A stretch of 64,000 nt of DNA, from assembly GCA_965237745.1 (NCBI GenBank), contig CBDEGL010000003.1:13470-77469 (forward strand). Reading direction: 5' to 3'. This DNA is from Dehalococcoidia bacterium. GTDB lineage: Bacteria > Chloroflexota > Dehalococcoidia > Lucifugimonadales > UBA3495. Both the position numbers and the translations under genes were made by a program. The notes beneath the pieces were generated by a model. It did not search any database. It was not told the DNA's origin and worked only from the letters and a program-made list of their open reading frames with translations. Of this stretch, positions 1 to 64,000 are shown one piece after another. How positions within the stretch are numbered: the stretch's first letter is position 1; each line of letters opens with the position of its first letter.

Positions 1-838
1 CGCCATTGTCCCCGGTCACCCCGCTGTAATACGCTTTAACCGGAACACCTTGCGCATTGAGCCAGTCGGCCACGTGCCGCGCATCTCGCTTGGTCAGCGT
101 ATAGATTATCCCCGTTCCAGGCAGGTCGTTAATGTGCTCTGCGAGCCAGGCCAATCGGGCGGCGGGAGTCGGCATCACAATTGTCTGCAACGCCAGGGAA
201 CGGCGCATCAATGGCCCACGCTGGATCAACACATTTCCAAGCTGTTCTTGAACATCCTGTATCACCCGATTATTTGCCGTCGCAGTCGTACCCAATACGG
301 GCAAGTTCGGCCGCATACGTGCCAAGACGCTGGCAATTCTCCGGTAATCAGGACGAAAATCATGCCCCCAGTCAGAGATACAGTGGGCCTCATCCACGAC
401 CAACAAACCTACCCGCTGCCCCAAGGGCAAAAGCACATCCTCAACAAATTTGTCGTTTGCTAACCGTTCGGGCGAGATAAGCAAAATATCTGCTTCCCCC
501 GTCAGGATGGCTTGTTGCGCTGCCGGCCATTGACTTGGGTTGTCCGACGTAATGCTAACTGCTCGGATACCAAGCCCCTCAGCCGCATCAACCTGATTGC
601 GCATCAGCGCCAACAACGGCGATACAATCAGCGTCGGGCCCTGCCCCTGGTCCCGCAAAATCCTGGCCGAGATAAAGTAGACGACGCTCTTACCCCAGCC
701 GGTGCGCTCCACTACGAGCCTCCGCTCCCCCCGATTCACCAGAGCATCGATGGCCTCCCATTGACCCTCCCGGAAATCAGCATCCTGGTCCCCAAGGCCA
801 TCCCTGAGCAGCTGCAACGCTTCCGACTTACTAGCCAT
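1..838 (-). CDS. RecQ-family ATP-dependent DNA helicase (N-terminal part, runs off the window)
   Basis: Hand translation of the minus strand from ATG at 838: MASKSEAL...FREGQWEAI...RTGWGKS (Walker A)...VSPLLALM...SPERL...VVDEAHCISDWGHDFRPDY...TATA...GIIY; not in the ORF track because it is truncated. Confidence 0.92.
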   Translation of the reverse strand, partial: MASKSEALQLLRDGLGDQDADFREGQWEAIDALVNRGERRLVVERTGWGKSVVYFISARILRDQGQGPTLIVSPLLALMRNQVDAAEGLGIRAVSITSDNPSQWPAAQQAILTGEADILLISPERLANDKFVEDVLLPLGQRVGLLVVDEAHCISDWGHDFRPDYRRIASVLARMRPNLPVLGTTATANNRVIQDVQEQLGNVLIQRGPLMRRSLALQTIVMPTPAARLAWLAEHINDLPGTGIIYTLTKRDARHVADWLNAQGVPVKAYYSGVTGDNG

Positions 839-1096
839 GTCTACTTTCCTTTACGTTCCTCTGTTTTCTTGAGCTTCGGCGTCAAGTGTATCATCCGCCA
901 TCCCGAGACGACGAAGAAACCAACACCGCACAGGGGAGGAGTAAAAGCCAGGGTTGCAGGGGGCCGGGAGCGGCCGCCGTCATGTGTTGTAAACGGCGGA
1001 GTTAAAGTGGGCCGCGTGGGCGGAAGATTGCTGAGTATCGGCGACCAAATACTGTACCGCCTGCCATCATTCATAGGGTTATAGCCGACCCCATGG

Positions 1097-2608
1097 ATGG
1101 TGCGACGGATGTACAGAGTGGACGTATATCTGCGGGTCCGAAGGGCGGTGATGGTGGATGGGATGAGCCTGCGGGAAGCAGCCCGGACGTTTGGCCTGCA
1201 CCGGGACACCGTGCGCAAGATGCTGGCGTACTCCGTGCCGCCGGGGTACCGGAGACAGATCCCGCCCCGGCGTCCCAAGCTGGAGCCCTACACCGGCGTC
1301 ATCGACCGGATCCTGGAGGACGACCTCAGGCGTCCCAGGAAGCAGCGCCACACGGCCAAGCGCATCTTCGAGCGGCTCAGGGACGAGTACGGTTTCGACG
1401 GCGGATACACCACGGTCAAGGGCTGCGTCAGAGAGCATCGCCGTCAGACCAGGGAGATGTTCGTGCCGCTGTCCCATCCGCCGGGACAGGCCCAGTGCGA
1501 CTTCGGGGAGGCCCTGGTGGTCATCGGCGGCGTGGAGCGCAAGGCCCACTGCTTCGTCATCGACCTGCCCCACAGCGACGGCTGCTTCGTGAAGGCTTAC
1601 CCGGCGGAGACCACCGAGGCCTTCCTGGACGGCCATGTATCGGCGTTCTCCTTTCTGGGCGGAGTGCCCCGGAGCATCCTCTACGACAATACCAAGCTGG
1701 CCGTGGCGAAGATCCTGGGGGATGGCCGGCGTCAACGCACCCGCGCCTTCACCGAGCTGCAGTCCCACTACCTGTTCGAGGACCGGTTCGGCCGCCCCGG
1801 CAAGGGCAATGACAAAGGCAAGGTGGAGGGCCTGGTGGGGTACGCGCGCCGAAACTTCTTGGTGCCGGTGCCGTCCTTCGAGAGCTTCGATGCGCTCAAT
1901 GCCTACCTGGAGCGGCGATGCCTGGAACGAACGGACGCCCAGCTCAGGGGCCACACGGAGACCATCGGCCAGCGGATGGAGCGGGACCTGGACGCCCTGT
2001 TGCCGCTGCCGCCAGCAGCATACGACGCCTGCGAGAAGCAGGCGGGCCGGGTGAGTTCGCTGTCCCTGGTAAGGTACAGGACCAACGACTACTCGGTGCC
2101 GGTGGCCTACGGATACCGGGACGTGCTGGTTCGGGGCTACGTTGATGAGGTGGTCATCGGCTGCGGGTCCGAGGTCATCGCCAGACACATCCGTTCCTAT
2201 GAGCGGGACGATTTTGTCTACGACCCGATCCACTACCTGCCGCTCTTGGAGCGTAAGTCGGGAGCCTTGGATCAGGCCGCTCCGCTACAGGGCTGGGCTC
2301 TACCCGAGGAGTTCGGGACGCTGCGGCGTCTGCTGGAGTCCCGCATGGGACGGCGGGGTAAGCGGGAATACGTGCAGGTGCTCCGGCTGCTGGAGACCTT
2401 CTCCCAGCAGGAGGTGGCTGCAGCGGCAAAGGACGCCCTCCGGCTGGGGGCCATCAGCTTCGACGCCGTGAAACACCTGGTGCTGTGCCGGCTGGAGGGG
2501 CGGCCGCCCCGGCTGGATCTGGAGCTCTATCCCTACCTGCCACGAGTCCGGGTGAGCGCCACGTCCGCCGGGGACTACCTGACCTTGCTGTCGGGGAGAG
2601 CGGCATGA
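1097..2608 (+). CDS. istA: IS21 transposase IstA
   Basis: N-terminal HTH, AQCDFG, LYDNTK and KGKVEGLV DDE motifs; 503 aa. Confidence 0.95.
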   Translation: MVRRMYRVDVYLRVRRAVMVDGMSLREAARTFGLHRDTVRKMLAYSVPPGYRRQIPPRRPKLEPYTGVIDRILEDDLRRPRKQRHTAKRIFERLRDEYGFDGGYTTVKGCVREHRRQTREMFVPLSHPPGQAQCDFGEALVVIGGVERKAHCFVIDLPHSDGCFVKAYPAETTEAFLDGHVSAFSFLGGVPRSILYDNTKLAVAKILGDGRRQRTRAFTELQSHYLFEDRFGRPGKGNDKGKVEGLVGYARRNFLVPVPSFESFDALNAYLERRCLERTDAQLRGHTETIGQRMERDLDALLPLPPAAYDACEKQAGRVSSLSLVRYRTNDYSVPVAYGYRDVLVRGYVDEVVIGCGSEVIARHIRSYERDDFVYDPIHYLPLLERKSGALDQAAPLQGWALPEEFGTLRRLLESRMGRRGKREYVQVLRLLETFSQQEVAAAAKDALRLGAISFDAVKHLVLCRLEGRPPRLDLELYPYLPRVRVSATSAGDYLTLLSGRAA

Positions 2609-3388
2609 ACCACCGGTCGACGCTGCTATTGGAGCATCATCTGAAGGAGCTGAAGCTGCCCAGCTGTTCTCCGGGAATACGGGAAGCTGGCGGCCCAGTG
2701 CGCCGCCGAGGGTGTGGATCATCCCCGGTACCTGCTCAGACTGGCCGAGCTTGAGCTCATAGACCGGCACCAGCGCATGGTGGAGCGGCGGATCCGCGCC
2801 GCCCGCTTCCCCGCCGTAAAAAGCCTGGACACCTTCGACTTCCCGGCCATCCCGTCGCTGAACAAGGCACTGGTGATGGAACTGGCCCGCTGCGAATACA
2901 TCCAGCGCCGTGAAAACATCATCGCCGTCGGCAACAGCGGCACCGGCAAGACCTACGTGGCCCTGGGACTGGGTTTGGCCGCCTACCAGCGAGGGATGTT
3001 AGTGGGCTTCACCACGGCAGCCTCCCTGGTGCACGAGTTGCTGGAGGCCAGAGACGAGAGAAGGCTGCTCAATCTGCAGCGGCAACTGTCGCGGCTGGAT
3101 CTGCTGATCATCGACGAACTGGGCTTCGTCCCACTGTCCCGGACCGGGGCGGAACTGCTCTTCGAGGTCTTCAGCCAGCGCTACGAGCGGGGCTCCATCA
3201 TGGTGACCACCAATCTGCCCTTCGACGAATGGACCGAGGTCTTCGGCTCGGAGCGTCTCACCGGCGCGCTGCTGGACCGGCTCACCCACCACGTCCACAT
3301 CCTGGAGATGAACGGCGAAAGCTACCGCCTCAAGCGCAGCCGGGAGAACGCCGCGTCCCAAGCTCCAGACGATCGCGAGGAAGAATAG
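2605..3388 (+). pseudogene. istB: IS21 helper ATPase IstB, +1 frameshift near 2665
   Basis: ATGA overlap with istA; AGCTGTTCTCCGG here versus AGCTTCCTCCGG in the intact copy 2; GNSGTGKT and LLIIDELG in the downstream frame. Confidence 0.88.
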
Positions 3389-3520
3389 CGCGCACCGTCA
3401 ACGCTGTCTCTACCCGCTCCTTTAACGTCCCCACTCTGACCAATTTACTGGTGTCAGTCATCACGTCAGTGGTACACGATCACGCCGCCCCAGTGGCCCA
3501 CTTTCTCGGCGCCATTGACA

Positions 3521-3730
3521 CAAGACGTCGCCCTGCTCAAACTTGGCGTCCACCGACCTCCAGGCGTTGCGGGTCGCGACGCCTGCAACTCCGGAGACAT
3601 CGATGCCGGCGTGGATGTTGCGCTCCGGGACACCGGCCGCGAGCAGGTCGCGGCGCTGGGTCTCGGGGTTCATGCCGGGCCGGTCAGGTTCCTGATCCCT
3701 GATGGTGCGGATGTAGCCGTCCATCACCAT
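3521..3730 (-). pseudogene. Serine recombinase N-terminal fragment cut by the IS21 right end
   Basis: GYIRT...ETQRRDL..AGV..RNI...DVSG...R.AW...GDVL, then IS21 terminus. Confidence 0.7.
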
Positions 3731-4018
3731 GGAGCGTCATTGGCACAGGGCAGTGCCTTTTCTTCCTGCGACCGCCGTAGGCAGTTTCAGTGCTCTGGCC
3801 ATGATCTCATCGGCGCAGTGTTTGTAGTAAACACCGGCGTGGGCGGTCCTACCGAAGTCCCGACAACCTCGTTCTGCCAGTCCCGGTCCCTCGTTTCCAG
3901 TGCTTGGAGTCGAAATACCTTTTCCGCCACCCCCTGGCAAGGCTGATCTGTCACCATTTCCGCCAGTGGCGGAAATGGGGCGTTTTCCGCCACTGAACGG
4001 AAGTTCTCCAGTTCCTGT

Positions 4019-4531
4019 CTAGATCCCAAGATCCTGAACAGACCGACGCCACTCAAACCAGGCTTCAGTTCGTCGAATCATGGCCGGGCCATCATCCCAA
4101 TTTTCAAGGAACCTACCACACCAGTCTTTCCTCGCATCCCACAGTATCAGCTGACAAGCCCGCTCGCCGGGTTCTCCCGCCGCCCGCAGGTCCCGTTCCC
4201 ATTCCTCACAATCCCGCCATTCCTCCGGACACTGCTCAGGGGGGTGGAGAAACTCGCCGTCCTCGTCGACGCATTCGTCTCCGATTTCACTCTGGGCTCG
4301 CAGCCAATCCATAAGCAGAAACCGTTCCAGGAGGGCGGTCTTCTCGATGCTGCTGACCAGTCCCACTGCTTCCAGCCTTTCAAGAGCTTCCTCACTTTCC
4401 GCCGTCGAGCCGAACCCGCATTCCTCCGCAATCTGTTCTGCGGCAACTATCCCGTGTTCCTGCACCAGCAGCCACGCTGCCTTCGCCATGCCTCCAAGTC
4501 CTTGATCTGGGCTCCAATACCGCTCACACAT
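4019..4531 (-). CDS. Hypothetical acidic protein, possible winged helix
   Basis: 170-aa ORF with GGAGG upstream; AAEQIAEECG...EEALERLEAVGLV. Confidence 0.55.
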   Translation of the reverse strand: MCERYWSPDQGLGGMAKAAWLLVQEHGIVAAEQIAEECGFGSTAESEEALERLEAVGLVSSIEKTALLERFLLMDWLRAQSEIGDECVDEDGEFLHPPEQCPEEWRDCEEWERDLRAAGEPGERACQLILWDARKDWCGRFLENWDDGPAMIRRTEAWFEWRRSVQDLGI

Positions 4532-4552
4532 GGTCGCTGCCTCCTGGTGACC

Positions 4553-5082
4553 TTAAATGGGGTCACGATTACCGTACAGGGGGTTGCAGAACTGTGCTTC
4601 GTTGTTAGCGGGTGGAACCGGCACGGTCATTGGCATCGGCACCCCGGTGGGCCGCGACGTTGAGGTTGACCGGGCGGTGGCTGTGCGCTTGGGATCCGGC
4701 GGTGGTGGTGTCGTTGCCGTCGGGATTGCCCTCAGTGTGGCGGTCGGCGAGGAGACCGGGGTCGGCGTGGCGGTCGGCCGGGAGGTCGAAGCCGGCACGG
4801 GAGCCTGGCCCTCCGTTGGCGACGGGGTCGGTGACTCTTTCGCCGTCGCAACCGCCGTCGGCGGCAGTCCGGGAGTTGGGGGCGGATCCAGCACAGTGGG
4901 CCGGACAGATGTCGCCGTGGGGTCGGCCACCGGAGTGGTGGTAAGCGTCCGGGCTGGCTCACCAGGGAGAGGGACAGCGGTGGCCGGGGTGCCGGTTCAC
5001 CGCCGCCTGCAGCTGCAAATGCCAGGGCGACAGACACATCCAGGAAAACAACGGATGCCACACGCTCCTCCCGGAGTTTCAT
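4553..5082 (-). pseudogene. Pro/Thr-rich exported-protein remnant
   Basis: Hydrophobic N-terminal stretch in one frame and a PTPSPT/PTATPT linker in another; no domain follows. Confidence 0.35.
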
Positions 5083-5350
5083 CGTCTGCGCGCTGGAGGC
5101 CTTCGAGATCCCGGGCGAGCGCCCGGCGGAACCTATCCATGGGCGGGGTTGGTGGCGGCGATCCGGACACCCCGATATGACGGATGTGCTCACGTCGGCA
5201 GGGCTACCATGACCAACTCTGCCGACACGACCATCAGGGCCTTGGACAAGCTGGAGATCCTCAGGAGCCTGAGCTCCGCTGCGTTCAGCGACGCAGCACC
5301 GTTCCGCCATCCTTGGGCGGAAACAACCGGCCCCTCGGACTCGTCTGCCC

Positions 5351-6697
5351 TTAACCTGCGCCAGTACCAGGCCGCGCCGGTGAACCTCCATGGCCTGGGG
5401 TCTGCCCCTCCTCCGTTCGGGCCAAGCGCCCCAGTATCCTCCTGATGAGTGAGTCGGTTTCCGCAGCTCCAACGAACCGGCACCCATGCCTCCTGGCCGA
5501 CAGCGCCACGGTCTCCCTCCCCAGCATGACCGGGTCGCAGACCAGTTGCCCCGGTCTGGCCAGCCGCCGCACCAGTGCCTCCAGGCCCTCCAACAGCAAC
5601 TCAGTGTCGCTCCTTCGCGGTGACTCGCCGCGGTGCGGTTCCTCGATGAAGTCGCTCCCCTCAGGCAGTCTGCACCCGGGCTTCCCGTACAGAAGTATGG
5701 GGAGCCTGTTCTTTACAGCTCTGTGGGGATGCCCCATGCGGACAGGCCGGCTGGGTTGGCGGTAGTCGAACTCGGTGATCCAGTCCAGACCCTGGACATC
5801 CAATTGTTTGAGGATCTGCGGCAGATATTCGGCGTTCACCATCACCGCCATCAGACCACCGGGAGCGAGAGCGTGAAGGCCGAACTCGGCCAGCGCGCCA
5901 AACCGTCCCACCCATCCATTGACGAGCGGCGGAAAAGTCGCGATCAGGTCCACGCTCTCCGCATCCACCATAGGGCGCAGGTCCTCCAGTTGGCTGCACA
6001 CCACTCGGAGCGTTTCGTACATGGGCAGGGAAAGCACCGCCTCGGCCGCCTCTGCGTCGGCCTTGTCTTCCATTTCGGCCTCTATCTGCCTGACGCCGGC
6101 GCGGACCGTCCTGACCTGCCCCTTCAGCTTTCGTTCCACGGCCTGCCTCTGCACTTCAGCAGGCCGGTTGACGATTCGGGATGCGTCGGAAAATTTGATT
6201 CGCCATTCCAATACCGACTGGCGCAGTTCGGGAACGGCCGGGCCGTTTTCAATCAGAACTCTCCTGGCATGCTTGATCTTCGATTCGCTGATGCCAAAGG
6301 TGTCCGACGCCTCCCTCACCGTCAGAAAATCAGGTAAATTTACCTCGTTTTCGTCAGGGATTCTGGGCCTGCCGGGAGTTGAGCCCTCGGAGAACAGGAA
6401 CGCGGTCACCGTCTTGTCGTCCGCGCTATTGTCCCTGAGGTCAACGTTATGGGCTGCGACGAAACGCTTCAGGTCCACGTCCGCTCCGATTTCAGTGAAT
6501 CGGGGTTCCAGGCCCAGCTCGATGCAGGCCTTGAGACGGTGGACTCCGTCGTAGACGATCCCATCTCTGCGGGCGATGGGAACCTGTTGACCATCCGTGG
6601 CGATGCTCCGCTTCAATCTCGCATAGGCCGCGGCCGACAGGGGCGCGAACCTGCGCGCCAAGGGGCTGATCTGATATCCATGCAGTATGTCGGTCAA
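5351..6697 (-). CDS. ParB-N/HTH fused to a degenerate N6/N4 DNA methyltransferase-like domain
   Basis: AGGAGGAG then TTG at 6697; LKRSIATDGQQVPI...YDGVHRLKAC (ParB-N); ESVDLIATFPPL, LAPGG and PGQLVCDPVMLG (MTase fold). Confidence 0.75.
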   Translation of the reverse strand: MTDILHGYQISPLARRFAPLSAAAYARLKRSIATDGQQVPIARRDGIVYDGVHRLKACIELGLEPRFTEIGADVDLKRFVAAHNVDLRDNSADDKTVTAFLFSEGSTPGRPRIPDENEVNLPDFLTVREASDTFGISESKIKHARRVLIENGPAVPELRQSVLEWRIKFSDASRIVNRPAEVQRQAVERKLKGQVRTVRAGVRQIEAEMEDKADAEAAEAVLSLPMYETLRVVCSQLEDLRPMVDAESVDLIATFPPLVNGWVGRFGALAEFGLHALAPGGLMAVMVNAEYLPQILKQLDVQGLDWITEFDYRQPSRPVRMGHPHRAVKNRLPILLYGKPGCRLPEGSDFIEEPHRGESPRRSDTELLLEGLEALVRRLARPGQLVCDPVMLGRETVALSARRHGCRFVGAAETDSLIRRILGRLARTEEGQTPGHGGSPARPGTGAG

Positions 6698-6804
6698 GGT
6701 TCTCCTCCTCGTCCAAGGTCTTGATGTTTCCCATGATGACGACTCTAGCCCCCAGTTTTCGCTCGCTCTTTGTTGCCAGTCCAGGGGTCCACCTCGTCCG
6801 GGCC

Positions 6805-7173
6805 TCAATCCTCGTCCCGGTTCGTCAGGTCCGCGACCCGGACGAACACCGGCCACCGGTAGGCTCTAACGTCCGGAGGCACAAACCGCCCCATCCGGCG
6901 GCGGCGGGCCCTGCTCTTCCACCCACCAAACCGAGCCTCGGCGTCCAGCTGGGCTGCGTCATCCGCGGCGTGGTCCAGACGGTACTCTACCTGCTCACGT
7001 CGCTCGGGTGGCTCTTGGTCATCCTCCAGTCCGTACTCAAAGTCGCCTTCGTCAGGATCATAGTCGGGATCCGCGAGGCGATACCAGGGTACCTCATCAA
7101 CCTGAATCTCCTCGTACTGCTCGTCCTGGTAGTCGTTGTTTTCTCCACCCCAGTAATCCAATCTTTCCGCCAT
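6805..7173 (-). CDS. Hypothetical very acidic protein
   Basis: GGAGGT RBS, ATG 7173, D/E/Y-rich 122 aa with a basic tail. Confidence 0.55.
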   Translation of the reverse strand: MAERLDYWGGENNDYQDEQYEEIQVDEVPWYRLADPDYDPDEGDFEYGLEDDQEPPERREQVEYRLDHAADDAAQLDAEARFGGWKSRARRRRMGRFVPPDVRAYRWPVFVRVADLTNRDED

Positions 7174-7293
7174 GTGCCACCTCCTCTCCTGATTGTGCAA
7201 CGGAGGGGGATACCCAGGCTTTGCGGTTTTCCGCGCTAACCGCAAAGCTTGGGTTCTCCGTCATTGATATCCTGTAGAAATAGGAGGTGACAT

Positions 7294-9192
7294 ATGGTGA
7301 TGGAACCTATGTCCGAGAGGACTGCCGCGGTGGGAAACTGCCTATTCTGTACAGTGCTCCCCAGCGCCCATCTGGTGGTTACCGTTGGCGGGTTGTCCAA
7401 GGACCAGGTGAAGCGCGGGTTGCGCGACCTGAAAGAGAGGGAATTTGTGGAGATCCACGAAATGGGAGCCCTCCTGCCGCCCGTTCCCGTGGTCGCTTGG
7501 ACGGAGCGGGGCCTGGACCATTTCGAGGCCACCGAGTGGCAGAGGGGCTGGTGTGGGGCCGACGGCCAGGGCAATCTGGCCCTCCACGATTCTGCCAAGG
7601 TGGAGGCGGTGAAGGGTGTTGCGCCCCTCTATGCGTCCGGAGGGTGGACACTGCAGCGAATCTTCTTCTTCGAACGGCAGCCGATGATCGCGGCCGCGGA
7701 GTACCGACACCCGGACCACCACGCTCCGGCGTACATAGTCTTCTGCTGGGTGTCCATGCTGGAGAACCAGCGTGAGCTGTTCGAGAGGATGCAGGCCATC
7801 GAGGAGGCCATGCAGGCCGTGTCCGTGGACCCAGACAACACATTCTGGCCCGCCGGCATCGCCCTCCTGGCTGCCAGCGAGTGGGGTGCGGCGCGGGCTT
7901 TGTGCCTGGCCCCTGCCGCCCTCGACGGGTGGGTGCATCGTGGTAGCGTTGCGGGGTGGTACCACGGCAGCGGCGGATGGCACTTGTCCGACGCCCTCTC
8001 GACCCGGACCGGCGAACCGCCGGAGGGAATGCCCCCGCTCCTGGATCCGCTATGCGAACTGCGGCCCCCGCTCAGCACCAGGAGGCTGGGGAGACGGAAA
8101 CTGGAGACTATTCTGACCGGCAGTCTCTGGGCCGGTCGCGGTGGCCACAAGCTCGTCGAGCTGCTGACCCTGGTGGCCATCTGCCCCTGCGGCTCCGTCG
8201 CTCACTATCAGCGCCTGGTGGGCGAGAGACCGGGAGTGATGGACACCAGGAAGCGGCTGAAGCGCCTGGAGAAAATGGGGCTGATCGAGATCGTGACCAA
8301 GCGCGGCCGGACCAAGAGGCGCAGGCGCTGGCCGAGGGACGTCCCGGTTACGCTCTCTGAGCGCCGCCAGGGGGCGCATCGCTATGCCGCGACGCTGGCC
8401 GGCCGGGTCCAGTTCTGCTATGTCCACGGGGGAAGGCCGGAGGACCTCTACCGCAGGACCAAGCTGGGCCGCCTCACGACCTTGGTCCGCCAGAAGGTGT
8501 TGCTCCATCTCCTGGCGCTGTCCTGGATGGTCCACATCCTGTATGCCCCCGGAGTGCGCCCGGTGGATCTTTCCGACCTTGCCACGCTGGACCACAACTG
8601 GAAGAAACTCCGCCCGGGGGCACTGGTCCATCTCCTGACGCTGTCCTGCGTGGTCCACCTCAACCATGCCCCCGGGCGAGCGTCGGCGGATGCCTTCAGT
8701 CTGGCCGAGCTGGCCCGCATCTGGACTCAGCTCCGCGAGGGCATGGTCGAGGACCGCTGGCTCTACCAGCACGAGGACATCGTGCACGAGATCTTTGGCC
8801 AGCTCCGCGAGCATGGTTGCGCCTTTGATCCCGGCTGGCAGGCCTGGACCACCCTGGCGGACGGGCGGCGCATCGAGCCGGACGGCGTGATTCGCGTGGA
8901 GACACCGTGGGGGCAATGGTGGTGCTACCTGGAGGTCGAGCTTTCCGACCGGACCTACGAGGACGTACTGCCGCGGTGCGAAAAGTACGGGTCGCCGAAT
9001 CGCTTGGACAATCTGCCGGTTCTCATCGCATGCCGCGATGACCAGGCCGAGGAAAATTTCCACCTGGCCGCGGCCGACTCGGAGCTCCCTCCGAGGATGC
9101 TCACCACGACCCTGAGACGGTTGCAGGAGGGCGGAATGTTCGGCCCCGGGGTGTGGTCCCGCTACGGCCGGCGGGTCACCCTGGCTCCATGA
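7294..9192 (+). CDS. Winged-helix + PD-(D/E)xK protein, replication-relaxation (Replic_Relax)-like
   Basis: AGGAGGT RBS; RKRLKRLEKMGLIE wing; C-terminal HE...IEPDG...YLEVELS...EKY...LPVLI. Confidence 0.65.
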   Translation: MVMEPMSERTAAVGNCLFCTVLPSAHLVVTVGGLSKDQVKRGLRDLKEREFVEIHEMGALLPPVPVVAWTERGLDHFEATEWQRGWCGADGQGNLALHDSAKVEAVKGVAPLYASGGWTLQRIFFFERQPMIAAAEYRHPDHHAPAYIVFCWVSMLENQRELFERMQAIEEAMQAVSVDPDNTFWPAGIALLAASEWGAARALCLAPAALDGWVHRGSVAGWYHGSGGWHLSDALSTRTGEPPEGMPPLLDPLCELRPPLSTRRLGRRKLETILTGSLWAGRGGHKLVELLTLVAICPCGSVAHYQRLVGERPGVMDTRKRLKRLEKMGLIEIVTKRGRTKRRRRWPRDVPVTLSERRQGAHRYAATLAGRVQFCYVHGGRPEDLYRRTKLGRLTTLVRQKVLLHLLALSWMVHILYAPGVRPVDLSDLATLDHNWKKLRPGALVHLLTLSCVVHLNHAPGRASADAFSLAELARIWTQLREGMVEDRWLYQHEDIVHEIFGQLREHGCAFDPGWQAWTTLADGRRIEPDGVIRVETPWGQWWCYLEVELSDRTYEDVLPRCEKYGSPNRLDNLPVLIACRDDQAEENFHLAAADSELPPRMLTTTLRRLQEGGMFGPGVWSRYGRRVTLAP

Positions 9193-9484
9193 GCCTCCGG
9201 ACGATACCACGTCGGCATCAGGACCGCCCTTTCCTACTGGGCACTGGGTGAGGGACGGGGCAGCAACCCACGGGTATACCTCTGTTACAGAAACCATAGC
9301 TAAACGGTGGTCTACCTTGGTGAGGCACGGGGCAGCCCCGTCAGGGGCCGAATTCGCCCTCCTTAGGGGGCCCTCCGGGGGGCCCTGACCGACGTCAGGC
9401 GGGTCGGGCGGCTCTCGGCACCACTGCCCCTGGTGCAGTGGCCATTGCGGCCGGCGGCCGTGGCCTCCGGGGCCGGCTCAAGAA

Positions 9485-10035
9485 AAGCGGAGGTCACTTT
9501 CGTGCCGATCGGCACGATAATCAGGGACATTGGGGCCGGGGCCGGCAGTCGGACATTTGTCTGACCCTGGGGGGATGAACTTGGTTGGCGACGACCCTTG
9601 CTGCTCCCGCAGCCGCATGAGCAGCCGGCTGAACCCCTTGCCTTCGGGGAGTTCCGTCAATATGGTTCCGGTGATTCTGGCCACCGATGCGTGCGGCTGC
9701 ACGGCCCGTTCGACCAATACGGTCCCACCGGCGTCTCCGTTCTCGACGGTCTGGGACTTGACCCAGCCGATGATCTCCCGGCCCAGGGTGATCGGCACCG
9801 TCTCCAGGTGGCCGGCCCTCGGATCGGCCCTCCTTTCCACTGCCGGCTCGTCGTCCAGTTCGAGGTCCTCGGGGTCGCCTTGCGCTCCCGCCACTGCGGG
9901 GGTGCCAAAGACTTCTGCCTTGGCGGCGTTCCGGCCCCGGGTAGATCCCCGCGTCTGCGGAAGAGTGCCTGGGCCACGGCGCCGGTGGCGTCGTCCACGG
10001 CGAGGAGCAGTACCAGTTTCGGTCCACGATCCTCC
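9485..10035 (-). pseudogene. Degenerate IS1202/IS481-like transposase remnant
   Basis: KLVLLLAVDDATGAVAQALFR matches the 53.5-55.1 kb transposase; GTCACTTT/GGACATT end-like motifs at 9.49-9.56 kb. Confidence 0.5.
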
Positions 10036-10194
10036 ACCCACGCGCAGCGATGTCGTCGTTCACATGTCCGTTCATGATGTCGGCACCGATGGTGATGCCG
10101 CCGAGGTCGTGCTCGACCATCCCGGATCACCGACACCGGATGCCATTGCGCCGCGCCGCCGGGAGGGCTCAGGGCGGCCCCTCCCGGATCACCG

Positions 10195-10812
10195 TCATTC
10201 CGGAATGTCATCGAGCTTTGTCAGCTCCTGCCCATGGTTCCCGGCGTCATGGTAGGCGTCCAAGGCGTGCCGGAACCCCCAGGCGGCCAGGGTCCCGATC
10301 CTGCCTCTGCCACCTTCCCCGGTTGCCAGGTAGTGGATGATGGCCAGGTTGCAGAGCTCGTTGTCGGCCAGCAGGTGTCCTATCCTACTCCATGACTCCT
10401 CGGGCCAGGTCTCGTTGTGAGGTATGGCTGATCTCCTCACGATCTTCCTGAGCCGGATTCCTTCCAGGACGGCCCTGAGGGTTCTCTCTCCCAGGTCCTC
10501 AAGGTGACCACCCAGGGCGCTGACCAAGGCATCGTCCCTGCGGTCCTCGAGGGACATCACCGACTCCAGGTCGCCCCCTGGCCCGGGGTGAGAGCGTGTC
10601 CAATCCCTGTAGTTCCCTCTCATCTCCACAAAGACATGGGCCATATCCTCGGCTTCCAGTATGGGCGCGATAACCTTGCCTCTTACCCTGGCGACCTCGG
10701 CGGCGTGGTCCTCTCCCTGTCCGTCGTCCCCCGTACCCTCTTGGCAATCGCCCGTGCTCCCGGGGTACAGCACAGGCCACCGGGCCAGCATCATCTCCAC
10801 AGGTTGGGACAT
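10195..10812 (-). CDS. Hypothetical protein
   Basis: AGGAGG RBS before MSQPVEM...; about 205 aa of normal composition. Confidence 0.55.
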   Translation of the reverse strand: MSQPVEMMLARWPVLYPGSTGDCQEGTGDDGQGEDHAAEVARVRGKVIAPILEAEDMAHVFVEMRGNYRDWTRSHPGPGGDLESVMSLEDRRDDALVSALGGHLEDLGERTLRAVLEGIRLRKIVRRSAIPHNETWPEESWSRIGHLLADNELCNLAIIHYLATGEGGRGRIGTLAAWGFRHALDAYHDAGNHGQELTKLDDIPE

Positions 10813-11005
10813 GCTCTCCCTCCTTTGCGGATTCAGCGGTGTCGTATTCCCTGTCCGTTGATCCGTTACATCTCGTCCTTGGCGACGGTTATATTGCCCG
10901 GCACCATCACATGCGCACTGCCTCCGTGCCTCCGCAGACCACCACGGCGCAGCGCCGCCCGACCGTGTCTGCGGCGACACAGTCCATCATCACCCACCTG
11001 CGGGC

Positions 11006-11506
11006 TCAGGGATGCGCCCGCATGATGTGATCCTCAACCTCGCCCTGGCTGTCGAAGCGCCCGTCGCACAGGGGGCAGAAGCTGTGCATCTCGGTCCACA
11101 TCTCCAGCTCGTCCCAGCCGATTACGATGTCGCCCATGATGTGCATCAGGTCCAGGGCCTGGCCGTCCCTCTCCTCGTCCGGGACGTAGACCGCGGCCAG
11201 CTTGCCCCGGCCGATGGCCCAGCCCAGTTCCAGGTGAGCCGCGCGGCCGCAGGGCATGACCATGACCAGCGCGTTGGCCTTGGCCAGCGCCTCGAGGTTG
11301 TCCCCGAACGCCTGCCCGACGTCGTCGTGCAGGTCAATGGCTGTCCGGTAGTCGTCGGCGGTCCAACTCTCCCAGTCGGGAGAGACCTCCTCCCAGGCGA
11401 ACCCATGCTCGCGGCAGTCGTAGACCTCGTGGCCCAGGCCGCGAAGCTTGGCAACCACCTCTGGCTGGTGCCCGTTGCGATTGGATGAGGAGATGTAAAT
11501 CTTCAT
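11006..11506 (-). CDS. Nucleoside 2-deoxyribosyltransferase-like protein with C-terminal C2H2 zinc finger
   Basis: MKIYISSS..N, LRGLGHEVYD, PCGRAAHLELGWAIGRGK; tail FCPLCDGRF..EDHIMRAH. Confidence 0.7.
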   Translation of the reverse strand: MKIYISSSNRNGHQPEVVAKLRGLGHEVYDCREHGFAWEEVSPDWESWTADDYRTAIDLHDDVGQAFGDNLEALAKANALVMVMPCGRAAHLELGWAIGRGKLAAVYVPDEERDGQALDLMHIMGDIVIGWDELEMWTEMHSFCPLCDGRFDSQGEVEDHIMRAHP

Positions 11507-11530
11507 GCGTACCTCACTGTGGTGTCATGT

Positions 11531-11908
11531 TCATCGGCACAGGATCCAACCATGAGGCGGTACAGGACCCGGACGCCGAGCGGACTGCTCCCTGGTCAAC
11601 GGCTTGGAAAAGGCACAGTAGTACAGGGGCATGCCATCGGGACATTCAGATTCAATTATCACCTTCCTCCACCGGCCGAGTTCGGCCATTGCCAGGCTGT
11701 CCCAAGGTCCGCCCCAGATCTCGTCCGGGTGGTCAGTGTGGACAAGCGCCGTCAGGTCGTACTCGCCCGTCGCCGGATCGGTGCTGGTGATCAGGACCTG
11801 CTCCCCCTCCCGGAGGAGCAGGTCCTTGTATCCAGCGGCATCGGCCATGCACCGAAACGTACGGCAATGGCCCACGCTGGTGGTGATGACGACTCGCGCG
11901 CCGGTCAT
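11531..11908 (-). CDS. Hypothetical protein
   Basis: MTGARVVITT... overlapping the stop of the upstream small ORF; part of a co-oriented cluster. Confidence 0.45.
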   Translation of the reverse strand: MTGARVVITTSVGHCRTFRCMADAAGYKDLLLREGEQVLITSTDPATGEYDLTALVHTDHPDEIWGGPWDSLAMAELGRWRKVIIESECPDGMPLYYCAFSKPLTREQSARRPGPVPPHGWILCR

Positions 11909-12084
11909 ATGGCGCCCCGCTCGACGGCACGGATCATGCTGTTGATCGCGCCGCGGGCCTCGGGGTCGAGGACCAGGGTCGCCAGGGCAGTGCCCATCTC
12001 GTCCAGGTCGCATGGGTGTGCGCCGGGCCTCTTGGCGACGATCCGGGCGAAGCGGCAGACGCCGCAGGTGCAGGTGCTGGCCAT
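11905..12084 (-). CDS. Small Cys-containing hypothetical protein
   Basis: GGAGG RBS, MASTCTCGVCRF...; ATGA overlap with the next gene. Confidence 0.4.
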   Translation of the reverse strand: MASTCTCGVCRFARIVAKRPGAHPCDLDEMGTALATLVLDPEARGAINSMIRAVERGAI

Positions 12085-12939
12085 AAAAAACCTCCGGCCA
12101 AAACATTTGCCGAAGGCGGGGTGACACCCTAACATTGACGTGCTGCGCGGCCCAGTGCCGCACGGCCAGTCTAGGTGTTTATCCCACCTAACGCTGGGTT
12201 GGTGCCCGGCTCCGCGCCAACGGGGCCGGTCCAGCTAGGCTTATTGTCACTCCAGATTTCCCTGTAGTCAAGCGCCGGGCAATGTCGTCTCAAAACCGAG
12301 AGCCTGCGATACTACTCCATCTCACAGGCGCTTGCCCTCCTGCCTCGGCTGTTCAGTTCCAATTCCAGCAACCCATCCAGCCGGGGTGTGCATGCGCTCC
12401 CATCCCCTCAGCCACCCCAGTCCACGCCTGTCGGCATTTGTCAGATTCTCCCAAGCCACCCGGTGGGTGGTGCCGTGAATCTGCCGGTTCGGCCGCCGCG
12501 TCGCACCACTCCACCTGGCAGGCCTCGCACCGGCACTCGACCCGTGCTGCTCCTCGGCGGTGATGAGGATCTCGCTGAACATGGCCGTCTGTCCGTCCTC
12601 GAATCCCCGCTGGAAACCTTATGGTTTGGTCAGCCATCGATTCATCTCCCCTGAATGAACGGACTTCGATCTCTCTTTTCCCTCCGGCAGGTTCCTGATG
12701 TGTGGTTTTCGGCATGGGAAGCAATTGGTCCTGGGTGTAGATCCCCTCGCATTCCAGGATTCTCCCCTGACTGGGCGTCAGAGCGCAGACGCATGAGTGG
12801 GAAAAGAATGGCGGTACAGGGGCTCCCGCCAGACCGGTGCCAATGGTGCAGGAAGGTCATCCCGGCGGGGAGGTACCGGGCCATGATTGGACGGACTCAT
12901 CAGTCCCTCCCGCTGTCGCCGGTTGCAGTGCATGGACCA

Positions 12940-13209
12940 ACTGGGCTCCGTACCCCTGTCCCGCACCGGTGCGGAGCTGCTCCTCGAGGTCTTCAGCCAG
13001 CGCTGCGAGCGGGCCCCATCCTGGTGAACATCAACCTGCCCGTCAACGAGTGGACCGGGGTCCTCCGCCCGCAACGGCTCACCGGGACGCTGCTGGGCCG
13101 GCTCACCCGCCACGTCCACATCCTGGAGATGAACGGCGAGAACCACTGCCTCAGGCGCAGCCTGGAGACCGCCATAGCGCAATCTCCAGACAGGCCGGAC
13201 AACGCATAA
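12940..13209 (+). pseudogene. istB C-terminal remnant
   Basis: NLPVNEWTGVL..QRLTGTLLGRLTRHVHILEMNGE, homologous to 3120-3388. Confidence 0.8.
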
Positions 13210-14148
13210 CGCACCGTCAACTCTGCCCCTTCCCACTCCTGCAACGTCGCCACCCTTACCGATTTGCCGCGGACAGTCATCAGGCCCGTGTCCCACGGTC
13301 ACTCCGCCTCAGTTGCATATTATGCCGACGCTCTGGTCACACCATGGTCCATGGTTTCCGCCACGTGCATGACGCCGAGTTTCACATCTCCGATTCCAGC
13401 TCCTCTTTGGCGACTATCTCCTGCCCCGTGATTGCCACGGTCAAGCTCCCTCCGTCCGAATTCGACCATATCCTCTTTGTGGACAACTCTCCTCGCAGAC
13501 TCGTGCATTGTTCCTGGACCTGCCAGACCCACTGGTTCGCTTCCTTCCATGGGTCCCCGCCGGTGTATCTCCTGCGGAAGATTCTGAAAACCGTCACTTC
13601 CCCGCCAGTCTCGGTAAACACCACAGTGTTCTCTTCCTCAATGTTGTCCGTGGCCCCCTCCGAGAAGATTTCCTTCGCCCTGCTGGTGATTGCTCTTCCT
13701 TGCATGTCCGTCTCCATGGCTCCCTGCTCCGCGTTGCTGTTGCTTATGCCGATGCTGCGCATCTCTCGCGTGGTCATCTGGTAGCCGCAGATGCGGCACG
13801 TCCGGAGACGGCGCACATACGGGGTGAAATGCTCATCCTCCGCCTCCTCGAGGATCGCGATCCACCATAGCAGTTTGCCGCAACCGGGGCAGAGCATGTC
13901 GTTCCCAGGAACCCGTTCCATTTTCAAAACCTCGCAGATGAGGGTCGAGTAGTCGCCGACACCCTCAATGGCCAGGCGCTCCAGAGCGAGATCCTCAGGG
14001 GCGACGTCGTGTATCAGCCCCCTCTCCTCGGTCTGGTCATCCCACACGATGGTGATCACGGCGTTCATCCGTCCTCGGGTGAGGGTCTCGATAAGGACCT
14101 CCGCCACGGCGGAATCTGACACGGTGATGTGTCCGGTGCTCCAGGCTA

Positions 14149-15373
14149 GTAGTTCAGCTATTTTGAATTGCTGGGTAAAGGGATTTCAGCTTGATGCGCG
14201 CGTCATCGGTGGTGAAGCGCCAGTCCACTCGCACCATGTCCCGGTTGCGCTGGTTCTGCCAGGCGTCAACTTCCCGGCGCAGCACCTCTTGATCAGGAAT
14301 CCGGCGGTCCAAGCACTGCCGGGCCAGCACTCCGATTTCAATTTCAGCCATGTTCAGCCAACTCCCATGTTTGGGGGTGTAGTGAATCTCCAGACGTTCG
14401 GCGATACGCCGCGCTTCCATAGGCTCGAAGGCCTCGTATAATGAGGCCGGATGATGGGTGTTCAGGTTGTCCATCACCAGCACAATCCGGTCCTTGTCCG
14501 GGTAGTCCTCGTCCACCAACTTCTTCACTTGGTGCGCCCAGTCCACTTTCGTCCGCCGGTCCGTCACTCCGACCCGCCGCCACCCTTCCAGCGGCGCAAA
14601 CAGCATGAACCGGTTGCTCACCCCGTTGCGCTCGTATTCGTAATCATACGCGACTGCCGATCCGGGGCGAGGCGGACGCGGCAGTCGCGTTTCCTTCACC
14701 TGCTGTTTGCTGGTTTCGTCCAAGCACACCAGGACTTCATTGTCTTCATAGGGACGGTGATAGACCTCCAGCACGTCTTCCATGGCCCACACAAAGTCCG
14801 AACTGCCTTCCGGCGGGATGCACCAACACTCTTTCAGCCAAGGCTTGAGTTCGTTTTTTTTAGCGTCTTGCGCACCGTCTCCGGGTGGATGCTCTCCACT
14901 ATCTCGCACTCCACCAGCCGGTCCGCCAATAATCTCAGCGTCCAACGGGCCCGGCCTTCCGGCGGTTCCCCGCAGGCCAGCGCAATCAAGTGGGCTTCCG
15001 CAGCGCCATCCAGTTTCTTTGGCCGGCGGCGTTGTTGCTCCTTACGCCCCAAGGCCGCTTCGATCCCTTCCTCCACGCAACGGCGGCGTATCCGTTCCAC
15101 TGTGGCGCTGGCGATCTCGAGGGACCGGGCAACCTCTTCGTCCGTCAGGCCTCCGTCTTTCCGCGCTTCATCGCTCAGCAACAGGATGCGTGCATGGGTC
15201 TGCTTGTACGCTGCTGCCCGTCCCTTGGAAACCAGGGCCTTCAGTTCCTGTTGCTCTTCCGTGGTCAGTTCGATACGGTACTTCTTAGCCGGCACGACCC
15301 CTCTCCTTGGATACAATTCGCCAATGCCGGCAGAATACACCAGTTGTGCCTCAATTCAATGACGTTCAACTAC
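14149..15373 (-). mobile_element. IS630-family element, two-ORF transposase (14834-15340 and 14154-~14860)
   Basis: TA flanks, imperfect TIR GTAGTT..TTGAATTG; CLDET, VMDNLNTH and SWLNMAEIE; A9 slippery run at about 14853-14861. Confidence 0.92.
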
Positions 15374-15523
15374 TAAACTAAAGCCAAGGTGGGATATACA
15401 TTTAAGTGGCGATGGTGATCAGCTGGGTTGCGCGGGTGAATCCCTCTCATCCGTACTTGGAGAATGACCCGGCTCCGTCGTTTGACCCCCACCATCTGCG
15501 CATTTCACCTTGGCTTTAGTTTA
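15374..15523. mobile_element. 150-bp MITE (TIR TAAACTAAAGCCAAGGTG), copy 1
   Basis: Perfect terminal inverted repeats, no ORF; near-identical inverted copy at 61576-61725. Confidence 0.88.
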
Positions 15524-16208
15524 GGGTGGTGGTGCTATTTTCTCGCATGGCATCCTCCTTGATGCTATGTGAGGACCGGCCGCGTTCAGATTTGCGGCCG
15601 CTCCTGGTTGCGTTGTGGCGTCGCTCTCCCATTTCATCTCCCGGATGACCGGGTTGGGTGCGCGACATGGAAGTCTCCGCCCCTCGGTGGTGACCGAGTT
15701 GCCGGGGTTGCTGACGCCGCCCGGACACTCCGAAGAAGCCCGCATTCGACGCGAAGTCCCGGCGGAGACGCTGCTTGCCCCAATCCCAGGGCTGGGTGTG
15801 TTTCTCCCGGTAGCCGTTAATCAGCATTCTGCGGCAACCCGGGGCGATCCCTCGGCCGTGTAGGGCAGTTTGTCTCTGCTGCCGGTGATGCGAACCAGCG
15901 CGTATGCCGTGGCGCCATCCTCAACCTCAATCCCGCTCCATTCGTTGACTCCCGCGTGGAATGTCCAGAGCCTCCAGTAGTCGTCCATGAGGTGCTGCAC
16001 CTCCACACTGACCATCCGCGGGCCGAGCGCGAAGTATTTTTGCAGGCGCGCCTCGAACCCATACTCCTTTCGTTTGGCGCCATCAGGTCGGGCTGTTCGC
16101 CCGGCCTGATGGTGTTTGTGATGTGTGCTTGACTGATTTCCAGGCTGGCAGCCTGAACCGGGTCTGGCACCCGCTTGCGGCCGTCGCCGACCCAAATCGT
16201 TGAGGGAA

Positions 16209-16655
16209 TCACTGCAGCAGGCGATACCTGCTGTTCCTGATGTACGCGATGCTGAGTATCCCGCCGCCCCGAGTTGCCGCTTCCACCTCCTTTGTATCCG
16301 GGGATGCCGGCGGAGTGATCTCGACCCACCAGAGGTCCCGTGTCAGGTGATCGGCGCGGACGTGCACCGGCCGCCCCTGTTGCATCAGCAGCGCCGTATG
16401 AACAGGGCCTCGCCTGACATCCTGCTGCAGCCGGTCCCAGAGCCATTGGAGAACCATCAGCCTCAGGGAGACCCTTCCGTCCTGCTCCCGGCCATCCCGG
16501 GCAGGGACCTCCTGGTCGTCCCCGTCATCGTCCAAGTACAGGAAGGCCGCGTCGTCCCCTCCGGCTAGCGACTCCTCCAGGTTGTCCAGGAACTGGACGT
16601 ACTGTGCCGCAGTCTGTAACTCCTTCTTCCACTTCAGGATTTCTTTGTTGGACAT
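16209..16655 (-). CDS. Hypothetical protein
   Basis: GGAGGAG RBS before MSNKEILKWKKELQ... Confidence 0.5.
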   Translation of the reverse strand: MSNKEILKWKKELQTAAQYVQFLDNLEESLAGGDDAAFLYLDDDGDDQEVPARDGREQDGRVSLRLMVLQWLWDRLQQDVRRGPVHTALLMQQGRPVHVRADHLTRDLWWVEITPPASPDTKEVEAATRGGGILSIAYIRNSRYRLLQ

Positions 16656-17680
16656 TTCTCCTCCGTTCATGTTCTGTGTCTGGAGCCGGTGTTCAGGCTT
16701 TGGTCCCGGCCAGCGGTCCGCTGATGCTGGTTCGAGTGCGAATAGTGAGTCACTGTCCGGGCCGGTTGATTTGTCCGGCAGACCCCTGGCTGCGGTCAGA
16801 CGTCTCTGTAGCGCCCGCCGGCCAACCCTTAGGAACCTGCATTCACATGGCGTTCACCCCCTGGTGGTTGTGGTGTCGTTGAAGCCTCACCGGAGCCGGG
16901 GCGGGGCGATAGTCCAGGAAAGCCCGCCCCGGCGGCCCCGAGGCCTGGCAGTCTCCGCCGTGGTTCCAGCGTGGCCGCGGTAGCGTTTCGCCGACCGGTT
17001 CCGCCGGGGCGCATCCCGGCCCCAGGCACGGGAGCGCCCCGCCGATATGGAAGGCTGACCCTGCCGCAGTGGAGATCAATGCTCCCTGGGTCATCAGCTT
17101 GAAGAGTCGACCGCGGTGTTTCGCGCATTCCATTGGTCAACCAAGACTGGAACTCAAGGCCGGCAGTAAGGGAGATGCGCTTTCCGTATACCCTCCGGCA
17201 GGCACACATGGGGCCGACGCTCCGTTGCCGGGACAGGGTCCGGCCGCCCCCTTCGGGGAGAGGTGACGACAACCGCCGTGCCGCCGGTGTGCGGACCAGG
17301 CGGGCACCGCGGTTGTTTGTGCTGCCTCAGGTCAAGAAAAGCGGATCAGCGCCTGGCCGACGGGTCTGAAGCAACGGGAATATTCCCGATTGCGGCTGAC
17401 CTTGTGTCTGCTTGGGCGAGCACTTCGCTTTCCTTGACTCCATACTCGGGGATCGCCAAGTCCGGCGTCAGAGCTGGACAACCGACATGATCGGGTCAAG
17501 GCCCGAGTCTGTGACGGCATGCGTCCTGTGTCCCGGTTCCGTCAACGCAGGCGGCGGGACTGAATTGGACCACTTGGGCGGATTGACCGTGCCGTTTCTG
17601 CGGTCCAGCTGGCCAGGACATTTTCTCTGGACGTCAGCAACAAAGTGGTGCAGCATCCCGTGGCCCTTGCCGGCAGGAAT

Positions 17681-17775
17681 CCATGGATCACTCCAGAGTG
17701 ACTACTAAGGTAGTAGTAGTCATATAAATATATCTATTTACTACTACTACGATAGTGGTCACTTCCCAGTGGCCT
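17681..17775. promoter_or_regulatory. Candidate replication origin: AT-rich inverted repeat between two TCACT-N4-AGTG boxes
   Basis: GATCACT-CCAG-AGTGAC, GTAGTAGTAGT, CATATAAATATATCTATTT, ACTACTACTAC, GGTCACT-TCCC-AGTGGCC. Confidence 0.65.
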
Positions 17776-17797
17776 ACGGCAGGGTTACCCGGGGTCG

Positions 17798-17830
17798 AAA
17801 AAGAAAAGCCGCCGGTGATTCACCGGCGGC
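17798..17830 (-). terminator. Intrinsic terminator of the rep-dnaB operon
   Basis: GCCGCCGGTG-ATT-CACCGGCGGC stem followed on the minus strand by TTTTCTTTTT. Confidence 0.8.
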
Positions 17831-17857
17831 CGTCCTAGTTCAGATTGGATGCCCGGA

Positions 17858-19213
17858 TCAGACGGAGTCGAACCGCACCAGGTTGTCGATGAACTCCAGG
17901 CGGATGCTTCCTGTTGGTCCCTTGCGGTGCTTGGCGATGATGATCTCGGCGATGTTCCTGGGGTATTCCTGTCCCGGGTGCATCTGGTTCCACTCCTCCT
18001 CGGTGGTGTAGACGTCCTCACGGTGGATGAACATCACCACGTCGGCGTCCTGCTCGATGCTGCCGCTGTCTCGCAGGTCCGAGAGCCTTGGTCGGTTGTT
18101 CGGCCGGTTCTCGACCATCCGGTTCAGCTGCGAGCAGGCGATCAGGGCCACTTTGAGATCGCCGGCCAGGGCCTTCAGCTCCCGGGATATCTCGGTTATC
18201 TCTTGTACCCGGTTGGACTGTCCCCATCGCTGCTTACCCTGCACCAGTTGCAGATAGTCGACCACCAGCAGGTCCAGCCCCCGCTCCAGCGCCAGCCTCC
18301 TGGCCTTGCCCCGCATCTCGACCATGCCCTGGTACGGGGTGTCGTCGATGAACATCGGGAGATCGGACAGCCGGCCGATGGAGTCTATGATCCTGTTCTC
18401 TTCCAGGTGGGTGTAGAGGCCCAGCCTGAGGCGGTGGGAGTCAATCTCGGCCTCCGAGGCCAGGATTCGCATGGCGAGCTGCTCCCGGGTCATCTCCAGG
18501 CTGAAGACACCGCAGGTCTGGCCGGATTTGGCGGCGTTGACCGCCATGTTGACCGCCATGCTGCTCTTTCCCATGGAGGGACGGGCGCCCAGGATGACCA
18601 GGTCGGCCCGCTGCATCCCTCCCAGGCATTCATCCAGGTCCGGGAACCCGGACATGATCGGCATCCCCGAGAACTCCGGGTCGGCCGCGGCCGACGCCTG
18701 CTCCTGCAGGTACTGGTCGTATATCTCTTTGAGCGGCACGAAGCCGCGGGGTTGGCCCGCGCCCCTGACGGTGAACAGGGCGTCCTCGGCCTGCCGCATG
18801 GTGGCCTCGATGTCCTCCGTGTCGGCGTAGCCGAGGTTCACGATCCTGTTGCCGGCGTCGATCAGTCTCCTCATGTTGGAGGTTCTGGAGATGACCTGCG
18901 CGTAGTCCTCGGCGTGGGCCGAGGTGGGGGTGATTGCAACCAGGTGCGACAGGTAGGCCATGCCGCCCACCAGGTCCAGCTTCTCCGTCCGGGCCAGCTC
19001 TCCGGCCAGGGTTATCTGGTCCACGGCCTGGTCGCGCTGGAACAGGCTCATGGCTGCATCGAAACAGAACTGGTTGCGTTCCCGGTAGAAGTCGCCCTGC
19101 TTCAGGAGCGGGACCAGGCGGGTCAGGCACTCTCCGTCGATCAGGATCGAGCCGAGCACCGACTCCTCGGCCTCAACGTCGTGGGGCAAAAGCTTCTCCG
19201 CGTAGGTGGTCAT
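17858..19213 (-). CDS. dnaB: Replicative DNA helicase DnaB (element-encoded)
   Basis: PHDVEAEESVLG, GARPSMGKS, VVDYLQL, SQLNR, DLRDSGSIEQDAD, AKHRKGPTG. Confidence 0.97.
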   Translation of the reverse strand: MTTYAEKLLPHDVEAEESVLGSILIDGECLTRLVPLLKQGDFYRERNQFCFDAAMSLFQRDQAVDQITLAGELARTEKLDLVGGMAYLSHLVAITPTSAHAEDYAQVISRTSNMRRLIDAGNRIVNLGYADTEDIEATMRQAEDALFTVRGAGQPRGFVPLKEIYDQYLQEQASAAADPEFSGMPIMSGFPDLDECLGGMQRADLVILGARPSMGKSSMAVNMAVNAAKSGQTCGVFSLEMTREQLAMRILASEAEIDSHRLRLGLYTHLEENRIIDSIGRLSDLPMFIDDTPYQGMVEMRGKARRLALERGLDLLVVDYLQLVQGKQRWGQSNRVQEITEISRELKALAGDLKVALIACSQLNRMVENRPNNRPRLSDLRDSGSIEQDADVVMFIHREDVYTTEEEWNQMHPGQEYPRNIAEIIIAKHRKGPTGSIRLEFIDNLVRFDSV

Positions 19214-19422
19214 GGCGTCGTCTCCTCAGTCCGGGGCAGCAGCAGTCCGGCGTTCCACAGGAGGTCGCTCAGGTCCTCTGCGGAAACCACCCGCACCAGC
19301 TGGGCCTTCTCTGCGTCGTCCCCGTGGCGCCAGACAATGAGGGCCTGGTCCCGGTAATCGGCCACGCCCAGCTCCAGCGGGGATGCGATGTCGTAGATGT
19401 ACCCGTTCTGTTGGTCCTCCAT
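19210..19422 (-). CDS. Small hypothetical protein coupled to dnaB
   Basis: GGAGGT RBS; ATGA overlap with dnaB. Confidence 0.6.
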   Translation of the reverse strand: MEDQQNGYIYDIASPLELGVADYRDQALIVWRHGDDAEKAQLVRVVSAEDLSDLLWNAGLLLPRTEETTP

Positions 19423-19438
19423 GGTCTGACCTCCCGCT

Positions 19439-19894
19439 TCACCAGGAGCGCCGCGCGAACCCGTTGCGGTAGGCCCTGATCTCAGGGGTGTGCGCCGGCG
19501 CTACCGCATCCGGGTCGTAGGCGTGGCGGCCCATGGCCAGCACGTTTCGCACGCCGCCCTCGACGAGTCTGAGCCGAGCGGCTATCTGCTTGGGTGTGAG
19601 CCCCTGGCCGGCCAGGGACCTGATGCTGTCGAGCAGATCCCTGGCTTCCTCGGACATGCCGGAGGAAGCCGTCCGGTCGCTGCGGGACGCGTCCCTGTCC
19701 CGGGCTTGTTCCTCCCGCTTCATTCGTTCGACCTTGGCTAGGTCCAGAGGCCACTCCTCGGGTCGCTGCTCCGTGTAGTATCGCGGGAGCCCGCCCGGCC
19801 GCTGGAAGCCCAGGGCCTCGAAGTACCGCTCGTGTTTCTGGATGTACTTTCGGATGTGTTCCAGGTTGTCCTTGTTGTCCTTCTCGGCGCTCAT
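19439..19894 (-). CDS. Hypothetical protein with C-terminal HTH
   Basis: GQGLTPKQIAARLRLVEGGVRNVL; start overlaps the rep stop. Confidence 0.6.
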   Translation of the reverse strand: MSAEKDNKDNLEHIRKYIQKHERYFEALGFQRPGGLPRYYTEQRPEEWPLDLAKVERMKREEQARDRDASRSDRTASSGMSEEARDLLDSIRSLAGQGLTPKQIAARLRLVEGGVRNVLAMGRHAYDPDAVAPAHTPEIRAYRNGFARRSW

Positions 19895-21033
19895 CAAGCC
19901 TCACTCTCCCTGCGGCGGCGGTCGGCGCAGTCCGGGCACCGTTCCTCCCCGTTGAACGTGGTGTAGGGGCTGCTGCAGTCCGGGCAGTACTCCACCTCCC
20001 TGCGGCCTGATTCCGTTAGTCTTTCCTCGTGGGGGGGTGGTCTTTCCAGTCCCTGTGCGGCCCCGGCTCCGGAGGAACCGGGTTCTTGCCCTGCCCTGAT
20101 CACGCTTATTTGGCGGAGCAGTTCCTGTTCGTTTTCGTAGTTGATGGAGAAATGGTGGATGGCGCTGAGCACGCCCCCTCTGAAGCTGCGGTCGTAGTAG
20201 CCCCGGTGCTCCGTGACCAGCGCCTCCACCCGGCCGCGGCGGGCCAGGTATTCCTGTCCCTCGTCCGACCCACTGGTCACTACAGAGTGACCGGTGGGCT
20301 CCTGAGTCGCTGATGAAGGTTTTGAATCCGGTGCTTCGTGGCTGTGAGGGTTTTCGTCCGGGGGGGTCTCAGCAGAGCCATCGGTCACTTCTGAGTGACC
20401 GATGGCTCCATGAGGCTCTGTAGAAGTGCTGTAATCGGCGTTTTCATAGCTGTGAGAGGTGGGTTCAGGTGGCTCAGCGACTTGGCCATCGGTCACTCCA
20501 GAGTGACCGATGGCCAAGTCGCTCTTGAGCCGTGCGATCTCTGCCCTGAGTTCTTCGTTCTCCCGGCGGGCCCGCGCCAGTGCTATCCAGGGGTCAGTGC
20601 CGGGTCTCTCCGTGGGCAGCGGCCTCCAGTTGCGCTGCTCGCCCAGGAAAATATAGGTATTGCTCTTTCGATCCTTGCCGCCCTTTCCCGGCCTCTTCTC
20701 TAGGACGCCCATGGATTCCATGAGGCGGATGTGATGCTCAGCTGTGTTCTTGCTTCCCAGGCCGGTGATCTGGCAGATGAAGGGAATCGCCATTGAGACC
20801 ACGCCCTTGGCGTTGGCGTAGCGGCTCATCCGGTCGCCAACGAATCTGATGGACATGGGCAAGTGACACAGCGACGCCTCTACGAACTGCACGACGTGCG
20901 GCAACCCTAAGGGAATCGTCGGATGGACATAGGGTTCTGTGGCGGCGACAGGGGTGTCGGCAGCGCCGTTGCCGTAGTTGGCCGGTGAGTCGGCTGAAGG
21001 GTCTGGGTAGGAGGAGTTGTGATCCTGCATCAC
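19894..21033 (-). CDS. Putative replication initiator (N-terminal winged helix, repeat linker, C-terminal Zn ribbon)
   Basis: RYANAKG...ICQITGLGSKNTAEHHIRLMESMGVLEK...SNTY; three GHSxVT repeats; CPDC...CPDC; upstream of dnaB. Confidence 0.7.
   Translation of the reverse strand: MMQDHNSSYPDPSADSPANYGNGAADTPVAATEPYVHPTIPLGLPHVVQFVEASLCHLPMSIRFVGDRMSRYANAKGVVSMAIPFICQITGLGSKNTAEHHIRLMESMGVLEKRPGKGGKDRKSNTYIFLGEQRNWRPLPTERPGTDPWIALARARRENEELRAEIARLKSDLAIGHSGVTDGQVAEPPEPTSHSYENADYSTSTEPHGAIGHSEVTDGSAETPPDENPHSHEAPDSKPSSATQEPTGHSVVTSGSDEGQEYLARRGRVEALVTEHRGYYDRSFRGGVLSAIHHFSINYENEQELLRQISVIRAGQEPGSSGAGAAQGLERPPPHEERLTESGRREVEYCPDCSSPYTTFNGEERCPDCADRRRRESEA
20269..20523. repeat. Three iteron-like palindromes GGTCACT-N4-AGTGACC at exactly 108-bp spacing inside the initiator gene
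   Basis: 20269-20298, 20375-20408 and 20476-20523 (the last with perfect 22-bp arms). Confidence 0.85.
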
Positions 21034-21313
21034 TCGCCCCCTATGCCGTGGACCCGTGGGTTACGTAGAGGTGCTGCAGGTTTCCGGAACTGCTGGGGAC
21101 TATGGCCGTCCCTGCGCGCCAGGAGGGGATGGGAGAGGCGTCTGCTGAAAAGGGGGTGTCCGGAAGCGGTGTATGCTGGCGGCTTCAGGTCATCGTAACC
21201 GTCGGTCGGCGCGTCTCCGGGCGACTCGTATACGTCCGCCACGTGGACGTATACCGGCGAAATGAACGGCTGGGAAACTGGATTTAGAGGGGGGTGTGTG
21301 CTATATTGAACAC

Positions 21314-21423
21314 GCATAGTGACGCCTGCTCCGTGCGGCTTAACTGTGCATTGCCTTCCTTGGGTGAGGGGGCTTTGGTAACCGCCGCCAGATGGGGTTG
21401 TTGACCATCTGGTGGCTCTTTTT
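21314..21423 (+). ncRNA. Candidate small antisense RNA in the rep leader
   Basis: TGCTATATT extended -10 at about 21299-21307; terminator GCCGCCAGATGG...CCATCTGGTGGC-TCTTTTT. Confidence 0.35.
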
Positions 21424-21729
21424 ATGTGTTATGTGGCACTCAAAAGTACTCTCTCTGGTCAGATTTAATTTGGCGAGGCGGTTGCCCTTAACGTGTTATA
21501 GGCAATGCCCGCCTGAAATCCTTCCTCTACGCGCCCCTGCCAGACTTGGGCGAGGCGAAGGCTAGTCTTGTAGTGAGTCTCTGCGTTGGCGTCTTGGAAC
21601 CGCTGCATATACTAAGATTCGAAGGTTTGGTTGCCCTCAATTTCACCGTGGTGAAGGACGTACTCCTGAAGGATGGCTTCTTCTTCACCGGTCATGGATA
21701 GCTCTTCGTGTAGAGCAGTTGAGAATCTT

Positions 21730-22104
21730 CTACGCCTCTACGACCTGAGCTATGCGAGCTTGTCGGACTCTCTTAGCATCCTCTTCGGTGATAGCTAACA
21801 TATGCTGCTTGGAGCCGTTGAAGCGGGCCTTCTTTGTTTGGATGCCCATCGCCAGTACAGCTTTACGCATGGTGGAGGAGGTGATGCCGAAGGACGCAGC
21901 CAGCGTCTTAACCGCCACCAACTGCACGGTCGAAGGGAGGCATTCCGAGCAGGCGGTTCCGTCCCCTGAGTCCGAAAGATTGGCTAGGTCCGACTCAGAT
22001 ACGAGGTTATTGCTGCCGACAGGGTAGTCCTCGCCACAGCGGGTGATGATGCGGGCTGTGCCGGTAACCGGGTCAGTATAGCCACTGAATGGAGCGTGCA
22101 GCAT
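21730..22104 (-). CDS. Hypothetical HTH-containing protein
   Basis: VAVKTLAASFGITSSTMRKAVLAMGI. Confidence 0.5.
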   Translation of the reverse strand: MLHAPFSGYTDPVTGTARIITRCGEDYPVGSNNLVSESDLANLSDSGDGTACSECLPSTVQLVAVKTLAASFGITSSTMRKAVLAMGIQTKKARFNGSKQHMLAITEEDAKRVRQARIAQVVEA

Positions 22105-22397
22105 GATCAGCCTCAAGTGTCACGGCTGGGGTGACCATAGCATAGCGTGTCATGGCATTGCAATGTCTGTGTAGCCCAGTTGTTGATGTCTTTTTGATCA
22201 GGCTCTTGGCCGATGTGGGAGGCAGTGTACGAGGAAGGAAAAATACGGCGTAGAGCAGTCTGGACACGGCCAGCGAACCAGTGCTGTCATAGGCATTGCC
22301 GCGAAGGCCCTTTATGCGGCGGTGGCACCTGTCTATCCGGCGCTGGCCTTCCCACCAGCCTCTGGAGAGAACGCTCGCTGCGAGACCAGGAGACGAA

Positions 22398-22635
22398 TTG
22401 ACCCGACTGGTTGTCGATGCCTCGGTGGCAGTAGAGTATCTCCTGAGGACTCCCTTGGGCATTACGGTGGCCAACACCTTGGACAGCGCATCTTTGGTTA
22501 CGTCCGAGCTGATGGATGCCGAGGTTCTGTCGGTGCTGCGGCGGGCGGTGTTGAGCGGGGTCCTCGAAGAGGCACGAGCTGGGATGGCGGTGGAGGATCT
22601 GGCCCATTGGCCGGCGGAGCGCATCTCCCACCAAT
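22398..22635 (+). pseudogene. Truncated PIN-domain (VapC-like) toxin
   Basis: GGAG + TTG; LVVDASVAVEYLL...DAEVLSVLRR; similarity lost after ERISH. Confidence 0.75.
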
Positions 22636-23417
22636 CCTCTAGCTCTGGAAGTCCATCATTGCCAGTACGAAGCCAACTGAGTTCTGTTGCGCCTGGACGA
22701 GACCGGCAAACAGCAGGCGAAGCAGACGCACCCGCCCACGGGAACAGGCTGTTTTCAACCGGTGTCTCCACCCGCCGCGGTCCCGCCCGGCTGATACCCG
22801 CACACCGGCTCAACCTGGACCTCATTGGGCGCATGTCCAACCTGCGTCAATCCCACCGCCATATCCGCGGCCAGGTACTTGCGCACCGTCACCCGCGACA
22901 GCCCCGTCCCTTCCCCTACCTGCCGCTGACTGTCTCTTGCTTGCCCCGGGTGCTGGAAGCGATCGCGGTCCACCTCTGCATCCCGTCGAGTGAGCTGTAT
23001 GCATACGGTGGCAGACCGTCGATCCGGGATCTTCAACAGGCTACCATGGCGTACCCGGCTTATGCATACATCTGGGGGCAGGCCCTGCTGCGGGGCATCG
23101 TCAGCGCAGAGATCCTGGCGTTCATCGATGCCCGCGGCGCTCGAAGTCAGGATCCTTGCACTTCGGTCCAGGAAATGTAAGGTTTTGACTGAAATCTCAC
23201 ATTGGCGCCGGCCGGTGGCCAGCGGCGTCATTGCCCTTCCCTCAAACTTTTCGAATAGCGAGCGAAAATCGGGTTGGCTTCAACCAAGCGCGGTTCTGCC
23301 CGCTAAACAACCGTCAAGCAAATTCCCTGTGGGAAACTGCAAGTCGTCGTGCTCACGCTGTACGTACGCTGTAGGTACTTGTTAGCAGCGACGAGGCGAG
23401 CATCGACCTTGCAGCCC

Positions 23418-23627
23418 TCACCGCCGCTCGCGGACATATTTTTCCAGGGCGTCGACGACCAGCGCGGTCATGTTGGTGTGTCCTTCCACAGCCATCACCT
23501 TCAGCTGATGGTGGAGGTCGCTCGGAATGAAGCAATGCAGGCGCGCGGTGTCCACCGCCGCTGCCTGGTCCACGAATGCGTCCCGCTCCACCTGATTACC
23601 GCGGTTGGGATTGCTTCTAATCGTCAT
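23418..23627 (-). CDS. Ribbon-helix-helix partition protein (ParG-like), copy A
   Basis: ARLHCFIPSDLHHQLKVMA...MTALVVDALEKY; overlaps the parA stop. Confidence 0.8.
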   Translation of the reverse strand: MTIRSNPNRGNQVERDAFVDQAAAVDTARLHCFIPSDLHHQLKVMAVEGHTNMTALVVDALEKYVRERR

Positions 23628-24255
23628 GGGTCAACCCCTCCAGTTCACCGATAATCTCGAGGATCTCGTTACGAGCCGTCTGGTCGCGGCCATCGACCAC
23701 CGAGTTCCCATCATTGATCGCGTTGGGGTAGGCGACGCGCTGGGTGGTACGGGCCTGCAGCACCGGGATTCCCAACTCGGTCAGCGCGACTTCGATCTGT
23801 CGGCCGAGGCGAGTGCGCGGCTGTGCCATGGTGATGACGAAAGCCGCCCTGGGAATCCCGTTGGTGGTTTTCTGACGAGCTCGTACTGCTGCCACGATGT
23901 CCGAGGCCGCCCAAACGTCCAACGGACTCGGCTTAACCGGTATCAGCACCAGGTCTGCAGCGCGCACGGCGTCGGCACTGGTCTTGGTGATCCCCGGGGG
24001 ACCATCGATGATGATCCAGTCATAGGCACGTTCCAGCGATCTGACCTGTTGGAGAAGGCCGGCCTTCCCCATTCCTTGGATGGCCAGGGACTCGGGCGAG
24101 GCCCAATCGCCGGCTGCCCAGTTTTGGGAGCTGGCTTGCGGATCGGCGTCAAGCAGCAGGACGTCCCCATTTTCCGCCAGCACTGATGCCAGGTTGGTGG
24201 CCAAGGTGGTCTTGCCAGTACCTCCCTTCTGATTCACGATCGCAACAACCGGCAT
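23617..24255 (-). CDS. parA: Short type-Ib ParA ATPase, copy A
   Basis: NQKGGTGKTT, LLLDADPQ, IIIDGPP; 212 aa. Confidence 0.93.
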   Translation of the reverse strand: MPVVAIVNQKGGTGKTTLATNLASVLAENGDVLLLDADPQASSQNWAAGDWASPESLAIQGMGKAGLLQQVRSLERAYDWIIIDGPPGITKTSADAVRAADLVLIPVKPSPLDVWAASDIVAAVRARQKTTNGIPRAAFVITMAQPRTRLGRQIEVALTELGIPVLQARTTQRVAYPNAINDGNSVVDGRDQTARNEILEIIGELEGLTHDD

Positions 24256-24950
24256 GGTGCAACTCCGGAGTGCTAGATATGATGGCTATTTGTGCAAAGG
24301 GCCATTTGCACATCTGTGTACCAATGATACCCGGGTTGCCGTCTCCGAATAAAGCGCACGCCGCGCAGGTTGGGAAAGTTTCGACGTCTGGCACCCGGGA
24401 TCGGTCGAAGAGCACTGTTGATCATCTGGATGCGACTCCCTCGGGATATGCGGGTGAATCCGAACTTCTTGGTGCTGCACAAGAAGGTGGTCTTGCCAGT
24501 ACTTCCCTTCTGATTCAGGACTGCAACAACCGGCGTGGTGCAACTCCGGAGTGCTAGATATGATGGCTATTTGTGCAAAGGGCCATTTGCACATCTGTGT
24601 ACCAATGATACCCGGGTTGCCGTCTCCGAATAAAGCGCACGCCGCGCAGGTTGGGAAAGTTTCGACGTCTGGCACCCGGGATCGGTCGAAGAGCACTGTT
24701 GATCATCTGGATGCGACTCCCTCGGGATATGCGGGTGAATCCGAACTTCTTGGTGCTGCACAAGAAGGTGGTCTTGCCAGTACTTCCCTTCTGATTCAGG
24801 ACTGCAACAACCGGCGTGGTGCAACTCCGGAGTGCTAGATATGATGGCTATTTGTGCAAAGGGCCATTTGCACATCTGTGTACCAATGATACCCGGGTTG
24901 CCGTCTCCGAATAAAGCGCACGCCGCGCAGGTTGGGAAAGTTTCGACGTC
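24203..24950. repeat. 281-bp tandem repeat (about 2.7 copies) covering the parA start and upstream region
   Basis: Units start at 24203, 24484 and 24765. Confidence 0.95.
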
Positions 24951-24977
24951 CGGTGCCCGGGTCAAGGTCCCTTGGCA

Positions 24978-25328
24978 TCACCGAGTGGCGCACCTGCTGC
25001 AATAAACGTCATTCTGGGCCGGGTGTCCGCACTTCCGGCAGATGCGGCTGTAGAGCGTGGAGCTGCAGATCTCCATCGCTCCGTCGCCCTCAGACCGCCA
25101 GTAGACGCGCGTCCCATCGGGGCAGGTCAGGAAGGCGCGGAGCAGGGCGTTTCCGGCGTACTCCTCGTTGAGGCTGGCACCGCACCAGGAGCACACGGAG
25201 ATCGACCTGTGGATGTCCAGGTAGGCCGCCAGCGGAGGCTGGAGCGTCCAGTCGTGGGCCAGCTCCACCTCGGTGAAGACACTGGATTTCACGCAGTCGG
25301 GGACCTCGTCGGGAGTGTGGAGGGTCAT
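24978..25328 (-). CDS. Cys-rich hypothetical protein (Zn-binding)
   Basis: GAGGT RBS; CSWC, CRKC, CSRC. Confidence 0.55.
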   Translation of the reverse strand: MTLHTPDEVPDCVKSSVFTEVELAHDWTLQPPLAAYLDIHRSISVCSWCGASLNEEYAGNALLRAFLTCPDGTRVYWRSEGDGAMEICSSTLYSRICRKCGHPAQNDVYCSRCATR

Positions 25329-25851
25329 GATTGCACCTCGCTACGCCATGTTCCAGCTTTAGGGGGATCCTTCCTATTCCACCAGTTGTGGCCGCTCAGT
25401 TCCTTCTTCTGAATTCGCACACCGCCCTTGACCAGCACCCCCCTGACGGACCTCCACCCTTCTCAATCCCCCCACCCGGCAGGCTGTAGCGCTGGGCCCC
25501 GTTCTCTGACGAAGAGGAACCTTCGGTCCTGTTCTGCTATGACAGTGGCGGGTAGCCGCTTCCGATTGGGATTGGCTTGGGTTGGCCTCTCCGAGTACAG
25601 CAGCAGCATCGACTCGGGAAATTCTTACGGCCCATTGTAAATTGTAAACCGAGACGATTTCGCCGCGGTTCTCTGGTCTCATCACGCCAAGTGAATTGAA
25701 ATTGGTCAGGCTGGTCGTGGTCGTGGTCGTGGAACTCCACAACCACCAGGGTCGAGCGGGCCAACCGGTCTTCCTGAACAAACCTATAGTAACTGTTCGG
25801 GCGAATTGATGGGCTGATGGACACCAGTCCATCAGTACCCATGAACACGAA

Positions 25852-26061
25852 TTACGGCCGTGCCGCAAAATGTCCCTCGATGGCGGCAACCACCAGGTTC
25901 GTAATCGTGGTCCTCTCCTCCGCTGCCAGAACCCGCAGCCGACGGTGAAGGTCCGCCGGTATCAGGCAGTGGAGCTGCTCGGTGTCCACCGCCGCGGCCT
26001 GCTCCACGAAGGCAGCAGTGCGCTCTTCCTGACGCCGCTTGGGCCTACTGCTAAGGGTCAT
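25852..26061 (-). CDS. Ribbon-helix-helix partition protein (ParG-like), copy B
   Basis: AFVEQAAAVDTEQLHCLIPADLHRRL, paralogue of 23418-23627. Confidence 0.8.
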   Translation of the reverse strand: MTLSSRPKRRQEERTAAFVEQAAAVDTEQLHCLIPADLHRRLRVLAAEERTTITNLVVAAIEGHFAARP

Positions 26062-26689
26062 TTATCAACCTCTCCACCTCATCGCGCAGGGCGAGGATTT
26101 CGGTGCGGGCGGTCCTGTCCCTTCCTTCCAGCACCGACTTCCCCTCTATGACCGCCTGGGGATAGGCAACCCGGTCAGTGGTGCGGGCCTGCAGCACTGG
26201 CAGCCCATACTCGTCCAGCGCGGCATCGATCTGCTGGCTCAGACGGGAGCGGCGTTTGGACATGGTGATGACGAAGGCTGCCTGGGGTAGCCCGGCGGCA
26301 GCTTCCTGGCGCGCCTTCACCGCATCCACGATATCCGACACGGCCCACACGTCCCAGGGGCCGGGTTTTACCGGTATCAGCACCAGGTCGGCGGCGCGGA
26401 CGGCGTCGGCGGTGGTCCGGGCAATGCCCGGCGGACCGTCGATGATCACCCAGTGATAATCGGGTGCCCGGAGCCGCACGTCCTGGAGCAGTCGTCCTGG
26501 TTCTACACCCCTCACCTCAAGGCCCAGGAGAGGTTGGGCCCGGCTATCGGCCCAGTCCAGGGCGCTGCCCTGGCCATCGGCGTCGAGCAACAGCACTTGG
26601 AATCGATCCGCAAATGCGCAAGCCAGGTTGGTGGAGATGGTGGTTTTGCCAGTACCCCCTTTCTGGTTGACGACGGCGATGACCGGCAT
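26051..26689 (-). CDS. parA: Short type-Ib ParA ATPase, copy B
   Basis: NQKGGTGKTT, IIDGPP; 212 aa. Confidence 0.93.
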   Translation of the reverse strand: MPVIAVVNQKGGTGKTTISTNLACAFADRFQVLLLDADGQGSALDWADSRAQPLLGLEVRGVEPGRLLQDVRLRAPDYHWVIIDGPPGIARTTADAVRAADLVLIPVKPGPWDVWAVSDIVDAVKARQEAAAGLPQAAFVITMSKRRSRLSQQIDAALDEYGLPVLQARTTDRVAYPQAVIEGKSVLEGRDRTARTEILALRDEVERLINDP

Positions 26690-26994
26690 ACCTCAACCTC
26701 GATGTGTACAGGAGTTCAGATATATAGAGGTACGTGATTACAACGGTACAGGACTACACAGGTGAGCATATAACGGGACCCATGATGGCGTAAAGGGGAA
26801 GGAGGGTGAGGTTAGGCGGGAGGGGGTCTGTACGTCGCAGGACACCGGGGTGTCAATGGCGGCGGCAAAACGCACCACTGGGGGGCGGAGGAATGGCGGC
26901 AAACCCTGCCGGAAAGGGACGATTATGAGCATAGCCAGAACTCTGGCAGTCGTAGTATGACGCTGCCATTCCAGAACCGGGGGCCAGCGAAAAA

Positions 26995-27211
26995 TGAGCG
27001 GGAGACTCTATTGATACGCCCGCGTGTCGCTGGCCAGCGACGTCGACGTCAACAACCTGGAGAACCAGCGCCGGGTGTTGGTCGACTGCGAGCAAGTCTT
27101 CGAGGACGTGGGGAGCGGGGCCTCTTGGAACCGGCCGGGGCTGAATCGCCTGAAGGCCGCCCTCCAGCCGGGCGACTGCGTGCAGGTTGTGGCGCTGGAC
27201 CGCCTGGCAGC
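26995..27211 (+). pseudogene. Serine recombinase N-terminal remnant
   Basis: RVS...NLENQRRVL..CEQVFEDVGSGASWNRPGL..L..AL..GD...VVALDRLA. Confidence 0.75.
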
Positions 27212-27319
27212 CCGTCCGAGAAACACGGTTTACAGGTTGCAGGGGTATGATGTGGTCAGTTCATTAGCGAGGAGCCGGTGATGAGCTAGACCTACGTTCC
27301 TTACGCTCCTGACCAGCAG

Positions 27320-27898
27320 TTGCTGCCAGCCTGCCTCTGTGACACTTCTCCCGAACAACTGGCGCGGACATTTACGCTGGCCAATGACCTCTCTGGTGGT
27401 ACACTTTTGCTCCGCCCCACTGGTATGTTTTGTCGACGCCCTTGACACCTCTTCAAGAGAGAAAGTCTCCAGCAGCCTGAGCACCTGGACATACTCACGC
27501 TTGCCCCTGCGTCCCATGCGGGCTTCCAGCAGACGGCGCAGCGTCCCGAACTCCTCGGGGAGGTCCCATCCGTGCAGCGGAGCGGCCTGATCCAGGGCTC
27601 CCGGCTTCCGTTCCAAGAGCGGCAGGTAGTGGGTGGGATGGTAGACGAAGTCGTCCCGCTCGTAGGAACGGATGTGCCGGGCGATGACCTCGGTTCCGCA
27701 GCTGATGACCACCTGGTCCACGTATCCCTTTACCCCTGTTGCCTCACCATAAATGCGCTGGCCCACTACCGCGGGCAACATCTCACCGTCATCGCCAGAT
27801 TGCCTCAGCAGTCGAATTCCATGTTTGTGATGGTACCCGGTTACCGCGATGAACTCCTGATAAGCGGTTCGTCTTGACACTTTCTTGGGTTCGTTCAA
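27320..27898. mobile_element. Mosaic of IS remnants: IS21 right end (to 27447), istA internal fragment (27448-27730), transposase N-terminal fragment
   Basis: 27320-27400 matches 42474-42555 inverted; GYVDQVVISCG...LLETFS; EFIAVTGYHHKHGIRLL. Confidence 0.75.
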
Positions 27899-27964
27899 GA
27901 ATGTGGTGCTGGTTTAATATAGTAAAGCCGAATTTCGCCAACATTGTCGGGGAGGCGTCGCAAA

Positions 27965-28768
27965 ATGACAATTTCCTCCAACGGATACACCGAAAGTACG
28001 ATTCACGTCGGCGGCACCGGCGTCGCCTTGCTTCGGGGCGGTTCGGGCCGACCGGTGCTGGTGCTGCACGAGGAGCTGGGACACCCCGGCTGGCTCTCTT
28101 GGCACGACGACCTAGCCCAGGACCATTCACTGCTGGTGCCGGTGCATCCGGGATTCGGTCCGCTCCCCCGGGCCGACTGGATTAGCAGCGTCCGCGATCT
28201 GGCCGGTTTCTATTCGCGGATGCTGCGGGAGATGGCCCTCGGGCCGGTGGGCGTAATCGGCTTCTCTCTGGGCGGGTGGATTGCCGCCGAGATGGCGGCG
28301 GCCAACTCCGGCCAGTTCCGCCGCATGGTGCTGGTGGCCCCCACTGGTCTAAGGCCGGGGGAAGGCGAGATTATGGACCTGTTCGTGGTCACAGCGCGAG
28401 CGTATCTGGACGCCAGCGTCCACGACGCCTCGGCCACGCCGGAGTTTGCATCCCTCTACGGCAGGGAAGAGACGCCGGAACAGTTCGAGGCTTGGGAGGA
28501 CGCGCGGGCCGAGTCGGCCCGTCTGGCCTGGAAGCCATATATGCACAATCCCAGCCTGCCCCCTCTGCTGGAAGGCGTGCAGGGACTGCCCACTCTGATT
28601 GTCTGGGGGCGCGACGACCGGATTGTCCCGCTCTCGGCGGGCCAAGCGTACAGCAGGGCCATCGCAGGCTCCGAACTGGCAGTGTTTGACGATTGCGGAC
28701 ACCGGCCGGAGATTGAGCAAACGGAGCAGTTCGTCAGCCGGCTCCGAGGATTCCTAGCGCAAGAGTAA
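27965..28768 (+). CDS. Alpha/beta-fold hydrolase
   Basis: GFSLGG nucleophile elbow, WGRDD, CGH. Confidence 0.9.
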   Translation: MTISSNGYTESTIHVGGTGVALLRGGSGRPVLVLHEELGHPGWLSWHDDLAQDHSLLVPVHPGFGPLPRADWISSVRDLAGFYSRMLREMALGPVGVIGFSLGGWIAAEMAAANSGQFRRMVLVAPTGLRPGEGEIMDLFVVTARAYLDASVHDASATPEFASLYGREETPEQFEAWEDARAESARLAWKPYMHNPSLPPLLEGVQGLPTLIVWGRDDRIVPLSAGQAYSRAIAGSELAVFDDCGHRPEIEQTEQFVSRLRGFLAQE

Positions 28769-28786
28769 GACGCAGGAGGCATCGCC

Positions 28787-30055
28787 ATGCACATCATGAT
28801 GTTCACCGAGCGCCCCTACTACGACGTTCCCGAAGACGAGATTATCAAGAACGCCAGCTATTTCGGCATCCCCAACGAACATTTCAACCCGGAAGTAGGC
28901 GGCCAACTCTACAACTCCTATTTCGATGAGGCCGTCTACGCTGAAGAGAAGGGCTTCGACGGCGTGATGCTCAACGAGCACCATGGCACGCCCTTCTGCA
29001 TGGGCGCCGTGATGAACATTGAGGCGGCGGTGCTGGCCCGGATTACCGAGCGAGTCAAGATTGTGCTGTTGGGCAACCCGCTGCCGGTGGCCGATCCGCT
29101 GCGCCTAGCCGAAGAGCTGGCGATGATAGACATGATTTCCGGCGGGCGGCTGGTGCCCGGCTGGGTCAGGGGCGCGGGCAGCGAGTCGATTTACAACAAC
29201 GCCAATCCCGCCTACAACCGGGAGCTTTTCAACGAGGCCCACGATTTCGTAATCAAGGCGTGGACTACCCCCGGCCCCTTCCGCTTCGAGGGCAAGCACT
29301 ACCACTACCGCCACGTAAACCCGTGGGTGCTGCCGGTGCAGAAGCCCCATCCCCAGATGTGGATACCGGGGTTGGTCAGTCAGGAGACGGTGGTCTGGTG
29401 CGCCCGCCACCGCTATCCCTACCTGGCCTTGGGCACTTTCCTGGAGCCGACCCTGGAGATGGTGAAGCTGTACCGGGATACGGCTGCCGAGGAGGGGTAC
29501 GAGTCCGGGCCGGAGAATTTCGGTTACTTGCAGCGGGTAGTGGTGGCCGAGACCGAGGAGAAGGCCCAGGAATTGGGCCGCGCCTTCATGTACGGCGGCG
29601 GCATCAACGCCTTCGCCCGGCCCGAGTGGATGTTCCCGCCGGGCTATAACTCGAAAGCTGCCACCCGCCGACTGGCCCGGGTCTCCGTAGACCCTAACAG
29701 CGGCGATGAAGCGCTGGTCCTGAAGCCAGCTGATACTCCGGAAGGAATAGAAGCCAACCGGAACCAGATTTACGGACGGTTCCAAGCCGAGCAGGACAAC
29801 TTGCAACTCATCTGCGGCACGCCGGATACCGTTATCCCCAAAATTCGGCATATATTGGAAACGGTCCGCCCCGGCATATTCTCCCTGTGGCACCACCACG
29901 GCCCGGTCAGCCACGAAGACCGGATGACCAGCATCCGGCTGCTGGGCGACGAGGTGCTGCCCGCCATGCGCAGCATCGCCGACGAACTGGGACTGCCCGG
30001 CCCCTACGAACGCCTCCCCGGTTCCCGCCCCTTGGCGGCGCCGGTATCGGGCTGA
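28787..30055 (+). CDS. LLM-class flavin-dependent oxidoreductase (luciferase-like monooxygenase)
   Basis: GFDGVMLNEHH, PLRLAEELAMIDMISGGRL, PVQKPHP, CGTPDTV. Confidence 0.93.
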   Translation: MHIMMFTERPYYDVPEDEIIKNASYFGIPNEHFNPEVGGQLYNSYFDEAVYAEEKGFDGVMLNEHHGTPFCMGAVMNIEAAVLARITERVKIVLLGNPLPVADPLRLAEELAMIDMISGGRLVPGWVRGAGSESIYNNANPAYNRELFNEAHDFVIKAWTTPGPFRFEGKHYHYRHVNPWVLPVQKPHPQMWIPGLVSQETVVWCARHRYPYLALGTFLEPTLEMVKLYRDTAAEEGYESGPENFGYLQRVVVAETEEKAQELGRAFMYGGGINAFARPEWMFPPGYNSKAATRRLARVSVDPNSGDEALVLKPADTPEGIEANRNQIYGRFQAEQDNLQLICGTPDTVIPKIRHILETVRPGIFSLWHHHGPVSHEDRMTSIRLLGDEVLPAMRSIADELGLPGPYERLPGSRPLAAPVSG

Positions 30056-30247
30056 CCACTTTTCTCGGTTCCGTTCGCTTCTGATTGATACCTATGATAC
30101 CGCGCGGTTCCCCCCAAACCGCAATCAGTCAAAAGCGAACGGAAACCTCTCCGGACGCAAAAGCCCATGTAATCACCCAAAGCGTCGCCAAGCTCTGAGC
30201 GATGCCGGATGGCTTCGTCCAACAACACGAACCGGCCCCGGTAAACC

Positions 30248-30900
30248 CTACTTGGGCAGGCTGCAAACGTCCAGGGCGGTAAGGGCCAGAACTTTGGCGA
30301 CCTGCTCCATGTCGCTGATACGGCTATATTCGTCGGGGATGGTAGCCGATTCCGAGCCGCCTGGGCCATACAGCAGGCAGGGGACGCCGGCCCGCCACAG
30401 ATGGCAGGTATCGTCGCCGGTGTAGGAGCCGGGCAGTACCGTTCCCACGCCGTCGGGTTCTCGCCCTGTAACCGTGCGGTACTGCCTTAAGACGGCGTCC
30501 AGGATGTACTGGTCTTTGGGCAGGTCGAAAGGCTCCATCACGACGGTGGACACCCGGTGTTTCGGGTCGGGTGGCATCTCAATCTCGTATTGGAAGTCGG
30601 GGTCATCCGCCTTGATTTGGTCGAGAGCGTTTTCGATGTCCGCTTTGACCGACGCGGAGGTCATGCCCGGCAGGAAACGGACATCCACCAGCACGGTGCA
30701 GAAGTCGGAGACGAAGTTGGGGCCGCGTAGGTCGATAATCGCGCCGACGTTTATCCGCGGGAGACCGGGCAGGTCATCGCGCGGGGTGTAGGTGAATTTC
30801 ACGCCGTCGATGGCGGGAACGGCTTTGCACATCTTGGCGATGGCGTCAACGGCCTCCTCCTTGCGGCTGATGTGCCGGGAGTTGCCCAGGACGTGAACCG
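30248..30900 (-). pseudogene. M20/ArgE-family amidohydrolase, C-terminal part only
   Basis: INVGAI...DVRFLPG...GDDTCHL...LLYGPG...PDEY; 5' end replaced by an IS21 remnant. Confidence 0.75.
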
Positions 30901-31042
30901 CCATCTCCAGACCGGATCCTGGAGGATGACTCAGGCGTCCCAAGAAGCAGCGCCACACTGCCAAGCGCATATTCGAGCGGCTCATGGTGACGTCCAGCGA
31001 AAGTGTCCGCCCACGAGGTCCACTTTAGCGCCGCCGATTACA
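30900..31042. mobile_element. IS21 remnant (istA piece and left end)
   Basis: GACCGGATCCTGGAGGATGAC...AAGCGCATATTCGAG; terminus GCCGCCGATTACA at 31042. Confidence 0.7.
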
Positions 31043-31156
31043 CGGACTGGGGTCGCGATTATTCTAGGGTCGTCGCCACTAAGGTCTTGGGAGCGCAACT
31101 GGGTCAGGTTGCCATCTGGCTATGCTCCGTGCAGAAACTGCACTTTCTATGCACCC

Positions 31157-31717
31157 CTACCTGGCCGCCTGTTGGGTGGTCCAACGGCTGACCTCCAGGC
31201 GCTTGGCCAGTTCCCGCTGGTTCACTCCCTTTGACCGCTCCATCTGGATGTACTCCCGTTGCTGCTCGCTCAGGCTGGGCCGCCGGCCGGGGAAACGGCC
31301 CTCGGCCCGCGCCTTCGCCTGGCCCGCGACCGAGCGATCCCTGATCGAGTTCCGCCACCACTCGCTGAAGGCGAGCACCATCGAGAGCTGGAGCTTGCCG
31401 GTGGACGTGGCCGTGTCGAAGTCTTCCGCCAGGGACCGAAACTCCACTCCCGCCAGGTGCAGACCCTCGATCACCTGCAGCCCGTAGGTCAGCCCCCTGG
31501 AGAGCCGGTCGATGTGGGTGACCACCAGGGTGTCGCCCTCGGCCACCAGGTCCAGCAGTTCCAGGAGGCCGCCGCGGTCGTTCTTGGCCCCGCTGGCCTC
31601 CTCGGCTCGAATATTGCCCATGGCGCAGCCGGAGCGGACCAGCCGCTCCACCTGCAGGTCCAGGTTCTTGTCCTCGGGCTCTCTCACCGAGACCCTGGCA
31701 TAGCCGTACAGCGTCAT
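31157..31717 (-). CDS. Serine recombinase (resolvase/invertase) with C-terminal HTH
   Basis: YGYARVS, GDTLVVTHIDRLSR, GRFPGRRP, NQRELAKRLEVSRWT. Confidence 0.92.
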   Translation of the reverse strand: MTLYGYARVSVREPEDKNLDLQVERLVRSGCAMGNIRAEEASGAKNDRGGLLELLDLVAEGDTLVVTHIDRLSRGLTYGLQVIEGLHLAGVEFRSLAEDFDTATSTGKLQLSMVLAFSEWWRNSIRDRSVAGQAKARAEGRFPGRRPSLSEQQREYIQMERSKGVNQRELAKRLEVSRWTTQQAAR

Positions 31718-31722
31718 CCTGC

Positions 31723-31925
31723 TCTACCCCTGGCTGGAATACCTGAAGTATGACTTTCTGCCAGGGGCCTTGCAACTGGGTTTTCCAGCCACCCCTTCAG
31801 CTATGGGGAGTGGGGATTTACAGCCATGGCTGTAAACAGGGGCTGTAAACAGGGCTGTTTCCAGCCATGGCGGGCGGGTGCGGCCTGGTCAGAGTTGCAG
31901 ACTCGGCGATCATGCGGTAGGGACG
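31723..31925. repeat. Putative res/regulatory region; inverted homologue at about 55410-55602
   Basis: Shared GGAATACCTGAAGTATG, TTCCAGCCACCCCTTCAGCTA and palindrome TTTACAGCCATGGCTGTAAA. Confidence 0.7.
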
Positions 31926-32258
31926 GCGTTCCGGGAGCGCCGTTGACATCTGGCCGTAGCGCGGAAGTATCCACCGCTGGCATGATTGAACAGTCGCTGA
32001 CCAACGGCGACGCCAGCCGACCCGACCAACCGGGCGGTCGTCTTTTTTGCCATGAGCCTTTGAGGACTTGCCGCCGACTCCGGAACATGTGGCTGAACCA
32101 AGGTGCATCAGCCGTAATTGTCGGCGAAGACCCCGGTCCAGAGAAACGTACCGGGCCGCCACGCTTGGGGGGGCCCAATGCGTATAATTGCCAACATCTC
32201 CCACACCGGATCCCATCCAAGACACTGTTCGCTTGAACAGACCGAGGACGAGGCAACC

Positions 32259-33854
32259 ATGACCTCACAGAACCACATCGAAATCCGCCTGGCCGAACTC
32301 CTCAAGGAAATCAAGGACGGGGACCAATGGCAGGTGGGCTACCCAGGCAACCAGAACTTCGACTACTCCCCTCTCATACCATTCCTCAGCCACTGCCTCA
32401 ACAACATCGGAGACCCCTTCCACCAGACCCACTACCGGGGCAACACTCACCAGTTTGAGCGAGAGGTCATCCTCCATTTCGCCCAACTCACCGGACTGGA
32501 TTCCGACGACGCCTGGGGCTACGTCACCTCGGGCGGCACCGAGGGCAACATGTACGGCCTCTACCTGGCCCGGGAACTCCATCCCGAGGGTATGCTCTAC
32601 TTCTCCGAGGAAGCCCACTATTCGATCCTCAAGATTGCCCGCATCCTCAACATGCCTCACACCACCGTCAAACGACGTACCGACGGCGAGATCGACTACG
32701 ACGACCTCCGGGACATGCTGACCGTCCATCGGGACCGTCCCGCCATCATCCTGGCCACCATCGGCACCACCATGCGCGGCGCCGTGGACGACATCCCCGC
32801 GATCCGGCAAATCATTGACGAGCTGGACATCGCGGAACACTACATTCACGCGGACGCAGCGCTCAGCGGCATGATCCTGCCCTACGTGGATGACCCACAG
32901 CCTTTCGGGTTCGACGCCGGCATCGACAGCATCTCCATCAGCGGCCACAAACTCATCGGCGCACCCCTGCCCTGCGGTATCGTTCTCACCCGCAAACACC
33001 TGGTTGAAATCCTGGGCAGGGCCGTGGAACTCGTCGGCGTCAACGACACCACCCTGTCCGGTTCCCGCAACGGCCTGACCCCGCTCATGCTCTGGTACGC
33101 CATCAACCGTTACGGCGAACATGAATGGAGAGAAACCGTCGGCGGCATGCTCAACGTTGCCGAGTACGCCGTGAAACGGTTCAATGAACACGGCATCAAC
33201 GCATGGCGACACCGGAACTCTCCAACTGTTGTATTCGACCGACCCTCGCAGGAAGCCTTCGACAAATGGCAGATTGCCCCCGAGGGCGAAGTGGCCCACA
33301 TCATCACCATGCCCCACGTGGATTTCGAAACCATCGACCGGCTGGTCGAAGACTGCATCAGCCCCCGTCCCGAACTGCCGCAGGTACACGATCTCCAGCC
33401 AGTGGAAACCGGCCTGCCGGCTCAGGAGCAACCGACGGAGCCCGCTCACGCAACAACGATGCAGCGCATCGTGATCATGGCCGAAAATCGCATCGGGACC
33501 ATTGCCCGGATTGCCGGCACCCTGGCCGAGAGCGGAGTGAACCTCAACAGCATCGCGACCGAGAACGAGGGACAGCACGGAGTGGTGATCATCACCACCG
33601 ACCGGACGGACCACGCCCTTGCGATCCTCAACCAAGCCGGCTTCAAGGCAGTCGCTGACGAAGCTGTACTGGTCCAGCTGGCGGACCAAGCCGGAGCCCT
33701 GGCCAACCTAGCCGGCGAACTCAAGGACGCCGGCCTCAGCATCAGGACTTTCCACATCATCGAACGCCGGGATGACTACGCGACCGCGGCCATCACCACC
33801 GATGACCAGGAAAAGGCCAAGACGGCCCTGGCCAACCGCTATACCGTAATATAA
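32259..33854 (+). CDS. PLP-dependent histidine/serine-decarboxylase-family protein fused to C-terminal tandem ACT domains
   Basis: GYP...FDY, WGYVTSGGTEGN, HADAALSGMILP, SGHK, SGSRNG; tail ENRIGTIARIAGTLAESGVNL and DQAGALANLAGELKDAGLSI. Confidence 0.88.
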   Translation: MTSQNHIEIRLAELLKEIKDGDQWQVGYPGNQNFDYSPLIPFLSHCLNNIGDPFHQTHYRGNTHQFEREVILHFAQLTGLDSDDAWGYVTSGGTEGNMYGLYLARELHPEGMLYFSEEAHYSILKIARILNMPHTTVKRRTDGEIDYDDLRDMLTVHRDRPAIILATIGTTMRGAVDDIPAIRQIIDELDIAEHYIHADAALSGMILPYVDDPQPFGFDAGIDSISISGHKLIGAPLPCGIVLTRKHLVEILGRAVELVGVNDTTLSGSRNGLTPLMLWYAINRYGEHEWRETVGGMLNVAEYAVKRFNEHGINAWRHRNSPTVVFDRPSQEAFDKWQIAPEGEVAHIITMPHVDFETIDRLVEDCISPRPELPQVHDLQPVETGLPAQEQPTEPAHATTMQRIVIMAENRIGTIARIAGTLAESGVNLNSIATENEGQHGVVIITTDRTDHALAILNQAGFKAVADEAVLVQLADQAGALANLAGELKDAGLSIRTFHIIERRDDYATAAITTDDQEKAKTALANRYTVI

Positions 33855-34249
33855 GCACACCGCTGCGCCAGGGCGCAGCGGTCTTGCCAGCCCAGCCGTT
33901 CACGACCCAGAACTATACCCAGGACACGACGCCAAAGCGTACAGACTCCGTGCGTGGATACATGACCACATGGGAAACCACGCAACCGCCGAGCGGGACC
34001 TGCAATTAGCCAAGTGTTGGGTCGGACAATGGTGTCCGTCCGAAGTGACGGTCACGGGCAACGATTCAGGAATAGCAGGCCAACCCGTCAATGGTGTCGA
34101 GAAGTTGGGCCACTGGGGTGTCGCTGTTCAGGATAAGGCAATCGTCTTGATAAGGGGCATTTAACGGACTTTTATGGGACCGTCTAACAATCGGGCGGTC
34201 ATGCCGCCAGCTGCACCCATCAGACTGATTTCCGGAGGTCGTCCCGGTA

Positions 34250-35250
34250 ATAACGAGCGACGGCGCCCCTGCCGCCTGGGCCTCGGTGTACCTGGCTGGC
34301 ATCGTGGGACTCTCCCATCTTCCGGCGGTCATCAGCTCCGGCAGCTCCGCCCCCGCGGCGCTCAGGTCCTGCGCCATGCCCACCCGGGGGGAGTGGGCGC
34401 TGAACCCTTCGCCTAGGCCAGCCATCTTGGTCGCCGCCTTGATCCTACGGGAGATCTGGCCGGCCGACAGCCCGAAGACCCTGGTGCCCGGGTCGATCAG
34501 CGCCTCCTGGGGCCGGATGGCCAGCAGGGACTCCACCGCCGCGGGACCCGGGTAGAGCACCGCGCCCTCCGCTATCTGGTCGGTCCTGGACCTCAGGACG
34601 TGCAGCCGGCCCGAGCCGTCCTCGTGGAACTCCAGGTCGCCCCACCGGAGCACCGAGGTTTCGGAGCGGCGCAGCAGGCCGTCCCGCATCACCTCCAGGA
34701 GGGCCAGGTCCACTGCGGCACGCCTGGCCGCCTGAACCTCGGTCTCCTTGCGCCGGCGCTTGCCCTGGTCGACCCGCTGGATCCGGGCGGTGGCCTTCAC
34801 TGCGGCCAAAGCCTCGCTGGTCAGACCCTTGGCCTGCTTCCTGGGTTTCCCGTATTCCTTGGCCAGCCGTTTCGTGGTGACTTTGACGAGCGGCCGCGTG
34901 GTCGGGTCCTCGTGTCCGCCCAAGCGGTGGGCCGCGGCGATCGCCGCCAGGCGCATACGCGCGGTGGCCAGCGTCTTGCCCTCCGTCTCCACCAGGTGCT
35001 CCAGGTAACGGCCGACGTCGGCCGGACCTGCCGGCAGGCCGGCGCACCGGTGCTCGAGGCACCAGCTGGTGAAGTGCTTCCAGCCTACGACGTAGGCCCG
35101 CCTGGTGTTGGGTGACCAACTGCGGGCCTCTGCCCTGGCGTCGGCCAGGACGTCGGCATCGGCCGGTGAGGTGGGCGCTCCCTCCGGAGGCGTCGGCAGG
35201 AGCGCCGGCGTTTCCCGGGAAACGGACGAGATTTCAGTTCTGGTTGTCAT
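34250..35250 (-). CDS. Cre-like tyrosine recombinase (3' end probably frameshifted)
   Basis: SPNTRRAY..W..F..WC; GLLRRSE; RSRTDQ; SAHSPRVG; AGRWESPTMPARY. Confidence 0.82.
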
Positions 35251-35323
35251 GGTCTTCCCATTGAAGGGGATCACAGGTTCAACCTCGCGCAAGGCCCATT
35301 ATGGTTAGTTCTGAAATCCGGGT

Positions 35324-35795
35324 CTAGTTGTCGCGTCCCATCTCGAGGATGCGGGCGTGCGCCGGAAGCGTCTTTCCGCTCTTTTCCAGGGCCTCTTCGA
35401 CCTGCGCAAGATCATGCACGTATATCTCAGCTCGGTTCTCGAATACGTTGATGCCGGATGCCGCTTGAAACCCCAGTCCCCTGACTACCAAGCCAGCTTC
35501 TCGCTGGGCTCGCTTCAATTCCTCGAGGGTTGCATCGACGGTTCTGACTTCGATAATGTCCACCAATGGCCCGTCCTGGACATACTTGGCGATTGTCTCC
35601 TCCCCGTCCCGGGTGAACGCTGCCACTACACGGTACTCTGGTTCGTGCTGAATCCAGAAACCTCCGAGGGTGTCGGCCTCGTTGGATTCGAGAGTGGCCC
35701 CCAGCTTCCCGATTGGGTCTTGCAGCGTTAGCCGCCTGATTGCCTCCGACAACTCAACGCCTTGATCTGCGGCGTACATCTGGGCATCTTGCGCC
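35324..35795 (-). CDS. Hypothetical protein (protease prodomain-like, 5' end possibly lost)
   Basis: DAQMYAADQGVELSEAIRRL...GGFWIQHEPEYRVV. Confidence 0.45.
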
Positions 35796-35859
35796 ATTAA
35801 CGGACATTTCCTGCACGCCCCCAGCTCATGGCGAACCGGGTGCTTGCAGCGGGTAGGTG

Positions 35860-36150
35860 TGGTGTAGGTCAGCTCAGCCACTTGAGGGTCTCGTCGGCTG
35901 CCTAGCCCCGGGTGTAGCGCGCGATCAAGTCTCCGTGCCGCCATCGCCCTGGTGCTGGATCACTGCGGTGGGCGCTTCTGCGACGACCATCCCCCTGGCC
36001 ACACCGATGCGGCCGCTGTGTCCGGAGAAACCATCGCCCAGGCCTGCGGCCCTGGCTGCGTCCCTTACCCGGTTGGCCAGGGTCTCGCCGGTCAGGCCGA
36101 ACACCGAGGCCTCCGAGACGGGGTGTTCGGCCCCGTCCGGCTGAATCTCG
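35860..36150 (-). pseudogene. Cre-like tyrosine recombinase C-terminal remnant
   Basis: GFSGHSGRIGVARGMVVA...QGRWRHGDLIARYTRG with frameshifts and a stop. Confidence 0.7.
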
Positions 36151-36308
36151 CGCAGGGCGCGGGAGGATGGCTCGAGGGAACTTTGAATCTGAAAGTTCCC
36201 ATTTCCGGCCCACTGGCCGGCTCAGGTGCCTTGGTCTCAGATTCGCGCTGTGGCTCGGAGAGGGGGGCAGCTTGCCCGAATGGGAACTTTTGGTGTAAAA
36301 GTTCCCAT

Positions 36309-36744
36309 ATGACGATTCCTCACTACTGGAATCCCCAGCAGGTCGAGCGGCTCCTGGACTCCCTGGCGGCCCTGGGCATTCGCCGCGCCGGGGTGGCGGC
36401 GCTCATCATGTGGCGATCCGGGCTGCGTGTCGGCGAGACCGTGGCTCTGGAATGGCGGGACATAGACGTCACGGCCGGCACCCTGCTGGTCCGCCGCGGC
36501 AAGGGCGGCAGGGGCCGTACCGTTCCGCTGCACCCGGACCTGGCCAGCCTGTTCGCCAACTGGCCCACGTCCTACGGTCCGCGGGACCTGGTTGTCGGAC
36601 TGACCCGGAAGACGGCCCTGCGGCATCTGCGGGCTGGCATCGAGCATGCCGGCTTGGATGAGGAGTCGCCCGGGACCGGGCGCCAGAGAGCCGGGGCCCA
36701 TAGCCTGCGTCACAGTGCGGCGCGTCATTGGCTGACCACCGCGG
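36309..36744 (+). pseudogene. XerD-like tyrosine recombinase truncated by an IS21 end at 36745
   Basis: SGLRVGE, RRGKGGRGRTVPL, AHSLRHSAARHWL, then TGTCAATGGCG; catalytic Tyr missing. Confidence 0.82.
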
Positions 36745-36831
36745 TGTCAATGGCGCCCGCAATCTCTACCTCACCGGCGTGTCGCGGGTCCCAACCTGGG
36801 ATCGGCAGAAGCGTGGATAGAGTTTTGTCAG

Positions 36832-38433
36832 TCACTCTTTTAAACCGCTCCTTCTGTGTTCCGTCGCACCAGTCTCCCTTCCTACCGGAAGGGGTAGAGG
36901 TGAGGCAGGGGGGTGATTTGACGAGCGAGACGACGACCGCAGCAACGGCTGGCGGTCCTCTCGAGATAGCAGCTCTGCGTACGGGCCGAGGGCCGCTTCA
37001 AACTTGCGGTGATAGTACTCCGGCAGCTCCTTCAATCTTCCCTCATGAAAGGCCCTGTATTCCCGGTCAGTCTTCATCACCTGCAGAATGCGCTTGTACT
37101 CTCTCTGGATACGCCACGCGCCTTGGGAGCGAAGGGCGTGGAGCACGCGGAGCGGATACCCCGGCGTGGTCAATAACCGCTTCATGACGACCTGCGGAGA
37201 TGCCATGTGTGAATACATATCGACGAGATGCTCGTAGTAGGTGATCGGATCGTAGTTCTTGAGGGTGGTGACGATGTGAGGCGCGTAATAGAAAGCGAAC
37301 GGTATCGACATCAGGATGCGCCCCTCGTCGAGGTACCGGTCGAACAGGGGAGTGCCGCCGAATGGAGTGGGGATATTGATGGTCGGCCACACAAAAGGCG
37401 CGCGCGACATGAATTCCTTGGTCAACTCGGCTGGTCTGTTTCCTTCGTCCACGTCCAGCCCGAATATCAGATTGGCCTGCATCCCGGGCACGTACTCGCG
37501 GATCAGCCGGAAATGGTCGATTACCTGGTTCAGCTTGATCTCATCAGACTGTTTCGACCCGACGCCGGACTTGTTCGAGTATGCGGACCAGGACTCAACT
37601 CCAGGAGCTAAGTAGAGGCACCCGGTGGAGCGCAGCTTTTCCAGTCTGGACGTGCGCAGGATAGATAAGGAGCTCTCCATGATGTAGTAGGTGCGATTTC
37701 CGTGCGGGACCCTCTCTAGGACCGCGAACAGCTCGTCGAACTTTACGGCAAAGTTCGGGTCGTGAAAGCTCACAAGTAGCTTGGGGTGCTTGTCGAAGAT
37801 GAACCGCAGGTCGGCCTCGAGTCTGTCCAAGGGCAGCAAGGCGAACGGGTTGCTCCAATCGATGCAAAAGTCGCAAGCGTAGGGGCACCCGACGCTGGCG
37901 AGCATTGGCACAGTGCTGGATATATAGGGCTTTCCGCCGGAGAAGATCGAGGTCCGGAGTTCCGGCATGCGTTCCTCGACGGTTGGCAGGTCCTTGAGCT
38001 GACGCCCGCTGGTCACCGTCTCTCCCTTCGGCGCCTGCCTCAGGATGTCCTCCACCAGGGTCTTATCGCAATCGAGCACGACCACGTCGAAGAATCGGCG
38101 GCAATCGTCTGGAAAAGACTTCGCGTGTGGGCCGCCGATCACCGTGCGGGCGCCGTCCAGCCGGAAGAGCTTGGCGAGGGCGTAGGCCAGTGCGCTCGCC
38201 TGTGTATAAGTGGAGATAAACACCACGTCCAAATCGTCCGGCAAGAGGGCCTTGGCGTCGCCCTGCCCGTAGTAGGTGGCGTAGAAGGACTCGTGCCCCA
38301 GCTGCCGGCACCATACGCTGACCGCCTGTGGCATGACGCTGGCGTACTGCTTGACGAAGTAGTGAGCGTACGCCGAGTGGCTCCAATGGCTGTTTCTCTC
38401 GGGACGCAGAATCTCCAGAACCCCTATTCGCAT
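36832..38433 (-). CDS. Cobalamin-binding radical SAM protein
   Basis: TVIGGPHA, GCPYACDFC (CxxxCxxC), PGVES, LIFGLD, TPFGGTPLF. Confidence 0.9.
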   Translation of the reverse strand: MRIGVLEILRPERNSHWSHSAYAHYFVKQYASVMPQAVSVWCRQLGHESFYATYYGQGDAKALLPDDLDVVFISTYTQASALAYALAKLFRLDGARTVIGGPHAKSFPDDCRRFFDVVVLDCDKTLVEDILRQAPKGETVTSGRQLKDLPTVEERMPELRTSIFSGGKPYISSTVPMLASVGCPYACDFCIDWSNPFALLPLDRLEADLRFIFDKHPKLLVSFHDPNFAVKFDELFAVLERVPHGNRTYYIMESSLSILRTSRLEKLRSTGCLYLAPGVESWSAYSNKSGVGSKQSDEIKLNQVIDHFRLIREYVPGMQANLIFGLDVDEGNRPAELTKEFMSRAPFVWPTINIPTPFGGTPLFDRYLDEGRILMSIPFAFYYAPHIVTTLKNYDPITYYEHLVDMYSHMASPQVVMKRLLTTPGYPLRVLHALRSQGAWRIQREYKRILQVMKTDREYRAFHEGRLKELPEYYHRKFEAALGPYAELLSREDRQPLLRSSSRSSNHPPASPLPLPVGRETGATEHRRSGLKE

Positions 38434-38642
38434 CGCCGCACTCCGGCCGCCGGCCGCCGAATATGGCGGACCGTAAGCGAATTGGCTGTAGGATCGAAGT
38501 CCATTAGTGGGTTCCTACGGTCGGTGGGCCTGTTTTGACCGTAGGCAGAACCATCTTTGAGATGTGGCTGGGTAGATTGTAACCCTTTCGCCCAAGTCCC
38601 GCGCAGACGGCCATAGGGGAGGTTCGAGCTTGATGGATCTGC

Positions 38643-39284
38643 CTACTCGACCAAGCGGGTCAGAGCCCTTAGTTCTTCGGTGATTGTTTGATCCAGGGTT
38701 AGCTCTTTCGGATCACCCGACCCGCCAATGGAAATAACGAACCAGTATTCCTCCTGGTCGGAGGAACGCTTGCGTTTCACAAACGGCGTGATAAATCCCC
38801 AGGATGCCTTCGGAAGTCGTTCGATCACGTCCGAGGGAGACTCTGTGCATACCACTGGGCCATGGTCCACAACAACCTGTGGCCATAACGTCCACCAAGC
38901 CTTACCGGGCCCCTTCACGGCACTCGTCCGAAAAGCATTGCCGAAGTCGATCCCTAGTTGCTTGGCGAACTGAGATGGATCTTCGATCAGTGTCGTGACA
39001 TCGTAACTCCGGCAGACACTCGCCTGCATACTTTCCATTTTTGTAAGCGACGTTGGGGCGATGGAGGTGCAGAGAATCCAGTACTCCCTCTTGTATGTCA
39101 AGCTGATCTGAGCGTGGTGCGCGCCAGAGAGCGGAGTTTGGCCTGCCTCCCTCTGGAAGATGGCGAAATCAGTGTGCCGCCGAAGGGTCCCTTCCTCCGA
39201 ATCGCCTATTCCACCCCTGTCACTCTCTTCCCAATCCCGGTAGTAGGTAGTGGTGCCCAGTTTGATGTACTTGGAATTGAGCCT
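38643..39284 (-). pseudogene. Hypothetical protein, 5' end removed by IS110
   Basis: Open frame continues upstream of the annotated 152-aa ORF (KYIKLGTTTYYR...GIGDSEEG) up to the IS110 end. Confidence 0.5.
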
Positions 39285-40262
39285 GATGCTCCTCTAGAAG
39301 TCAACGAGTGTTGTGGGCATGGACTGGGTTCCGTAGGGCGGAGAAGACCTCGCGAGCGACATAGCGTTTGAGGCAGCGGATCACCTCAGCCTTGCTCATC
39401 CCCTCGGTGGTGCGACGACGCATGTGTGCTTGGGTCCGTTGATCGTAACGAAGCCTGACGACAACGATGCGATGGAGAGCCGCGTTGGCGTGGCGCTGTC
39501 CGCCTCGGTTGAGCCGATGCCTGTTGGTCTTGCCGGAGGAAGCAGGTATGGGATTGACGCCGCACAGGGAAGCGAAGGCAGCCTCTGAGTGGAGGCGGTC
39601 CGGGTTACTCCCAGCAGCAATGAGGAGGGTCGTCGCCGTGTCAGGCCCTACGCCGAAGCTATCGACCAGGGCCGGGGCTGTCGTACGTGTGAGTCGGTGG
39701 ATCTCGTCCTCCAGTTCCCGCATCTCATTACCGAGTTGACTGTATCGGCGGGCAAGGGAGCGAAGAGCATACTTGGCCGCAGAGGTGGGATCCTCCAGAC
39801 GACCGGTCCGGAAGCTCTTGCACCGGGTGACAAGGGCAGCAGCGGTGAGGCCAGTGAGGTGCTCACGAAGCTGGGCCGGGGCCGTGACCACCAAGGCCTT
39901 CATCTGGTTGAGAGCCTGTGTGCGAGCCTTGACCGCCGAGTCTCTGGCGCTCTTGAGCATGCGGATCATCTCGACTGCACCCTCACCTGACTTGGGGTTC
40001 GCATCGGCTACTCCGGCAAGCACGGCACGCGCTGCCATCTCGGCATCAGTGGGATCGCTCTTCCCCTTCCGGTAGCGGGTTGACCGGTCGGGCCGGTTGA
40101 CTTCCACTACGGTATGGGCCCTACGAGTCAGGAAGCGGGCGACTCCGGCGCCGTAGGAGCCGGTGCCTTCGATCCCGAATGCGCGAATCTCTCCAATGCC
40201 CCGGGACCATCGTCCGAGCTTCCCATACCCACAGGTGGTCGCAACCGTGTGAAGTTCCCCTA

Positions 40263-40434
40263 GAAGTCTGGCCGGAAACCCCGATTCTCCCCAAGCCGGC
40301 GTTTTCTTAACGTCGATTATCGATGAAATAGTGGGTGTTGCAACGTATTACATTCACTACCATGCCATATAAGACTTGAATACGTCTGCTTGGCGTAGCG
40401 CAAAACCCGGCCGATGGCTTTCCGGCCAGACTTC
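40263..40434. mobile_element. 172-bp MITE (TIR GAAGTCTGGCCGGAAA)
   Basis: Perfect 16-bp TIRs, CTAG at both junctions. Confidence 0.8.
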
Positions 40435-40436
40435 TA

Positions 40437-40583
40437 GTATTACAACGACGGTTCGAAAGAAAAGGACCTTGAGCACCTCTTCATGGCGACCTGCCCACGC
40501 GATTGACAGCTTTGTGGCCTTGCCTTCCGTCAAGCGATTTCCGGCCATGAACTGACTAAATTGAGGAAGCGTCGTTGTAATAC
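40437..40583. mobile_element. 147-bp MITE (TIR GTATTACAACGACG)
   Basis: Perfect 14-bp TIRs, CTAG at both junctions. Confidence 0.8.
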
Positions 40584-40585
40584 TA

Positions 40586-41807
40586 GTACTGAACCAAATC
40601 AGGATTGGCAGGGATAGAGGCGATGGAGTTTGCGTCTGGCGTCTTGGGCAGTGAACCGCCAGTTAATGGTAGCTCCTATCGCGTTCCGCTCTGACACGCA
40701 GGCGCTGACGGCTCTTTCCAGGCTGTCCTCATCTCCGTTGCGTCCGCGCAGGCAGGCCCGGGCCAGCACGCTGAACTCGATCTCCGCCATATTCAGCCAG
40801 CTTCCGTGCTTGGGAGTGTGGTGGAACTCCAGCCGCTTGGCGATGCGCCGGGCCTCGGCCGCCGGGAAAGTCTCGTAAAGCGAGGCCATCCGATGCGTGT
40901 TCAGATTGTCGAGAACCAGCCGAATCACCGGGACATCGGGGTAGGCCTCATCCACCAGCCACCGCATCTGCTGAGCGAAGTCCTGCATGGTGCGTTGCCG
41001 GGTTATCGCCACGTGGCGCCAGCCCCGGCGAGGCTCACAGGTGAGGAACAGGTTGCGCGTCTCTCCCCGCTGGTATTCGTAGTCCTCACGCCTCGGCCTC
41101 CCAGGCTTTGCCGGCAGCGGTTCCCTCACGTCGGCCAGCAACTGGGTGGAGGTCTCGTCAAAGCAGACCACCGGCCTCTGCGGATCGTAGGGCTCGGCGT
41201 AGAGATCCAGCACGTCCTCCATGGCCGCCACGAACTCTCCACCTACCTTGGGGATGCACCATTGTTTCTTGAGCCACGGCTTGAGCGTGTTTTTTTTAGC
41301 CGCAGGCGGACCGTCTCGGGAGATAAAGACTCCACCAATCCCAACTCCACCACCTTGCCCGCCAGGGCCCGCATGGTCCAGTGGTCATGACCGTCGGGCA
41401 CCGGGCTGCAGGCCAAGGCTATCAGGTGGGCCTCCACCCTTTCATCCACCTTTCCGGGCCGGTTGACCTGGTTATGGTGCCTCAGCACCTCGTCCAGTCC
41501 TTCCTCGGCATACCGCCGCTTGGTGCGGAACACGGTCCGCTCCGACACGTCCAGTGCGGTGGCCACCTGGGGGGCGGTCCAGCCCTCATCTATCTTGATC
41601 AGGATGCGGGCCCGGGTAATCGCCTGTGCGGAACTCCTCCCAGCCCTGATCATCTTCCTGAGCCGTCCCTTTTCCTGTGTTGCCAGCCGGACTCCGTACT
41701 TCTCCTGCACCATGACCACCTCACATCCCACAACCCTTCGTCTATCCCCAAGGTAGCATCCTGTCTGGGCTCACGTACTAACTGACAATGCCAGATTGGC
41801 CGAATAC
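40586..41807 (-). mobile_element. IS630-family element, two-ORF transposase (41243-41713 and 40599-~41290)
   Basis: CFDET, VLDNLNTH, SWLNMAEIE; A8 slippery run; TA flanks. Confidence 0.92.
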
Positions 41808-41924
41808 TAGGCGGACACCCTGACGGTCAATGGCCACCGCCACGTGCTCATCCTGGTGGGTGTCGACTCCCACGACCAGCTCAACACCACGACTACCTTC
41901 ATGACCGACGACTCCTGTCATTTC

Positions 41925-42140
41925 CACCTCCTAGAGGGATGGCACGCCGGCCAGGTGAGCGGACAGGACTGCGATGGGGCGTGAAACCAGGCTCCTATAA
42001 GGTCCCTGCTCACCTTGCCGAAGGCACTTCGGGTGCCACCCCGGGTCGAGTCGACAGATCAGGCTGAAGGCATGATGCCAGGTTCAGAAAGGGTCAGGCC
42101 CGAGCCGAGGTGGCTCGGGATTCATCATCGCAGTCTCAGA
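41925..42140 (-). ncRNA. Candidate IS110 bridge RNA (non-coding left end)
   Basis: About 215-bp ORF-free, hairpin-rich segment directly upstream of the IS110 recombinase. Confidence 0.5.
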
Positions 42141-42221
42141 ATAGGGGAGATTGTGGCTACCCATCCTGGTCTGAAGGGTCGAAAGTAGGCGACAGAGTAG
42201 CCGAGGGGTGGTTGATGGCCG

Positions 42222-42428
42222 TCATTGGCGCAGTTCAGGAGACAAGACAAGGCTCCGGACCGTTAAACGGATGGCTGAATGAGTTGGAAGAGCTCCACAC
42301 CCGCCAGAGGTTACAAAGGTCGAAGGCTGTGGCCAACATGGTCCACTCGGCCGCCACGTTGGTGAGGCCGCGCAGCAGGAACCTCCGTGCCCCCTGTTGC
42401 TCCTTGATGATTCCGAAGACCGGTTCGA
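42222..42428 (-). pseudogene. IS1182-like transposase C-terminal remnant cut by IS21
   Basis: IEPVFGIIKEQQGARRFLLRGL..V..EW...A.A.DL. Confidence 0.75.
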
Positions 42429-42592
42429 TGTCAATGGCGCTGAGATGTTGGGCCACTGGGGCGGTGGAATCGTGTACCACCAGAGAGGTCATTGGCCAGC
42501 GTAAATGTCCGCGCCAGTTGTTCGGGAGAAGTGTCACAGAGGCAGGCTGGCAGCAGGCTGAGCGGGTGAGTGAGGATGGCTTCCGGCGCGAC

Positions 42593-43375
42593 TTATGGGT
42601 TGTCTGATTCGTCCGAGGCTTGTGCTGCAGCGTTCTCCCTGCTGCGCTTGAGGCGGTAGCTCTCGCCGTTCATCTCCAGGATGTGGACGTGGTGGGTGAG
42701 CCGGTCCAGCAGCGCGCCGGTGAGCCGCTCCGAGCCGAAGACCTCAGTCCACTCGTCGAAAGGCAAATTGGTGGTTACCAGGATGGAGCCTCGCTCGTAG
42801 CGCTGGCTGAAGACCTCGAAGAGCAGTTCCGCGCCGGTCCTGGACAGTGGAACGAAACCCAACTCGTCGATGATCAGCAGGTTGAGCCGGGAGAGTTGCC
42901 GCTGCAGATTCAGCAGACGCCTCTCGTCCCTGGCCTCCATCAACTCGTGGACCAATGCGGCGGCGGTGGTGAAACCCACCGACATCCCCCTCTGGCAGGC
43001 GGCCAGGCCCAGTCCCAGGGCCATGTGGGTCTTGCCGGTGCCGCTGTTGCCGACGGCGATGACGTTCTCCCGGCGCTGGATGTATTCACAGCGGGCCAGT
43101 TCCATCACCAGTGCCTTGTTCAGCGATGGGATGGCTGGGAAGTCGAAGGTGTCCATGCTCTTGACTGCGGGGAAACGGGCGGCCCGGATCCGCCGCTCCA
43201 CCATGCGCTGGTGGCGGTCGATGAGCTCAAGTTCAGCCAGCCTGAGCAGGTACTGGGGATGATCCACACCCTCGGCGGCGCACTGCGCGGCCATCTTCCC
43301 GTATTCCCGGAGGAAGCTGGGCAGCTTCAGCTCCTTCAGATGGTGTTCCAATAGCAGAGTTGACCGGTCGTTCAT
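42593..43375 (-). CDS. istB: IS21 helper ATPase IstB
   Basis: GNSGTGKT, LLIIDELG, LLDRLTHH. Confidence 0.95.
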   Translation of the reverse strand: MNDRSTLLLEHHLKELKLPSFLREYGKMAAQCAAEGVDHPQYLLRLAELELIDRHQRMVERRIRAARFPAVKSMDTFDFPAIPSLNKALVMELARCEYIQRRENVIAVGNSGTGKTHMALGLGLAACQRGMSVGFTTAAALVHELMEARDERRLLNLQRQLSRLNLLIIDELGFVPLSRTGAELLFEVFSQRYERGSILVTTNLPFDEWTEVFGSERLTGALLDRLTHHVHILEMNGESYRLKRSRENAAAQASDESDNP

Positions 43376-44883
43376 GCCGCTCTCCCCGACAGGAGAGTCA
43401 TGTAGTCCCCGACGGACGTGGTGCTGACCCTGACCCTGGGCAGGTAGGGATACAGCTCCAGGTCCAGCCTTGGCGGCCGTCCCTCCAGCCGGCACAGCAC
43501 CAGGTGCTTCACTGCGTCGAAGCTGATGGCCCCCAGATGGAGGGCGCCCTTGACGGCTGTGTGCACCTCTTCAAGAGAGAAAGTCTCCAGCAGCCTGAGC
43601 ACCTGTACATACTCACGCTTGCCCCTGCGTCCCATGCGGGCTTCCAGCAGACGGCGCAGCGTCCCGAACTCCTCGGAGAGGTTCCATCCCTGTAGCGGAG
43701 CGGCCTGATCCAGGGCTCCCGGCTTCCGTTCCAAGAGCGGCAGGTAGTGGATGGGGTCATAGACGAAGTCGTCGCGTTCGTATGATCGGGGATGCCTGGC
43801 GATGACCTCGGTTCCGCAGCTGATCACCACCTGGTCCACGTAGCCCCGTACCAGGACGTCCCGGTGTCCGTAGGCCACCGGCACCGAGTAGTCGCTGGTC
43901 CTGTACCGGACCAACGACAACGAACTCACCCGGCCCGACTGCTTATCGCAGGCGTCGTAGGGCACCGCAGGCAGTGGCAACAGGGCGTCCAGGTCCCGCT
44001 CCATACGCTGACCGATGGTCTCCGTGTGGCCCCTGAGCTGGGCGTCCATTCGTTCCAGGCATCGCCGCTCCAGGTATGCATTGAGCGCATCGAAGCTCTC
44101 GAAGGACGGTATGGGCACCAGAAAGTTGCGGCGCACGTACCCCACCAGGCCCTCCACCTTGCCTTTGTCATTGCCCTTGCCGGGGCGGCCGAACCGGTCC
44201 TCGAACAGGTAGTGAGACTGCAGCTCGGTGAAGGCGCGGGTGCGCTGGCGCTGGCCATCCCCCAATATCCTCGCCACGGCCAGCTTGGTATTGTCGTAGA
44301 GGATGCTCTGGGGCACACTGCCCAGGTAGGCGAAGGCCGAGACGTGGCCGTCCAGGAAAGCCTCGGTGGTCTCGGCAGGATAGGCCTTCACGAAGCAGCC
44401 GTCGCTGTGGGGCAGGTCGATGACGAAGCAGTGGGCTTTCCGCTCGACGCCGCCGATGACCACCAGGGCCTCGCCAAAGTCGCACTGGGCGTGGCCCGGC
44501 GGATGGGACAGGGGCACGAACATCTCCCTGGTCTGACGACGATTCTCTCTGACGTAGTCCTTGACCGTGGTATATCCGCCGTCGAAACCGTACTCGTCCC
44601 GCAGCCGCTCGAAGATGCGCTTGGCCGTGTGGCGCTGCTTCCTGGGACGCCTTAAGTCGTCCTCCAGGATCCGGTCGATGACGCCGGTGAAGGGCTCCAG
44701 CTTGGGCCTCTTTGGCGGAGTCTGCCGGCGATAACCCGGCGGGACCGAATAGGCCAGCATCTTGCGCACCGTGTCCCGGTGCAGGCCGAACACCCGGGCT
44801 GCTTCCCGCATGCTCATCCCATCCACCATCACCGCCCGGCGAACCCGCAGATATACGTCCACCTTGTACATCCATCGCACCAT
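43372..44883 (-). CDS. istA: IS21 transposase IstA
   Basis: Close homologue of 1097-2608. Confidence 0.95.
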   Translation of the reverse strand: MVRWMYKVDVYLRVRRAVMVDGMSMREAARVFGLHRDTVRKMLAYSVPPGYRRQTPPKRPKLEPFTGVIDRILEDDLRRPRKQRHTAKRIFERLRDEYGFDGGYTTVKDYVRENRRQTREMFVPLSHPPGHAQCDFGEALVVIGGVERKAHCFVIDLPHSDGCFVKAYPAETTEAFLDGHVSAFAYLGSVPQSILYDNTKLAVARILGDGQRQRTRAFTELQSHYLFEDRFGRPGKGNDKGKVEGLVGYVRRNFLVPIPSFESFDALNAYLERRCLERMDAQLRGHTETIGQRMERDLDALLPLPAVPYDACDKQSGRVSSLSLVRYRTSDYSVPVAYGHRDVLVRGYVDQVVISCGTEVIARHPRSYERDDFVYDPIHYLPLLERKPGALDQAAPLQGWNLSEEFGTLRRLLEARMGRRGKREYVQVLRLLETFSLEEVHTAVKGALHLGAISFDAVKHLVLCRLEGRPPRLDLELYPYLPRVRVSTTSVGDYMTLLSGRAA

Positions 44884-45084
44884 CCATGGGGTCGGCTACA
44901 ACCCTATGAATGATGGCAGGCGGTACACTATTAGGTCGCCGATACTCAGCAATCTTCCGCCCACACGGCCCACTTTATCTCCGCCGTTTACAGGCACGGC
45001 CGACGGACTGTCCTACACCACTGGACGACGCCCTTGGTGGTGATTTCCTGCCGACAGTGCAAGCAAGGAGGGATGGTAGCGCAT

Positions 45085-45300
45085 GAACCGCCCCACTGCC
45101 GGACCAGGCCTTCCAGGAGCACCGGGTAGCCCCGGGTGTTCTCACCGGCGCGTAGGACGGCCTGGGCCACGGTGCCGATGTCGTCGTCCACGGCGATGAG
45201 CAGCGTCAGCTTCGTTCCCGGTCCTCCCGCTAGGGGTGCTGGCTGCCGTCGCTTGCACCAGCATCCCCTCCTGGTGCAAGCGCCTGCGACGCAACAGGTG
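45085..45300 (-). pseudogene. IS1202/IS481-like transposase remnant
   Basis: KLTLLIAVDDDIGTVAQAVLRAGENTRGY..LLEGLVRQWG. Confidence 0.6.
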
Positions 45301-45344
45301 CTGCTGGGATCGTCGTCGCCGGGAAGCTTGGGGGGGTGTGTATC

Positions 45345-47561
45345 ATGAATCCCATGACGAACGACCTGGAACAGCTGCGTGGCGAGGTCGAACGGCTGGT
45401 CTACAGCTCGGAGGAGTCTGGATTCACCATCTGCCGCCTTGTGGTTCCGGGCAGGGGCGACCTGGTGACCGTTGCCGGAACCATGCCGGGAATTCAGCCG
45501 GGAGAGCGGTTGCACCTGCAAGGCAGGTGGATAAATCATCCCATCCATGGCTATCAGTTCCGGGCTGACAGCTACAGCTCCCAGTTGCCCGCCAGCGCCA
45601 ATGCCGTGCGCCGCTACCTGGCCTCAAGCCTGGTGAAGGGCATCGGCCCGGTGCTTGCCGGAAGGCTGGTGGACTGCTTCGGCGACGAGACCCTGCGAGT
45701 GATCGATGAGCAGCCGGAGCGTCTGGCCGAGACGCCGGGGGTCGGGCCACGCCGGGTGGAGAGCATCAAGCGGGCTTGGGCGGAGCAGCAGGAGATACGC
45801 AACGTGATGCTGTTCCTACAGGGCCACGGGGTCAGCGCCGCCTACGCCACCCGCATCTACAAGACATACGGCCAGGACGCGGTGAAGGTCGTTCAAGAGA
45901 ACCCCTACCGGCTGGCCCAGGACGTGCGGGGGATTGGTTTCATCACCGCCGACAAGATCGCCCGGGAGATGGGGATAGACGAGCATTCGCCCCACCGGGC
46001 CCAGGCCGCCCTGGAGCACCTGCTGTTGGAGCGGGCCGACGAGGGCCACGTCTTCATCCCCAATGCTGAGCTGGTTCAGATGTGTCAAAGCCGTTTCGAC
46101 CTCCCCGAGGATCTGCTGACGGCGGCGGTGGGAAGTCTGCGGAAGGCGGGACGGATCGTACTGGATGGAGAGGCTGTGTTCCTTCGGGGCCTCTATCTTG
46201 CTGAGCGAGCCGTGGCCGATTCCATCAGGGCTCTGGTGGCCAGCCCTGGGCAGCGGCGCGAGTTCGACGCTCCGGCCGCCGTGGACTGGGCCAGCCGTCG
46301 GATGGGAGTGGAGCTGACCGAGGAACAGAGGCAGGCGGTCCACGAAGCCGTGTCGCAGAAGGTCTTCGTTCTGACGGGCGGGCCTGGGACCGGCAAGACA
46401 ACCATACTGCGCGCCGTGATATCGATCCTCGAGGCTCTTGGCCAGCGGGTGGCACTGGCGGCTCCCACCGGGAGGGCGGCCAAGCGGCTCGGCGAGGCCG
46501 CTGGCCGGGAAGCTCAGACGCTGCACCGTCTGCTGGAGTTCAAGCCCGGGGAGGGCCGATTCGGACGAGACGCCGAGCGGCCCCTGGGCGCCGATGCCGT
46601 GGTGGTCGACGAGACCTCAATGCTGGACATCGTGCTGTGCCATCACCTGCTGCAGGCCGTGCCACGCCACGCCTCGGTGCTATTCGTCGGAGATGCGAAC
46701 CAACTGCCCTCCGTTGGGCCCGGCAAGTTCCTTGGGGACGTTCTTGAGTCCGGAGTTGTACCCTTCCTCCGTCTTGAGCGGATTTTCCGTCAAGGGGACC
46801 GGAGCGGCATCGTCGAGGCGGCCCACCGGGTCAACCAGGGCCGCCTGCCCTCTCTCGGCTCCAGCGACTCCCAGGGGGACTTCTACTTCGTCGAGGCCGG
46901 AGAACCGGAGGCGGCGGCCAATGCCGTCGTCCGCATCTGCGCAGAGCGGATCCCGGCGCGGTTCGGATTGCGTCCCATGCGGGACATTCAGGTGCTGTGT
47001 CCCATGAACCGGGGGGTTGTCGGCGTCCATCGACTCAACGACAGGCTCCGGGAGGCCCTCAACCCGGTGGGAACCGAGGTAACACGCTTCGGACGGACTT
47101 TCCGGGTGGGGGACCGTGTGCTCCAGACGGTCAACAACTACGACAAGGATGTGTTCAACGGCGATCTGGGCTGGGTAACCGGGGTGGACCACGCCGTCGG
47201 GCGGATCGCGGTGAGCTTCGAGGAAACCGGCGTGGACTACGATTTCTCGGAACTCGACGAACTGCAGCCCTCCTTCGCAATGACCGTACACCGGGCCCAG
47301 GGAAGCGAGTTTCCCGCGGTGGTGGTTCCGGTCTTGACGCAACATTACCCGATGCTGCAGCGCAACCTGCTATACACCGCGATCACCAGGGGAAGGAGGC
47401 TGGTCGTGGTTGTCGGAAGCCGACGGGCGTTGGGGATGGCGGTGCGCAACAACCGTCCCCGGGAGCGCAACTCGATGCTCGGGATCCGGCTGTCGGGGAC
47501 GGAGACAGGAAGCATGAGGGCGTTTCCTGAAGCCGGCTTCGAGCGACTCGGTCTCCTGTAG
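45345..47561 (+). CDS. recD2: ATP-dependent RecD2-like SF1B DNA helicase
   Basis: VKGIGP HhH, ENPYRL, GGPGTGKTT, APTGRAAKRL, VVDETSM, VGDANQLPSVG, TVHRAQGSEF, LLYTAITR. Confidence 0.95.
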   Translation: MNPMTNDLEQLRGEVERLVYSSEESGFTICRLVVPGRGDLVTVAGTMPGIQPGERLHLQGRWINHPIHGYQFRADSYSSQLPASANAVRRYLASSLVKGIGPVLAGRLVDCFGDETLRVIDEQPERLAETPGVGPRRVESIKRAWAEQQEIRNVMLFLQGHGVSAAYATRIYKTYGQDAVKVVQENPYRLAQDVRGIGFITADKIAREMGIDEHSPHRAQAALEHLLLERADEGHVFIPNAELVQMCQSRFDLPEDLLTAAVGSLRKAGRIVLDGEAVFLRGLYLAERAVADSIRALVASPGQRREFDAPAAVDWASRRMGVELTEEQRQAVHEAVSQKVFVLTGGPGTGKTTILRAVISILEALGQRVALAAPTGRAAKRLGEAAGREAQTLHRLLEFKPGEGRFGRDAERPLGADAVVVDETSMLDIVLCHHLLQAVPRHASVLFVGDANQLPSVGPGKFLGDVLESGVVPFLRLERIFRQGDRSGIVEAAHRVNQGRLPSLGSSDSQGDFYFVEAGEPEAAANAVVRICAERIPARFGLRPMRDIQVLCPMNRGVVGVHRLNDRLREALNPVGTEVTRFGRTFRVGDRVLQTVNNYDKDVFNGDLGWVTGVDHAVGRIAVSFEETGVDYDFSELDELQPSFAMTVHRAQGSEFPAVVVPVLTQHYPMLQRNLLYTAITRGRRLVVVVGSRRALGMAVRNNRPRERNSMLGIRLSGTETGSMRAFPEAGFERLGLL

Positions 47562-48155
47562 GCCGCTGAAAGCCCTGGGTCGGCGATGCCACACTCGACG
47601 TTTCCCGGAGCAGAAGTTGCGCTCCCTGGCGCATCACACGAGACGGGTGTAGCCGGAGGCCCGCCAGGCGGCCCAGGTTCAGCCGGCGGAGCCGATGCGG
47701 TACTTGCCTGTGCCGCACACAGTGCAAACAGCGCGAAGGGCGGGACGTCCGTTCTTCAGGGTCACCTGTTCAACATCCCTCGAGCCTGTCTTGGCCCGGC
47801 ACTTCAAGCAGTAGATTTCAACGGATTCGGGTGGTGTGGCCATAATTGAAGGCTCCTGTTCCGGAGGCTGCCAGGATTATAGCCAAAAGAAACCCTCCCG
47901 CCGGATGCGTCTACAGGACCGGCCAGACCAGCCGGTCATTGCACTCTGAAATTGCCTGAATTCTCCCGGGAGCTACGGGCCGGTGTGGATGGACTAGGTT
48001 CTGTTGACATTTCGCTGTTGCGGGTCATTCCGGGGAAATAGCGACGAAGAATCCTGGACTTATCACTCCGATTCAAGGCCATTAGTGCTTTCCTGCACTT
48101 GGAATGACATGAAATAGGCCTGCACATCGGTTACAAATGCAAATGTCAACACAAC

Positions 48156-48476
48156 CTAGATAACCCTGTCTCCCCGCCCTGGCATGGACTGGCTGTCCGG
48201 CTCACCCGCCGCCCCGGGCAGCGGGGTCAACATCACGCGCCAATGGGGAGTATCCTTGGATGCCTCGACCAGGAATTCGCCCATTGGAACATCGATGTCG
48301 ATATCGTCGAATTCGAAGTTGAAGGCGGCTTTCACGTCGGCGGGGCAGACGACGCCCGCGGTAGCGTTGTTCTCGCGTCCCACCCGCCGCAGTTCCTCGC
48401 GTTCGGCGAGGGTCATCTTTACCCGGCGGTGGCAGCCGGCAATGGAGCATTTGACCGGGACTTTGTTAGGCATTCC
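48156..48476 (-). CDS. Hypothetical protein
   Basis: MPNKVPVKCSIAGC...; about 106 aa. Confidence 0.4.
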   Translation of the reverse strand, partial: GMPNKVPVKCSIAGCHRRVKMTLAEREELRRVGRENNATAGVVCPADVKAAFNFEFDDIDIDVPMGEFLVEASKDTPHWRVMLTPLPGAAGEPDSQSMPGRGDRVI

Positions 48477-48616
48477 CCCAATATTACAACGACAGCTCAA
48501 GGAAGGGGTTTCGGGCATGCGCGCGCAGGATGTGCAGCGTCAACTTTACCTCCGCCGATTACATGCAGGGGAGGCATAGAAAATCCATCGATGGCTATCT
48601 AATGCGAGTGGCCCGG

Positions 48617-48647
48617 TGCTCCGAGTGCCGGGCCACTTCTGTTTGGG
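48617..48647. terminator. GC hairpin, possible terminator
   Basis: AGTGGCCCGGTGCTC/GAGTGCCGGGCCACT followed by TCTGTTT. Confidence 0.45.
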
Positions 48648-48883
48648 TAGAATTCGATATAATTCCCAAATAACTACAATGCGACAGTCTAAGTCAGATA
48701 GTATTACGTTTTACATACATTAACGAGACATCATTTAACTACAATTGACACCTACGGGCATCGTTGTTACTCTGTAGCGAATTTTGCTGTTCGGTTGCCA
48801 ATTCGAAATTGCGGCAGCAGATATTCCACCTGGAACCATCTCCCGGAAATTTTGGCGCAGAATTCCCTTCGGAGGCGCGGTTT

Positions 48884-50716
48884 ATGTCTGGATTCCCATG
48901 GTCGAAATCCGGTTTGTATGTCTTGCTTATCCTGCTTGCTTCGTTCATGGCCATTGGCGTGTCCTGCGGAACTGAGCCGGAACAAGCCCCCGTGGCGACG
49001 ACCGCACCCGCAGCCACATCTGCGCCCGCTGCTACCGAGGCTCCGACCACCGCTCAGCAGGCAACCTCGCAGGCGCCGGCAACGGCCACACCCATCGCCG
49101 CAGCCGCAGCCACCAGGCCACCGCGCGACACATCGGGCACCGGGCCGACCGGGACACTCAACATCGGGTTCAAGGAAATCGGCCCCTATACCGGGCATCC
49201 CAGCAAGACCAGTTGGCCCCAGTATGGCGTGGTACAGTTGACCGCTTTTGAGGGGCTGTTCGGTCGCGACGCGCAGGGAGTGTTCTGGCCCAAGCTGGTC
49301 GAGAGCTGGACCGTGGACGACGATCAGCTCACCTGGACCTTCAAACTGGAAGAGGGCGTGTCCTTCCATGACGACTGGGGCGAGATGACTGCCGACGACG
49401 TCATCTGGTCGATCCACGAGTTCGCCGCCGAGGGTTCCTTCTCGGCCGGTGTGGCCCAGATAAGACGGCTCTGGCTTAACCAGAAAGGCCACGTCAAGGC
49501 CCTAGATGATTACACCATCGAGGTGAACACCGGCGATCCGGGCTGGGATATGCTGAGCTGGATCAACAGCCCGGCGGCCTCCGGCACCTGGATTATCAGC
49601 AAGGACCAGGTGGAAGAGTTGGGAGCCGACGAGGCCAATGGCCAAGCGGCCGGCACCGGCCCCTGGCGGATGGTGGAGAACGTCACTGACGATTTCTGGC
49701 GCTTTGAAGGGCTGGCCGACCATTGGCGCAAGCCACCTGAGTTTGCCGAACTGGTCTTCAAGGTCATCCCGGAGGAGTCCACCAGGATCGCCAACTTCCA
49801 GACCGGCCAGATAGACATATTCGCCGCTGCCCCCGACTCCATTCCGACCCTGGCCGAGATTCCTGACACGAAGTTCATGAGCCAGGGCGGAAGCTCCGAG
49901 TCGCACCTGGGCATCTACGGTATGTGGCACGAGTACGTGGGAACCGACAAGGAAAGGGAGGGATGGGACCCTGACGCGCCCTACATTTCCGCCAACTTGG
50001 ACCCGACCTCGGAGGAGTGGGAGCAGGCCCGCAAGGTGCGCCAGGCCATTGGCCTCGCCATTGACCGCGAGAAGCTGGTGAAGGAGTTGCTCCGGGGTGA
50101 GGGAGAGCCGCTGGCCATGTGGGGCTGGGCTTCCTTCGCCCACCGCGCCGACCCCAGCTGGGTCTGGGACTACGACCCGGAGAGGGCCAAAGAACTCCTG
50201 GCCGAGGCTGGGTATCCCAACGGATTTGAGGTGGAATTGACGCCGTCCATTCGCGGGGCGCCCGCCGAGGTGGAGGCCTGCGAGGCGGTGGCCGATATGT
50301 TACAGGACGTGGGCATCAACGCCCGCCTACAGCGCATCCCGTTCAACACGCTGTCGGAGGGCCAGTTCGCCCGCACCAACACCGGCATCACCTGCCACGC
50401 CGCCCAGCCTCTGGTGGAGCCGCTGGTGCTGTACGGGTTCATGTACGACCCGCTGGGCAGCTGGAGCGCGGGCAACGACCATCCGTACCTGACGGAACGG
50501 CTGCACAATGCCAGCGTGACCTTCGACTCCGATGACCGGTGGGCGATGCAAATGGAAATGGCCCATTGGATCTGGGACAACTCTTTCGACATCGGCCTCT
50601 ACTCGGTGAACAACATTTATCCGCTGGGTCCCAAGATAGATAGCTGGGAAGAGCACCTGGAAACGGGAGACCCCCGCCGCCTCAGCGCACTGGAGTTCGC
50701 CCCGCACCGTCGGTAG
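48884..50716 (+). CDS. ABC transporter substrate-binding lipoprotein, family 5 (Opp/Dpp)
   Basis: Lipobox GVSC, Ala/Thr/Pro linker, WTFKLEEGVSFHD, GTGPW, VRQAIGLAIDR, YDPERAKELLAEAGYPNGF. Confidence 0.93.
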   Translation: MSGFPWSKSGLYVLLILLASFMAIGVSCGTEPEQAPVATTAPAATSAPAATEAPTTAQQATSQAPATATPIAAAAATRPPRDTSGTGPTGTLNIGFKEIGPYTGHPSKTSWPQYGVVQLTAFEGLFGRDAQGVFWPKLVESWTVDDDQLTWTFKLEEGVSFHDDWGEMTADDVIWSIHEFAAEGSFSAGVAQIRRLWLNQKGHVKALDDYTIEVNTGDPGWDMLSWINSPAASGTWIISKDQVEELGADEANGQAAGTGPWRMVENVTDDFWRFEGLADHWRKPPEFAELVFKVIPEESTRIANFQTGQIDIFAAAPDSIPTLAEIPDTKFMSQGGSSESHLGIYGMWHEYVGTDKEREGWDPDAPYISANLDPTSEEWEQARKVRQAIGLAIDREKLVKELLRGEGEPLAMWGWASFAHRADPSWVWDYDPERAKELLAEAGYPNGFEVELTPSIRGAPAEVEACEAVADMLQDVGINARLQRIPFNTLSEGQFARTNTGITCHAAQPLVEPLVLYGFMYDPLGSWSAGNDHPYLTERLHNASVTFDSDDRWAMQMEMAHWIWDNSFDIGLYSVNNIYPLGPKIDSWEEHLETGDPRRLSALEFAPHRR

Positions 50717-50887
50717 AGCAGGGTCAGGTAGAGCAGAGTTACCGGGTTACCCTCCTCCCCGGCCCAGCGGAGGGTAATCCGGGCGACAAACCACTGCTCC
50801 GGCCAGTCTTCAGCATCGCCAATTCCTAGACAAGCTAGGAGACCGGGCCGGGAATTTCATCACTTTGATGTAAGCAGGCGCTCCACG

Positions 50888-51811
50888 ATGCAGAGGTTCC
50901 TCGTCAAACGGCTCATCCTTACCTTCATCACCCTGCTGGCAGTGTCCCTGATCATCTTCATCATGGCGAGGGCATCAGGGGATCCCCGGACGCTGATGCT
51001 CAGTGAACTGTCCACCGGCGACGTGGACCAGTGGGAGGAGCTGGGTAAGAAGCTGGGCTTGGACAAGCCCTACTATGAGCAATACGGAATTTTCCTGAGG
51101 GACATGCTGACGGGCAACTTCGGCAAGTCCATCAAGGAAAACCGCGAGGCGGCGGACATCATCTGGGAGCGCCTGATAGCCACCTTCCAACTGGGGGTGG
51201 CTGCCTTCGCTTTCTCCATCATAGTCGGGATTCCGCTGGGCATCCTGTCGTCGGTCAACCGGGGCGGAATCCTGGACAATATAGGCAAAGTGGTGGCGCT
51301 CATCGGCCAGTCGGCCCCGCCCTTCTGGATCGGCATAATGATGATTTTCTTCTTTGCGGTGAATCTGGGTTGGGTGCCTCCATCGGGCCGCGAAGACTGG
51401 AAGGGCATCATCCTGCCAGCGGTCACCCTAGGCTGGTTCTTCGTGGCGGCAAATATGCGGCTGGTGCGTTCGGCCATGCTGGACGTGCTGGACTCGGAGT
51501 ACATCAAGCTGGCCCGCGCCAAGGGCGTCTCATCCAATGCAATCATCTGGAAGCACGCCCTGCGCAACGCCCTGATACCTCCGCTGACCTTCGCCGGAGT
51601 GACCATGGGCAGCCTGGTGGCCGGCTCACTCACCACCGAGGTGGTCTTCGCGTGGCCGGGGCTGGGACGTCTGGCAGTCACTGCCATGCTAGCCTCCGAC
51701 TACCCGGTGCTCCAGGGCGTGGTCATCACCTACACATTGCTGTACGTGGGAGCGGCCTTCCTAGTGGACGTGATGTACGCCTACATCGACCCGAGAATTC
51801 GATTCGCATAG
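50888..51811 (+). CDS. ABC peptide/nickel transporter permease (DppB-like)
   Basis: GLDKP, GNFGKS, EYIKLARAKG, KHALRNA, DPRIR. Confidence 0.94.
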   Translation: MQRFLVKRLILTFITLLAVSLIIFIMARASGDPRTLMLSELSTGDVDQWEELGKKLGLDKPYYEQYGIFLRDMLTGNFGKSIKENREAADIIWERLIATFQLGVAAFAFSIIVGIPLGILSSVNRGGILDNIGKVVALIGQSAPPFWIGIMMIFFFAVNLGWVPPSGREDWKGIILPAVTLGWFFVAANMRLVRSAMLDVLDSEYIKLARAKGVSSNAIIWKHALRNALIPPLTFAGVTMGSLVAGSLTTEVVFAWPGLGRLAVTAMLASDYPVLQGVVITYTLLYVGAAFLVDVMYAYIDPRIRFA

Positions 51812-51899
51812 AGGGCAGTCAGTTCGGCTTTCGCGTTCCAACAGCGTCTCCCGGCTTTCTTCGGTGTTGTCAAAACTATAAGCAGGGGCATACCTGGAA

Positions 51900-52940
51900 A
51901 TGGCAGTTGCGGAAACCACCGGCGGCATATTTGCTGCTCCACGAAGGGCCGGTTCCTGGATAAGAGTAATCCACGAAAAATGGCGGCGCTGGCCCATCAT
52001 TTCGGTGCTGCTCTTGTTGCTGGTGGTGGTCACCGGCTTGGGCGCCAACGTGATCGCTCCCCACGATCCCGAAAACGGCGATCTGTCCGACCGCAACTTG
52101 CCACCCCTCTGGGGATCCCCCACGACGACGCTCAAGCTGGTGGTTGAGGCGCCGGAGACGGGCAAGCGCCACCTGCAAATACCCTTGGACGAAGCGCGCG
52201 AGATAGACCCCAGCGTCGCGATCGGCGACACCCTGGACGTGGAAATCCGCGCCGGGGGAAGCACCGAGTTCCTGCTGGGCACGGACCATCTGGGGCGCGA
52301 CCTGCTCAGCCGGGTTATTTTTGGCGCCCGTATCTCCCTGATTGTCTCGCTGGTGACCCTGGGAGTCGGCGGCACACTGGGGGTGATCCTGGGGCTGGTG
52401 GCCGGGTGGTACGGGGGCTGGACCGATGAACTACTAATGCGGCTGGTGGACATCATCCTCTCCCTGCCGTTGATCTTGGTGGCGCTGGTGCTGGTGGTGG
52501 CCGTCGGGCAATCGCTGGAAATCATCGTGCTGGTGTTGGCGCTGTGGATCTGGCCCCGCTTCGCCCGCATGGTGCGAGGCGAGGTGCTGCAACTCAAGAG
52601 CATGGACTATGTGGCACTGGCCCGGGTTGCCGGTGCCTCCACGTGGCGCATACTGTTCAAGCACCTCCTCCCCGGCACCACCAACACCCTGATAGTGGTT
52701 GCCACCCTGCAGGTCGGCATCGTCATCCTGGTGGAGGCCACTCTCAGCTTCCTGGGCGCCGGGATTCCTCCCCCGGAGCCGGCTTGGGGTTCCATGGTGG
52801 CCGACGGGCGCGACCGCCTGAGCGACGCCTGGTGGATCGCCACAGTGCCGGGAGTCGCAATCCTGCTCACCGTCATGTCGCTGAACCTCTTCGGCGACTG
52901 GCTCCGGGACAAGCTGGACCCCCGTCTGCGCCAGATTTAG
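51900..52940 (+). CDS. ABC peptide/nickel transporter permease (DppC-like)
   Basis: LLGTDHLGRDLLSRVIFGARISL, DYVALARVAGAS, LSFLG, GDWLRDKLDPR. Confidence 0.94.
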   Translation: MAVAETTGGIFAAPRRAGSWIRVIHEKWRRWPIISVLLLLLVVVTGLGANVIAPHDPENGDLSDRNLPPLWGSPTTTLKLVVEAPETGKRHLQIPLDEAREIDPSVAIGDTLDVEIRAGGSTEFLLGTDHLGRDLLSRVIFGARISLIVSLVTLGVGGTLGVILGLVAGWYGGWTDELLMRLVDIILSLPLILVALVLVVAVGQSLEIIVLVLALWIWPRFARMVRGEVLQLKSMDYVALARVAGASTWRILFKHLLPGTTNTLIVVATLQVGIVILVEATLSFLGAGIPPPEPAWGSMVADGRDRLSDAWWIATVPGVAILLTVMSLNLFGDWLRDKLDPRLRQI

Positions 52941-53089
52941 TAGGGCTTCTCCGGCGGAACGCCAAGATATTTTAGTTGTTCCCTCTCCCCGGGGTTAGGG
53001 AAAGGGCCTCCCTGACCGTGAACGAACATTGTGTCATCCCAAGATTCCACCCTCACCGCAGCCCTCTCCCACAATGAAGAAGGAGAATC

Positions 53090-53528
53090 ATATTAACCTG
53101 TGGAGAATACTTCTGGAGGGCGCGCGGACTTCGCACCGGTTCCCCGGCAAACAATTTCCTTTCGACTGGGGACAGCTTACTAACCTCAAAGTGCTGAACC
53201 TGGCAGACAACCCGCTCACCGAGGGCCCTATACCAGACAGCCTGCCAGCCAGTCGGACCTGGGGAGCCTGCCGTTGTGCGGCGAACAAGAGAGACAGCAG
53301 GCGGCGGCGGAACAGCAGCTCCAAGCCAGGCTCGCCAGGGAGAGGCAAGCCCTGGTTACCCTCTACAACGCCCCGGGCGGGGCCGACTGGTGGGATTCGA
53401 CCAACTGGCTGAGCGACCAACCGGTGGTAGCGTAGTTCGGCGTTGACATCGAACGGGAGAGATTCGTTATCCGCCTCGAACTCTACGAGAACAACCTCAC
53501 GGGCCAGTTACCGCCGGAACTGTTGATT
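53090..53528 (+). pseudogene. Plant-type LRR protein remnant
   Basis: GQLTNLKVLNLADNPLTEGPIP; ERQALVTLYNA.GG.DW...NWLS; LELYENNLTGQLPPEL across frameshifts and a stop. Confidence 0.7.
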
Positions 53529-55098
53529 TGTCGTTGTTCAGCGAAAAGGCCCGCGCTAACTGGCCAGCGAAAATGCCACAGCATGGAGAATGTGCATTGA
53601 CGCAAAGAGAACAGGGAAGGCTACAGGTTCTGAACAGCTTGCTCGCGGAGCACACGACACTGGATCAGGCCACCGCTCTGATGGGTGTCAGCCCGCGACA
53701 CACCCGGCGTATCCTGGCGGCTTACCAGGAAAACGGCGCTGCATCCCTTGCCCATGGCCATCGGGGCCGCAGGCCGTCCAACGCAACACCCGATGCCGTG
53801 GCAACTGCTGTGGTTCACCTGGCTCGTACCAGGTACGCAGGGGTCAACCACACCCATCTCAGCGAGTTGCTGAGCGAGCGCGAGGGCATCGATATCGGCA
53901 GGACCACCCTGCGGCGTATCCTTGTCAACGCCGGGCTGATCAGTCCGCGGCTAAGGCGCCCGCCCAAGCACCGGGTACGCCGCCAGCGAATGCCGCGGGA
54001 GGGCATTCTGCTACGTATGGACGGCAGTCATCACCCGTGGCTGGGGGATCGGGCGCCGCCGTTCACGCTGCTGATCGCGGTGGACGATGCCACCGGCACA
54101 GTCGTCGACACCCTCTTCTGCGAGAAGGAGGACGCCCGCAGCTACTTCCTGCTGATCCGTGGTCTTTTGCAGCGTTGTGGCATACCCGTCGCCCTGTACA
54201 CTGACCGCCACGGGGTCTTCAGGCACATAGCCGGACCCGGACTGACCGGAACATCAACCCAATTCAGCCGGGCCATGGACGAACTGGGGATTCAGATGAT
54301 ATTCGCCCTGTCGCCACAGGCGAAGGGTCGAGTGGAGCGAACGGCAGAAACCTTTCAGGACCGGCTGGCAACTGAACTCCATCTGACAGGGGCGAGCAGC
54401 ATCGGGGAAGCCAACAGCTTGCTGGAGCAGTTCCTGCCGCGACTGAACCGGCGTTTCCGGGTTCCGCCGCAGTACCCTGAGCCCGCGTTCCGGGCTGTGG
54501 ACCCGGAGCTGTGCCTGGAACAGATCCTGTGTTTGAAGCACCGCAGAAAAGTGGCCAAGGACAACACGGTGAGATTCCAGCTGCATACCCTGCAGTTGCT
54601 GCCAGGGCGGGGACGTCCCAGCTATGCCGGGACGGCTGGATGTCGGTGCGGTATGAAGGGCGCATCATCGCTTCCCGGGAGGCGCCACCCAGCCCCGTAT
54701 TTCTCCGGAACGGCCACGGAGGCTCCGCAAGTGTTCCTGTCCCGCCCTCCCGTGCCGACGGCTTGGGTGACCGCTGGGCAGCGGCTCTCGAACCACTGGA
54801 CTCAAGGGCAGAGGACGAGAACGGTCGCGGTATGATCACTGACGGCAGGCCCGCAACCACCCCTACACGCAACCCGACGTTCCTTCAGAAAGCGCGTCGC
54901 AAGGGGATGTAGCTTCGGGCAATCGAGCGGGAATTGGGAATCCACAGAGCCAGCGTCAAGAAATACCTGGATGCCGAAGGCCCTCCAACGCGGCAAACCC
55001 GGGCGATTGCCGCAACGTCGTCATCTGATAACATCGAGGCTTAACTGAGTGACATTTACGCTGAACACTTAACCGGACATTTATCCTGAACTTCGACA
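53529..55098 (+). mobile_element. IS1202/IS481-like (ISNCY) element; transposase about 53574-55045 frameshifted
   Basis: Ends TGTCGTTGTTCAG and CTGAACTTCGACA; MDGSHHPWL, VDDATG, YTDRH, SPQAKGRVER. Confidence 0.85.
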
Positions 55099-55332
55099 CC
55101 CTACTGGCCCAACATCCCATCGCCATTGACATCTGGAACGGCCGCGGCGACAACCGGGTCAGCCCAGCACATGTATCAGCCTCGGACCGACCCGGAACGA
55201 CCTCCGGGGCTAATTTCAGGCCCCTGTATTTCCCGAGCCGTCTCTTCTCTCATACCACCACCCCGTGCGGGGAACCGGCACTCTGGGCCACTGAACGAGA
55301 CTAGCGCCCTCGGGATGAGCTGGTCCAGCCCT

Positions 55333-55602
55333 CTATTCCAGCCACCGGGCGGCATCGCCCGCCGACTCGCCCCGGGTGTACTTCGCCACCAAGGTGCTGC
55401 TGTACCATCGGCCCTGCCGGATGATCGCCAAGTCCGGAACGCCGACCCGGGCCAAACCCACCCGGCCGACATGGCTGGAAACAGCCCTGTTTACAGCCAT
55501 GGCTGTAAATTCATTCCTCCTGTAGCTGAAGGGGTGGCTGGAAACCCGGTGGCAAAACCCTTGGCAGAAAGCCATACTTCAGGTATTCCATCCAGGGGTG
55601 TA
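55333..55602 (-). pseudogene. Cre-like recombinase C-terminal remnant fused to a res-like region
   Basis: HVGRVGLAR...RQGRWYSSTLVAKYTRGESAG; upstream DNA homologous to 31723-31880. Confidence 0.7.
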
Positions 55603-56119
55603 TACGAGTGGGGGTAACTGTTCAGACTTCGTGGGATCTGAGCGGAGTCCCAAGCGTCGGAATTGGCAATCTAGCTATGAAAGACCGCTCCCGTTGAACG
55701 GATATTCCGAGAGGTCCCCTCAACTCTGAACAGTTACGAGTGGGGCTCCATCCTGGTTATAGGTGGCCACCTTCACCCCCTCCTCGGCGGCGGCTTCCTG
55801 CACCGCTGCGTATTGCTCAGGGGTCAGTGTCACGTTTAGTTGCTTTCTCAGCATAGCAGGCCGCTCCCTGTATAGCACTTCTACCGGGGAAGAGGATTGG
55901 TTTGCGAGCAAAGACGTTTATCGCATTCACCCGGACTGTCTGCAATGCCAACAGAGTGTGTAAGGGTGCTGGTCTTGAAAGCCCTTTTTATGGACGAAAT
56001 CACCTGCGCCAAAACTGTCCCTTGGTGACACAGGGGGGACGTCCCGGCGGACTGGACTGGAGGCACTACGCCGGAAACGTATCGGACGGGGCTTCGTTCT
56101 TGATACGGAGCGGGCAGCG

Positions 56120-56208
56120 CCGTTGAGCAGGCTTACATGCGTTCGGACACGTTCGATCAGCGGTGGGAGCTAATGCAAGAATGGGCGTCCTTTGATGCCA
56201 GCCGTTAG
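56120..56208 (+). pseudogene. P4-like integrase C-terminal remnant
   Basis: VEQAYMRSDTFDQRWELMQEWASF. Confidence 0.55.
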
Positions 56209-56474
56209 AATCGAAATACCCCCCTCTACCGGCGGAGCGGGAACGGGGAACATCCTATCTAGGACGTGCTGTCATAGGGAACATTTTCGTCGTGTGCTCT
56301 CACCGGCGTGGTGATGATACGGTTGTGCTTTGTTGCGTCTCGGAGATCGAAGATGGCCGGGCAATCGCCTTTCAAATCAACGGGTTGCCCATAGAAACGG
56401 ACGCCGGTGGCCACGAGTTTGCAAGTGCGCAAGAGGCCGAGGCAACCTTGGTTAATTCAACGTGGGCTCATGCC

Positions 56475-56623
56475 TAAACCGAAACCAAGGTGGACTATGC
56501 ATTTGGCGGGAGTGTCAGTCGCCACAGGGAACCATCTTCTCTGTGTGGCGGATGAGGTTGGCTGAGAAATTTAACCTGTCCTGCATCACCCCGAAATGTA
56601 GATTTCACCTTGGCTTCGATTTG
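56475..56623. mobile_element. Diverged ~150-bp MITE related to 15374/61576
   Basis: TAAACCGAAACCAAGGTGG...ATTTCACCTTGGCTTCGATTT; different interior. Confidence 0.65.
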
Positions 56624-56653
56624 GGAGGCGAGTTAGCGGAGAATTCAAGAATG

Positions 56654-58602
56654 CTATTCACCAGGGCACCAGTAACGTTCGGGTCCGAATCTAAAGGGAC
56701 TGTTCTCTTTGTAGGGCAGACAGCCGGTGACCTTGTTGTAGCCCAGATTCGCTCTTTCTAGCTTCTCGAGTTCGGCCAACGGACCCGGCAAGCCAATGGT
56801 CATAGTGTTTCCTGCTATGTTCACATTCCTGAGTTCCACGAGATTTGCAAACGAGGGAGGTATGTCCCCGGTAAGATTGTTGTCAGTAAGATACAACTCC
56901 CTGAGTTCCACTAGGTTTCCTAACGAGGGAGGTATGTCCCCGGTAAGATTGTTGTCAGTAAGATGCAACTCCCTGAGTTCCACGAGATTTGCAAACGAGG
57001 GAGGTATGTCCCCGGTAAGCCCGGTAAGACCGGTAAGCCCGGTAAGCTCGATAAGATTGTTTTCAGTAAGATGCAACTCCCTGAGCCTGATGAGCTTCCC
57101 GAGAGATTCAGGAATCTCGCCTCTCAGCCCGGACTCCAGAAGATGTAGCACTTCAAGGTTGGCCAAGTCTCCAATTTCCTCTGGCAGTGGGTGGGTTGTT
57201 GAAATGTACTTGCCAAAAGCGCCTAGTCGGAGTTTTATCACTCGCCCTTCCCTGTCCGTGGAGACGCCTTCCCACTCACCCAAAGGAGCACGGCTCAACC
57301 ATTCCTCCAATTCCGGACTCCCCCAAGCCTTGTGGATTGCGACCAACGTTTCCGCGTCACCCTGGTGCGTAGCGATGTCGCACACAGTCAGGTCATCGTC
57401 AAGACCAGAGACCTCAAACAAGGCGTCTGATATGCACCCAGTAAAGTTGTTCCCATGGAGATTTACACGTTGAAGCCTGCTGAGTGTTCTATCCAGTTCC
57501 ACAGGTATCTCTCCGGTTAACTGGTTGCCTGAGACGAATAATCCGCTGAGGTTCTCCAAATTGGCAAGCTCCCGCGGCAGTTGCCCAGAGACGCTGTTAT
57601 CCGATATGGTCAGAATGCGCAAGTTTGTCAATTTGCCCAGTTCCGGCGGTATTTCGCCGGTGAAGTTGTTCTTCATAAGAGCCAACTCTTCCAGATTGAC
57701 CAAGTCACCCAGTTCCGGCTGTATCTCGTCCGTCAGTGCGACAAAAGTCATGTGGAGTTTTCGGAGATTTTTCAAATTGGCGAATTCCGGAGGAATCCCG
57801 CCAGCTATAGTTAGACGTGGTGGAGATCCTCCGTGCCACATTAATTCTTCGAGATTGGAGAGGTTCCCCAGCTCCGGCGGTATACCCTCTGGAACGTCGA
57901 AATTAAATATAGATAGTAATCGCAACTGGGTGAGGTTTCCGAGTTCGGAAAACGCATCCCGACTCAGAATGTTACCGTTTCCACCAAGTGTCAGCTCGAT
58001 TACTCTCCCGTCATGGTCAACAGAGACGCCTGCCCACTCTCCGACCGGTTCGAACCCCGCCCAGGTTTGACTCCTATCCCATTTCTCGCCGTTGCTGCGG
58101 TTGAAGAAGGCGAGCAGGGCCTCCCTGTCCGTTTCAGCCGAGGGGTTGGCGACCGGTGGCCGCGCGGTCGACCTAGGGGTGGGCGTAGGCCCTGCTGGCG
58201 TTGCCGCTGGCTCCGGTGCAGCCGGGGTACGTGTCGTCCTCTGTTGCTGGGTCTGCCTTGGCGTTGAGATAGTCGCTGCCGGGGTTGCTCCGGTCCTGCC
58301 GGTGGTTGCTTGGGGCTGCTGGGTCTGCCTTGGCGTTGAGATAGTCGCTGCCGGGGTTGCTCCGGTCCTGCCGGTGGTTGCTTGGGGCTGCGCCGGTGCT
58401 GAGGCGTGGCGTGCGTTGCTTGGGCAGTCCTGCCGGTGGTAGCTGGGGTCTGAGGAGCAGTGGTCGGCGCGGGAGCGCCGGTGGCCTGGTCTCCTTCCCG
58501 GTCCAGTTCCTTCGGGCCCTCCCCTCCCCCACAGGCCAGCATTGCGGCCGCCAGAATCAGCAGGATACTGAATGCAGCAAGGTGCGGGATTATTCTGCTC
58601 AT
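56654..58602 (-). pseudogene. Plant-RLK-type leucine-rich-repeat lipoprotein, frameshifted near 58400
   Basis: Signal/lipobox MLAC in the 58602 frame; LRRNT-like caps (DREALLAF, EWAGVS) and LxxLxLxxNxLTGxIP repeats in the 56654 frame. Confidence 0.85.
58245..58391. repeat. 72-bp tandem duplication in the LRR protein linker
   Basis: QPQATTGRTGATPAATISTPRQTQ twice. Confidence 0.9.
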
Positions 58603-58913
58603 GCAGTGGGCTCCCGGTGAAGGATCCCGGAGAGCGGCGGGCTCTCCGGGGGGAATGCCATTGGCTTGATATTAGCACTATATGGAGGTGAATTGAATGG
58701 GCCAACTGGCCAATGTTCGGTAGCGGCGCGTGCATCTGAAGGCCCTGCTCCACGGCCATGGTTTCCCTGGCGCCCGTAGGCGAGGGCTAGGAACTCGGCC
58801 ATGACTTCCGGGGCGAGGTCGGCGCCCGGGGCGGACGCCAGGGCAGCGTCTCCTTCCATGTCATGCTCCGGTCAAGTTGCTGCTAAATTCACTTACGCAC
58901 AGGGGTGTAACTG

Positions 58914-59464
58914 GATGCAGCGACCTTTTCAAAAACTGACTTTGAACGCACTGCCAAGAGGCGTCAACAAGTCTTCCGAGATGAGTCCCAGCCCGTCAGC
59001 GCCGAGGAAAACCATCCCAAAGACGATAATGGATTGTGCAGTCCTCATATCTTGGCCTTGGGCTACGAAGAAGAGAACCTCTACCCAGGCATCCGAGCAT
59101 GGACGGAGTCATCGACTTCTTTAGTCAGCGCAACATCAAGTGGTGGAAGAGCACCAGAAGCAACGATGACACCAGCGTGGACGGCCCAACCCAGAACATG
59201 GCAAGTTCCCAGATGGCCTGCGTTAACTTCCTCTTGCTGTTGGCCGGAATCCCCGGAGCGTTGTCAGCGGCTTTGTAGGCGATGGATGGTGACGTCCGCG
59301 AGGTAGTGGGCATCCACCACGAGTGTCGCACCGCCCCCGTGGAGTTCGAGTGACTTGGTATTTCCTACTCCCTCGAGGGAGGCAGCACCAGGGGTGCTCA
59401 GGGCACCAGCGCCGACGCCTTCTTGGTGGCCGAACCCGTATCAGGAAACAGGCGGGCCTACCTC
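58914..59464 (+). pseudogene. Putative restriction-endonuclease-like (PGN_0703-type) pseudogene
   Basis: ENLYPGIR...FFSQRNIKWW...PTQNMASSQMACVNFL...EFE...DAFL with stops and frameshifts; start approximate. Confidence 0.5.
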
Positions 59465-59465
59465 T

Positions 59466-60068
59466 TAAACTAAAGCCAAAGTGGAATACACATTTACTGG
59501 GTGTTGAGAATCAGGCCGGGAGTTGCGCAGGAGGGCTTGATCCCTTGATTTCAGGATGGTTCGGCAACGCCGCTTCACTTCTTCCTTCCGACCGACCAGT
59601 CCAGCGAGGAAATGGCTGACTCGCTCCTGCACATTTGCCGAAGTTCCCAGGCACGTGTTCCCGGTGGCTCCTCCCTCGCCCAACCTCAGATAGCCTCATC
59701 TACGTTGAAGTCCGGGCTGTAGTCCGGCAGAACCTGCCCTCGTGAAAACGAGGGTTCACCAGCCGCAGTGCCAGACCCGGCGTCCGCAGGTACTCCCCGA
59801 CTGCCTCGCCTCGGTGCGCCGGCGCGTTGTCCCAGATCACATTCAGCGGTCCAGCGTGCCCCTTCCTCAACTGGTCCAGGAAGGCCGCCGAGGTCCCGGA
59901 GTTGCTGTTGCCCTCCAGTTCCATCCACTCCACCTCACCGGTCTCCAGGCACACCGCCGAGTAGTAGCTGGCCTTCTCCCCATACCGCGGGCTGGTGGAG
60001 TCCACCAACGCAGGCTTACCCTTCAGCACCCACTTGCCCCGCAGTTCCGCGTCCGCCCGGAAGTGGGT
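59466..60068 (-). mobile_element. IS630-family C-terminal remnant with its terminal repeat
   Basis: HFRADAELRGKW...NVIWDNAPAH...YSPDFNVDEAI; end TAAACTAAAGCCAAAGTGG. Confidence 0.75.
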
Positions 60069-60175
60069 GGTCAACAAACGGGCGGTTTCTCCATCATAAA
60101 CATCATCATCATCATCAACATGGTGATGGTGCCCAACAAACGGGCGTTTTATATCCAGCAAGGCCCAGTATACGA

Positions 60176-61030
60176 CTACGTTGGGTCGGCTACCTGACCC
60201 TCTGGTCCGCCCAAGAATACCCACAGACGCGATACCGCATCCTGGTCATCTCTGTGCTTCAAGTCACACAGAAAGTCCTCTGCGATTACCCACTGAGCAC
60301 CTTCGCCGGCGTCCTGACGAACCATAGCCGCATACTCGAGTGCGGTTCGGGCCCTCGCAAGCCTCGCGGCATAGGTGCGTGTGCGTGGTGTTTCAGGAGG
60401 GACTTCAACCCGTTCCCACCAAATGGAAGGCACACCGCGCGTTGTGTGGTCGCCACGAATTGGATTCCGGCACACTTGGCAAAATACTCCATCAGAATCG
60501 GCGAATGTTTTTGGGGCAGCATGGTGGTGGCAATCAACGGCCAAGGGTAGCCTGATTGGATGGCCGGGGTGATACCAGTGTGTCCACCAATCTGTCAGTT
60601 TCCAAGCTACGTCGGCTAGACGCTTGCCGCCCAGCATATCGAAGGTTAACCACCTCCCTTCCTTGGCCCGTCTGTCGTCTGCATTGTCTTGGGCGTCGCC
60701 TTCGTAGAGGTGACCGGGCTGAACGCAAAAGGGGCGGTGACAGAGATGGTTAATGTTGTGTGGGGTATGCCCGAGGCGGTTCGCCTCCAAGTAAGCTTGC
60801 CGGTGACGCTGCCCCTGAGCATACCCCCCACCGGTTAGCGATCCTCGCCATAAAAGGCAATCGCCGGCGGCGGGGAGGTGATTATTGACGGGCGGCGGCA
60901 CGGCCAGCAGGTGCATATCTTCGAATCGAGTTCCCCCAGCAGGCACAGGCCAAGCCGTTGCAATCTCCCCGTAGTGCCAGCGGATAAGGCAGTCTCTCAG
61001 GCAAGCGTATTCGTTAAAAGGCTTTGTCAT
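60176..61030 (-). CDS. HNH (His-Me finger) endonuclease-domain protein
   Basis: CLLWRGS...GY...HRQAY...NHLCHRPFCVQPGHLYEGDAQDNADD. Confidence 0.8.
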   Translation of the reverse strand: MTKPFNEYACLRDCLIRWHYGEIATAWPVPAGGTRFEDMHLLAVPPPVNNHLPAAGDCLLWRGSLTGGGYAQGQRHRQAYLEANRLGHTPHNINHLCHRPFCVQPGHLYEGDAQDNADDRRAKEGRWLTFDMLGGKRLADVAWKLTDWWTHWYHPGHPIRLPLAVDCHHHAAPKTFADSDGVFCQVCRNPIRGDHTTRGVPSIWWERVEVPPETPRTRTYAARLARARTALEYAAMVRQDAGEGAQWVIAEDFLCDLKHRDDQDAVSRLWVFLGGPEGQVADPT

Positions 61031-61067
61031 ACGTTTATTTGCCTCAATTGGGATCCTCCGGCGGTCT

Positions 61068-61574
61068 GCTCAACAACGGCGCTTGGCTGGCGGTACAGGT
61101 GATGGCCCACAATCTGGCCCGCTGGACGGCGCGGATCGGCTTGGGTGAGCAGGTGGTGACCACCAAGACCCTCCGGCGGCGGTTCTTCTCCCTGGCCGGA
61201 CGGCTCACCCGCTCGGCCCGCCGCCTCACCCTGCATCTGCCACAGCGCTGGCCCTGGGCAACCCAGTTCAGTTGCGCCCTCTCTCGATTGCGAGCTGTTC
61301 CATTTCCTGCCTGACGGCGCCCGTCCGCCACTGACCCAACGTCCCCGCCAACTCGCGCCAGTCCGGTCCGCGAGCGCCTCTTGTCGTGTCCGATCCCGCC
61401 ATCTCGCTCACCACAGCCACTGTAGGCCGCCATCGGCGTCCCTAAAAGCGCCTGCAGACCGTCGCCAACCTCCCATCTACGCGAATTCGAGCCCGGACCA
61501 TCCGCGTCTGTTACTTCCTCTCCCTCCTTCCAGTGTCCTCACCCCGTCCATCCCTGCCCTTCGGTGGATTCGGG
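61068..61574 (+). mobile_element. IS1380-like transposase C-terminal remnant and right end
   Basis: NGAWL...AHNL...KTLRRRFFSLAGRLTRSARRLTLHLP..WPW; end GGTGGATTCGGG. Confidence 0.72.
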
Positions 61575-61575
61575 C

Positions 61576-61725
61576 TAAACTAAAGCCAAGGTGAAATGCG
61601 CAGATGGTGAGGGTCAGACGACGGAGCCGGGTCATTCTCCAAGTACGGATGAGAGGGATTCACCCGCGCAACCCAGCTGATCACCATCGCCACTTAAATG
61701 TACATCCCACCTTGGCTTTAGTTTA
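61576..61725. mobile_element. 150-bp MITE, copy 2
   Basis: Inverted near-identical copy of 15374-15523. Confidence 0.88.
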
Positions 61726-61809
61726 GTGTCTCAGTTTGGCCTGTTCTTGATCGTGGACCTTAGCCAAACTGTGACACTACTCCACTATGCCGCTGTGCAG
61801 TTTCGTTCT

Positions 61810-63057
61810 TCAATTAAGAAGGACCGCGTACACGTCCCTTGTCAGCCCGCTATTCGGAAACCAGTGGCAGCCCTCGGCAATAATTACCGTCTTGCCAAAG
61901 ACTCTGGCGACAGGCTCCACATAGTCGGACAACTGCCACACCTCGCCGGTCTCAAGGCTGCGGGCGAACGCGCCCGTGCCAGGCGGCCGGCCCTCGTTGG
62001 TGACTACGTCGCAAGAGAAGCCCACCGTCCAAACCAAGTAGCTATCTGAGAGGGAAAGATAGCCGACATGGTGGTCGTCGATAATTGCCTGCTCCTCTCC
62101 GGTGACCAGGTTCAGCAGTTTTACCACCAAGGGCTTTTCCGGGTGATAGGACTTCCATATCAGGTTATCACCATGAATTATGGCATACGGGTTGTAGTAC
62201 CCAGTCTGAATCAGCGGCTTTTCCTCCCCGGTGCTGAACTCATAAGCGTAGATGTCGAAACGGTTCTCAGGGCAATCGCCACAGCCGAAATGTATCTCGT
62301 CCGAATCAGGCGCATCCAGCAGGGGATTGTTCCGGTTATCCGCCCACACCACGGTGTCGCCATAGATCACCGGACTTCGCTGCGAACCCCGCCGGACAGC
62401 GATGGGTATTTCCTGGTCCGTTTCAAGGTCGTAGGCGTAGACGTCGAAATCGTAATACTCCTCTTCAAGCTCATTTCTCGTGTCCGACCATGCCAGGCGA
62501 TGGCCGGAAATTCCCAAGCCATAGCGATTGGCGGGGACCTCGGTAATTCGCCGCTGTTCTCCGGTGGTCAAATCCAGCACAAATACGTCGTCGGCAAAGG
62601 TCAAGGCAGGGCGAACCGAATTGCGGTCAGGTATCTCAATCTGCCTGCGCTGGTCGGTCCAGGCCACGTAGTTCCCGGATATGACGGGCCATCTCTTCGG
62701 GTGTCCGTCATCGGTCAGCTGGCGCCGCTCCCCAGTGGTGATGTTCAACAGATACACCTCGCCGTCAGGGCCTGTGGCGACGTACTCATCGCCAATGGCG
62801 CCGGACGGCCAATAATCCGGGTCGAGGTCCACCCTCTTGAACCCGGACAATGAGGTACCCACAGGCGCGGGCTTTTCAGGCTTTGTCGTCGGCATCGGGG
62901 CGGGCGTAGATGAAGGCGTGGGTGTGGGTTCTTCAACGCCGGTCGGCGCCGGGGACGGGGTTTCCGTGGGTACCTCTGGAATCGGCGTATCCACGGGCGG
63001 CGCGGGCTGATTCCCGCCGCAGGAGGCCAGGAACAAGAGGACTGCGAAGCATAGCAA
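61810..63057 (-). CDS. Lipoprotein with Pro/Thr linker and beta-propeller repeats
   Basis: LASC lipobox; repeats PVISGNYVAWTD, DVYAYDLETDQE, PVIYGDTVVWADNRN, DIYAYEFSTGEE. Confidence 0.8.
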   Translation of the reverse strand: MLCFAVLLFLASCGGNQPAPPVDTPIPEVPTETPSPAPTGVEEPTPTPSSTPAPMPTTKPEKPAPVGTSLSGFKRVDLDPDYWPSGAIGDEYVATGPDGEVYLLNITTGERRQLTDDGHPKRWPVISGNYVAWTDQRRQIEIPDRNSVRPALTFADDVFVLDLTTGEQRRITEVPANRYGLGISGHRLAWSDTRNELEEEYYDFDVYAYDLETDQEIPIAVRRGSQRSPVIYGDTVVWADNRNNPLLDAPDSDEIHFGCGDCPENRFDIYAYEFSTGEEKPLIQTGYYNPYAIIHGDNLIWKSYHPEKPLVVKLLNLVTGEEQAIIDDHHVGYLSLSDSYLVWTVGFSCDVVTNEGRPPGTGAFARSLETGEVWQLSDYVEPVARVFGKTVIIAEGCHWFPNSGLTRDVYAVLLN

Positions 63058-63127
63058 CGCCAGGGCAGGCAGCCTGGAATTCCCGGAGGGCTTGTTGTAA
63101 AGCTGGACTCCCCACTAACCTAAACTG

Positions 63128-64000
63128 TCACGCCGGCGGGACCTCTGATGCGTGGGGGACACCCGATGGCAAGGCATCTGATAGGGGCACCAACTGGTAG
63201 CCGAGTTGCGCGGCCCGCCGTTTTGCAGCGCGCAGTGCCCTATGCTGATACTGACTCTCGTAGTATTCTGCGCCGGCATCCACGTACTGCTGGCCGTACC
63301 GCAGCATGGAGTAGATGATGCGGGCCAGCTTGTGCGCTGTCGCCGTGATGGCCTTGGGCGCTCCCAGGTGGGCCTTCTTTCGGCGCAGGAAGGCGCCCAG
63401 GGCGCTGTCGGAGCGGTGCAGCGCGTTGGCTGCCAGGCGTAATGCCGCAGCTGCCCGGTTGGCGCTGGGCTTGGTCTTTGAGCTCATGACTTTGCCACCG
63501 GTGATGCGGTTGTTGGGGCTGAGTCCCAACCAGGATGCGAAGTGTTTGGCGCTCTCCCATTTCGTCATGTCCGTGCCGACTTCGCTGACCACCTTCAACG
63601 CCGTGAAACCGTCCACGCCGTCGATCCGGGTCAGGTCCACCCCGGTCATCCGGTACAGTGGGCTTTGGACATCGAAGCGGGGCGCATTCTTCTGATTGCG
63701 CTTTTTGCCATTGGGAGCCGGAGGCTCGCCGTCGCTGCGGTCTTCAAACTGCTCCAACCGGGCTTCAATCTCCCGGTCGCACTCGGCAATCTTGCCCTGA
63801 TACACCCGGTACAGTTCCACGGCCTGGGCCAGTTCGAAGATGTGCTCCTCCCGCCAGTGGCCCTGTAGCGACTTGGCGATGGTCGCCTCGTCCGCCTTGA
63901 TCCTGGGATCGCGCAACCGGGCCAGCTTCCGCGGGTCCCTTTCCCCGCCCGCGATGGCCTCAATGATGTCCATGCCGGTCTTGCCGGTGATGTCGCTGAT
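63128..64000 (-). CDS. IS110-family recombinase/transposase (5' end outside the window)
   Basis: ISDITGKTG..II.AI..GERDP; LTRIDGV; FASWLGLSP...TGGK; AITATAHKLARIIY. Confidence 0.9.
   Translation of the reverse strand: MSDITGKTGMDIIEAIAGGERDPRKLARLRDPRIKADEATIAKSLQGHWREEHIFELAQAVELYRVYQGKIAECDREIEARLEQFEDRSDGEPPAPNGKKRNQKNAPRFDVQSPLYRMTGVDLTRIDGVDGFTALKVVSEVGTDMTKWESAKHFASWLGLSPNNRITGGKVMSSKTKPSANRAAAALRLAANALHRSDSALGAFLRRKKAHLGAPKAITATAHKLARIIYSMLRYGQQYVDAGAEYYESQYQHRALRAAKRRAAQLGYQLVPLSDALPSGVPHASEVPPA

Follow-up and report, generated by a model that had tools for sequence, protein, structure and literature searches.

A symmetric (GTA)n/AT/(TAC)n site as the probable start of a detached iteron-type origin on Dehalococcoidia extrachromosomal elements

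The rep-dnaB cassette and its symmetric site

The window, by which we mean the whole 64,000-nucleotide stretch of DNA analysed, lies on an 80-kb extrachromosomal contig (C4) of a Dehalococcoidia assembly. An operon encoding a putative initiator (Rep), a 152-aa protein, a 70-aa protein and DnaB ends in an intrinsic terminator, and a symmetric site begins 33 bp beyond it. The features are as follows, in window coordinates.

17686–17703, no strand: distal Rep-type box GATCACT-CCAG-AGTGACT, at the outer edge of the cassette, read directly from the sequence
17710–17720, no strand: left trinucleotide arm GTAGTAGTAGT; the plus strand gives (TAG)3 in the 5'→3' direction toward the core
17721–17739, no strand: AT core CATATAAATATATCTATTT, 19 bp, of which 17 are A/T; proposed melting site
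17740–17750, no strand: right trinucleotide arm ACTACTACTAC; the plus strand gives (CTA)3 in the 5'→3' direction away from the core
17757–17774, no strand: proximal Rep-type box GGTCACT-TCCC-AGTGGCC, with one mismatch to GGTCAC-N6-GTGACC
17807–17831, minus strand: intrinsic terminator of the rep-dnaB operon, a stem of 11 pairs, 9 of them GC, and then a T-run
17858–19213, minus strand: DnaB, plasmid-borne replicative helicase, 451 aa (Pfam DnaB_C, E 8e-93; DnaB N-terminal domain, 3e-27)
19210–19422, minus strand: 70-aa ORF with no assigned function, kept in the closest cassettes only
19439–19897, minus strand: 152-aa all-helical protein, kept across all class I cassettes
19894–21033, minus strand: 379-aa putative initiator (class I Rep) with winged helix, coiled coil, linker, helical domain and zinc ribbon
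20269–20523, no strand: three intragenic palindromic boxes, with cores at 20275–20292, 20383–20400 and 20491–20508
21034–21156, minus strand: upstream edge of the conserved cassette and presumed promoter region; homology to loci L001, L002 and L003 stops at 21151–21156

The site spans 17686–17774 in the order box, (GTA)3, 19-bp AT core, (TAC)3, box, as first observed in the original prediction, and both the reading of the sequence and chance controls confirmed that it is real and carries trinucleotide repeats on both strands. The minus strand mirrors the arm arrangement of the plus strand on the opposite side of the core, while the core by itself is non-palindromic. TCACTNNNNAGTG gave 9 strand-hits against 0.40 expected, a number reached in none of 100 shuffles (shuffle maximum, 3). 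Only two stretches in the 64 kb contain 40-bp windows with at most 25% GC, the site being one of them. A whole-genome count (5.19 Mb) returned three exact (GTA)3..(TAC)3 pairs, on the extrachromosomal contigs C2, C4 and C5, and none on the 4.81-Mb chromosome. C3 holds a fourth, degenerate copy; with this copy included, each of the four extrachromosomal contigs of the genome has the palindrome as well as a Rep paralogue.

Folded as single-stranded DNA, the site reached −21.4 kcal/mol (z = −5.3), and none of 200 shuffles folded equally well. This strong fold, directly after a terminator, would suit an element that works as a hairpin in RNA or single-stranded DNA, such as a second terminator, an oriT or a site of single-strand initiation. 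We consider such a role extremely unlikely. A canonical terminator already closes the operon, the scanned window ORFs yielded no relaxase, and an Rfam scan of the site returned no family at threshold, the best being chance matches to miRNA hairpins (25 bits against a threshold of 80). A hairpin also leaves unexplained the dyad boxes shared with rep and the iterons that accompany the palindrome in other phyla (see below).

The cassette DnaB scored 471.7 bits against the TIGR00665 equivalog cut-off of 385.25, with both N- and C-terminal domains present. The 70-aa ORF is 80–81% identical to its counterparts in L001, L002 and L003; it had no match in L131 or L132, and none in Pfam or NCBIfam. The 152-aa protein is kept at 45–89% identity in five loci, and its predicted structure (mean pLDDT 73.9) had no fold match in Foldseek, where all eight entries returned had E > 5. 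Complex prediction for DnaB and the 152-aa protein gave a score of 0.58, against 0.00 for the best of three controls, with at least 57% contact agreement between runs and a partner pLDDT of at least 71. Of 80 solved complexes, 58 passed the mark applied, as did 2 of 110 mismatched pairs, and scores of 0.60 or below among the passers came from only 7 of those 80 solved complexes, yet from both mismatched pairs. The model weakly suggests that the 152-aa protein binds DnaB, and the protein may be a helicase adaptor.

The 379-aa Rep is predicted to comprise a winged-helix domain (residues 45–130, predicted with confidence), a coiled coil (148–175), a disordered linker (177–256), a helical domain (257–313) and a zinc ribbon (347–378). 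Its family numbers 84 representative clusters; about 760 homologues of Rep were identified, with IAHSELSNG as the linker repeat of one subfamily. It matched no Pfam or NCBIfam family and no known initiator family; comparison with the STY4528 profile NF040582 and HTH_36 gave no match at E ≤ 0.01, and Pfam gave none at E ≤ 1. A Rep profile searched against PDB sequences found nothing under E 0.4, and Foldseek returned generic winged-helix matches alone, none at E ≤ 0.001. Plasmids searched by tblastn yielded no match to Rep, and close DNA relatives among PLSDB plasmids were limited to a 187-bp dnaB-like match. Scanning metagenome_contigs with the Rep alignment retrieved two short contigs only (1.8–2.0 kb, no usable context). 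A phylum-wide search for Rep found 2 of 401 genomes, including the window's own, the other match having E 8e-4.

Rep classes, boxes and conservation of the cassette

The intragenic boxes GGTCACT-N4-AGTGACC start at 20275, 20383 and 20491 in the 379-aa ORF, at a spacing of exactly 108 bp, and one of them grows into a perfect 48-bp palindrome (20476–20523) within coding sequence. They fall in codons of the disordered linker (peptide AIGHSxVTDG; linker pLDDT <50), and other members of the Rep family have matching IGHSxVT-D/N-G peptides. Read as DNA, the Ile codon mirrors its partner codon in two types, ATC/GAT (Asp) and ATT/AAT (Asn). Because of the perfect coding palindrome, the mirrored codons and the low pLDDT of the linker, the boxes appear to be under selection as DNA. 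The predicted match between these palindromes and the boxes of the site was found, with two mismatches to GGTCACT-N4-AGTGACC in the distal box and one to GGTCAC-N6-GTGACC in the proximal box.

Two classes of Rep were distinguished within the assembly, the class I box GGTCAC-N6-GTGACC occurring on C4 and C2 and the class II box TAGCCNGGANACGGCT on C5 and C3. Matches with at most one mismatch were counted on contigs C2–C5. The class I box was present five times on C2 (four in rep, one flank), four times on C4 (three in rep, one flank) and once, unrelated, on C5, with none on C3; the class II box was present twice on C5 and twice on C3 (on each contig one in rep and one flank), with none on C2 or C4. 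The trinucleotide arms are identical between the two classes while the boxes differ, and initiator-specific repeats lie beside the proposed opening site, as in an iteron-type origin, at the level of sequence. The expectation that boxes would co-vary between gene and origin held for the two Rep classes but not for L003, where the intragenic boxes are altered (CCATTGCTCA-N8-TGAGCAATGG) and the palindrome flanks are still GGCCAC..GTGACC. Since the box core is invariant within class I, the co-variation amounts to two classes and one contrast. The dnaB of L003 is broken across two frames, and this locus may therefore be decaying.

The class II Rep has a DnaA_N domain (E 9.7e-11) that shares 73% identity with the chromosomal DnaA along 78 aa. 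The 20-kb C5 locus searched yielded neither dnaB nor a 152-aa gene, and the 152-aa and 70-aa proteins had no match anywhere on C3 or C5. Loading of the element's own DnaB, as originally proposed, is thus not general, since class II replicons have the palindrome without dnaB at the C5 locus. C2 and C4 carry near-identical boxes within one assembly; incompatibility would be expected if they shared one cell, so the two contigs possibly come from different strains. A 111-bp repeat array in L012 (14558–15313), which has a 9-mer in common with the C5 palindrome flank, was dropped as a repeat-protein gene.

Six class I loci were compared: the window, C2, L002, L003, L131 and L132, with Rep identities of 43–68%. 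The order rep, 152-aa gene, (70-aa gene), dnaB, terminator, palindrome is kept in all six. This constant position supports the view that the site is part of a replication cassette, and the anticipated AT palindrome downstream of homologous operons was present in every case. DNA homology between the window and five other loci stops at the outer edge of the palindrome (17651–17688) in five of five comparisons, and none of the proteins downstream of the palindrome is conserved in the class I loci compared. On C2, dnaB and the site are separated by ~4.3 kb of inserted DNA with ORFs of 525, 525 and 257 aa; the 184-bp terminator-plus-palindrome piece is nonetheless 86% identical. In the six-locus alignment (A4) the left arm is mostly invariant, with variation in its third repeat (GTAGTAGTTA in L131; starting with GTG in L132), and the core ATATAT.TATAT is kept. 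The separation of the flanking boxes over the six loci is 67–76 bp, and there is therefore no fixed helical phasing. A class-wide search for the palindrome found 2 of 401 genomes, one being the window's own; the second match, whose spacer is GC-rich, is a different thing.

In assemblies of sequencing runs, short contigs end within the palindrome. In X1, X3 and X8 the summed depth of contigs is lower by ~10-fold on the left side of 17702, which fits a shared cassette edge and is not evidence on its own.

The box array in rep could itself be the true origin. The downstream palindrome would then be an accessory site for Rep, serving copy control or handcuffing, acting as an operator, or blocking replication forks or transcription at the operon end. 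The intragenic boxes are the better matches (all seven perfect class I boxes are in rep genes) and are regularly spaced. Initiator-gene origins are established for lambda, whose replication is inhibited by iterons without the AT-rich part, so that detached Rep sites can act as regulators (PMC3349717, in part). However, no 40-bp window with at most 25% GC lies inside rep, and the arms and AT core are kept whatever the Rep class, a constancy that would be needless for a pure Rep operator. A sigma-70-type promoter scan at the site gave no match. Genes of the STY4528 type, described below, hold the trinucleotide palindrome itself inside the gene. We regard an origin confined to rep as quite unlikely. 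Counting against the trinucleotide palindrome as the origin, a chromosomal Rep paralogue on C1 has intragenic palindromes but no trinucleotide palindrome within 20 kb of it.

The palindrome on mobile elements of other phyla

The (GTA)n/AT/(TAC)n module was also found on mobile elements of other phyla, with element-specific iterons at its flanks. Among scanned loci with at least 40% GC, the spacer was at least 75% AT in 28 of 52, against 1.7 expected. In L067 the module has 27 copies of a 12-bp iteron at its flanks, and in L088 and L090 the flanks carry repeated boxes. It often lies in frame within the linker of STY4528-family "island replication protein" genes; neither of the two annotated STY4528 plasmids examined had the exact trinucleotide palindrome. 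Since STY4528-type elements have the same palindrome inside the initiator gene, as is the case for the origin of lambda (PMC3349717, in part), "detached", the original description of the window's origin, is apt.

The other-phyla scan placed the palindrome in the ORF directly after a ParA gene at 8 of 27 loci. Such an arrangement would be expected of a partition (centromere) site, or of a recombinase or telomere-resolvase site; iteron arrays occur at centromeres too, and resolvases, an integrase and two ParA genes are all encoded in the window. Resolvase targets are typically large palindromes. Several observations make this function very unlikely. Each ParA gene of the window has its own 69-aa partner and lies 6–9 kb from the site, and in all six class I loci the site accompanies rep-dnaB, not parA or a recombinase. 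The core lacks the dyad symmetry of a perfect resolvase target, and a crossover region of 19 bp would be a long one. Against a telomere resolvase, the contig sequence is continuous through the site, and the 50 window ORFs scanned gave no protelomerase-like family.

According to one proposal, the site is an origin whose arms act as DnaA-trios, as in the original prediction; a filament of host DnaA-ATP on single-stranded (TAG)3 would open the core. In favour of this, the arms are conserved between unrelated Rep classes and between phyla, as would be expected if a universal host factor recognised them. Each strand carries (TAG)3, and thus at least three tandem NAN triplets; this is the consensus 3'-GAT-5' in the minimum of three repeats stated in PMC8287927. 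In 3 of 30 loci of other phyla, the palindrome has perfect DnaA boxes no more than 250 bp away (six boxes in the 14.6 kb covered by these flanks, none in the other 94.8 kb of the same loci). DnaA domain I self-associates, and the class II Rep, which carries this domain, could tether host DnaA. Nevertheless, none of seven Dehalococcoidia loci has a DnaA box with at most one mismatch within 300 bp, as judged by the E. coli consensus, which may not be that of the phylum. By this same consensus, with the same proviso, the nearest two-mismatch boxes in the window are 156 and 294 bp off, against the 0–16 bp between a DnaA box (at most two mismatches) and the first trio given as the rule (PMC8287927, in part). 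The polarity is also inverted, the strand read from box to core here being GTA/TAG, whereas in B. subtilis the strand opposite the trios, with its 5' end box-proximal, reads CTA from the boxes outward (PMC10201434). We therefore hold opening by DnaA-trios to be unlikely.

Proposed initiation mechanism and relation to known origins

Plasmid copying most likely begins at the symmetric site, whose design recurs on mobile elements of very different bacteria. We propose that the vegetative origin of a 3.5-kb replication cassette (17651–21156) probably unwinds and starts at 17686–17774, and the best reading of this origin is as iteron-type and detached from its initiator gene. The 19-bp core, with 17 A/T, would provide the AT-rich unwinding element of an origin of this type. 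Judging from box matching and co-variation, dimers of the 379-aa winged-helix Rep would bind the two palindromic boxes, and the AT core between them would melt. A DnaB hexamer would then be placed on each strand. Class I elements would use their own DnaB, perhaps via the 152-aa protein, and class II elements the host helicase, via the DnaA domain-I module fused to Rep. The helicases would travel 5'→3' outward across (CTA)3, and the first primers would run back over the core to give two leading strands, as far as polarity indicates. The intragenic boxes would be extra Rep sites, probably relics of an origin formerly wholly in the gene, and may now serve copy control through titration, handcuffing or autoregulation.

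The trinucleotide d(CTA) is a common DnaG initiation trinucleotide, common to Firmicutes and Proteobacteria (PMC2978363, in part), and the polarity of the arms would fit tandem d(CTA) primase start sites by extension from that paper, which covers other phyla. On C4, the detrended cumulative GC skew has its minimum at 30 kb and the palindrome lies at 31.2 kb. GC skew agrees with the origin in only one of three replicons, the palindrome lying at the skew maximum on C2 and far from both extremes on C5.

A wider role is conceivable, though doubtful, in which the (GTA)n/AT-core/(TAC)n palindrome serves mobile-element origins across phyla as a "bidirectional start cassette" independent of the initiator, spanning Chloroflexota plasmids, SPI-7-type islands and ParA-linked plasmids. 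Whichever Rep opened the core, each strand would present d(CTA) repeats directly downstream of its helicase once loaded, and DnaG would place the first primer of each leading strand at a fixed point, the two points mirroring each other; alternatively, the arms would be read in a 3-nt register by a universal binder of single strands. If this were true, origin-specific priming, long unresolved in theta replicons, would become directly mappable.

The preferred reading, a detached iteron-type origin, shares features with several known systems. In lambda, the initiator binds dyad-symmetric repeats within the coding sequence of its own inter-domain linker, in gene O, an AT-rich opening site is present, and helicase-recruitment genes follow the initiator gene (PMC3349717, in part). 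In the window, by contrast, iterons and AT-rich segment are not both in the initiator gene: the AT-rich part and two boxes lie 2.5 kb away, past dnaB, the site is twofold-symmetric with trinucleotide arms, and DnaB is element-borne. Rep has no sequence similarity to the lambda initiator and matched neither the Pfam phage O family nor HTH_36.

Iteron plasmids (RK2 TrfA, F RepE) likewise combine a winged-helix Rep with Rep-site repeats beside an AT-rich unwinding element, within which short motifs are repeated. Their Rep reportedly keeps one unwound strand bound along with the double-stranded iterons (PMC4081077 and PMC10602881, both in part). The Rep family of the window is unrelated to theirs, its boxes are palindromes rather than direct repeats, and its putative unwinding element is a symmetric (GTA)n/AT/(TAC)n module, identical for unrelated Reps.

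Tandem TAG/CTA triplets beside an AT-rich opening site also occur at B. subtilis oriC, which comprises DnaA boxes, trios and a DnaD recognition element. The window differs in having no adjacent DnaA box, inverted polarity, triplets placed symmetrically on both sides, and Rep boxes as the flanking double-strand sites. RepA_N plasmids have their origin iterons inside the rep gene. RepA_N initiators of staphylococcal plasmids (PDB 4pql, 4pt7) were among the fold matches to the winged-helix domain; at E 6.8e-3 and 2.3e-2 they count as weak, generic matches, and Pfam gave none.

The site itself also resembles that of the STY4528 family (NF040582; SPI-7/ICEHin1056-type islands), which has the same (GTA)3-4/AT/(TAC)3-4 palindrome with element-specific flanking boxes, and proteins with an N-terminal winged helix followed by a variable linker; the islands carry their own DnaB. 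For this island family, sequence features have prompted the proposal of a putative oriV, an AT-rich region containing iterons (PMC2258188, in part). Unlike in the window, the palindrome there lies in frame inside the gene (peptide SSSYINKTTT), and STY4528 proteins have no detectable homology to the Rep of the window (hhalign probability 0.65%).

A search of open-access papers and bioRxiv with the arm sequences and origin terms found no description of the element. The rep gene, two small genes, dnaB and origin make up a candidate minimal replicon of 3.5 kb for Dehalococcoidia-class Chloroflexota, an unstudied replicon type. The symmetric triplet arms raise the question of whether the reader of a 3-nt register on both strands is primase, DnaA or Rep. 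The compact signature can be searched for, and flags likely origins in unrelated mobile elements, including the SPI-7 and ICEHin1056 islands.

The palindrome as a terminal element of a replication cassette

The window belongs to an 80,484-bp contig (C4) of a five-contig, 5.19-Mb assembly; Dehalococcoidia MAGs are the closest public relatives. The original prediction described two boxes flanking trinucleotide arms and an AT core, with further palindromes inside the gene of a 379-aa putative initiator (Rep), and re-reading of the sequence together with chance controls confirmed all of these details.

Features of the palindrome and its operon
17686-17774, read on plus: palindrome, in the order box / 6 bp / arm / core / arm / 6 bp / box
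Outer end of the palindrome: distal box GATCACT-CCAG-AGTGACT, then a 6-bp gap
Between the distal gap and the core: left trinucleotide arm GTAGTAGTAGT
Between both arms: 19-bp core, A/T at 17 of 19 positions
Between the core and the proximal 6-bp gap: right trinucleotide arm ACTACTACTAC
Operon-side end of the palindrome: proximal box GGTCACT-TCCC-AGTGGCC
17831-17807, minus: intrinsic terminator, 33 bp past the palindrome, closing the minus-strand operon
17858-19213, minus: DnaB (TIGR00665, 471.7 bits)
19210-19422, minus: 70-aa ORF
19439-19897, minus: 152-aa ORF
19894-21033, minus: 379-aa ORF (Rep)

Three GGTCACT-N4-AGTGACC palindromes lie within the 379-aa ORF at a spacing of exactly 108 bp, one of them extending to a perfect 48-bp palindrome. 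For the box pattern the window contains 9 strand-hits where 0.40 are expected, and none of 100 shuffles gave as many. The palindrome is one of two places in the 64 kb where a 40-bp span falls to ≤25% GC. The other (48698-48748), presumably a promoter region, immediately precedes the gene of a solute-binding protein (SBP_bac_5, 48764-50716), the first of an ABC-transporter cluster. Across the whole genome there are three exact (GTA)3..(TAC)3 pairs, on the extrachromosomal contigs C2, C4 and C5, and a degenerate palindrome copy is present on C3; the genome scan found no exact pair on the 4.8-Mb chromosome.

Five cassettes of the same type (class I) were found beyond the window, on C2 and at the fetched loci L002, L003, L131 and L132, with identities to the window of 43-68% for Rep, 45-89% for the 152-aa protein and 68-91% for DnaB. 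The original prediction hinged on homologous operons carrying the downstream AT palindrome, and in 6/6 class I cassettes it is present directly past the dnaB terminator. A six-way alignment of these sites has a mean column identity of 75%, and the half-sites of the boxes, the two trinucleotide arms and an ATATAT.TATAT core are largely invariant in it. The palindrome is a real, conserved element. Homology to the window DNA ends at 17651, 17651, 17657, 17681 and 17688 in five comparisons, corresponding to the outer margin of the distal box, and its opposite limit is at 21151-21156. On C2, a ~4.3-kb insertion (L001 6700-10980; ORFs of 525, 525 and 257 aa), which we guess from its ORF sizes to be an IS, separates dnaB from the terminator-palindrome piece, and this piece retains 86% identity to the window over 184 bp. 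Since homology stops at the distal box edge, no protein beyond the palindrome is common to the class I loci, and the C2 piece was kept despite the insertion, sequence comparison identifies the palindrome as the end element of a 3.5-kb replication module.

Elsewhere in the window, the plasmid partition module is duplicated, as a ParA (212 aa) and 69-aa gene pair is present in two tandem copies (23418-24255 and 25852-26689, minus). An IS21-like element encoding IstB and a transposase of 503 aa, whose C-terminal domain is of the Mu-transposase type, is also present twice (1097-3388, plus; 42593-44883, minus), and DDE_3 transposases are located at 14154-14945, 40599-41231 and 59700-60224.

Putative initiator classes and the boxes in their genes

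The 379-aa protein matched no model in Pfam or NCBIfam and represents a new Rep family. The family is small, with 84 representative clusters (E ≤0.001) among 1.84 billion proteins, and 761 unnamed members of 364-485 aa in a larger collection. An AlphaFold2 model built from a 12-sequence alignment contains a winged-helix domain (residues 45-130, confident), a coiled coil (148-175), a disordered linker (177-256), a helical domain (257-313, confident) and a zinc ribbon (347-378). Foldseek returned generic winged-helix proteins only, including the staphylococcal plasmid initiators 4pql and 4pt7, and nothing at E ≤0.001.

The intragenic palindromes are codons of the disordered linker, where they encode the peptide repeat (A)IGHSxVT(D/N)G. 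At the DNA level, window-type copies pair Ile ATC with Asp GAT, and copies of the type found on the chromosome (C1), L131 and L132 pair Ile ATT with Asn AAT, the paired codons being mirror codons of each other; in the remaining family members the repeat was read as peptide only. The mirror codons and the perfect 48-bp palindrome show that selection in the linker targets the DNA dyad, not the peptide. In lambda, the origin sits in the initiator-gene linker, as described in part of PMC3349717. By analogy, the intragenic boxes may be the remnant of an origin formerly contained entirely within the linker, as in the lambda and STY4528 genes. A copy-control role is also plausible, because surplus iterons that lack the AT-rich part are inhibitory to lambda initiation (same part of PMC3349717). 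The bipartite origin of the original prediction, consisting of intragenic boxes and palindrome, is a hypothesis.

A Rep paralogue of 37% identity on C1 (L011 9580-9891 = G000:C1:4528079-4528390) carries four linker palindromes spaced 108, 108 and 54 bp. Two observations count against the origin reading: within 20 kb of this paralogue there is neither a trinucleotide palindrome nor a dnaB or 152-aa gene, and C2 and C4 have common boxes within one assembly.

A second class of Rep (class II), with 25-29% identity to class I, is encoded on C5 (P0004, L012 9599-10999 = G000:C5:91598-92995), and an 82%-identical copy on C3 (G000:C3:44104-45501, minus). Unlike class I, the class II linkers contain the dyad TAGCC-N-GGA-N-ACGGCT, which also flanks the class II palindromes, whose distances downstream of rep are 1.8 and 3.9 kb. 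The box core GGTCAC-N6-GTGACC is constant throughout class I, so no co-variation is possible inside that class.

Box matches per contig (≤1 mismatch)
Class I box: C2, 5; C4, 4; C3, 0; C5, 1 (unrelated place)
Class II box: C2, 0; C4, 0; C3, 2; C5, 2

On the matching contigs, all box matches lie in rep or at a palindrome flank. The co-variation of boxes between gene and origin that the original prediction anticipated was observed between the classes, box type switching with Rep class in one contrast of two classes, L003 excepted. The arms, (GTA)3-5 and (TAC)3, are the same in both. This combination would be expected if Rep reads the boxes and another factor reads the arms. In L003 (9083-10436 and 7795-8044), three intragenic dyads, CCATTGCTCA-N8-TGAGCAATGG (peptide PIAHPELSNG), have changed symmetrically, while the palindrome flanks stay class I. 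Its dnaB is split across two frames, and since the locus lies within a 1.27-Mb contig, it may be a decaying integrated copy. The C5 locus also contains seven copies of a ~111-bp (37-aa) repeat unit in a minus-strand gene (L012 14558-15313).

Proposed opening of the site and helicase recruitment

The palindrome is very probably the opening and start site of an origin. As in iteron-type origins, a short opening element is bracketed by candidate Rep sites, whereas the symmetric trinucleotide arms are a new feature. GC skew on C4 agrees with this position (minimum at 30 kb, palindrome at 31.2 kb); on C2 and C5 no agreement was found.

The arms had been proposed to be DnaA-trios, whose consensus is 3'-GAT-5' with a minimum of three repeats (part of PMC8287927). 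They fit in composition and repeat number, but lack two features that define trios: no DnaA box was found adjoining the palindrome, and the polarity is inverted. In Bacillus subtilis, reading the strand opposite the trios from the DnaA boxes onward gives 5'-CTA... (PMC10201434), whereas the box-to-core strand of the palindrome is GTA/TAG, with CTA repeats running 5'→3' away from the core. The label should be dropped, or kept as a resemblance only. DnaB translocates 5'→3', and a hexamer loaded in the bubble would ride the outward CTA-bearing strand. Because this is the strand of DnaB, we favor the arms as symmetric tandem primase start sites, from which the first primer on each strand would run back over the core as leading strand, judging from polarity alone. 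Alternatively, DnaA tethered by Rep could read the arms, or Rep itself could hold the unpaired strand, for which reports on RK2 and F offer a precedent (parts of PMC4081077 and PMC10602881).

Class II Reps end C-terminally in a DnaA_N domain (PF11638, E 9.7e-11) that matches the N-terminus of the DnaA encoded on the chromosome (C1:2245851-2246084) at 73% identity over 78 aa, as if a plasmid initiator had recently captured domain I from the initiator of its host. Domain I of DnaA is a helicase-recruiting, self-associating module. The 20-kb C5 locus, to which the dnaB search was confined, yielded neither dnaB nor the 152-aa gene, and no 152-aa or 70-aa gene was detected on the whole of C3 and C5. 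In a simple reading, class I would supply its own helicase, and class II would borrow that of the host via the captured DnaA module.

The 152-aa protein is predicted to be all-helical, with no fold match. Its complex prediction with DnaB scored 0.58 (best of three controls, 0.00), with ≥57% of contacts common to runs and partner pLDDT ≥71, weakly supporting a predicted interaction; the mark used was passed by 58/80 solved complexes and 2/110 mismatched pairs, and passes at ≤0.60 comprised just 7 of those 80 and both mismatches.

Similar palindromes in other phyla

A search with GTAGTAGTA-N10-40-TACTACTAC against a single genome of each species returned at least 114 stretches; since a uniform-composition estimate over 596 Gb is of the same order, raw matches mean little. 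Of 80 loci taken from the matches listed, 52 have ≥40% GC, and in 28 of these the spacer is ≥75% AT, where random windows drawn from these loci would predict 1.7. A Pfam scan of 61 ORFs from 27 loci among the matches listed placed the palindrome between DUF2857 and AcaB/PFL_4669 genes (SPI-7 / ICEHin1056-type island context) in 10, and in the ORF after a ParA gene in 8. The palindrome-bearing ORF matched the NCBIfam "STY4528 family pathogenicity island replication protein" in 6/18 tested, 2 above the curated cut-off. In STY4528-family genes the palindrome is read in frame as SSS-YINK-TTT, in a variable linker after a winged-helix (HTH_36) domain. The gammaproteobacterial islands with this arrangement are L024, L026, L045, L089, L090, L015, L037, L014, L081 and L062, at ~2001-2050 of each. 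For this island family, sequence analysis had already led to the proposal of a putative oriV, an AT-rich region carrying iterons (part of PMC2258188), which may or may not be the same spot as the palindrome. Neither of two annotated STY4528 plasmids fetched contains the exact palindrome, and relatedness between the window Rep and STY4528 proteins was not detectable.

In other phyla, each element flanks the palindrome with repeats of its own. A 12-bp iteron, CCGTCTACCCGA, is present 27 times in L067, in three clusters on both palindrome sides (1362-2120), and L088 and L090 have repeated boxes around the palindrome. Six perfect DnaA boxes occur ≤250 bp from the palindrome, in L090, L014 and L032, whereas the remaining 94.8 kb of the 30 loci compared contain no such box. 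The AT spacer, iterons, DnaA boxes and replication-gene context are sequence hallmarks of a vegetative origin, and the palindrome appears to represent a new version of origin architecture that spans phyla.

The L067 iterons all lie inside one ORF after a ParA gene, and because this single ORF reads through them, its low-complexity stretches are translated iterons. In L090, L014 and L032 the perfect 9-bp DnaA boxes form pairs within ~170 bp of the palindrome, the L090 pair (2105-2113 and 2142-2150) lying inside a perfect 24-bp inverted repeat.

Follow-up and report, generated by a model that had tools for sequence, protein, structure and literature searches.

The gene and its flanking signals

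The window, the whole stretch of 64,000 nucleotides analyzed here, comes from a contig of a Dehalococcoidia bacterium. It encodes a protein of 531 amino acids, in which a PLP-dependent decarboxylase core is followed by a linker and two ACT domains (Table 1). The open frame spans 32118-33854, and the ATG at 32259 gives the 531 codons followed by TAA. All 11 aligned close loci share this ATG and the GAGG box 5 nt upstream of it. Further upstream, the 11-locus alignment revealed a G+C hairpin with compensatory stem changes between loci. A sigma-70 scan of 31700-34100 returned no full promoter; the TATAAT-like box was recognized by eye and by its conservation, and we regard this region as a putative promoter. 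The hairpin behind the stop codon is likely the transcript end, and the terminator scan omits it because its T-run is weak. An Rfam scan of 31000-35000 for riboswitches or leaders yielded only two chance-level palindromic 'mir-132' matches (E ~0.5, 31811-31883). Compared with seven close loci, the dN/dS of the whole CDS was 0.14-0.23, with 0.11-0.19 in the decarboxylase part and 0.05-0.29 in the ACT part. This gene is not decaying, and both of its domains are under purifying selection.

Table 1. Features of the decarboxylase-ACT locus and its immediate surroundings (window coordinates).
Feature	Position	Strand	Basis or remark
Serine recombinase (resolvase), flanking	31157..31717	-	PF00239, 6.6e-32; adjoins the gene in locus L001 too
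Putative promoter region: conserved G+C hairpin and TATAAT-like box (32183-32188)	32153..32188	+	11-locus alignment
Purine-rich ribosome-binding site (GAGGACGAGG)	32244..32253	+	Ends 5 nt 5' of the ATG
Complete CDS, 531 aa + TAA: decarboxylase core, linker, two ACT domains	32259..33854	+	
Group II PLP decarboxylase core, HDC/SDC type, residues 1-372	32259..33374	+	NF002748, phmmer, Foldseek
'YPX' substrate-pocket motif, Y28-P29-G30	32340..32348	+	Alignments; role of X as reported in PMC11407765
Lys231, PLP Schiff-base lysine in S-G-H-K	32949..32951	+	Alignments
Flexible catalytic loop, residues 257-269	33027..33065	+	Model pLDDT < 50; alignment
Leu258 (codon CTC), opposite the catalytic-loop Tyr	33030..33032	+	phmmer alignments
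Pro/Glu/Gln-rich linker, residues 373-399	33375..33455	+	Model pLDDT < 50
ACT domain 1, beta-alpha-beta-beta-alpha-beta, residues about 403-466	33465..33656	+	Pfam, DSSP of models
ACT domain 2, residues about 470-531	33666..33851	+	Pfam, DSSP of models
G+C-rich hairpin, 6 nt 3' of the stop	33860..33881	+	Read from the sequence
Tyrosine recombinase, flanking	34066..35292	-	PF00589
Tyrosine recombinase, neighbor	35952-37187	+	

The decarboxylase core and its substrate pocket

The NCBIfam model NF002748, named 'histidine decarboxylase', reaches 475.3 bits over residues 5-368 (cut-off 305), and Pfam PF00282 scores 68.8 bits against 27. Searches with phmmer recovered the histidine decarboxylase (HDC) 7erv at 2.5e-104 and the plant serine decarboxylase (SDC) 8jg7 at 2.1e-92, and Foldseek gave target-normalised TM values of 0.88 (5.5e-37) and 0.82 for the same two structures. 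Matches range from E 1e-104 to 1e-142, and chance is therefore no concern. An initial sequence-only reading of the locus had described an HDC-like core, a Pro/Glu linker and two ACT repeats, an architecture on which Pfam and NF002748 agree.

Residues that bind PLP or are universal in group II enzymes were located by a numbering offset from CsAlaDC (PMC11407765), that is, by arithmetic rather than by direct alignment to CsAlaDC. All 17 mapped residues are present: E67, G93, T94, E95, H120, K125, G169, T171, D177, H197, D199, A201, P208, S224, H230, K231 and S269. They are invariant in 27 fused homologues and, bar a single K231N, at every aligned residue of 121 homologues, where the Lys231 position holds K in 119, N in one and a gap in one. 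By this mapping, the loop Tyr alone is missing.

The HDC of Photobacterium phosphoreum (7ERV) and the annotated HDC of Vibrio anguillarum pJM1 have the same fold, belong to the same subfamily and are 45-47% identical to the window protein, with which they share the S-G-H-K lysine and the D-x-T-x-x-G-S-R motif. However, they carry the loop Tyr and a YPE motif where the window protein has Leu and YPG, and they lack an ACT partner: among the Foldseek matches listed, none aligned beyond the core, the best three covering about 365-371 columns. AtSerDC (8JG7) and CsAlaDC (8JIK) are 39% identical to the window protein, with TM values of 0.80-0.82 and PLP contacts that map one-to-one. These plant serine and alanine decarboxylases contain YPY and YPF, respectively (PMC11407765), and end in a zinc finger instead of ACT domains. 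A bacterial member of the superfamily that uses a hydrophobic amino acid, the Streptomyces L-methionine decarboxylase (7CIF/7CIG), was matched at 8.7e-32; it is only 24% identical, larger (557 aa) and without an ACT domain.

The pocket motif bears on the substrate. 7erv has YPE, as do two HDCs annotated on plasmids; plant SDC has YPY, and none of 191 family sequences has YPE. Judging from these HDCs and from the plant work on YPX, the Glu of YPE may confer histidine specificity. Because YPG replaces YPE here, the enzyme is probably not a histidine decarboxylase, so that the earlier label 'HDC-family' holds for the branch, HDC/SDC, and probably not for the activity. An aromatic or hydrophobic amino acid is the probable substrate, Tyr or Phe being the leading guess.

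Leu258 occupies the position of the catalytic-loop tyrosine

The phmmer alignments place the segment 'ravELvgvnDTTLSGSRNG' opposite 'veiDYisahDKTITGSRNG' of HDC 7erv and opposite 'snvEYlasrDATIMGSRNG' of SDC 8jg7. Leu258 thus faces the Tyr of both enzymes, as had been suspected from the sequence. It lies 27 residues past Lys231, the same spacing as between Lys309 and Tyr336 of CsAlaDC (PMC11407765). In the accessible text of that paper, a comparison of eight group II decarboxylases finds 13 conserved residues, this Tyr among them, and amine formation is lost in AtSerDC Y341F and CsAlaDC Y336F; the text describes AtSerDC Y341F as almost inactive and holds no aldehyde measurement (PMC11407765).

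Replacement of this Tyr can also redirect the reaction. [quoted passage not shown] A change from Tyr to Phe is described as the 'fingerprint' of plant aldehyde synthases (10.1101/404970), including legume SDC-like enzymes that convert Phe, Met, Leu and Trp into aldehydes and H2O2 (PMC4177580). These papers and PMC11407765 support the view, stated in the sequence-only reading, that the Tyr is the proton donor and that its replacement redirects or abolishes amine formation.

In plants and insects, loss of the loop Tyr is known to have turned group II decarboxylases into aldehyde synthases. MtAAS, CaAAS, the plant aromatic aldehyde synthases and DDC Y332F all belong to group II, and in each of them, as in the window protein, a residue that is no proton donor has replaced the loop Tyr; the products reported for them from Phe, Met, Leu or Trp are aldehyde, NH3 and H2O2 (PMC4177580, 10.1101/404970, PMC7497351). 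The plant enzymes and DDC Y332F carry Phe, are eukaryotic and have no regulatory domain, whereas the bacterial protein has Leu and its relatives have Cys, Phe or Val. Leu258 agrees in kind with the described natural replacement, which is Phe; a search of the literature for a characterized enzyme with Leu at the catalytic Tyr site found none. We would say that the window protein may work like the aldehyde synthases rather than count it among them. A natural bacterial aldehyde synthase of group II origin, or one with an allosteric domain, was likewise not found in the searchable literature.

The ACT pair and its fusion to the decarboxylase

Pfam detects ACT (PF01842) in two stretches at 2.9e-15 and the ACT_8 pair (PF19571) at residues 400-522. 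The pair matches 2f06 in a profile comparison at 6e-12, and aspartokinase and acetohydroxyacid synthase (AHAS) regulatory subunits are among the best structural matches of the ACT model in Foldseek, at 1e-6 to 1e-5. DSSP of the models shows two beta-alpha-beta-beta-alpha-beta units. Each has a glycine between beta1 and alpha1, where ACT domains usually have their ligand site, and both glycines (alignment positions G16 and G82) are invariant in 26 of 26 sequences. By analogy with the aspartokinase and AHAS subunits, the pair is likely to bind an amino acid and to tune the activity of the enzyme. A complex prediction of core 1-372 with ACT pair 398-531 reached a median score of 0.28 against a mark of 0.32, which counts neither way for binding.

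Tandem ACT pairs of about 130 aa, as in the window protein, also make up the aspartokinase beta subunit, the AHAS small subunit (IlvH/IlvN), BT0572 (2F06) and YdjB (9VP8), and ACT regulatory subunits, like the pair studied here, are encoded beside or fused to their catalytic subunit. In contrast to the aspartokinase and AHAS systems, the catalytic partner here is a group II PLP decarboxylase. In the searchable literature, no description of an ACT domain paired with a histidine decarboxylase was found, nor, among the papers listed, one of a pairing with a pyridoxal-dependent decarboxylase. If the proposed regulation is true, group II decarboxylases would gain their first described ACT-type regulatory subunit.

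The family is found mostly in Dehalococcoidia MAGs. Locus counts are given for 79 loci and rest on the best 80 of 471. In this set, 69 loci encode the decarboxylase and then a separate ACT-pair gene, and nine encode an intact fusion. The two-gene operon is widespread, and the fusion, which occurs almost only in the clade of the window protein, is derived from it. Where two-gene loci have a stop codon and an intergenic stretch, the fusion has the linker, whose dN/dS among close loci is 0.6-1.2. Broken copies occur as well: locus L007 is frameshifted, about 6.6 kb of DNA interrupt locus L009, and the K231N change affects one homologue.

The loop residue switches repeatedly within the family

The loop position holds Tyr in 57, Leu in 20, Phe in one and Val in one of the 79 loci (best 80 of 471), and Leu in 81, Tyr in 24, Cys in 13 and Phe in three of 121 homologues. 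In the broader family, 22 of 138 alignable representatives (about one in six, some of them misaligned) have a residue other than Tyr. Trees were built from the decarboxylase columns only, without the loop columns (FastTree, 193 rows; IQ-TREE, 83 rows). They require 14 changes between Tyr and non-Tyr, at least seven of them on well-supported branches, and the AU test rejects one single non-Tyr clade with p = 1.2e-53. The switch therefore recurs across the family, and the Tyr loss singled out by the sequence-only reading is not unique to this protein.

Close homologues can differ at the loop residue although their decarboxylase cores diverge by as little as about 6%, which makes the family a natural experiment on a residue that determines the chemistry. 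For instance, the Tyr-type homologue P0023 and its Leu-type sister P0013 are distinguished by 22 of 372 core positions. Among the columns listed, no residue outside the loop co-varied significantly with the Tyr/non-Tyr state; the scan has low power because only 7 independent pairs are available. Leu itself has been retained despite synonymous change, being encoded by CTC in the clade of the window protein and by CTG or TTG in a second clade.

Genomic neighborhood

The clade of the window protein is surrounded by IS elements and recombinases and lacks conserved neighbors. The impression that the gene stands alone among recombinases thus holds for this mobile clade; elsewhere the operon adjoins an HpaB-type gene, located 3' and on the same strand in 28 of 79 loci (best 80 of 471). 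This gene scores 544.9 bits on TIGR02309 (4-hydroxyphenylacetate 3-monooxygenase oxygenase component; cut-off 480.2). The 28 syntenic loci carry Tyr in 19 cases and Leu in nine, and class III aminotransferase or DAO-type oxidase genes also adjoin both forms. Since Tyr and Leu forms share their context, both may act in one pathway, in which case the Tyr could simply be less important here. If the HpaB link holds, these enzymes would mark a route by which aromatic amino acids enter catabolism in these uncultured bacteria.

HpaB, MOSC and the other conserved neighbors were sought in the window by tblastn and not found. Because its clade lacks them, the aromatic substrate suggested for the window protein is borrowed from paralogues that are 57-69% identical. 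HpaB-type loci have an alpha/beta hydrolase gene upstream; the idea that the conserved stretch at 31880-32140 is what remains of it was rejected, as tblastn gave E values of 0.03 or worse. Against a plasmid collection, megablast of 30000-36000 gave zero matches and tblastn recovered only ordinary HDCs at no more than 48% identity. A luciferase-like monooxygenase gene lies within the window, and relatives of the decarboxylase adjoin HpaB and complex I genes, so oxygen use is plausible.

A possible ACT-regulated aldehyde-forming enzyme

Under our leading interpretation, to which we give moderate confidence, the protein would form an aldehyde from an aromatic or hydrophobic amino acid, not from histidine, and would be regulated through its ACT domains. 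It would be catalytically active with PLP and belong to the HDC/SDC branch, with a tandem-ACT regulatory partner fused to its C-terminus. Decarboxylation of the amino acid substrate would leave a carbanion after CO2 loss, with no loop Tyr to protonate it. As this Tyr is absent, the amine is most likely not released. Instead, the quinonoid would be trapped by O2 and yield aldehyde, NH3 and H2O2, as in the plant aldehyde synthases and DDC Y332F, and the ACT pair would tune the activity in the way ACT regulatory subunits tune aspartokinase and acetohydroxyacid synthase. Aldehyde formation, substrate and allostery are each inferred.

More tentatively, and as something possible rather than probable, the family may represent natural O2-dependent amino-acid aldehyde synthases with their own ACT-pair sensor. 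Genomes would then contain versions that make amines (Tyr) beside others that make aldehydes (Leu, Cys, Phe, Val), and these would have interconverted many times, partly via exchange of a loop segment. In the clade of the window protein, the Tyr haplotype (258Y, 259T/A, 261I, 262H) may spread by gene conversion. If true, product chemistry would be a switchable trait carried by mobile DNA.

Of the alternatives, an ordinary amine-forming decarboxylase fares best, although we consider it rather unlikely. Here, water, His120 or Lys231 would protonate C-alpha, and Leu258 would be tolerated. The mixture of Tyr and Leu forms with the same neighbors in the 28 HpaB-linked loci speaks for it, as does the share of non-Tyr representatives in the broader family. 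Furthermore, His120 is retained, and a review notes proposals of an active-site His, not the Tyr, as the direct proton donor in plant enzymes (PMC7497351). On the other hand, the Tyr is conserved across the compared group II decarboxylases, and amine formation is lost not only in the AtSerDC and CsAlaDC mutants but also in DDC Y332F and the plant aldehyde synthases (PMC7497351, PMC11407765).

An oxygen-independent route to the identical aldehyde is also conceivable, and we judge it distinctly less likely. Protonation at C4' would yield aldehyde and PMP, and a keto acid would restore PLP, so that the protein would be a decarboxylation-dependent transaminase like dialkylglycine decarboxylase, in which PLP is regenerated by a keto acid. 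That the organism's class includes many anaerobes would suit such an enzyme. However, we know of no group II decarboxylase with catalytic PMP recycling, and O2-using enzymes are encoded in the window and in related loci. A precedent for the first half of the cycle is DDC Y332F, in which, in the absence of oxygen, PLP is reported to turn into PMP immediately (PMC7497351).

It is improbable that the protein is catalytically dead, a single-turnover sensor or regulator, or a recently disabled copy on mobile DNA. The setting of its clade amid IS elements and recombinases, the broken loci L007 and L009 and the K231N homologue would fit such a state, but the PLP residues are all retained, selection on both domains is purifying, and Leu is kept through synonymous codon changes across clades 57-69% identical. 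Finally, the NCBIfam equivalog model, with a score above its cut-off, would label the protein a histidine decarboxylase, and the best PDB match is an HDC; a genuine histidine decarboxylase is nevertheless hardly credible in view of YPG instead of YPE, the missing catalytic Tyr, an identity to HDCs of only 45-48% and an almost equally good match to plant SDC. The automatic label 'histidine decarboxylase' is probably wrong for hundreds of proteins in Dehalococcoidia and related MAGs.

Architecture of the Fusion Protein and Leucine at the Catalytic-Loop Position

The open frame on the plus strand (see table) encodes 531 residues from its ATG to a TAA stop. The ATG, a GAGG box 5 nt 5' of it and a TATAAT-like box further upstream are conserved in 11 aligned close loci. 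A G+C hairpin, whose stem differences among close loci are paired and compensatory, lies immediately 5' of the TATAAT-like box and might serve as an insulating terminator or bind a protein. Pfam recognizes a pyridoxal-dependent decarboxylase domain and two ACT stretches, with the "ACT domain pair" model covering residues 400-522, and residues 5-368 match NCBIfam NF002748 (histidine decarboxylase, HDC) with 475.3 bits (cut-off 305). The best solved relatives in phmmer are Photobacterium phosphoreum HDC (7ERV, 2.5e-104) and Arabidopsis serine decarboxylase AtSerDC (8JG7, 2.1e-92). An AlphaFold2 model (mean pLDDT 79.5) matches them with TM 0.88 and 0.82, respectively, over about 365-370 columns, that is, the core only; it continues with a disordered stretch (371-400) and two beta-alpha-beta-beta-alpha-beta units. 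Pfam, NF002748 and the model thus agree with the architecture proposed by the sequence-only reading, namely an HDC-like core, a Pro/Glu linker and two ACT repeats.

The same reading had placed Leu at the position of the catalytic-loop Tyr. The codon is CTC, and the alignments to both 7ERV and 8JG7 pair Leu258 with the Tyr of the "(D/E)Y" loop motif, five residues ahead of the D-x-T-x-x-G-S-R-N-G block. It follows the Schiff-base Lys231 by 27 residues, a spacing identical to Lys309-Tyr336 of CsAlaDC in the available text of PMC11407765. According to that text, the loop Tyr (Tyr341 in AtSerDC) lies within a mobile catalytic loop and is taken as the protonator of the carbanion, and Y to F mutants of AtSerDC and CsAlaDC lose amine formation. 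Residues 257-269 of our model have pLDDT below 50, as would be expected of such a loop. The available text also gives PLP contacts and 13 residues shared by all eight group II decarboxylases compared. Both sets were transferred by an offset in numbering (-76 up to a two-residue gap, -78 beyond it), which is arithmetic and not a direct CsAlaDC alignment, and the offset was verified at both ends (F106 to G30, K309 to K231). The mapped positions, E67, G93, T94, E95, H120, K125, G169, T171, D177, H197, D199, A201, P208, S224, H230, K231 and S269, are invariant in 27/27 fused homologues and unchanged at every aligned position of 121 homologues, except for one K231N. The loop Tyr is the sole mapped conserved or PLP residue absent from the protein. 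Since Leu occupies the Tyr site and all other mapped residues are kept, the earlier observation was right in all particulars.

A Two-Gene Operon and Its Fusions

A word-seeded search yielded 4160 relatives among 8000 scored candidates. The best 120 together with the query comprise 53 full-length fusions, 52 of them at 72-96% identity to the query and one (P0062) at 52%, and 57 decarboxylase-only proteins of about 376 aa (63-69% identity). Scanning one genome per species gave 471 loci with a relative, of which the best 80 were examined; their titles name Dehalococcoidia (64), Chloroflexota or Chloroflexi (4) or no lineage (12), and Nitrospinota, "Candidatus Oxydemutatoraceae" and "candidatus Porisulfidus" also appear. 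The loop region is present in 79 of these 80 loci. In 69 of the 79, the decarboxylase gene is separate from one for an ACT-pair protein of about 130 aa; this second gene has a start of its own, in most cases 10-50 nt past the decarboxylase stop or overlapping it, often preceded by a GGAG-type box. The two frames differ in 40 of these loci and are the same in 29 (L015, L017, L021, L022, L026, L027 and 23 others), where a single stop, TGA in 24/29, separates the genes. Because of the downstream start codon and the frequent GGAG box, we read the same-frame pairs as ordinary coupled genes.

Nine of the 79 loci carry the fusion (L001-L006, L008, L011, L014). In a tenth, L009, an insertion of about 6.6 kb divides it (pieces 8001-8855 and 15415-16236), and L007, counted among the two-gene loci, has a linker frameshift at about 9135 that re-splits the fusion; both broken loci belong to the window's clade. 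Fusions also occur in a distant Tyr-bearing clade (P0062, P0124, P0125), hence fusion arose more than once. The Pro/Glu linker takes up what used to be the intergenic stretch, and its evolution is neutral (dN/dS 0.6-1.2 versus 7 loci), compared with constrained flanks (0.11-0.19 in the core, 0.05-0.29 in the ACT part). Other C-terminal partners are a methyltransferase domain in P0228, whose loop residue is Phe, and DUF6875 in P0254.

Conservation of the ACT-pair gene, its tight linkage and its repeated fusion together provide good genetic evidence for the ACT protein acting with the decarboxylase. The closest structural relatives of the pair are ACT-pair proteins, including aspartokinase and acetohydroxyacid synthase regulatory subunits, and the Gly in each beta1-alpha1 loop is invariant (26/26 sequences).

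Repeated Loss of the Loop Tyrosine

At the loop position the 79 loci have Tyr (57), Leu (20), Phe (1) or Val (1); L026, which has a one-residue deletion, counts as Tyr. The 121 homologues have Leu (81), Tyr (24), Cys (13) or Phe (3); the sequence-only reading had proposed looking in homologues for this substitution and for the fusion (53/121). A broader set comprised 150 representatives of 50%-identity clusters, 138 of them alignable; 116 of these have Tyr, and the remaining 22 include Val, Leu, Cys and Phe variants with motifs otherwise intact, as well as some misaligned fragments.

Trees were built from decarboxylase columns with the loop (columns 250-268) left out, using FastTree (193 rows) and IQ-TREE (83 rows, thinned to 90% identity within state). 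The Tyr/non-Tyr label needs 14 changes, at least seven of them forced by the starred branches alone in FastTree and IQ-TREE. Forcing the 35 non-Tyr rows into one group costs 557 log-likelihood units (AU p = 1.2e-53). Leu codons are CTC in the window's clade and CTG or TTG in a second one; Phe is encoded by TTC and Val by GTT. This fits a path from TAC through TTC to CTC or TTG with long retention of Leu.

Nine full-length fusions of the window's clade have Tyr and are dispersed among Leu forms on the tree. Eight of them carry 261I and 262H instead of 261V and 262N, seven of these eight 259T or 259A instead of 259V, and several 284H/285H; the ninth, P0037, has only the Tyr in common with them. 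This looks like two loop haplotypes swapped by recombination and not repeated point mutation. A Tyr-type two-gene paralogue accompanies the window-clade Leu gene in 5/10 assemblies, a lower bound because only the best 80 of 471 loci were covered.

Substrate Pocket, Neighbourhood and Possible Chemistry

The third residue of "YPX" is a pocket determinant in plant enzymes (Tyr for serine, Phe for alanine; available text of PMC11407765). HDC 7ERV and two plasmid-annotated HDCs have YPE and the window protein YPG. YPE is absent from all 191 family sequences, in which Thr, Gly, Val, Ala, Cys, Ser or Arg stands at X; even the fusions vary here, with 26 G, 11 A, 10 T, 3 S and one each of R, V and C among the 53. 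With YPG here, no YPE in the family and a variable X, the HDC name is unlikely to describe function. A true HDC, suggested by the NF002748 score, is hardly credible given this non-HDC pocket.

The paralogues have an aromatic-catabolic neighbourhood. In 28/79 loci the two-gene operon is followed by a same-strand gene passing TIGR02309 (equivalog, 4-hydroxyphenylacetate 3-monooxygenase oxygenase component; 544.9 bits versus a cut-off of 480.2), with a MOSC-domain gene next downstream, a divergent alpha/beta hydrolase gene upstream and a class III aminotransferase or DAO-type oxidase gene nearby. This monooxygenase neighbourhood points to a 4-hydroxyphenyl (tyrosine-derived) substrate for the linked subfamily. 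A distinct Tyr-bearing YPC subfamily (L067-L080; "bacterium", Nitrospinota and other MAGs) adjoins complex I (nuo) genes, with an Amidohydro_2 gene downstream in 10 loci.

The window protein is an intact, selected PLP enzyme that lacks the loop Tyr, and its family has a linked or fused ACT pair. Comparable enzymes form aldehyde, NH3 and H2O2 with O2, as given in the available texts on DDC Y332F (PMC7497351), plant aldehyde synthases (10.1101/404970) and legume SDC-like enzymes acting on Phe, Met, Leu and Trp (PMC4177580). By this precedent, the quinonoid left after CO2 loss would not be protonated at C-alpha by the loop and would react with O2 to aldehyde, NH3 and H2O2, or without O2 yield aldehyde and PMP; the ACT pair would sense an amino acid, which might be the substrate itself, and gate the H2O2-producing reaction. 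We give about even chances to such an aldehyde-forming enzyme gated by an amino-acid-sensing ACT pair.

An ordinary decarboxylase with another proton donor is rather unlikely, set beside the amine formation lost in the Y to F mutants. The 28 TIGR02309-linked loci have Tyr in 19 and Leu in 9, with no neighbour differences visible between them; this allows a functionally mild change, and aldehyde and amine could also both feed one route. A decarboxylating transaminase recycled by a keto acid, which would start from the PMP outcome, is improbable. We consider an inactive or sensor protein, with the loop Tyr gone and the other mapped residues retained, very improbable.

Group II decarboxylases, Tyr-less aldehyde-synthase logic and ACT regulation are already known kinds; the combination of parts, the residue used (Leu) and the repeated toggling in bacteria appear to be new. 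In the open literature (subscription journals lay outside the scope) we found no account of an ACT domain with histidine decarboxylase or, among the papers listed, with pyridoxal-dependent decarboxylase, and none of SAR202 with histidine decarboxylase; the titles and abstract openings listed on bacterial aldehyde synthases name no natural bacterial enzyme of this type.

Mobility of the Gene and Surrounding DNA

At the DNA level the window and its 10 closest loci are similar only over about 32174-33862, reaching 31841 or 34094 in some. Outside this span, IS elements and recombinases differ between loci and there are no conserved neighbours, in line with the earlier description of a gene standing alone among recombinases. 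With the similarity so confined, the gene travels as a self-contained unit, and some genomes have two copies of it (L002 and L004; L003 and L005).

Coordinates of features in the window
Feature	Position	Remark
153-bp element	15372-15524, 61575-61727	opposite orientation
IS110, IS630 and IS21 (IstB + Mu-type transposase) genes	within 20000-47600
ParA-like ATPases	23617-24255, 26051-26689	within 20000-47600
Inverted repeat	31823-31871	17 nt, 94% complementary, 15-nt spacer
Open frame	32118-33854	plus strand
G+C hairpin	32153-32176
TATAAT-like box	32183-32188
ATG of the fusion gene	32259
Leu258 codon	33030-33032	CTC
Tyrosine recombinase gene	34066-35292
Radical SAM gene	36832-38433
IS630-type transposase genes	40599-41231
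RecD2-type helicase	45336-47561

The inverted repeat, just upstream of the resolvase gene, lies at the left edge of the DNA in common with L001 and L002, a possible site of recombination; Rfam gave chance-level palindromic matches on both strands. In L001, the DNA after the gene matches window 36280-36744, L001 9604-9821 being compared here with window 33862-36280. Since the match resumes at 36280, about 2.4 kb with the tyrosine recombinase gene are absent from L001. The region 20000-47600 is dense in mobile-element genes. The 153-bp element, with 7 copies within 17.6 kb in L001, carries perfect inverted repeats of about 20 bp at its termini (ACTAAACTAAAGCCAAGGTG ... reverse complement) and has 91% mean column identity (2 window and 3 L001 copies, the aligned stretches including short unrelated flanks); it looks like a MITE.
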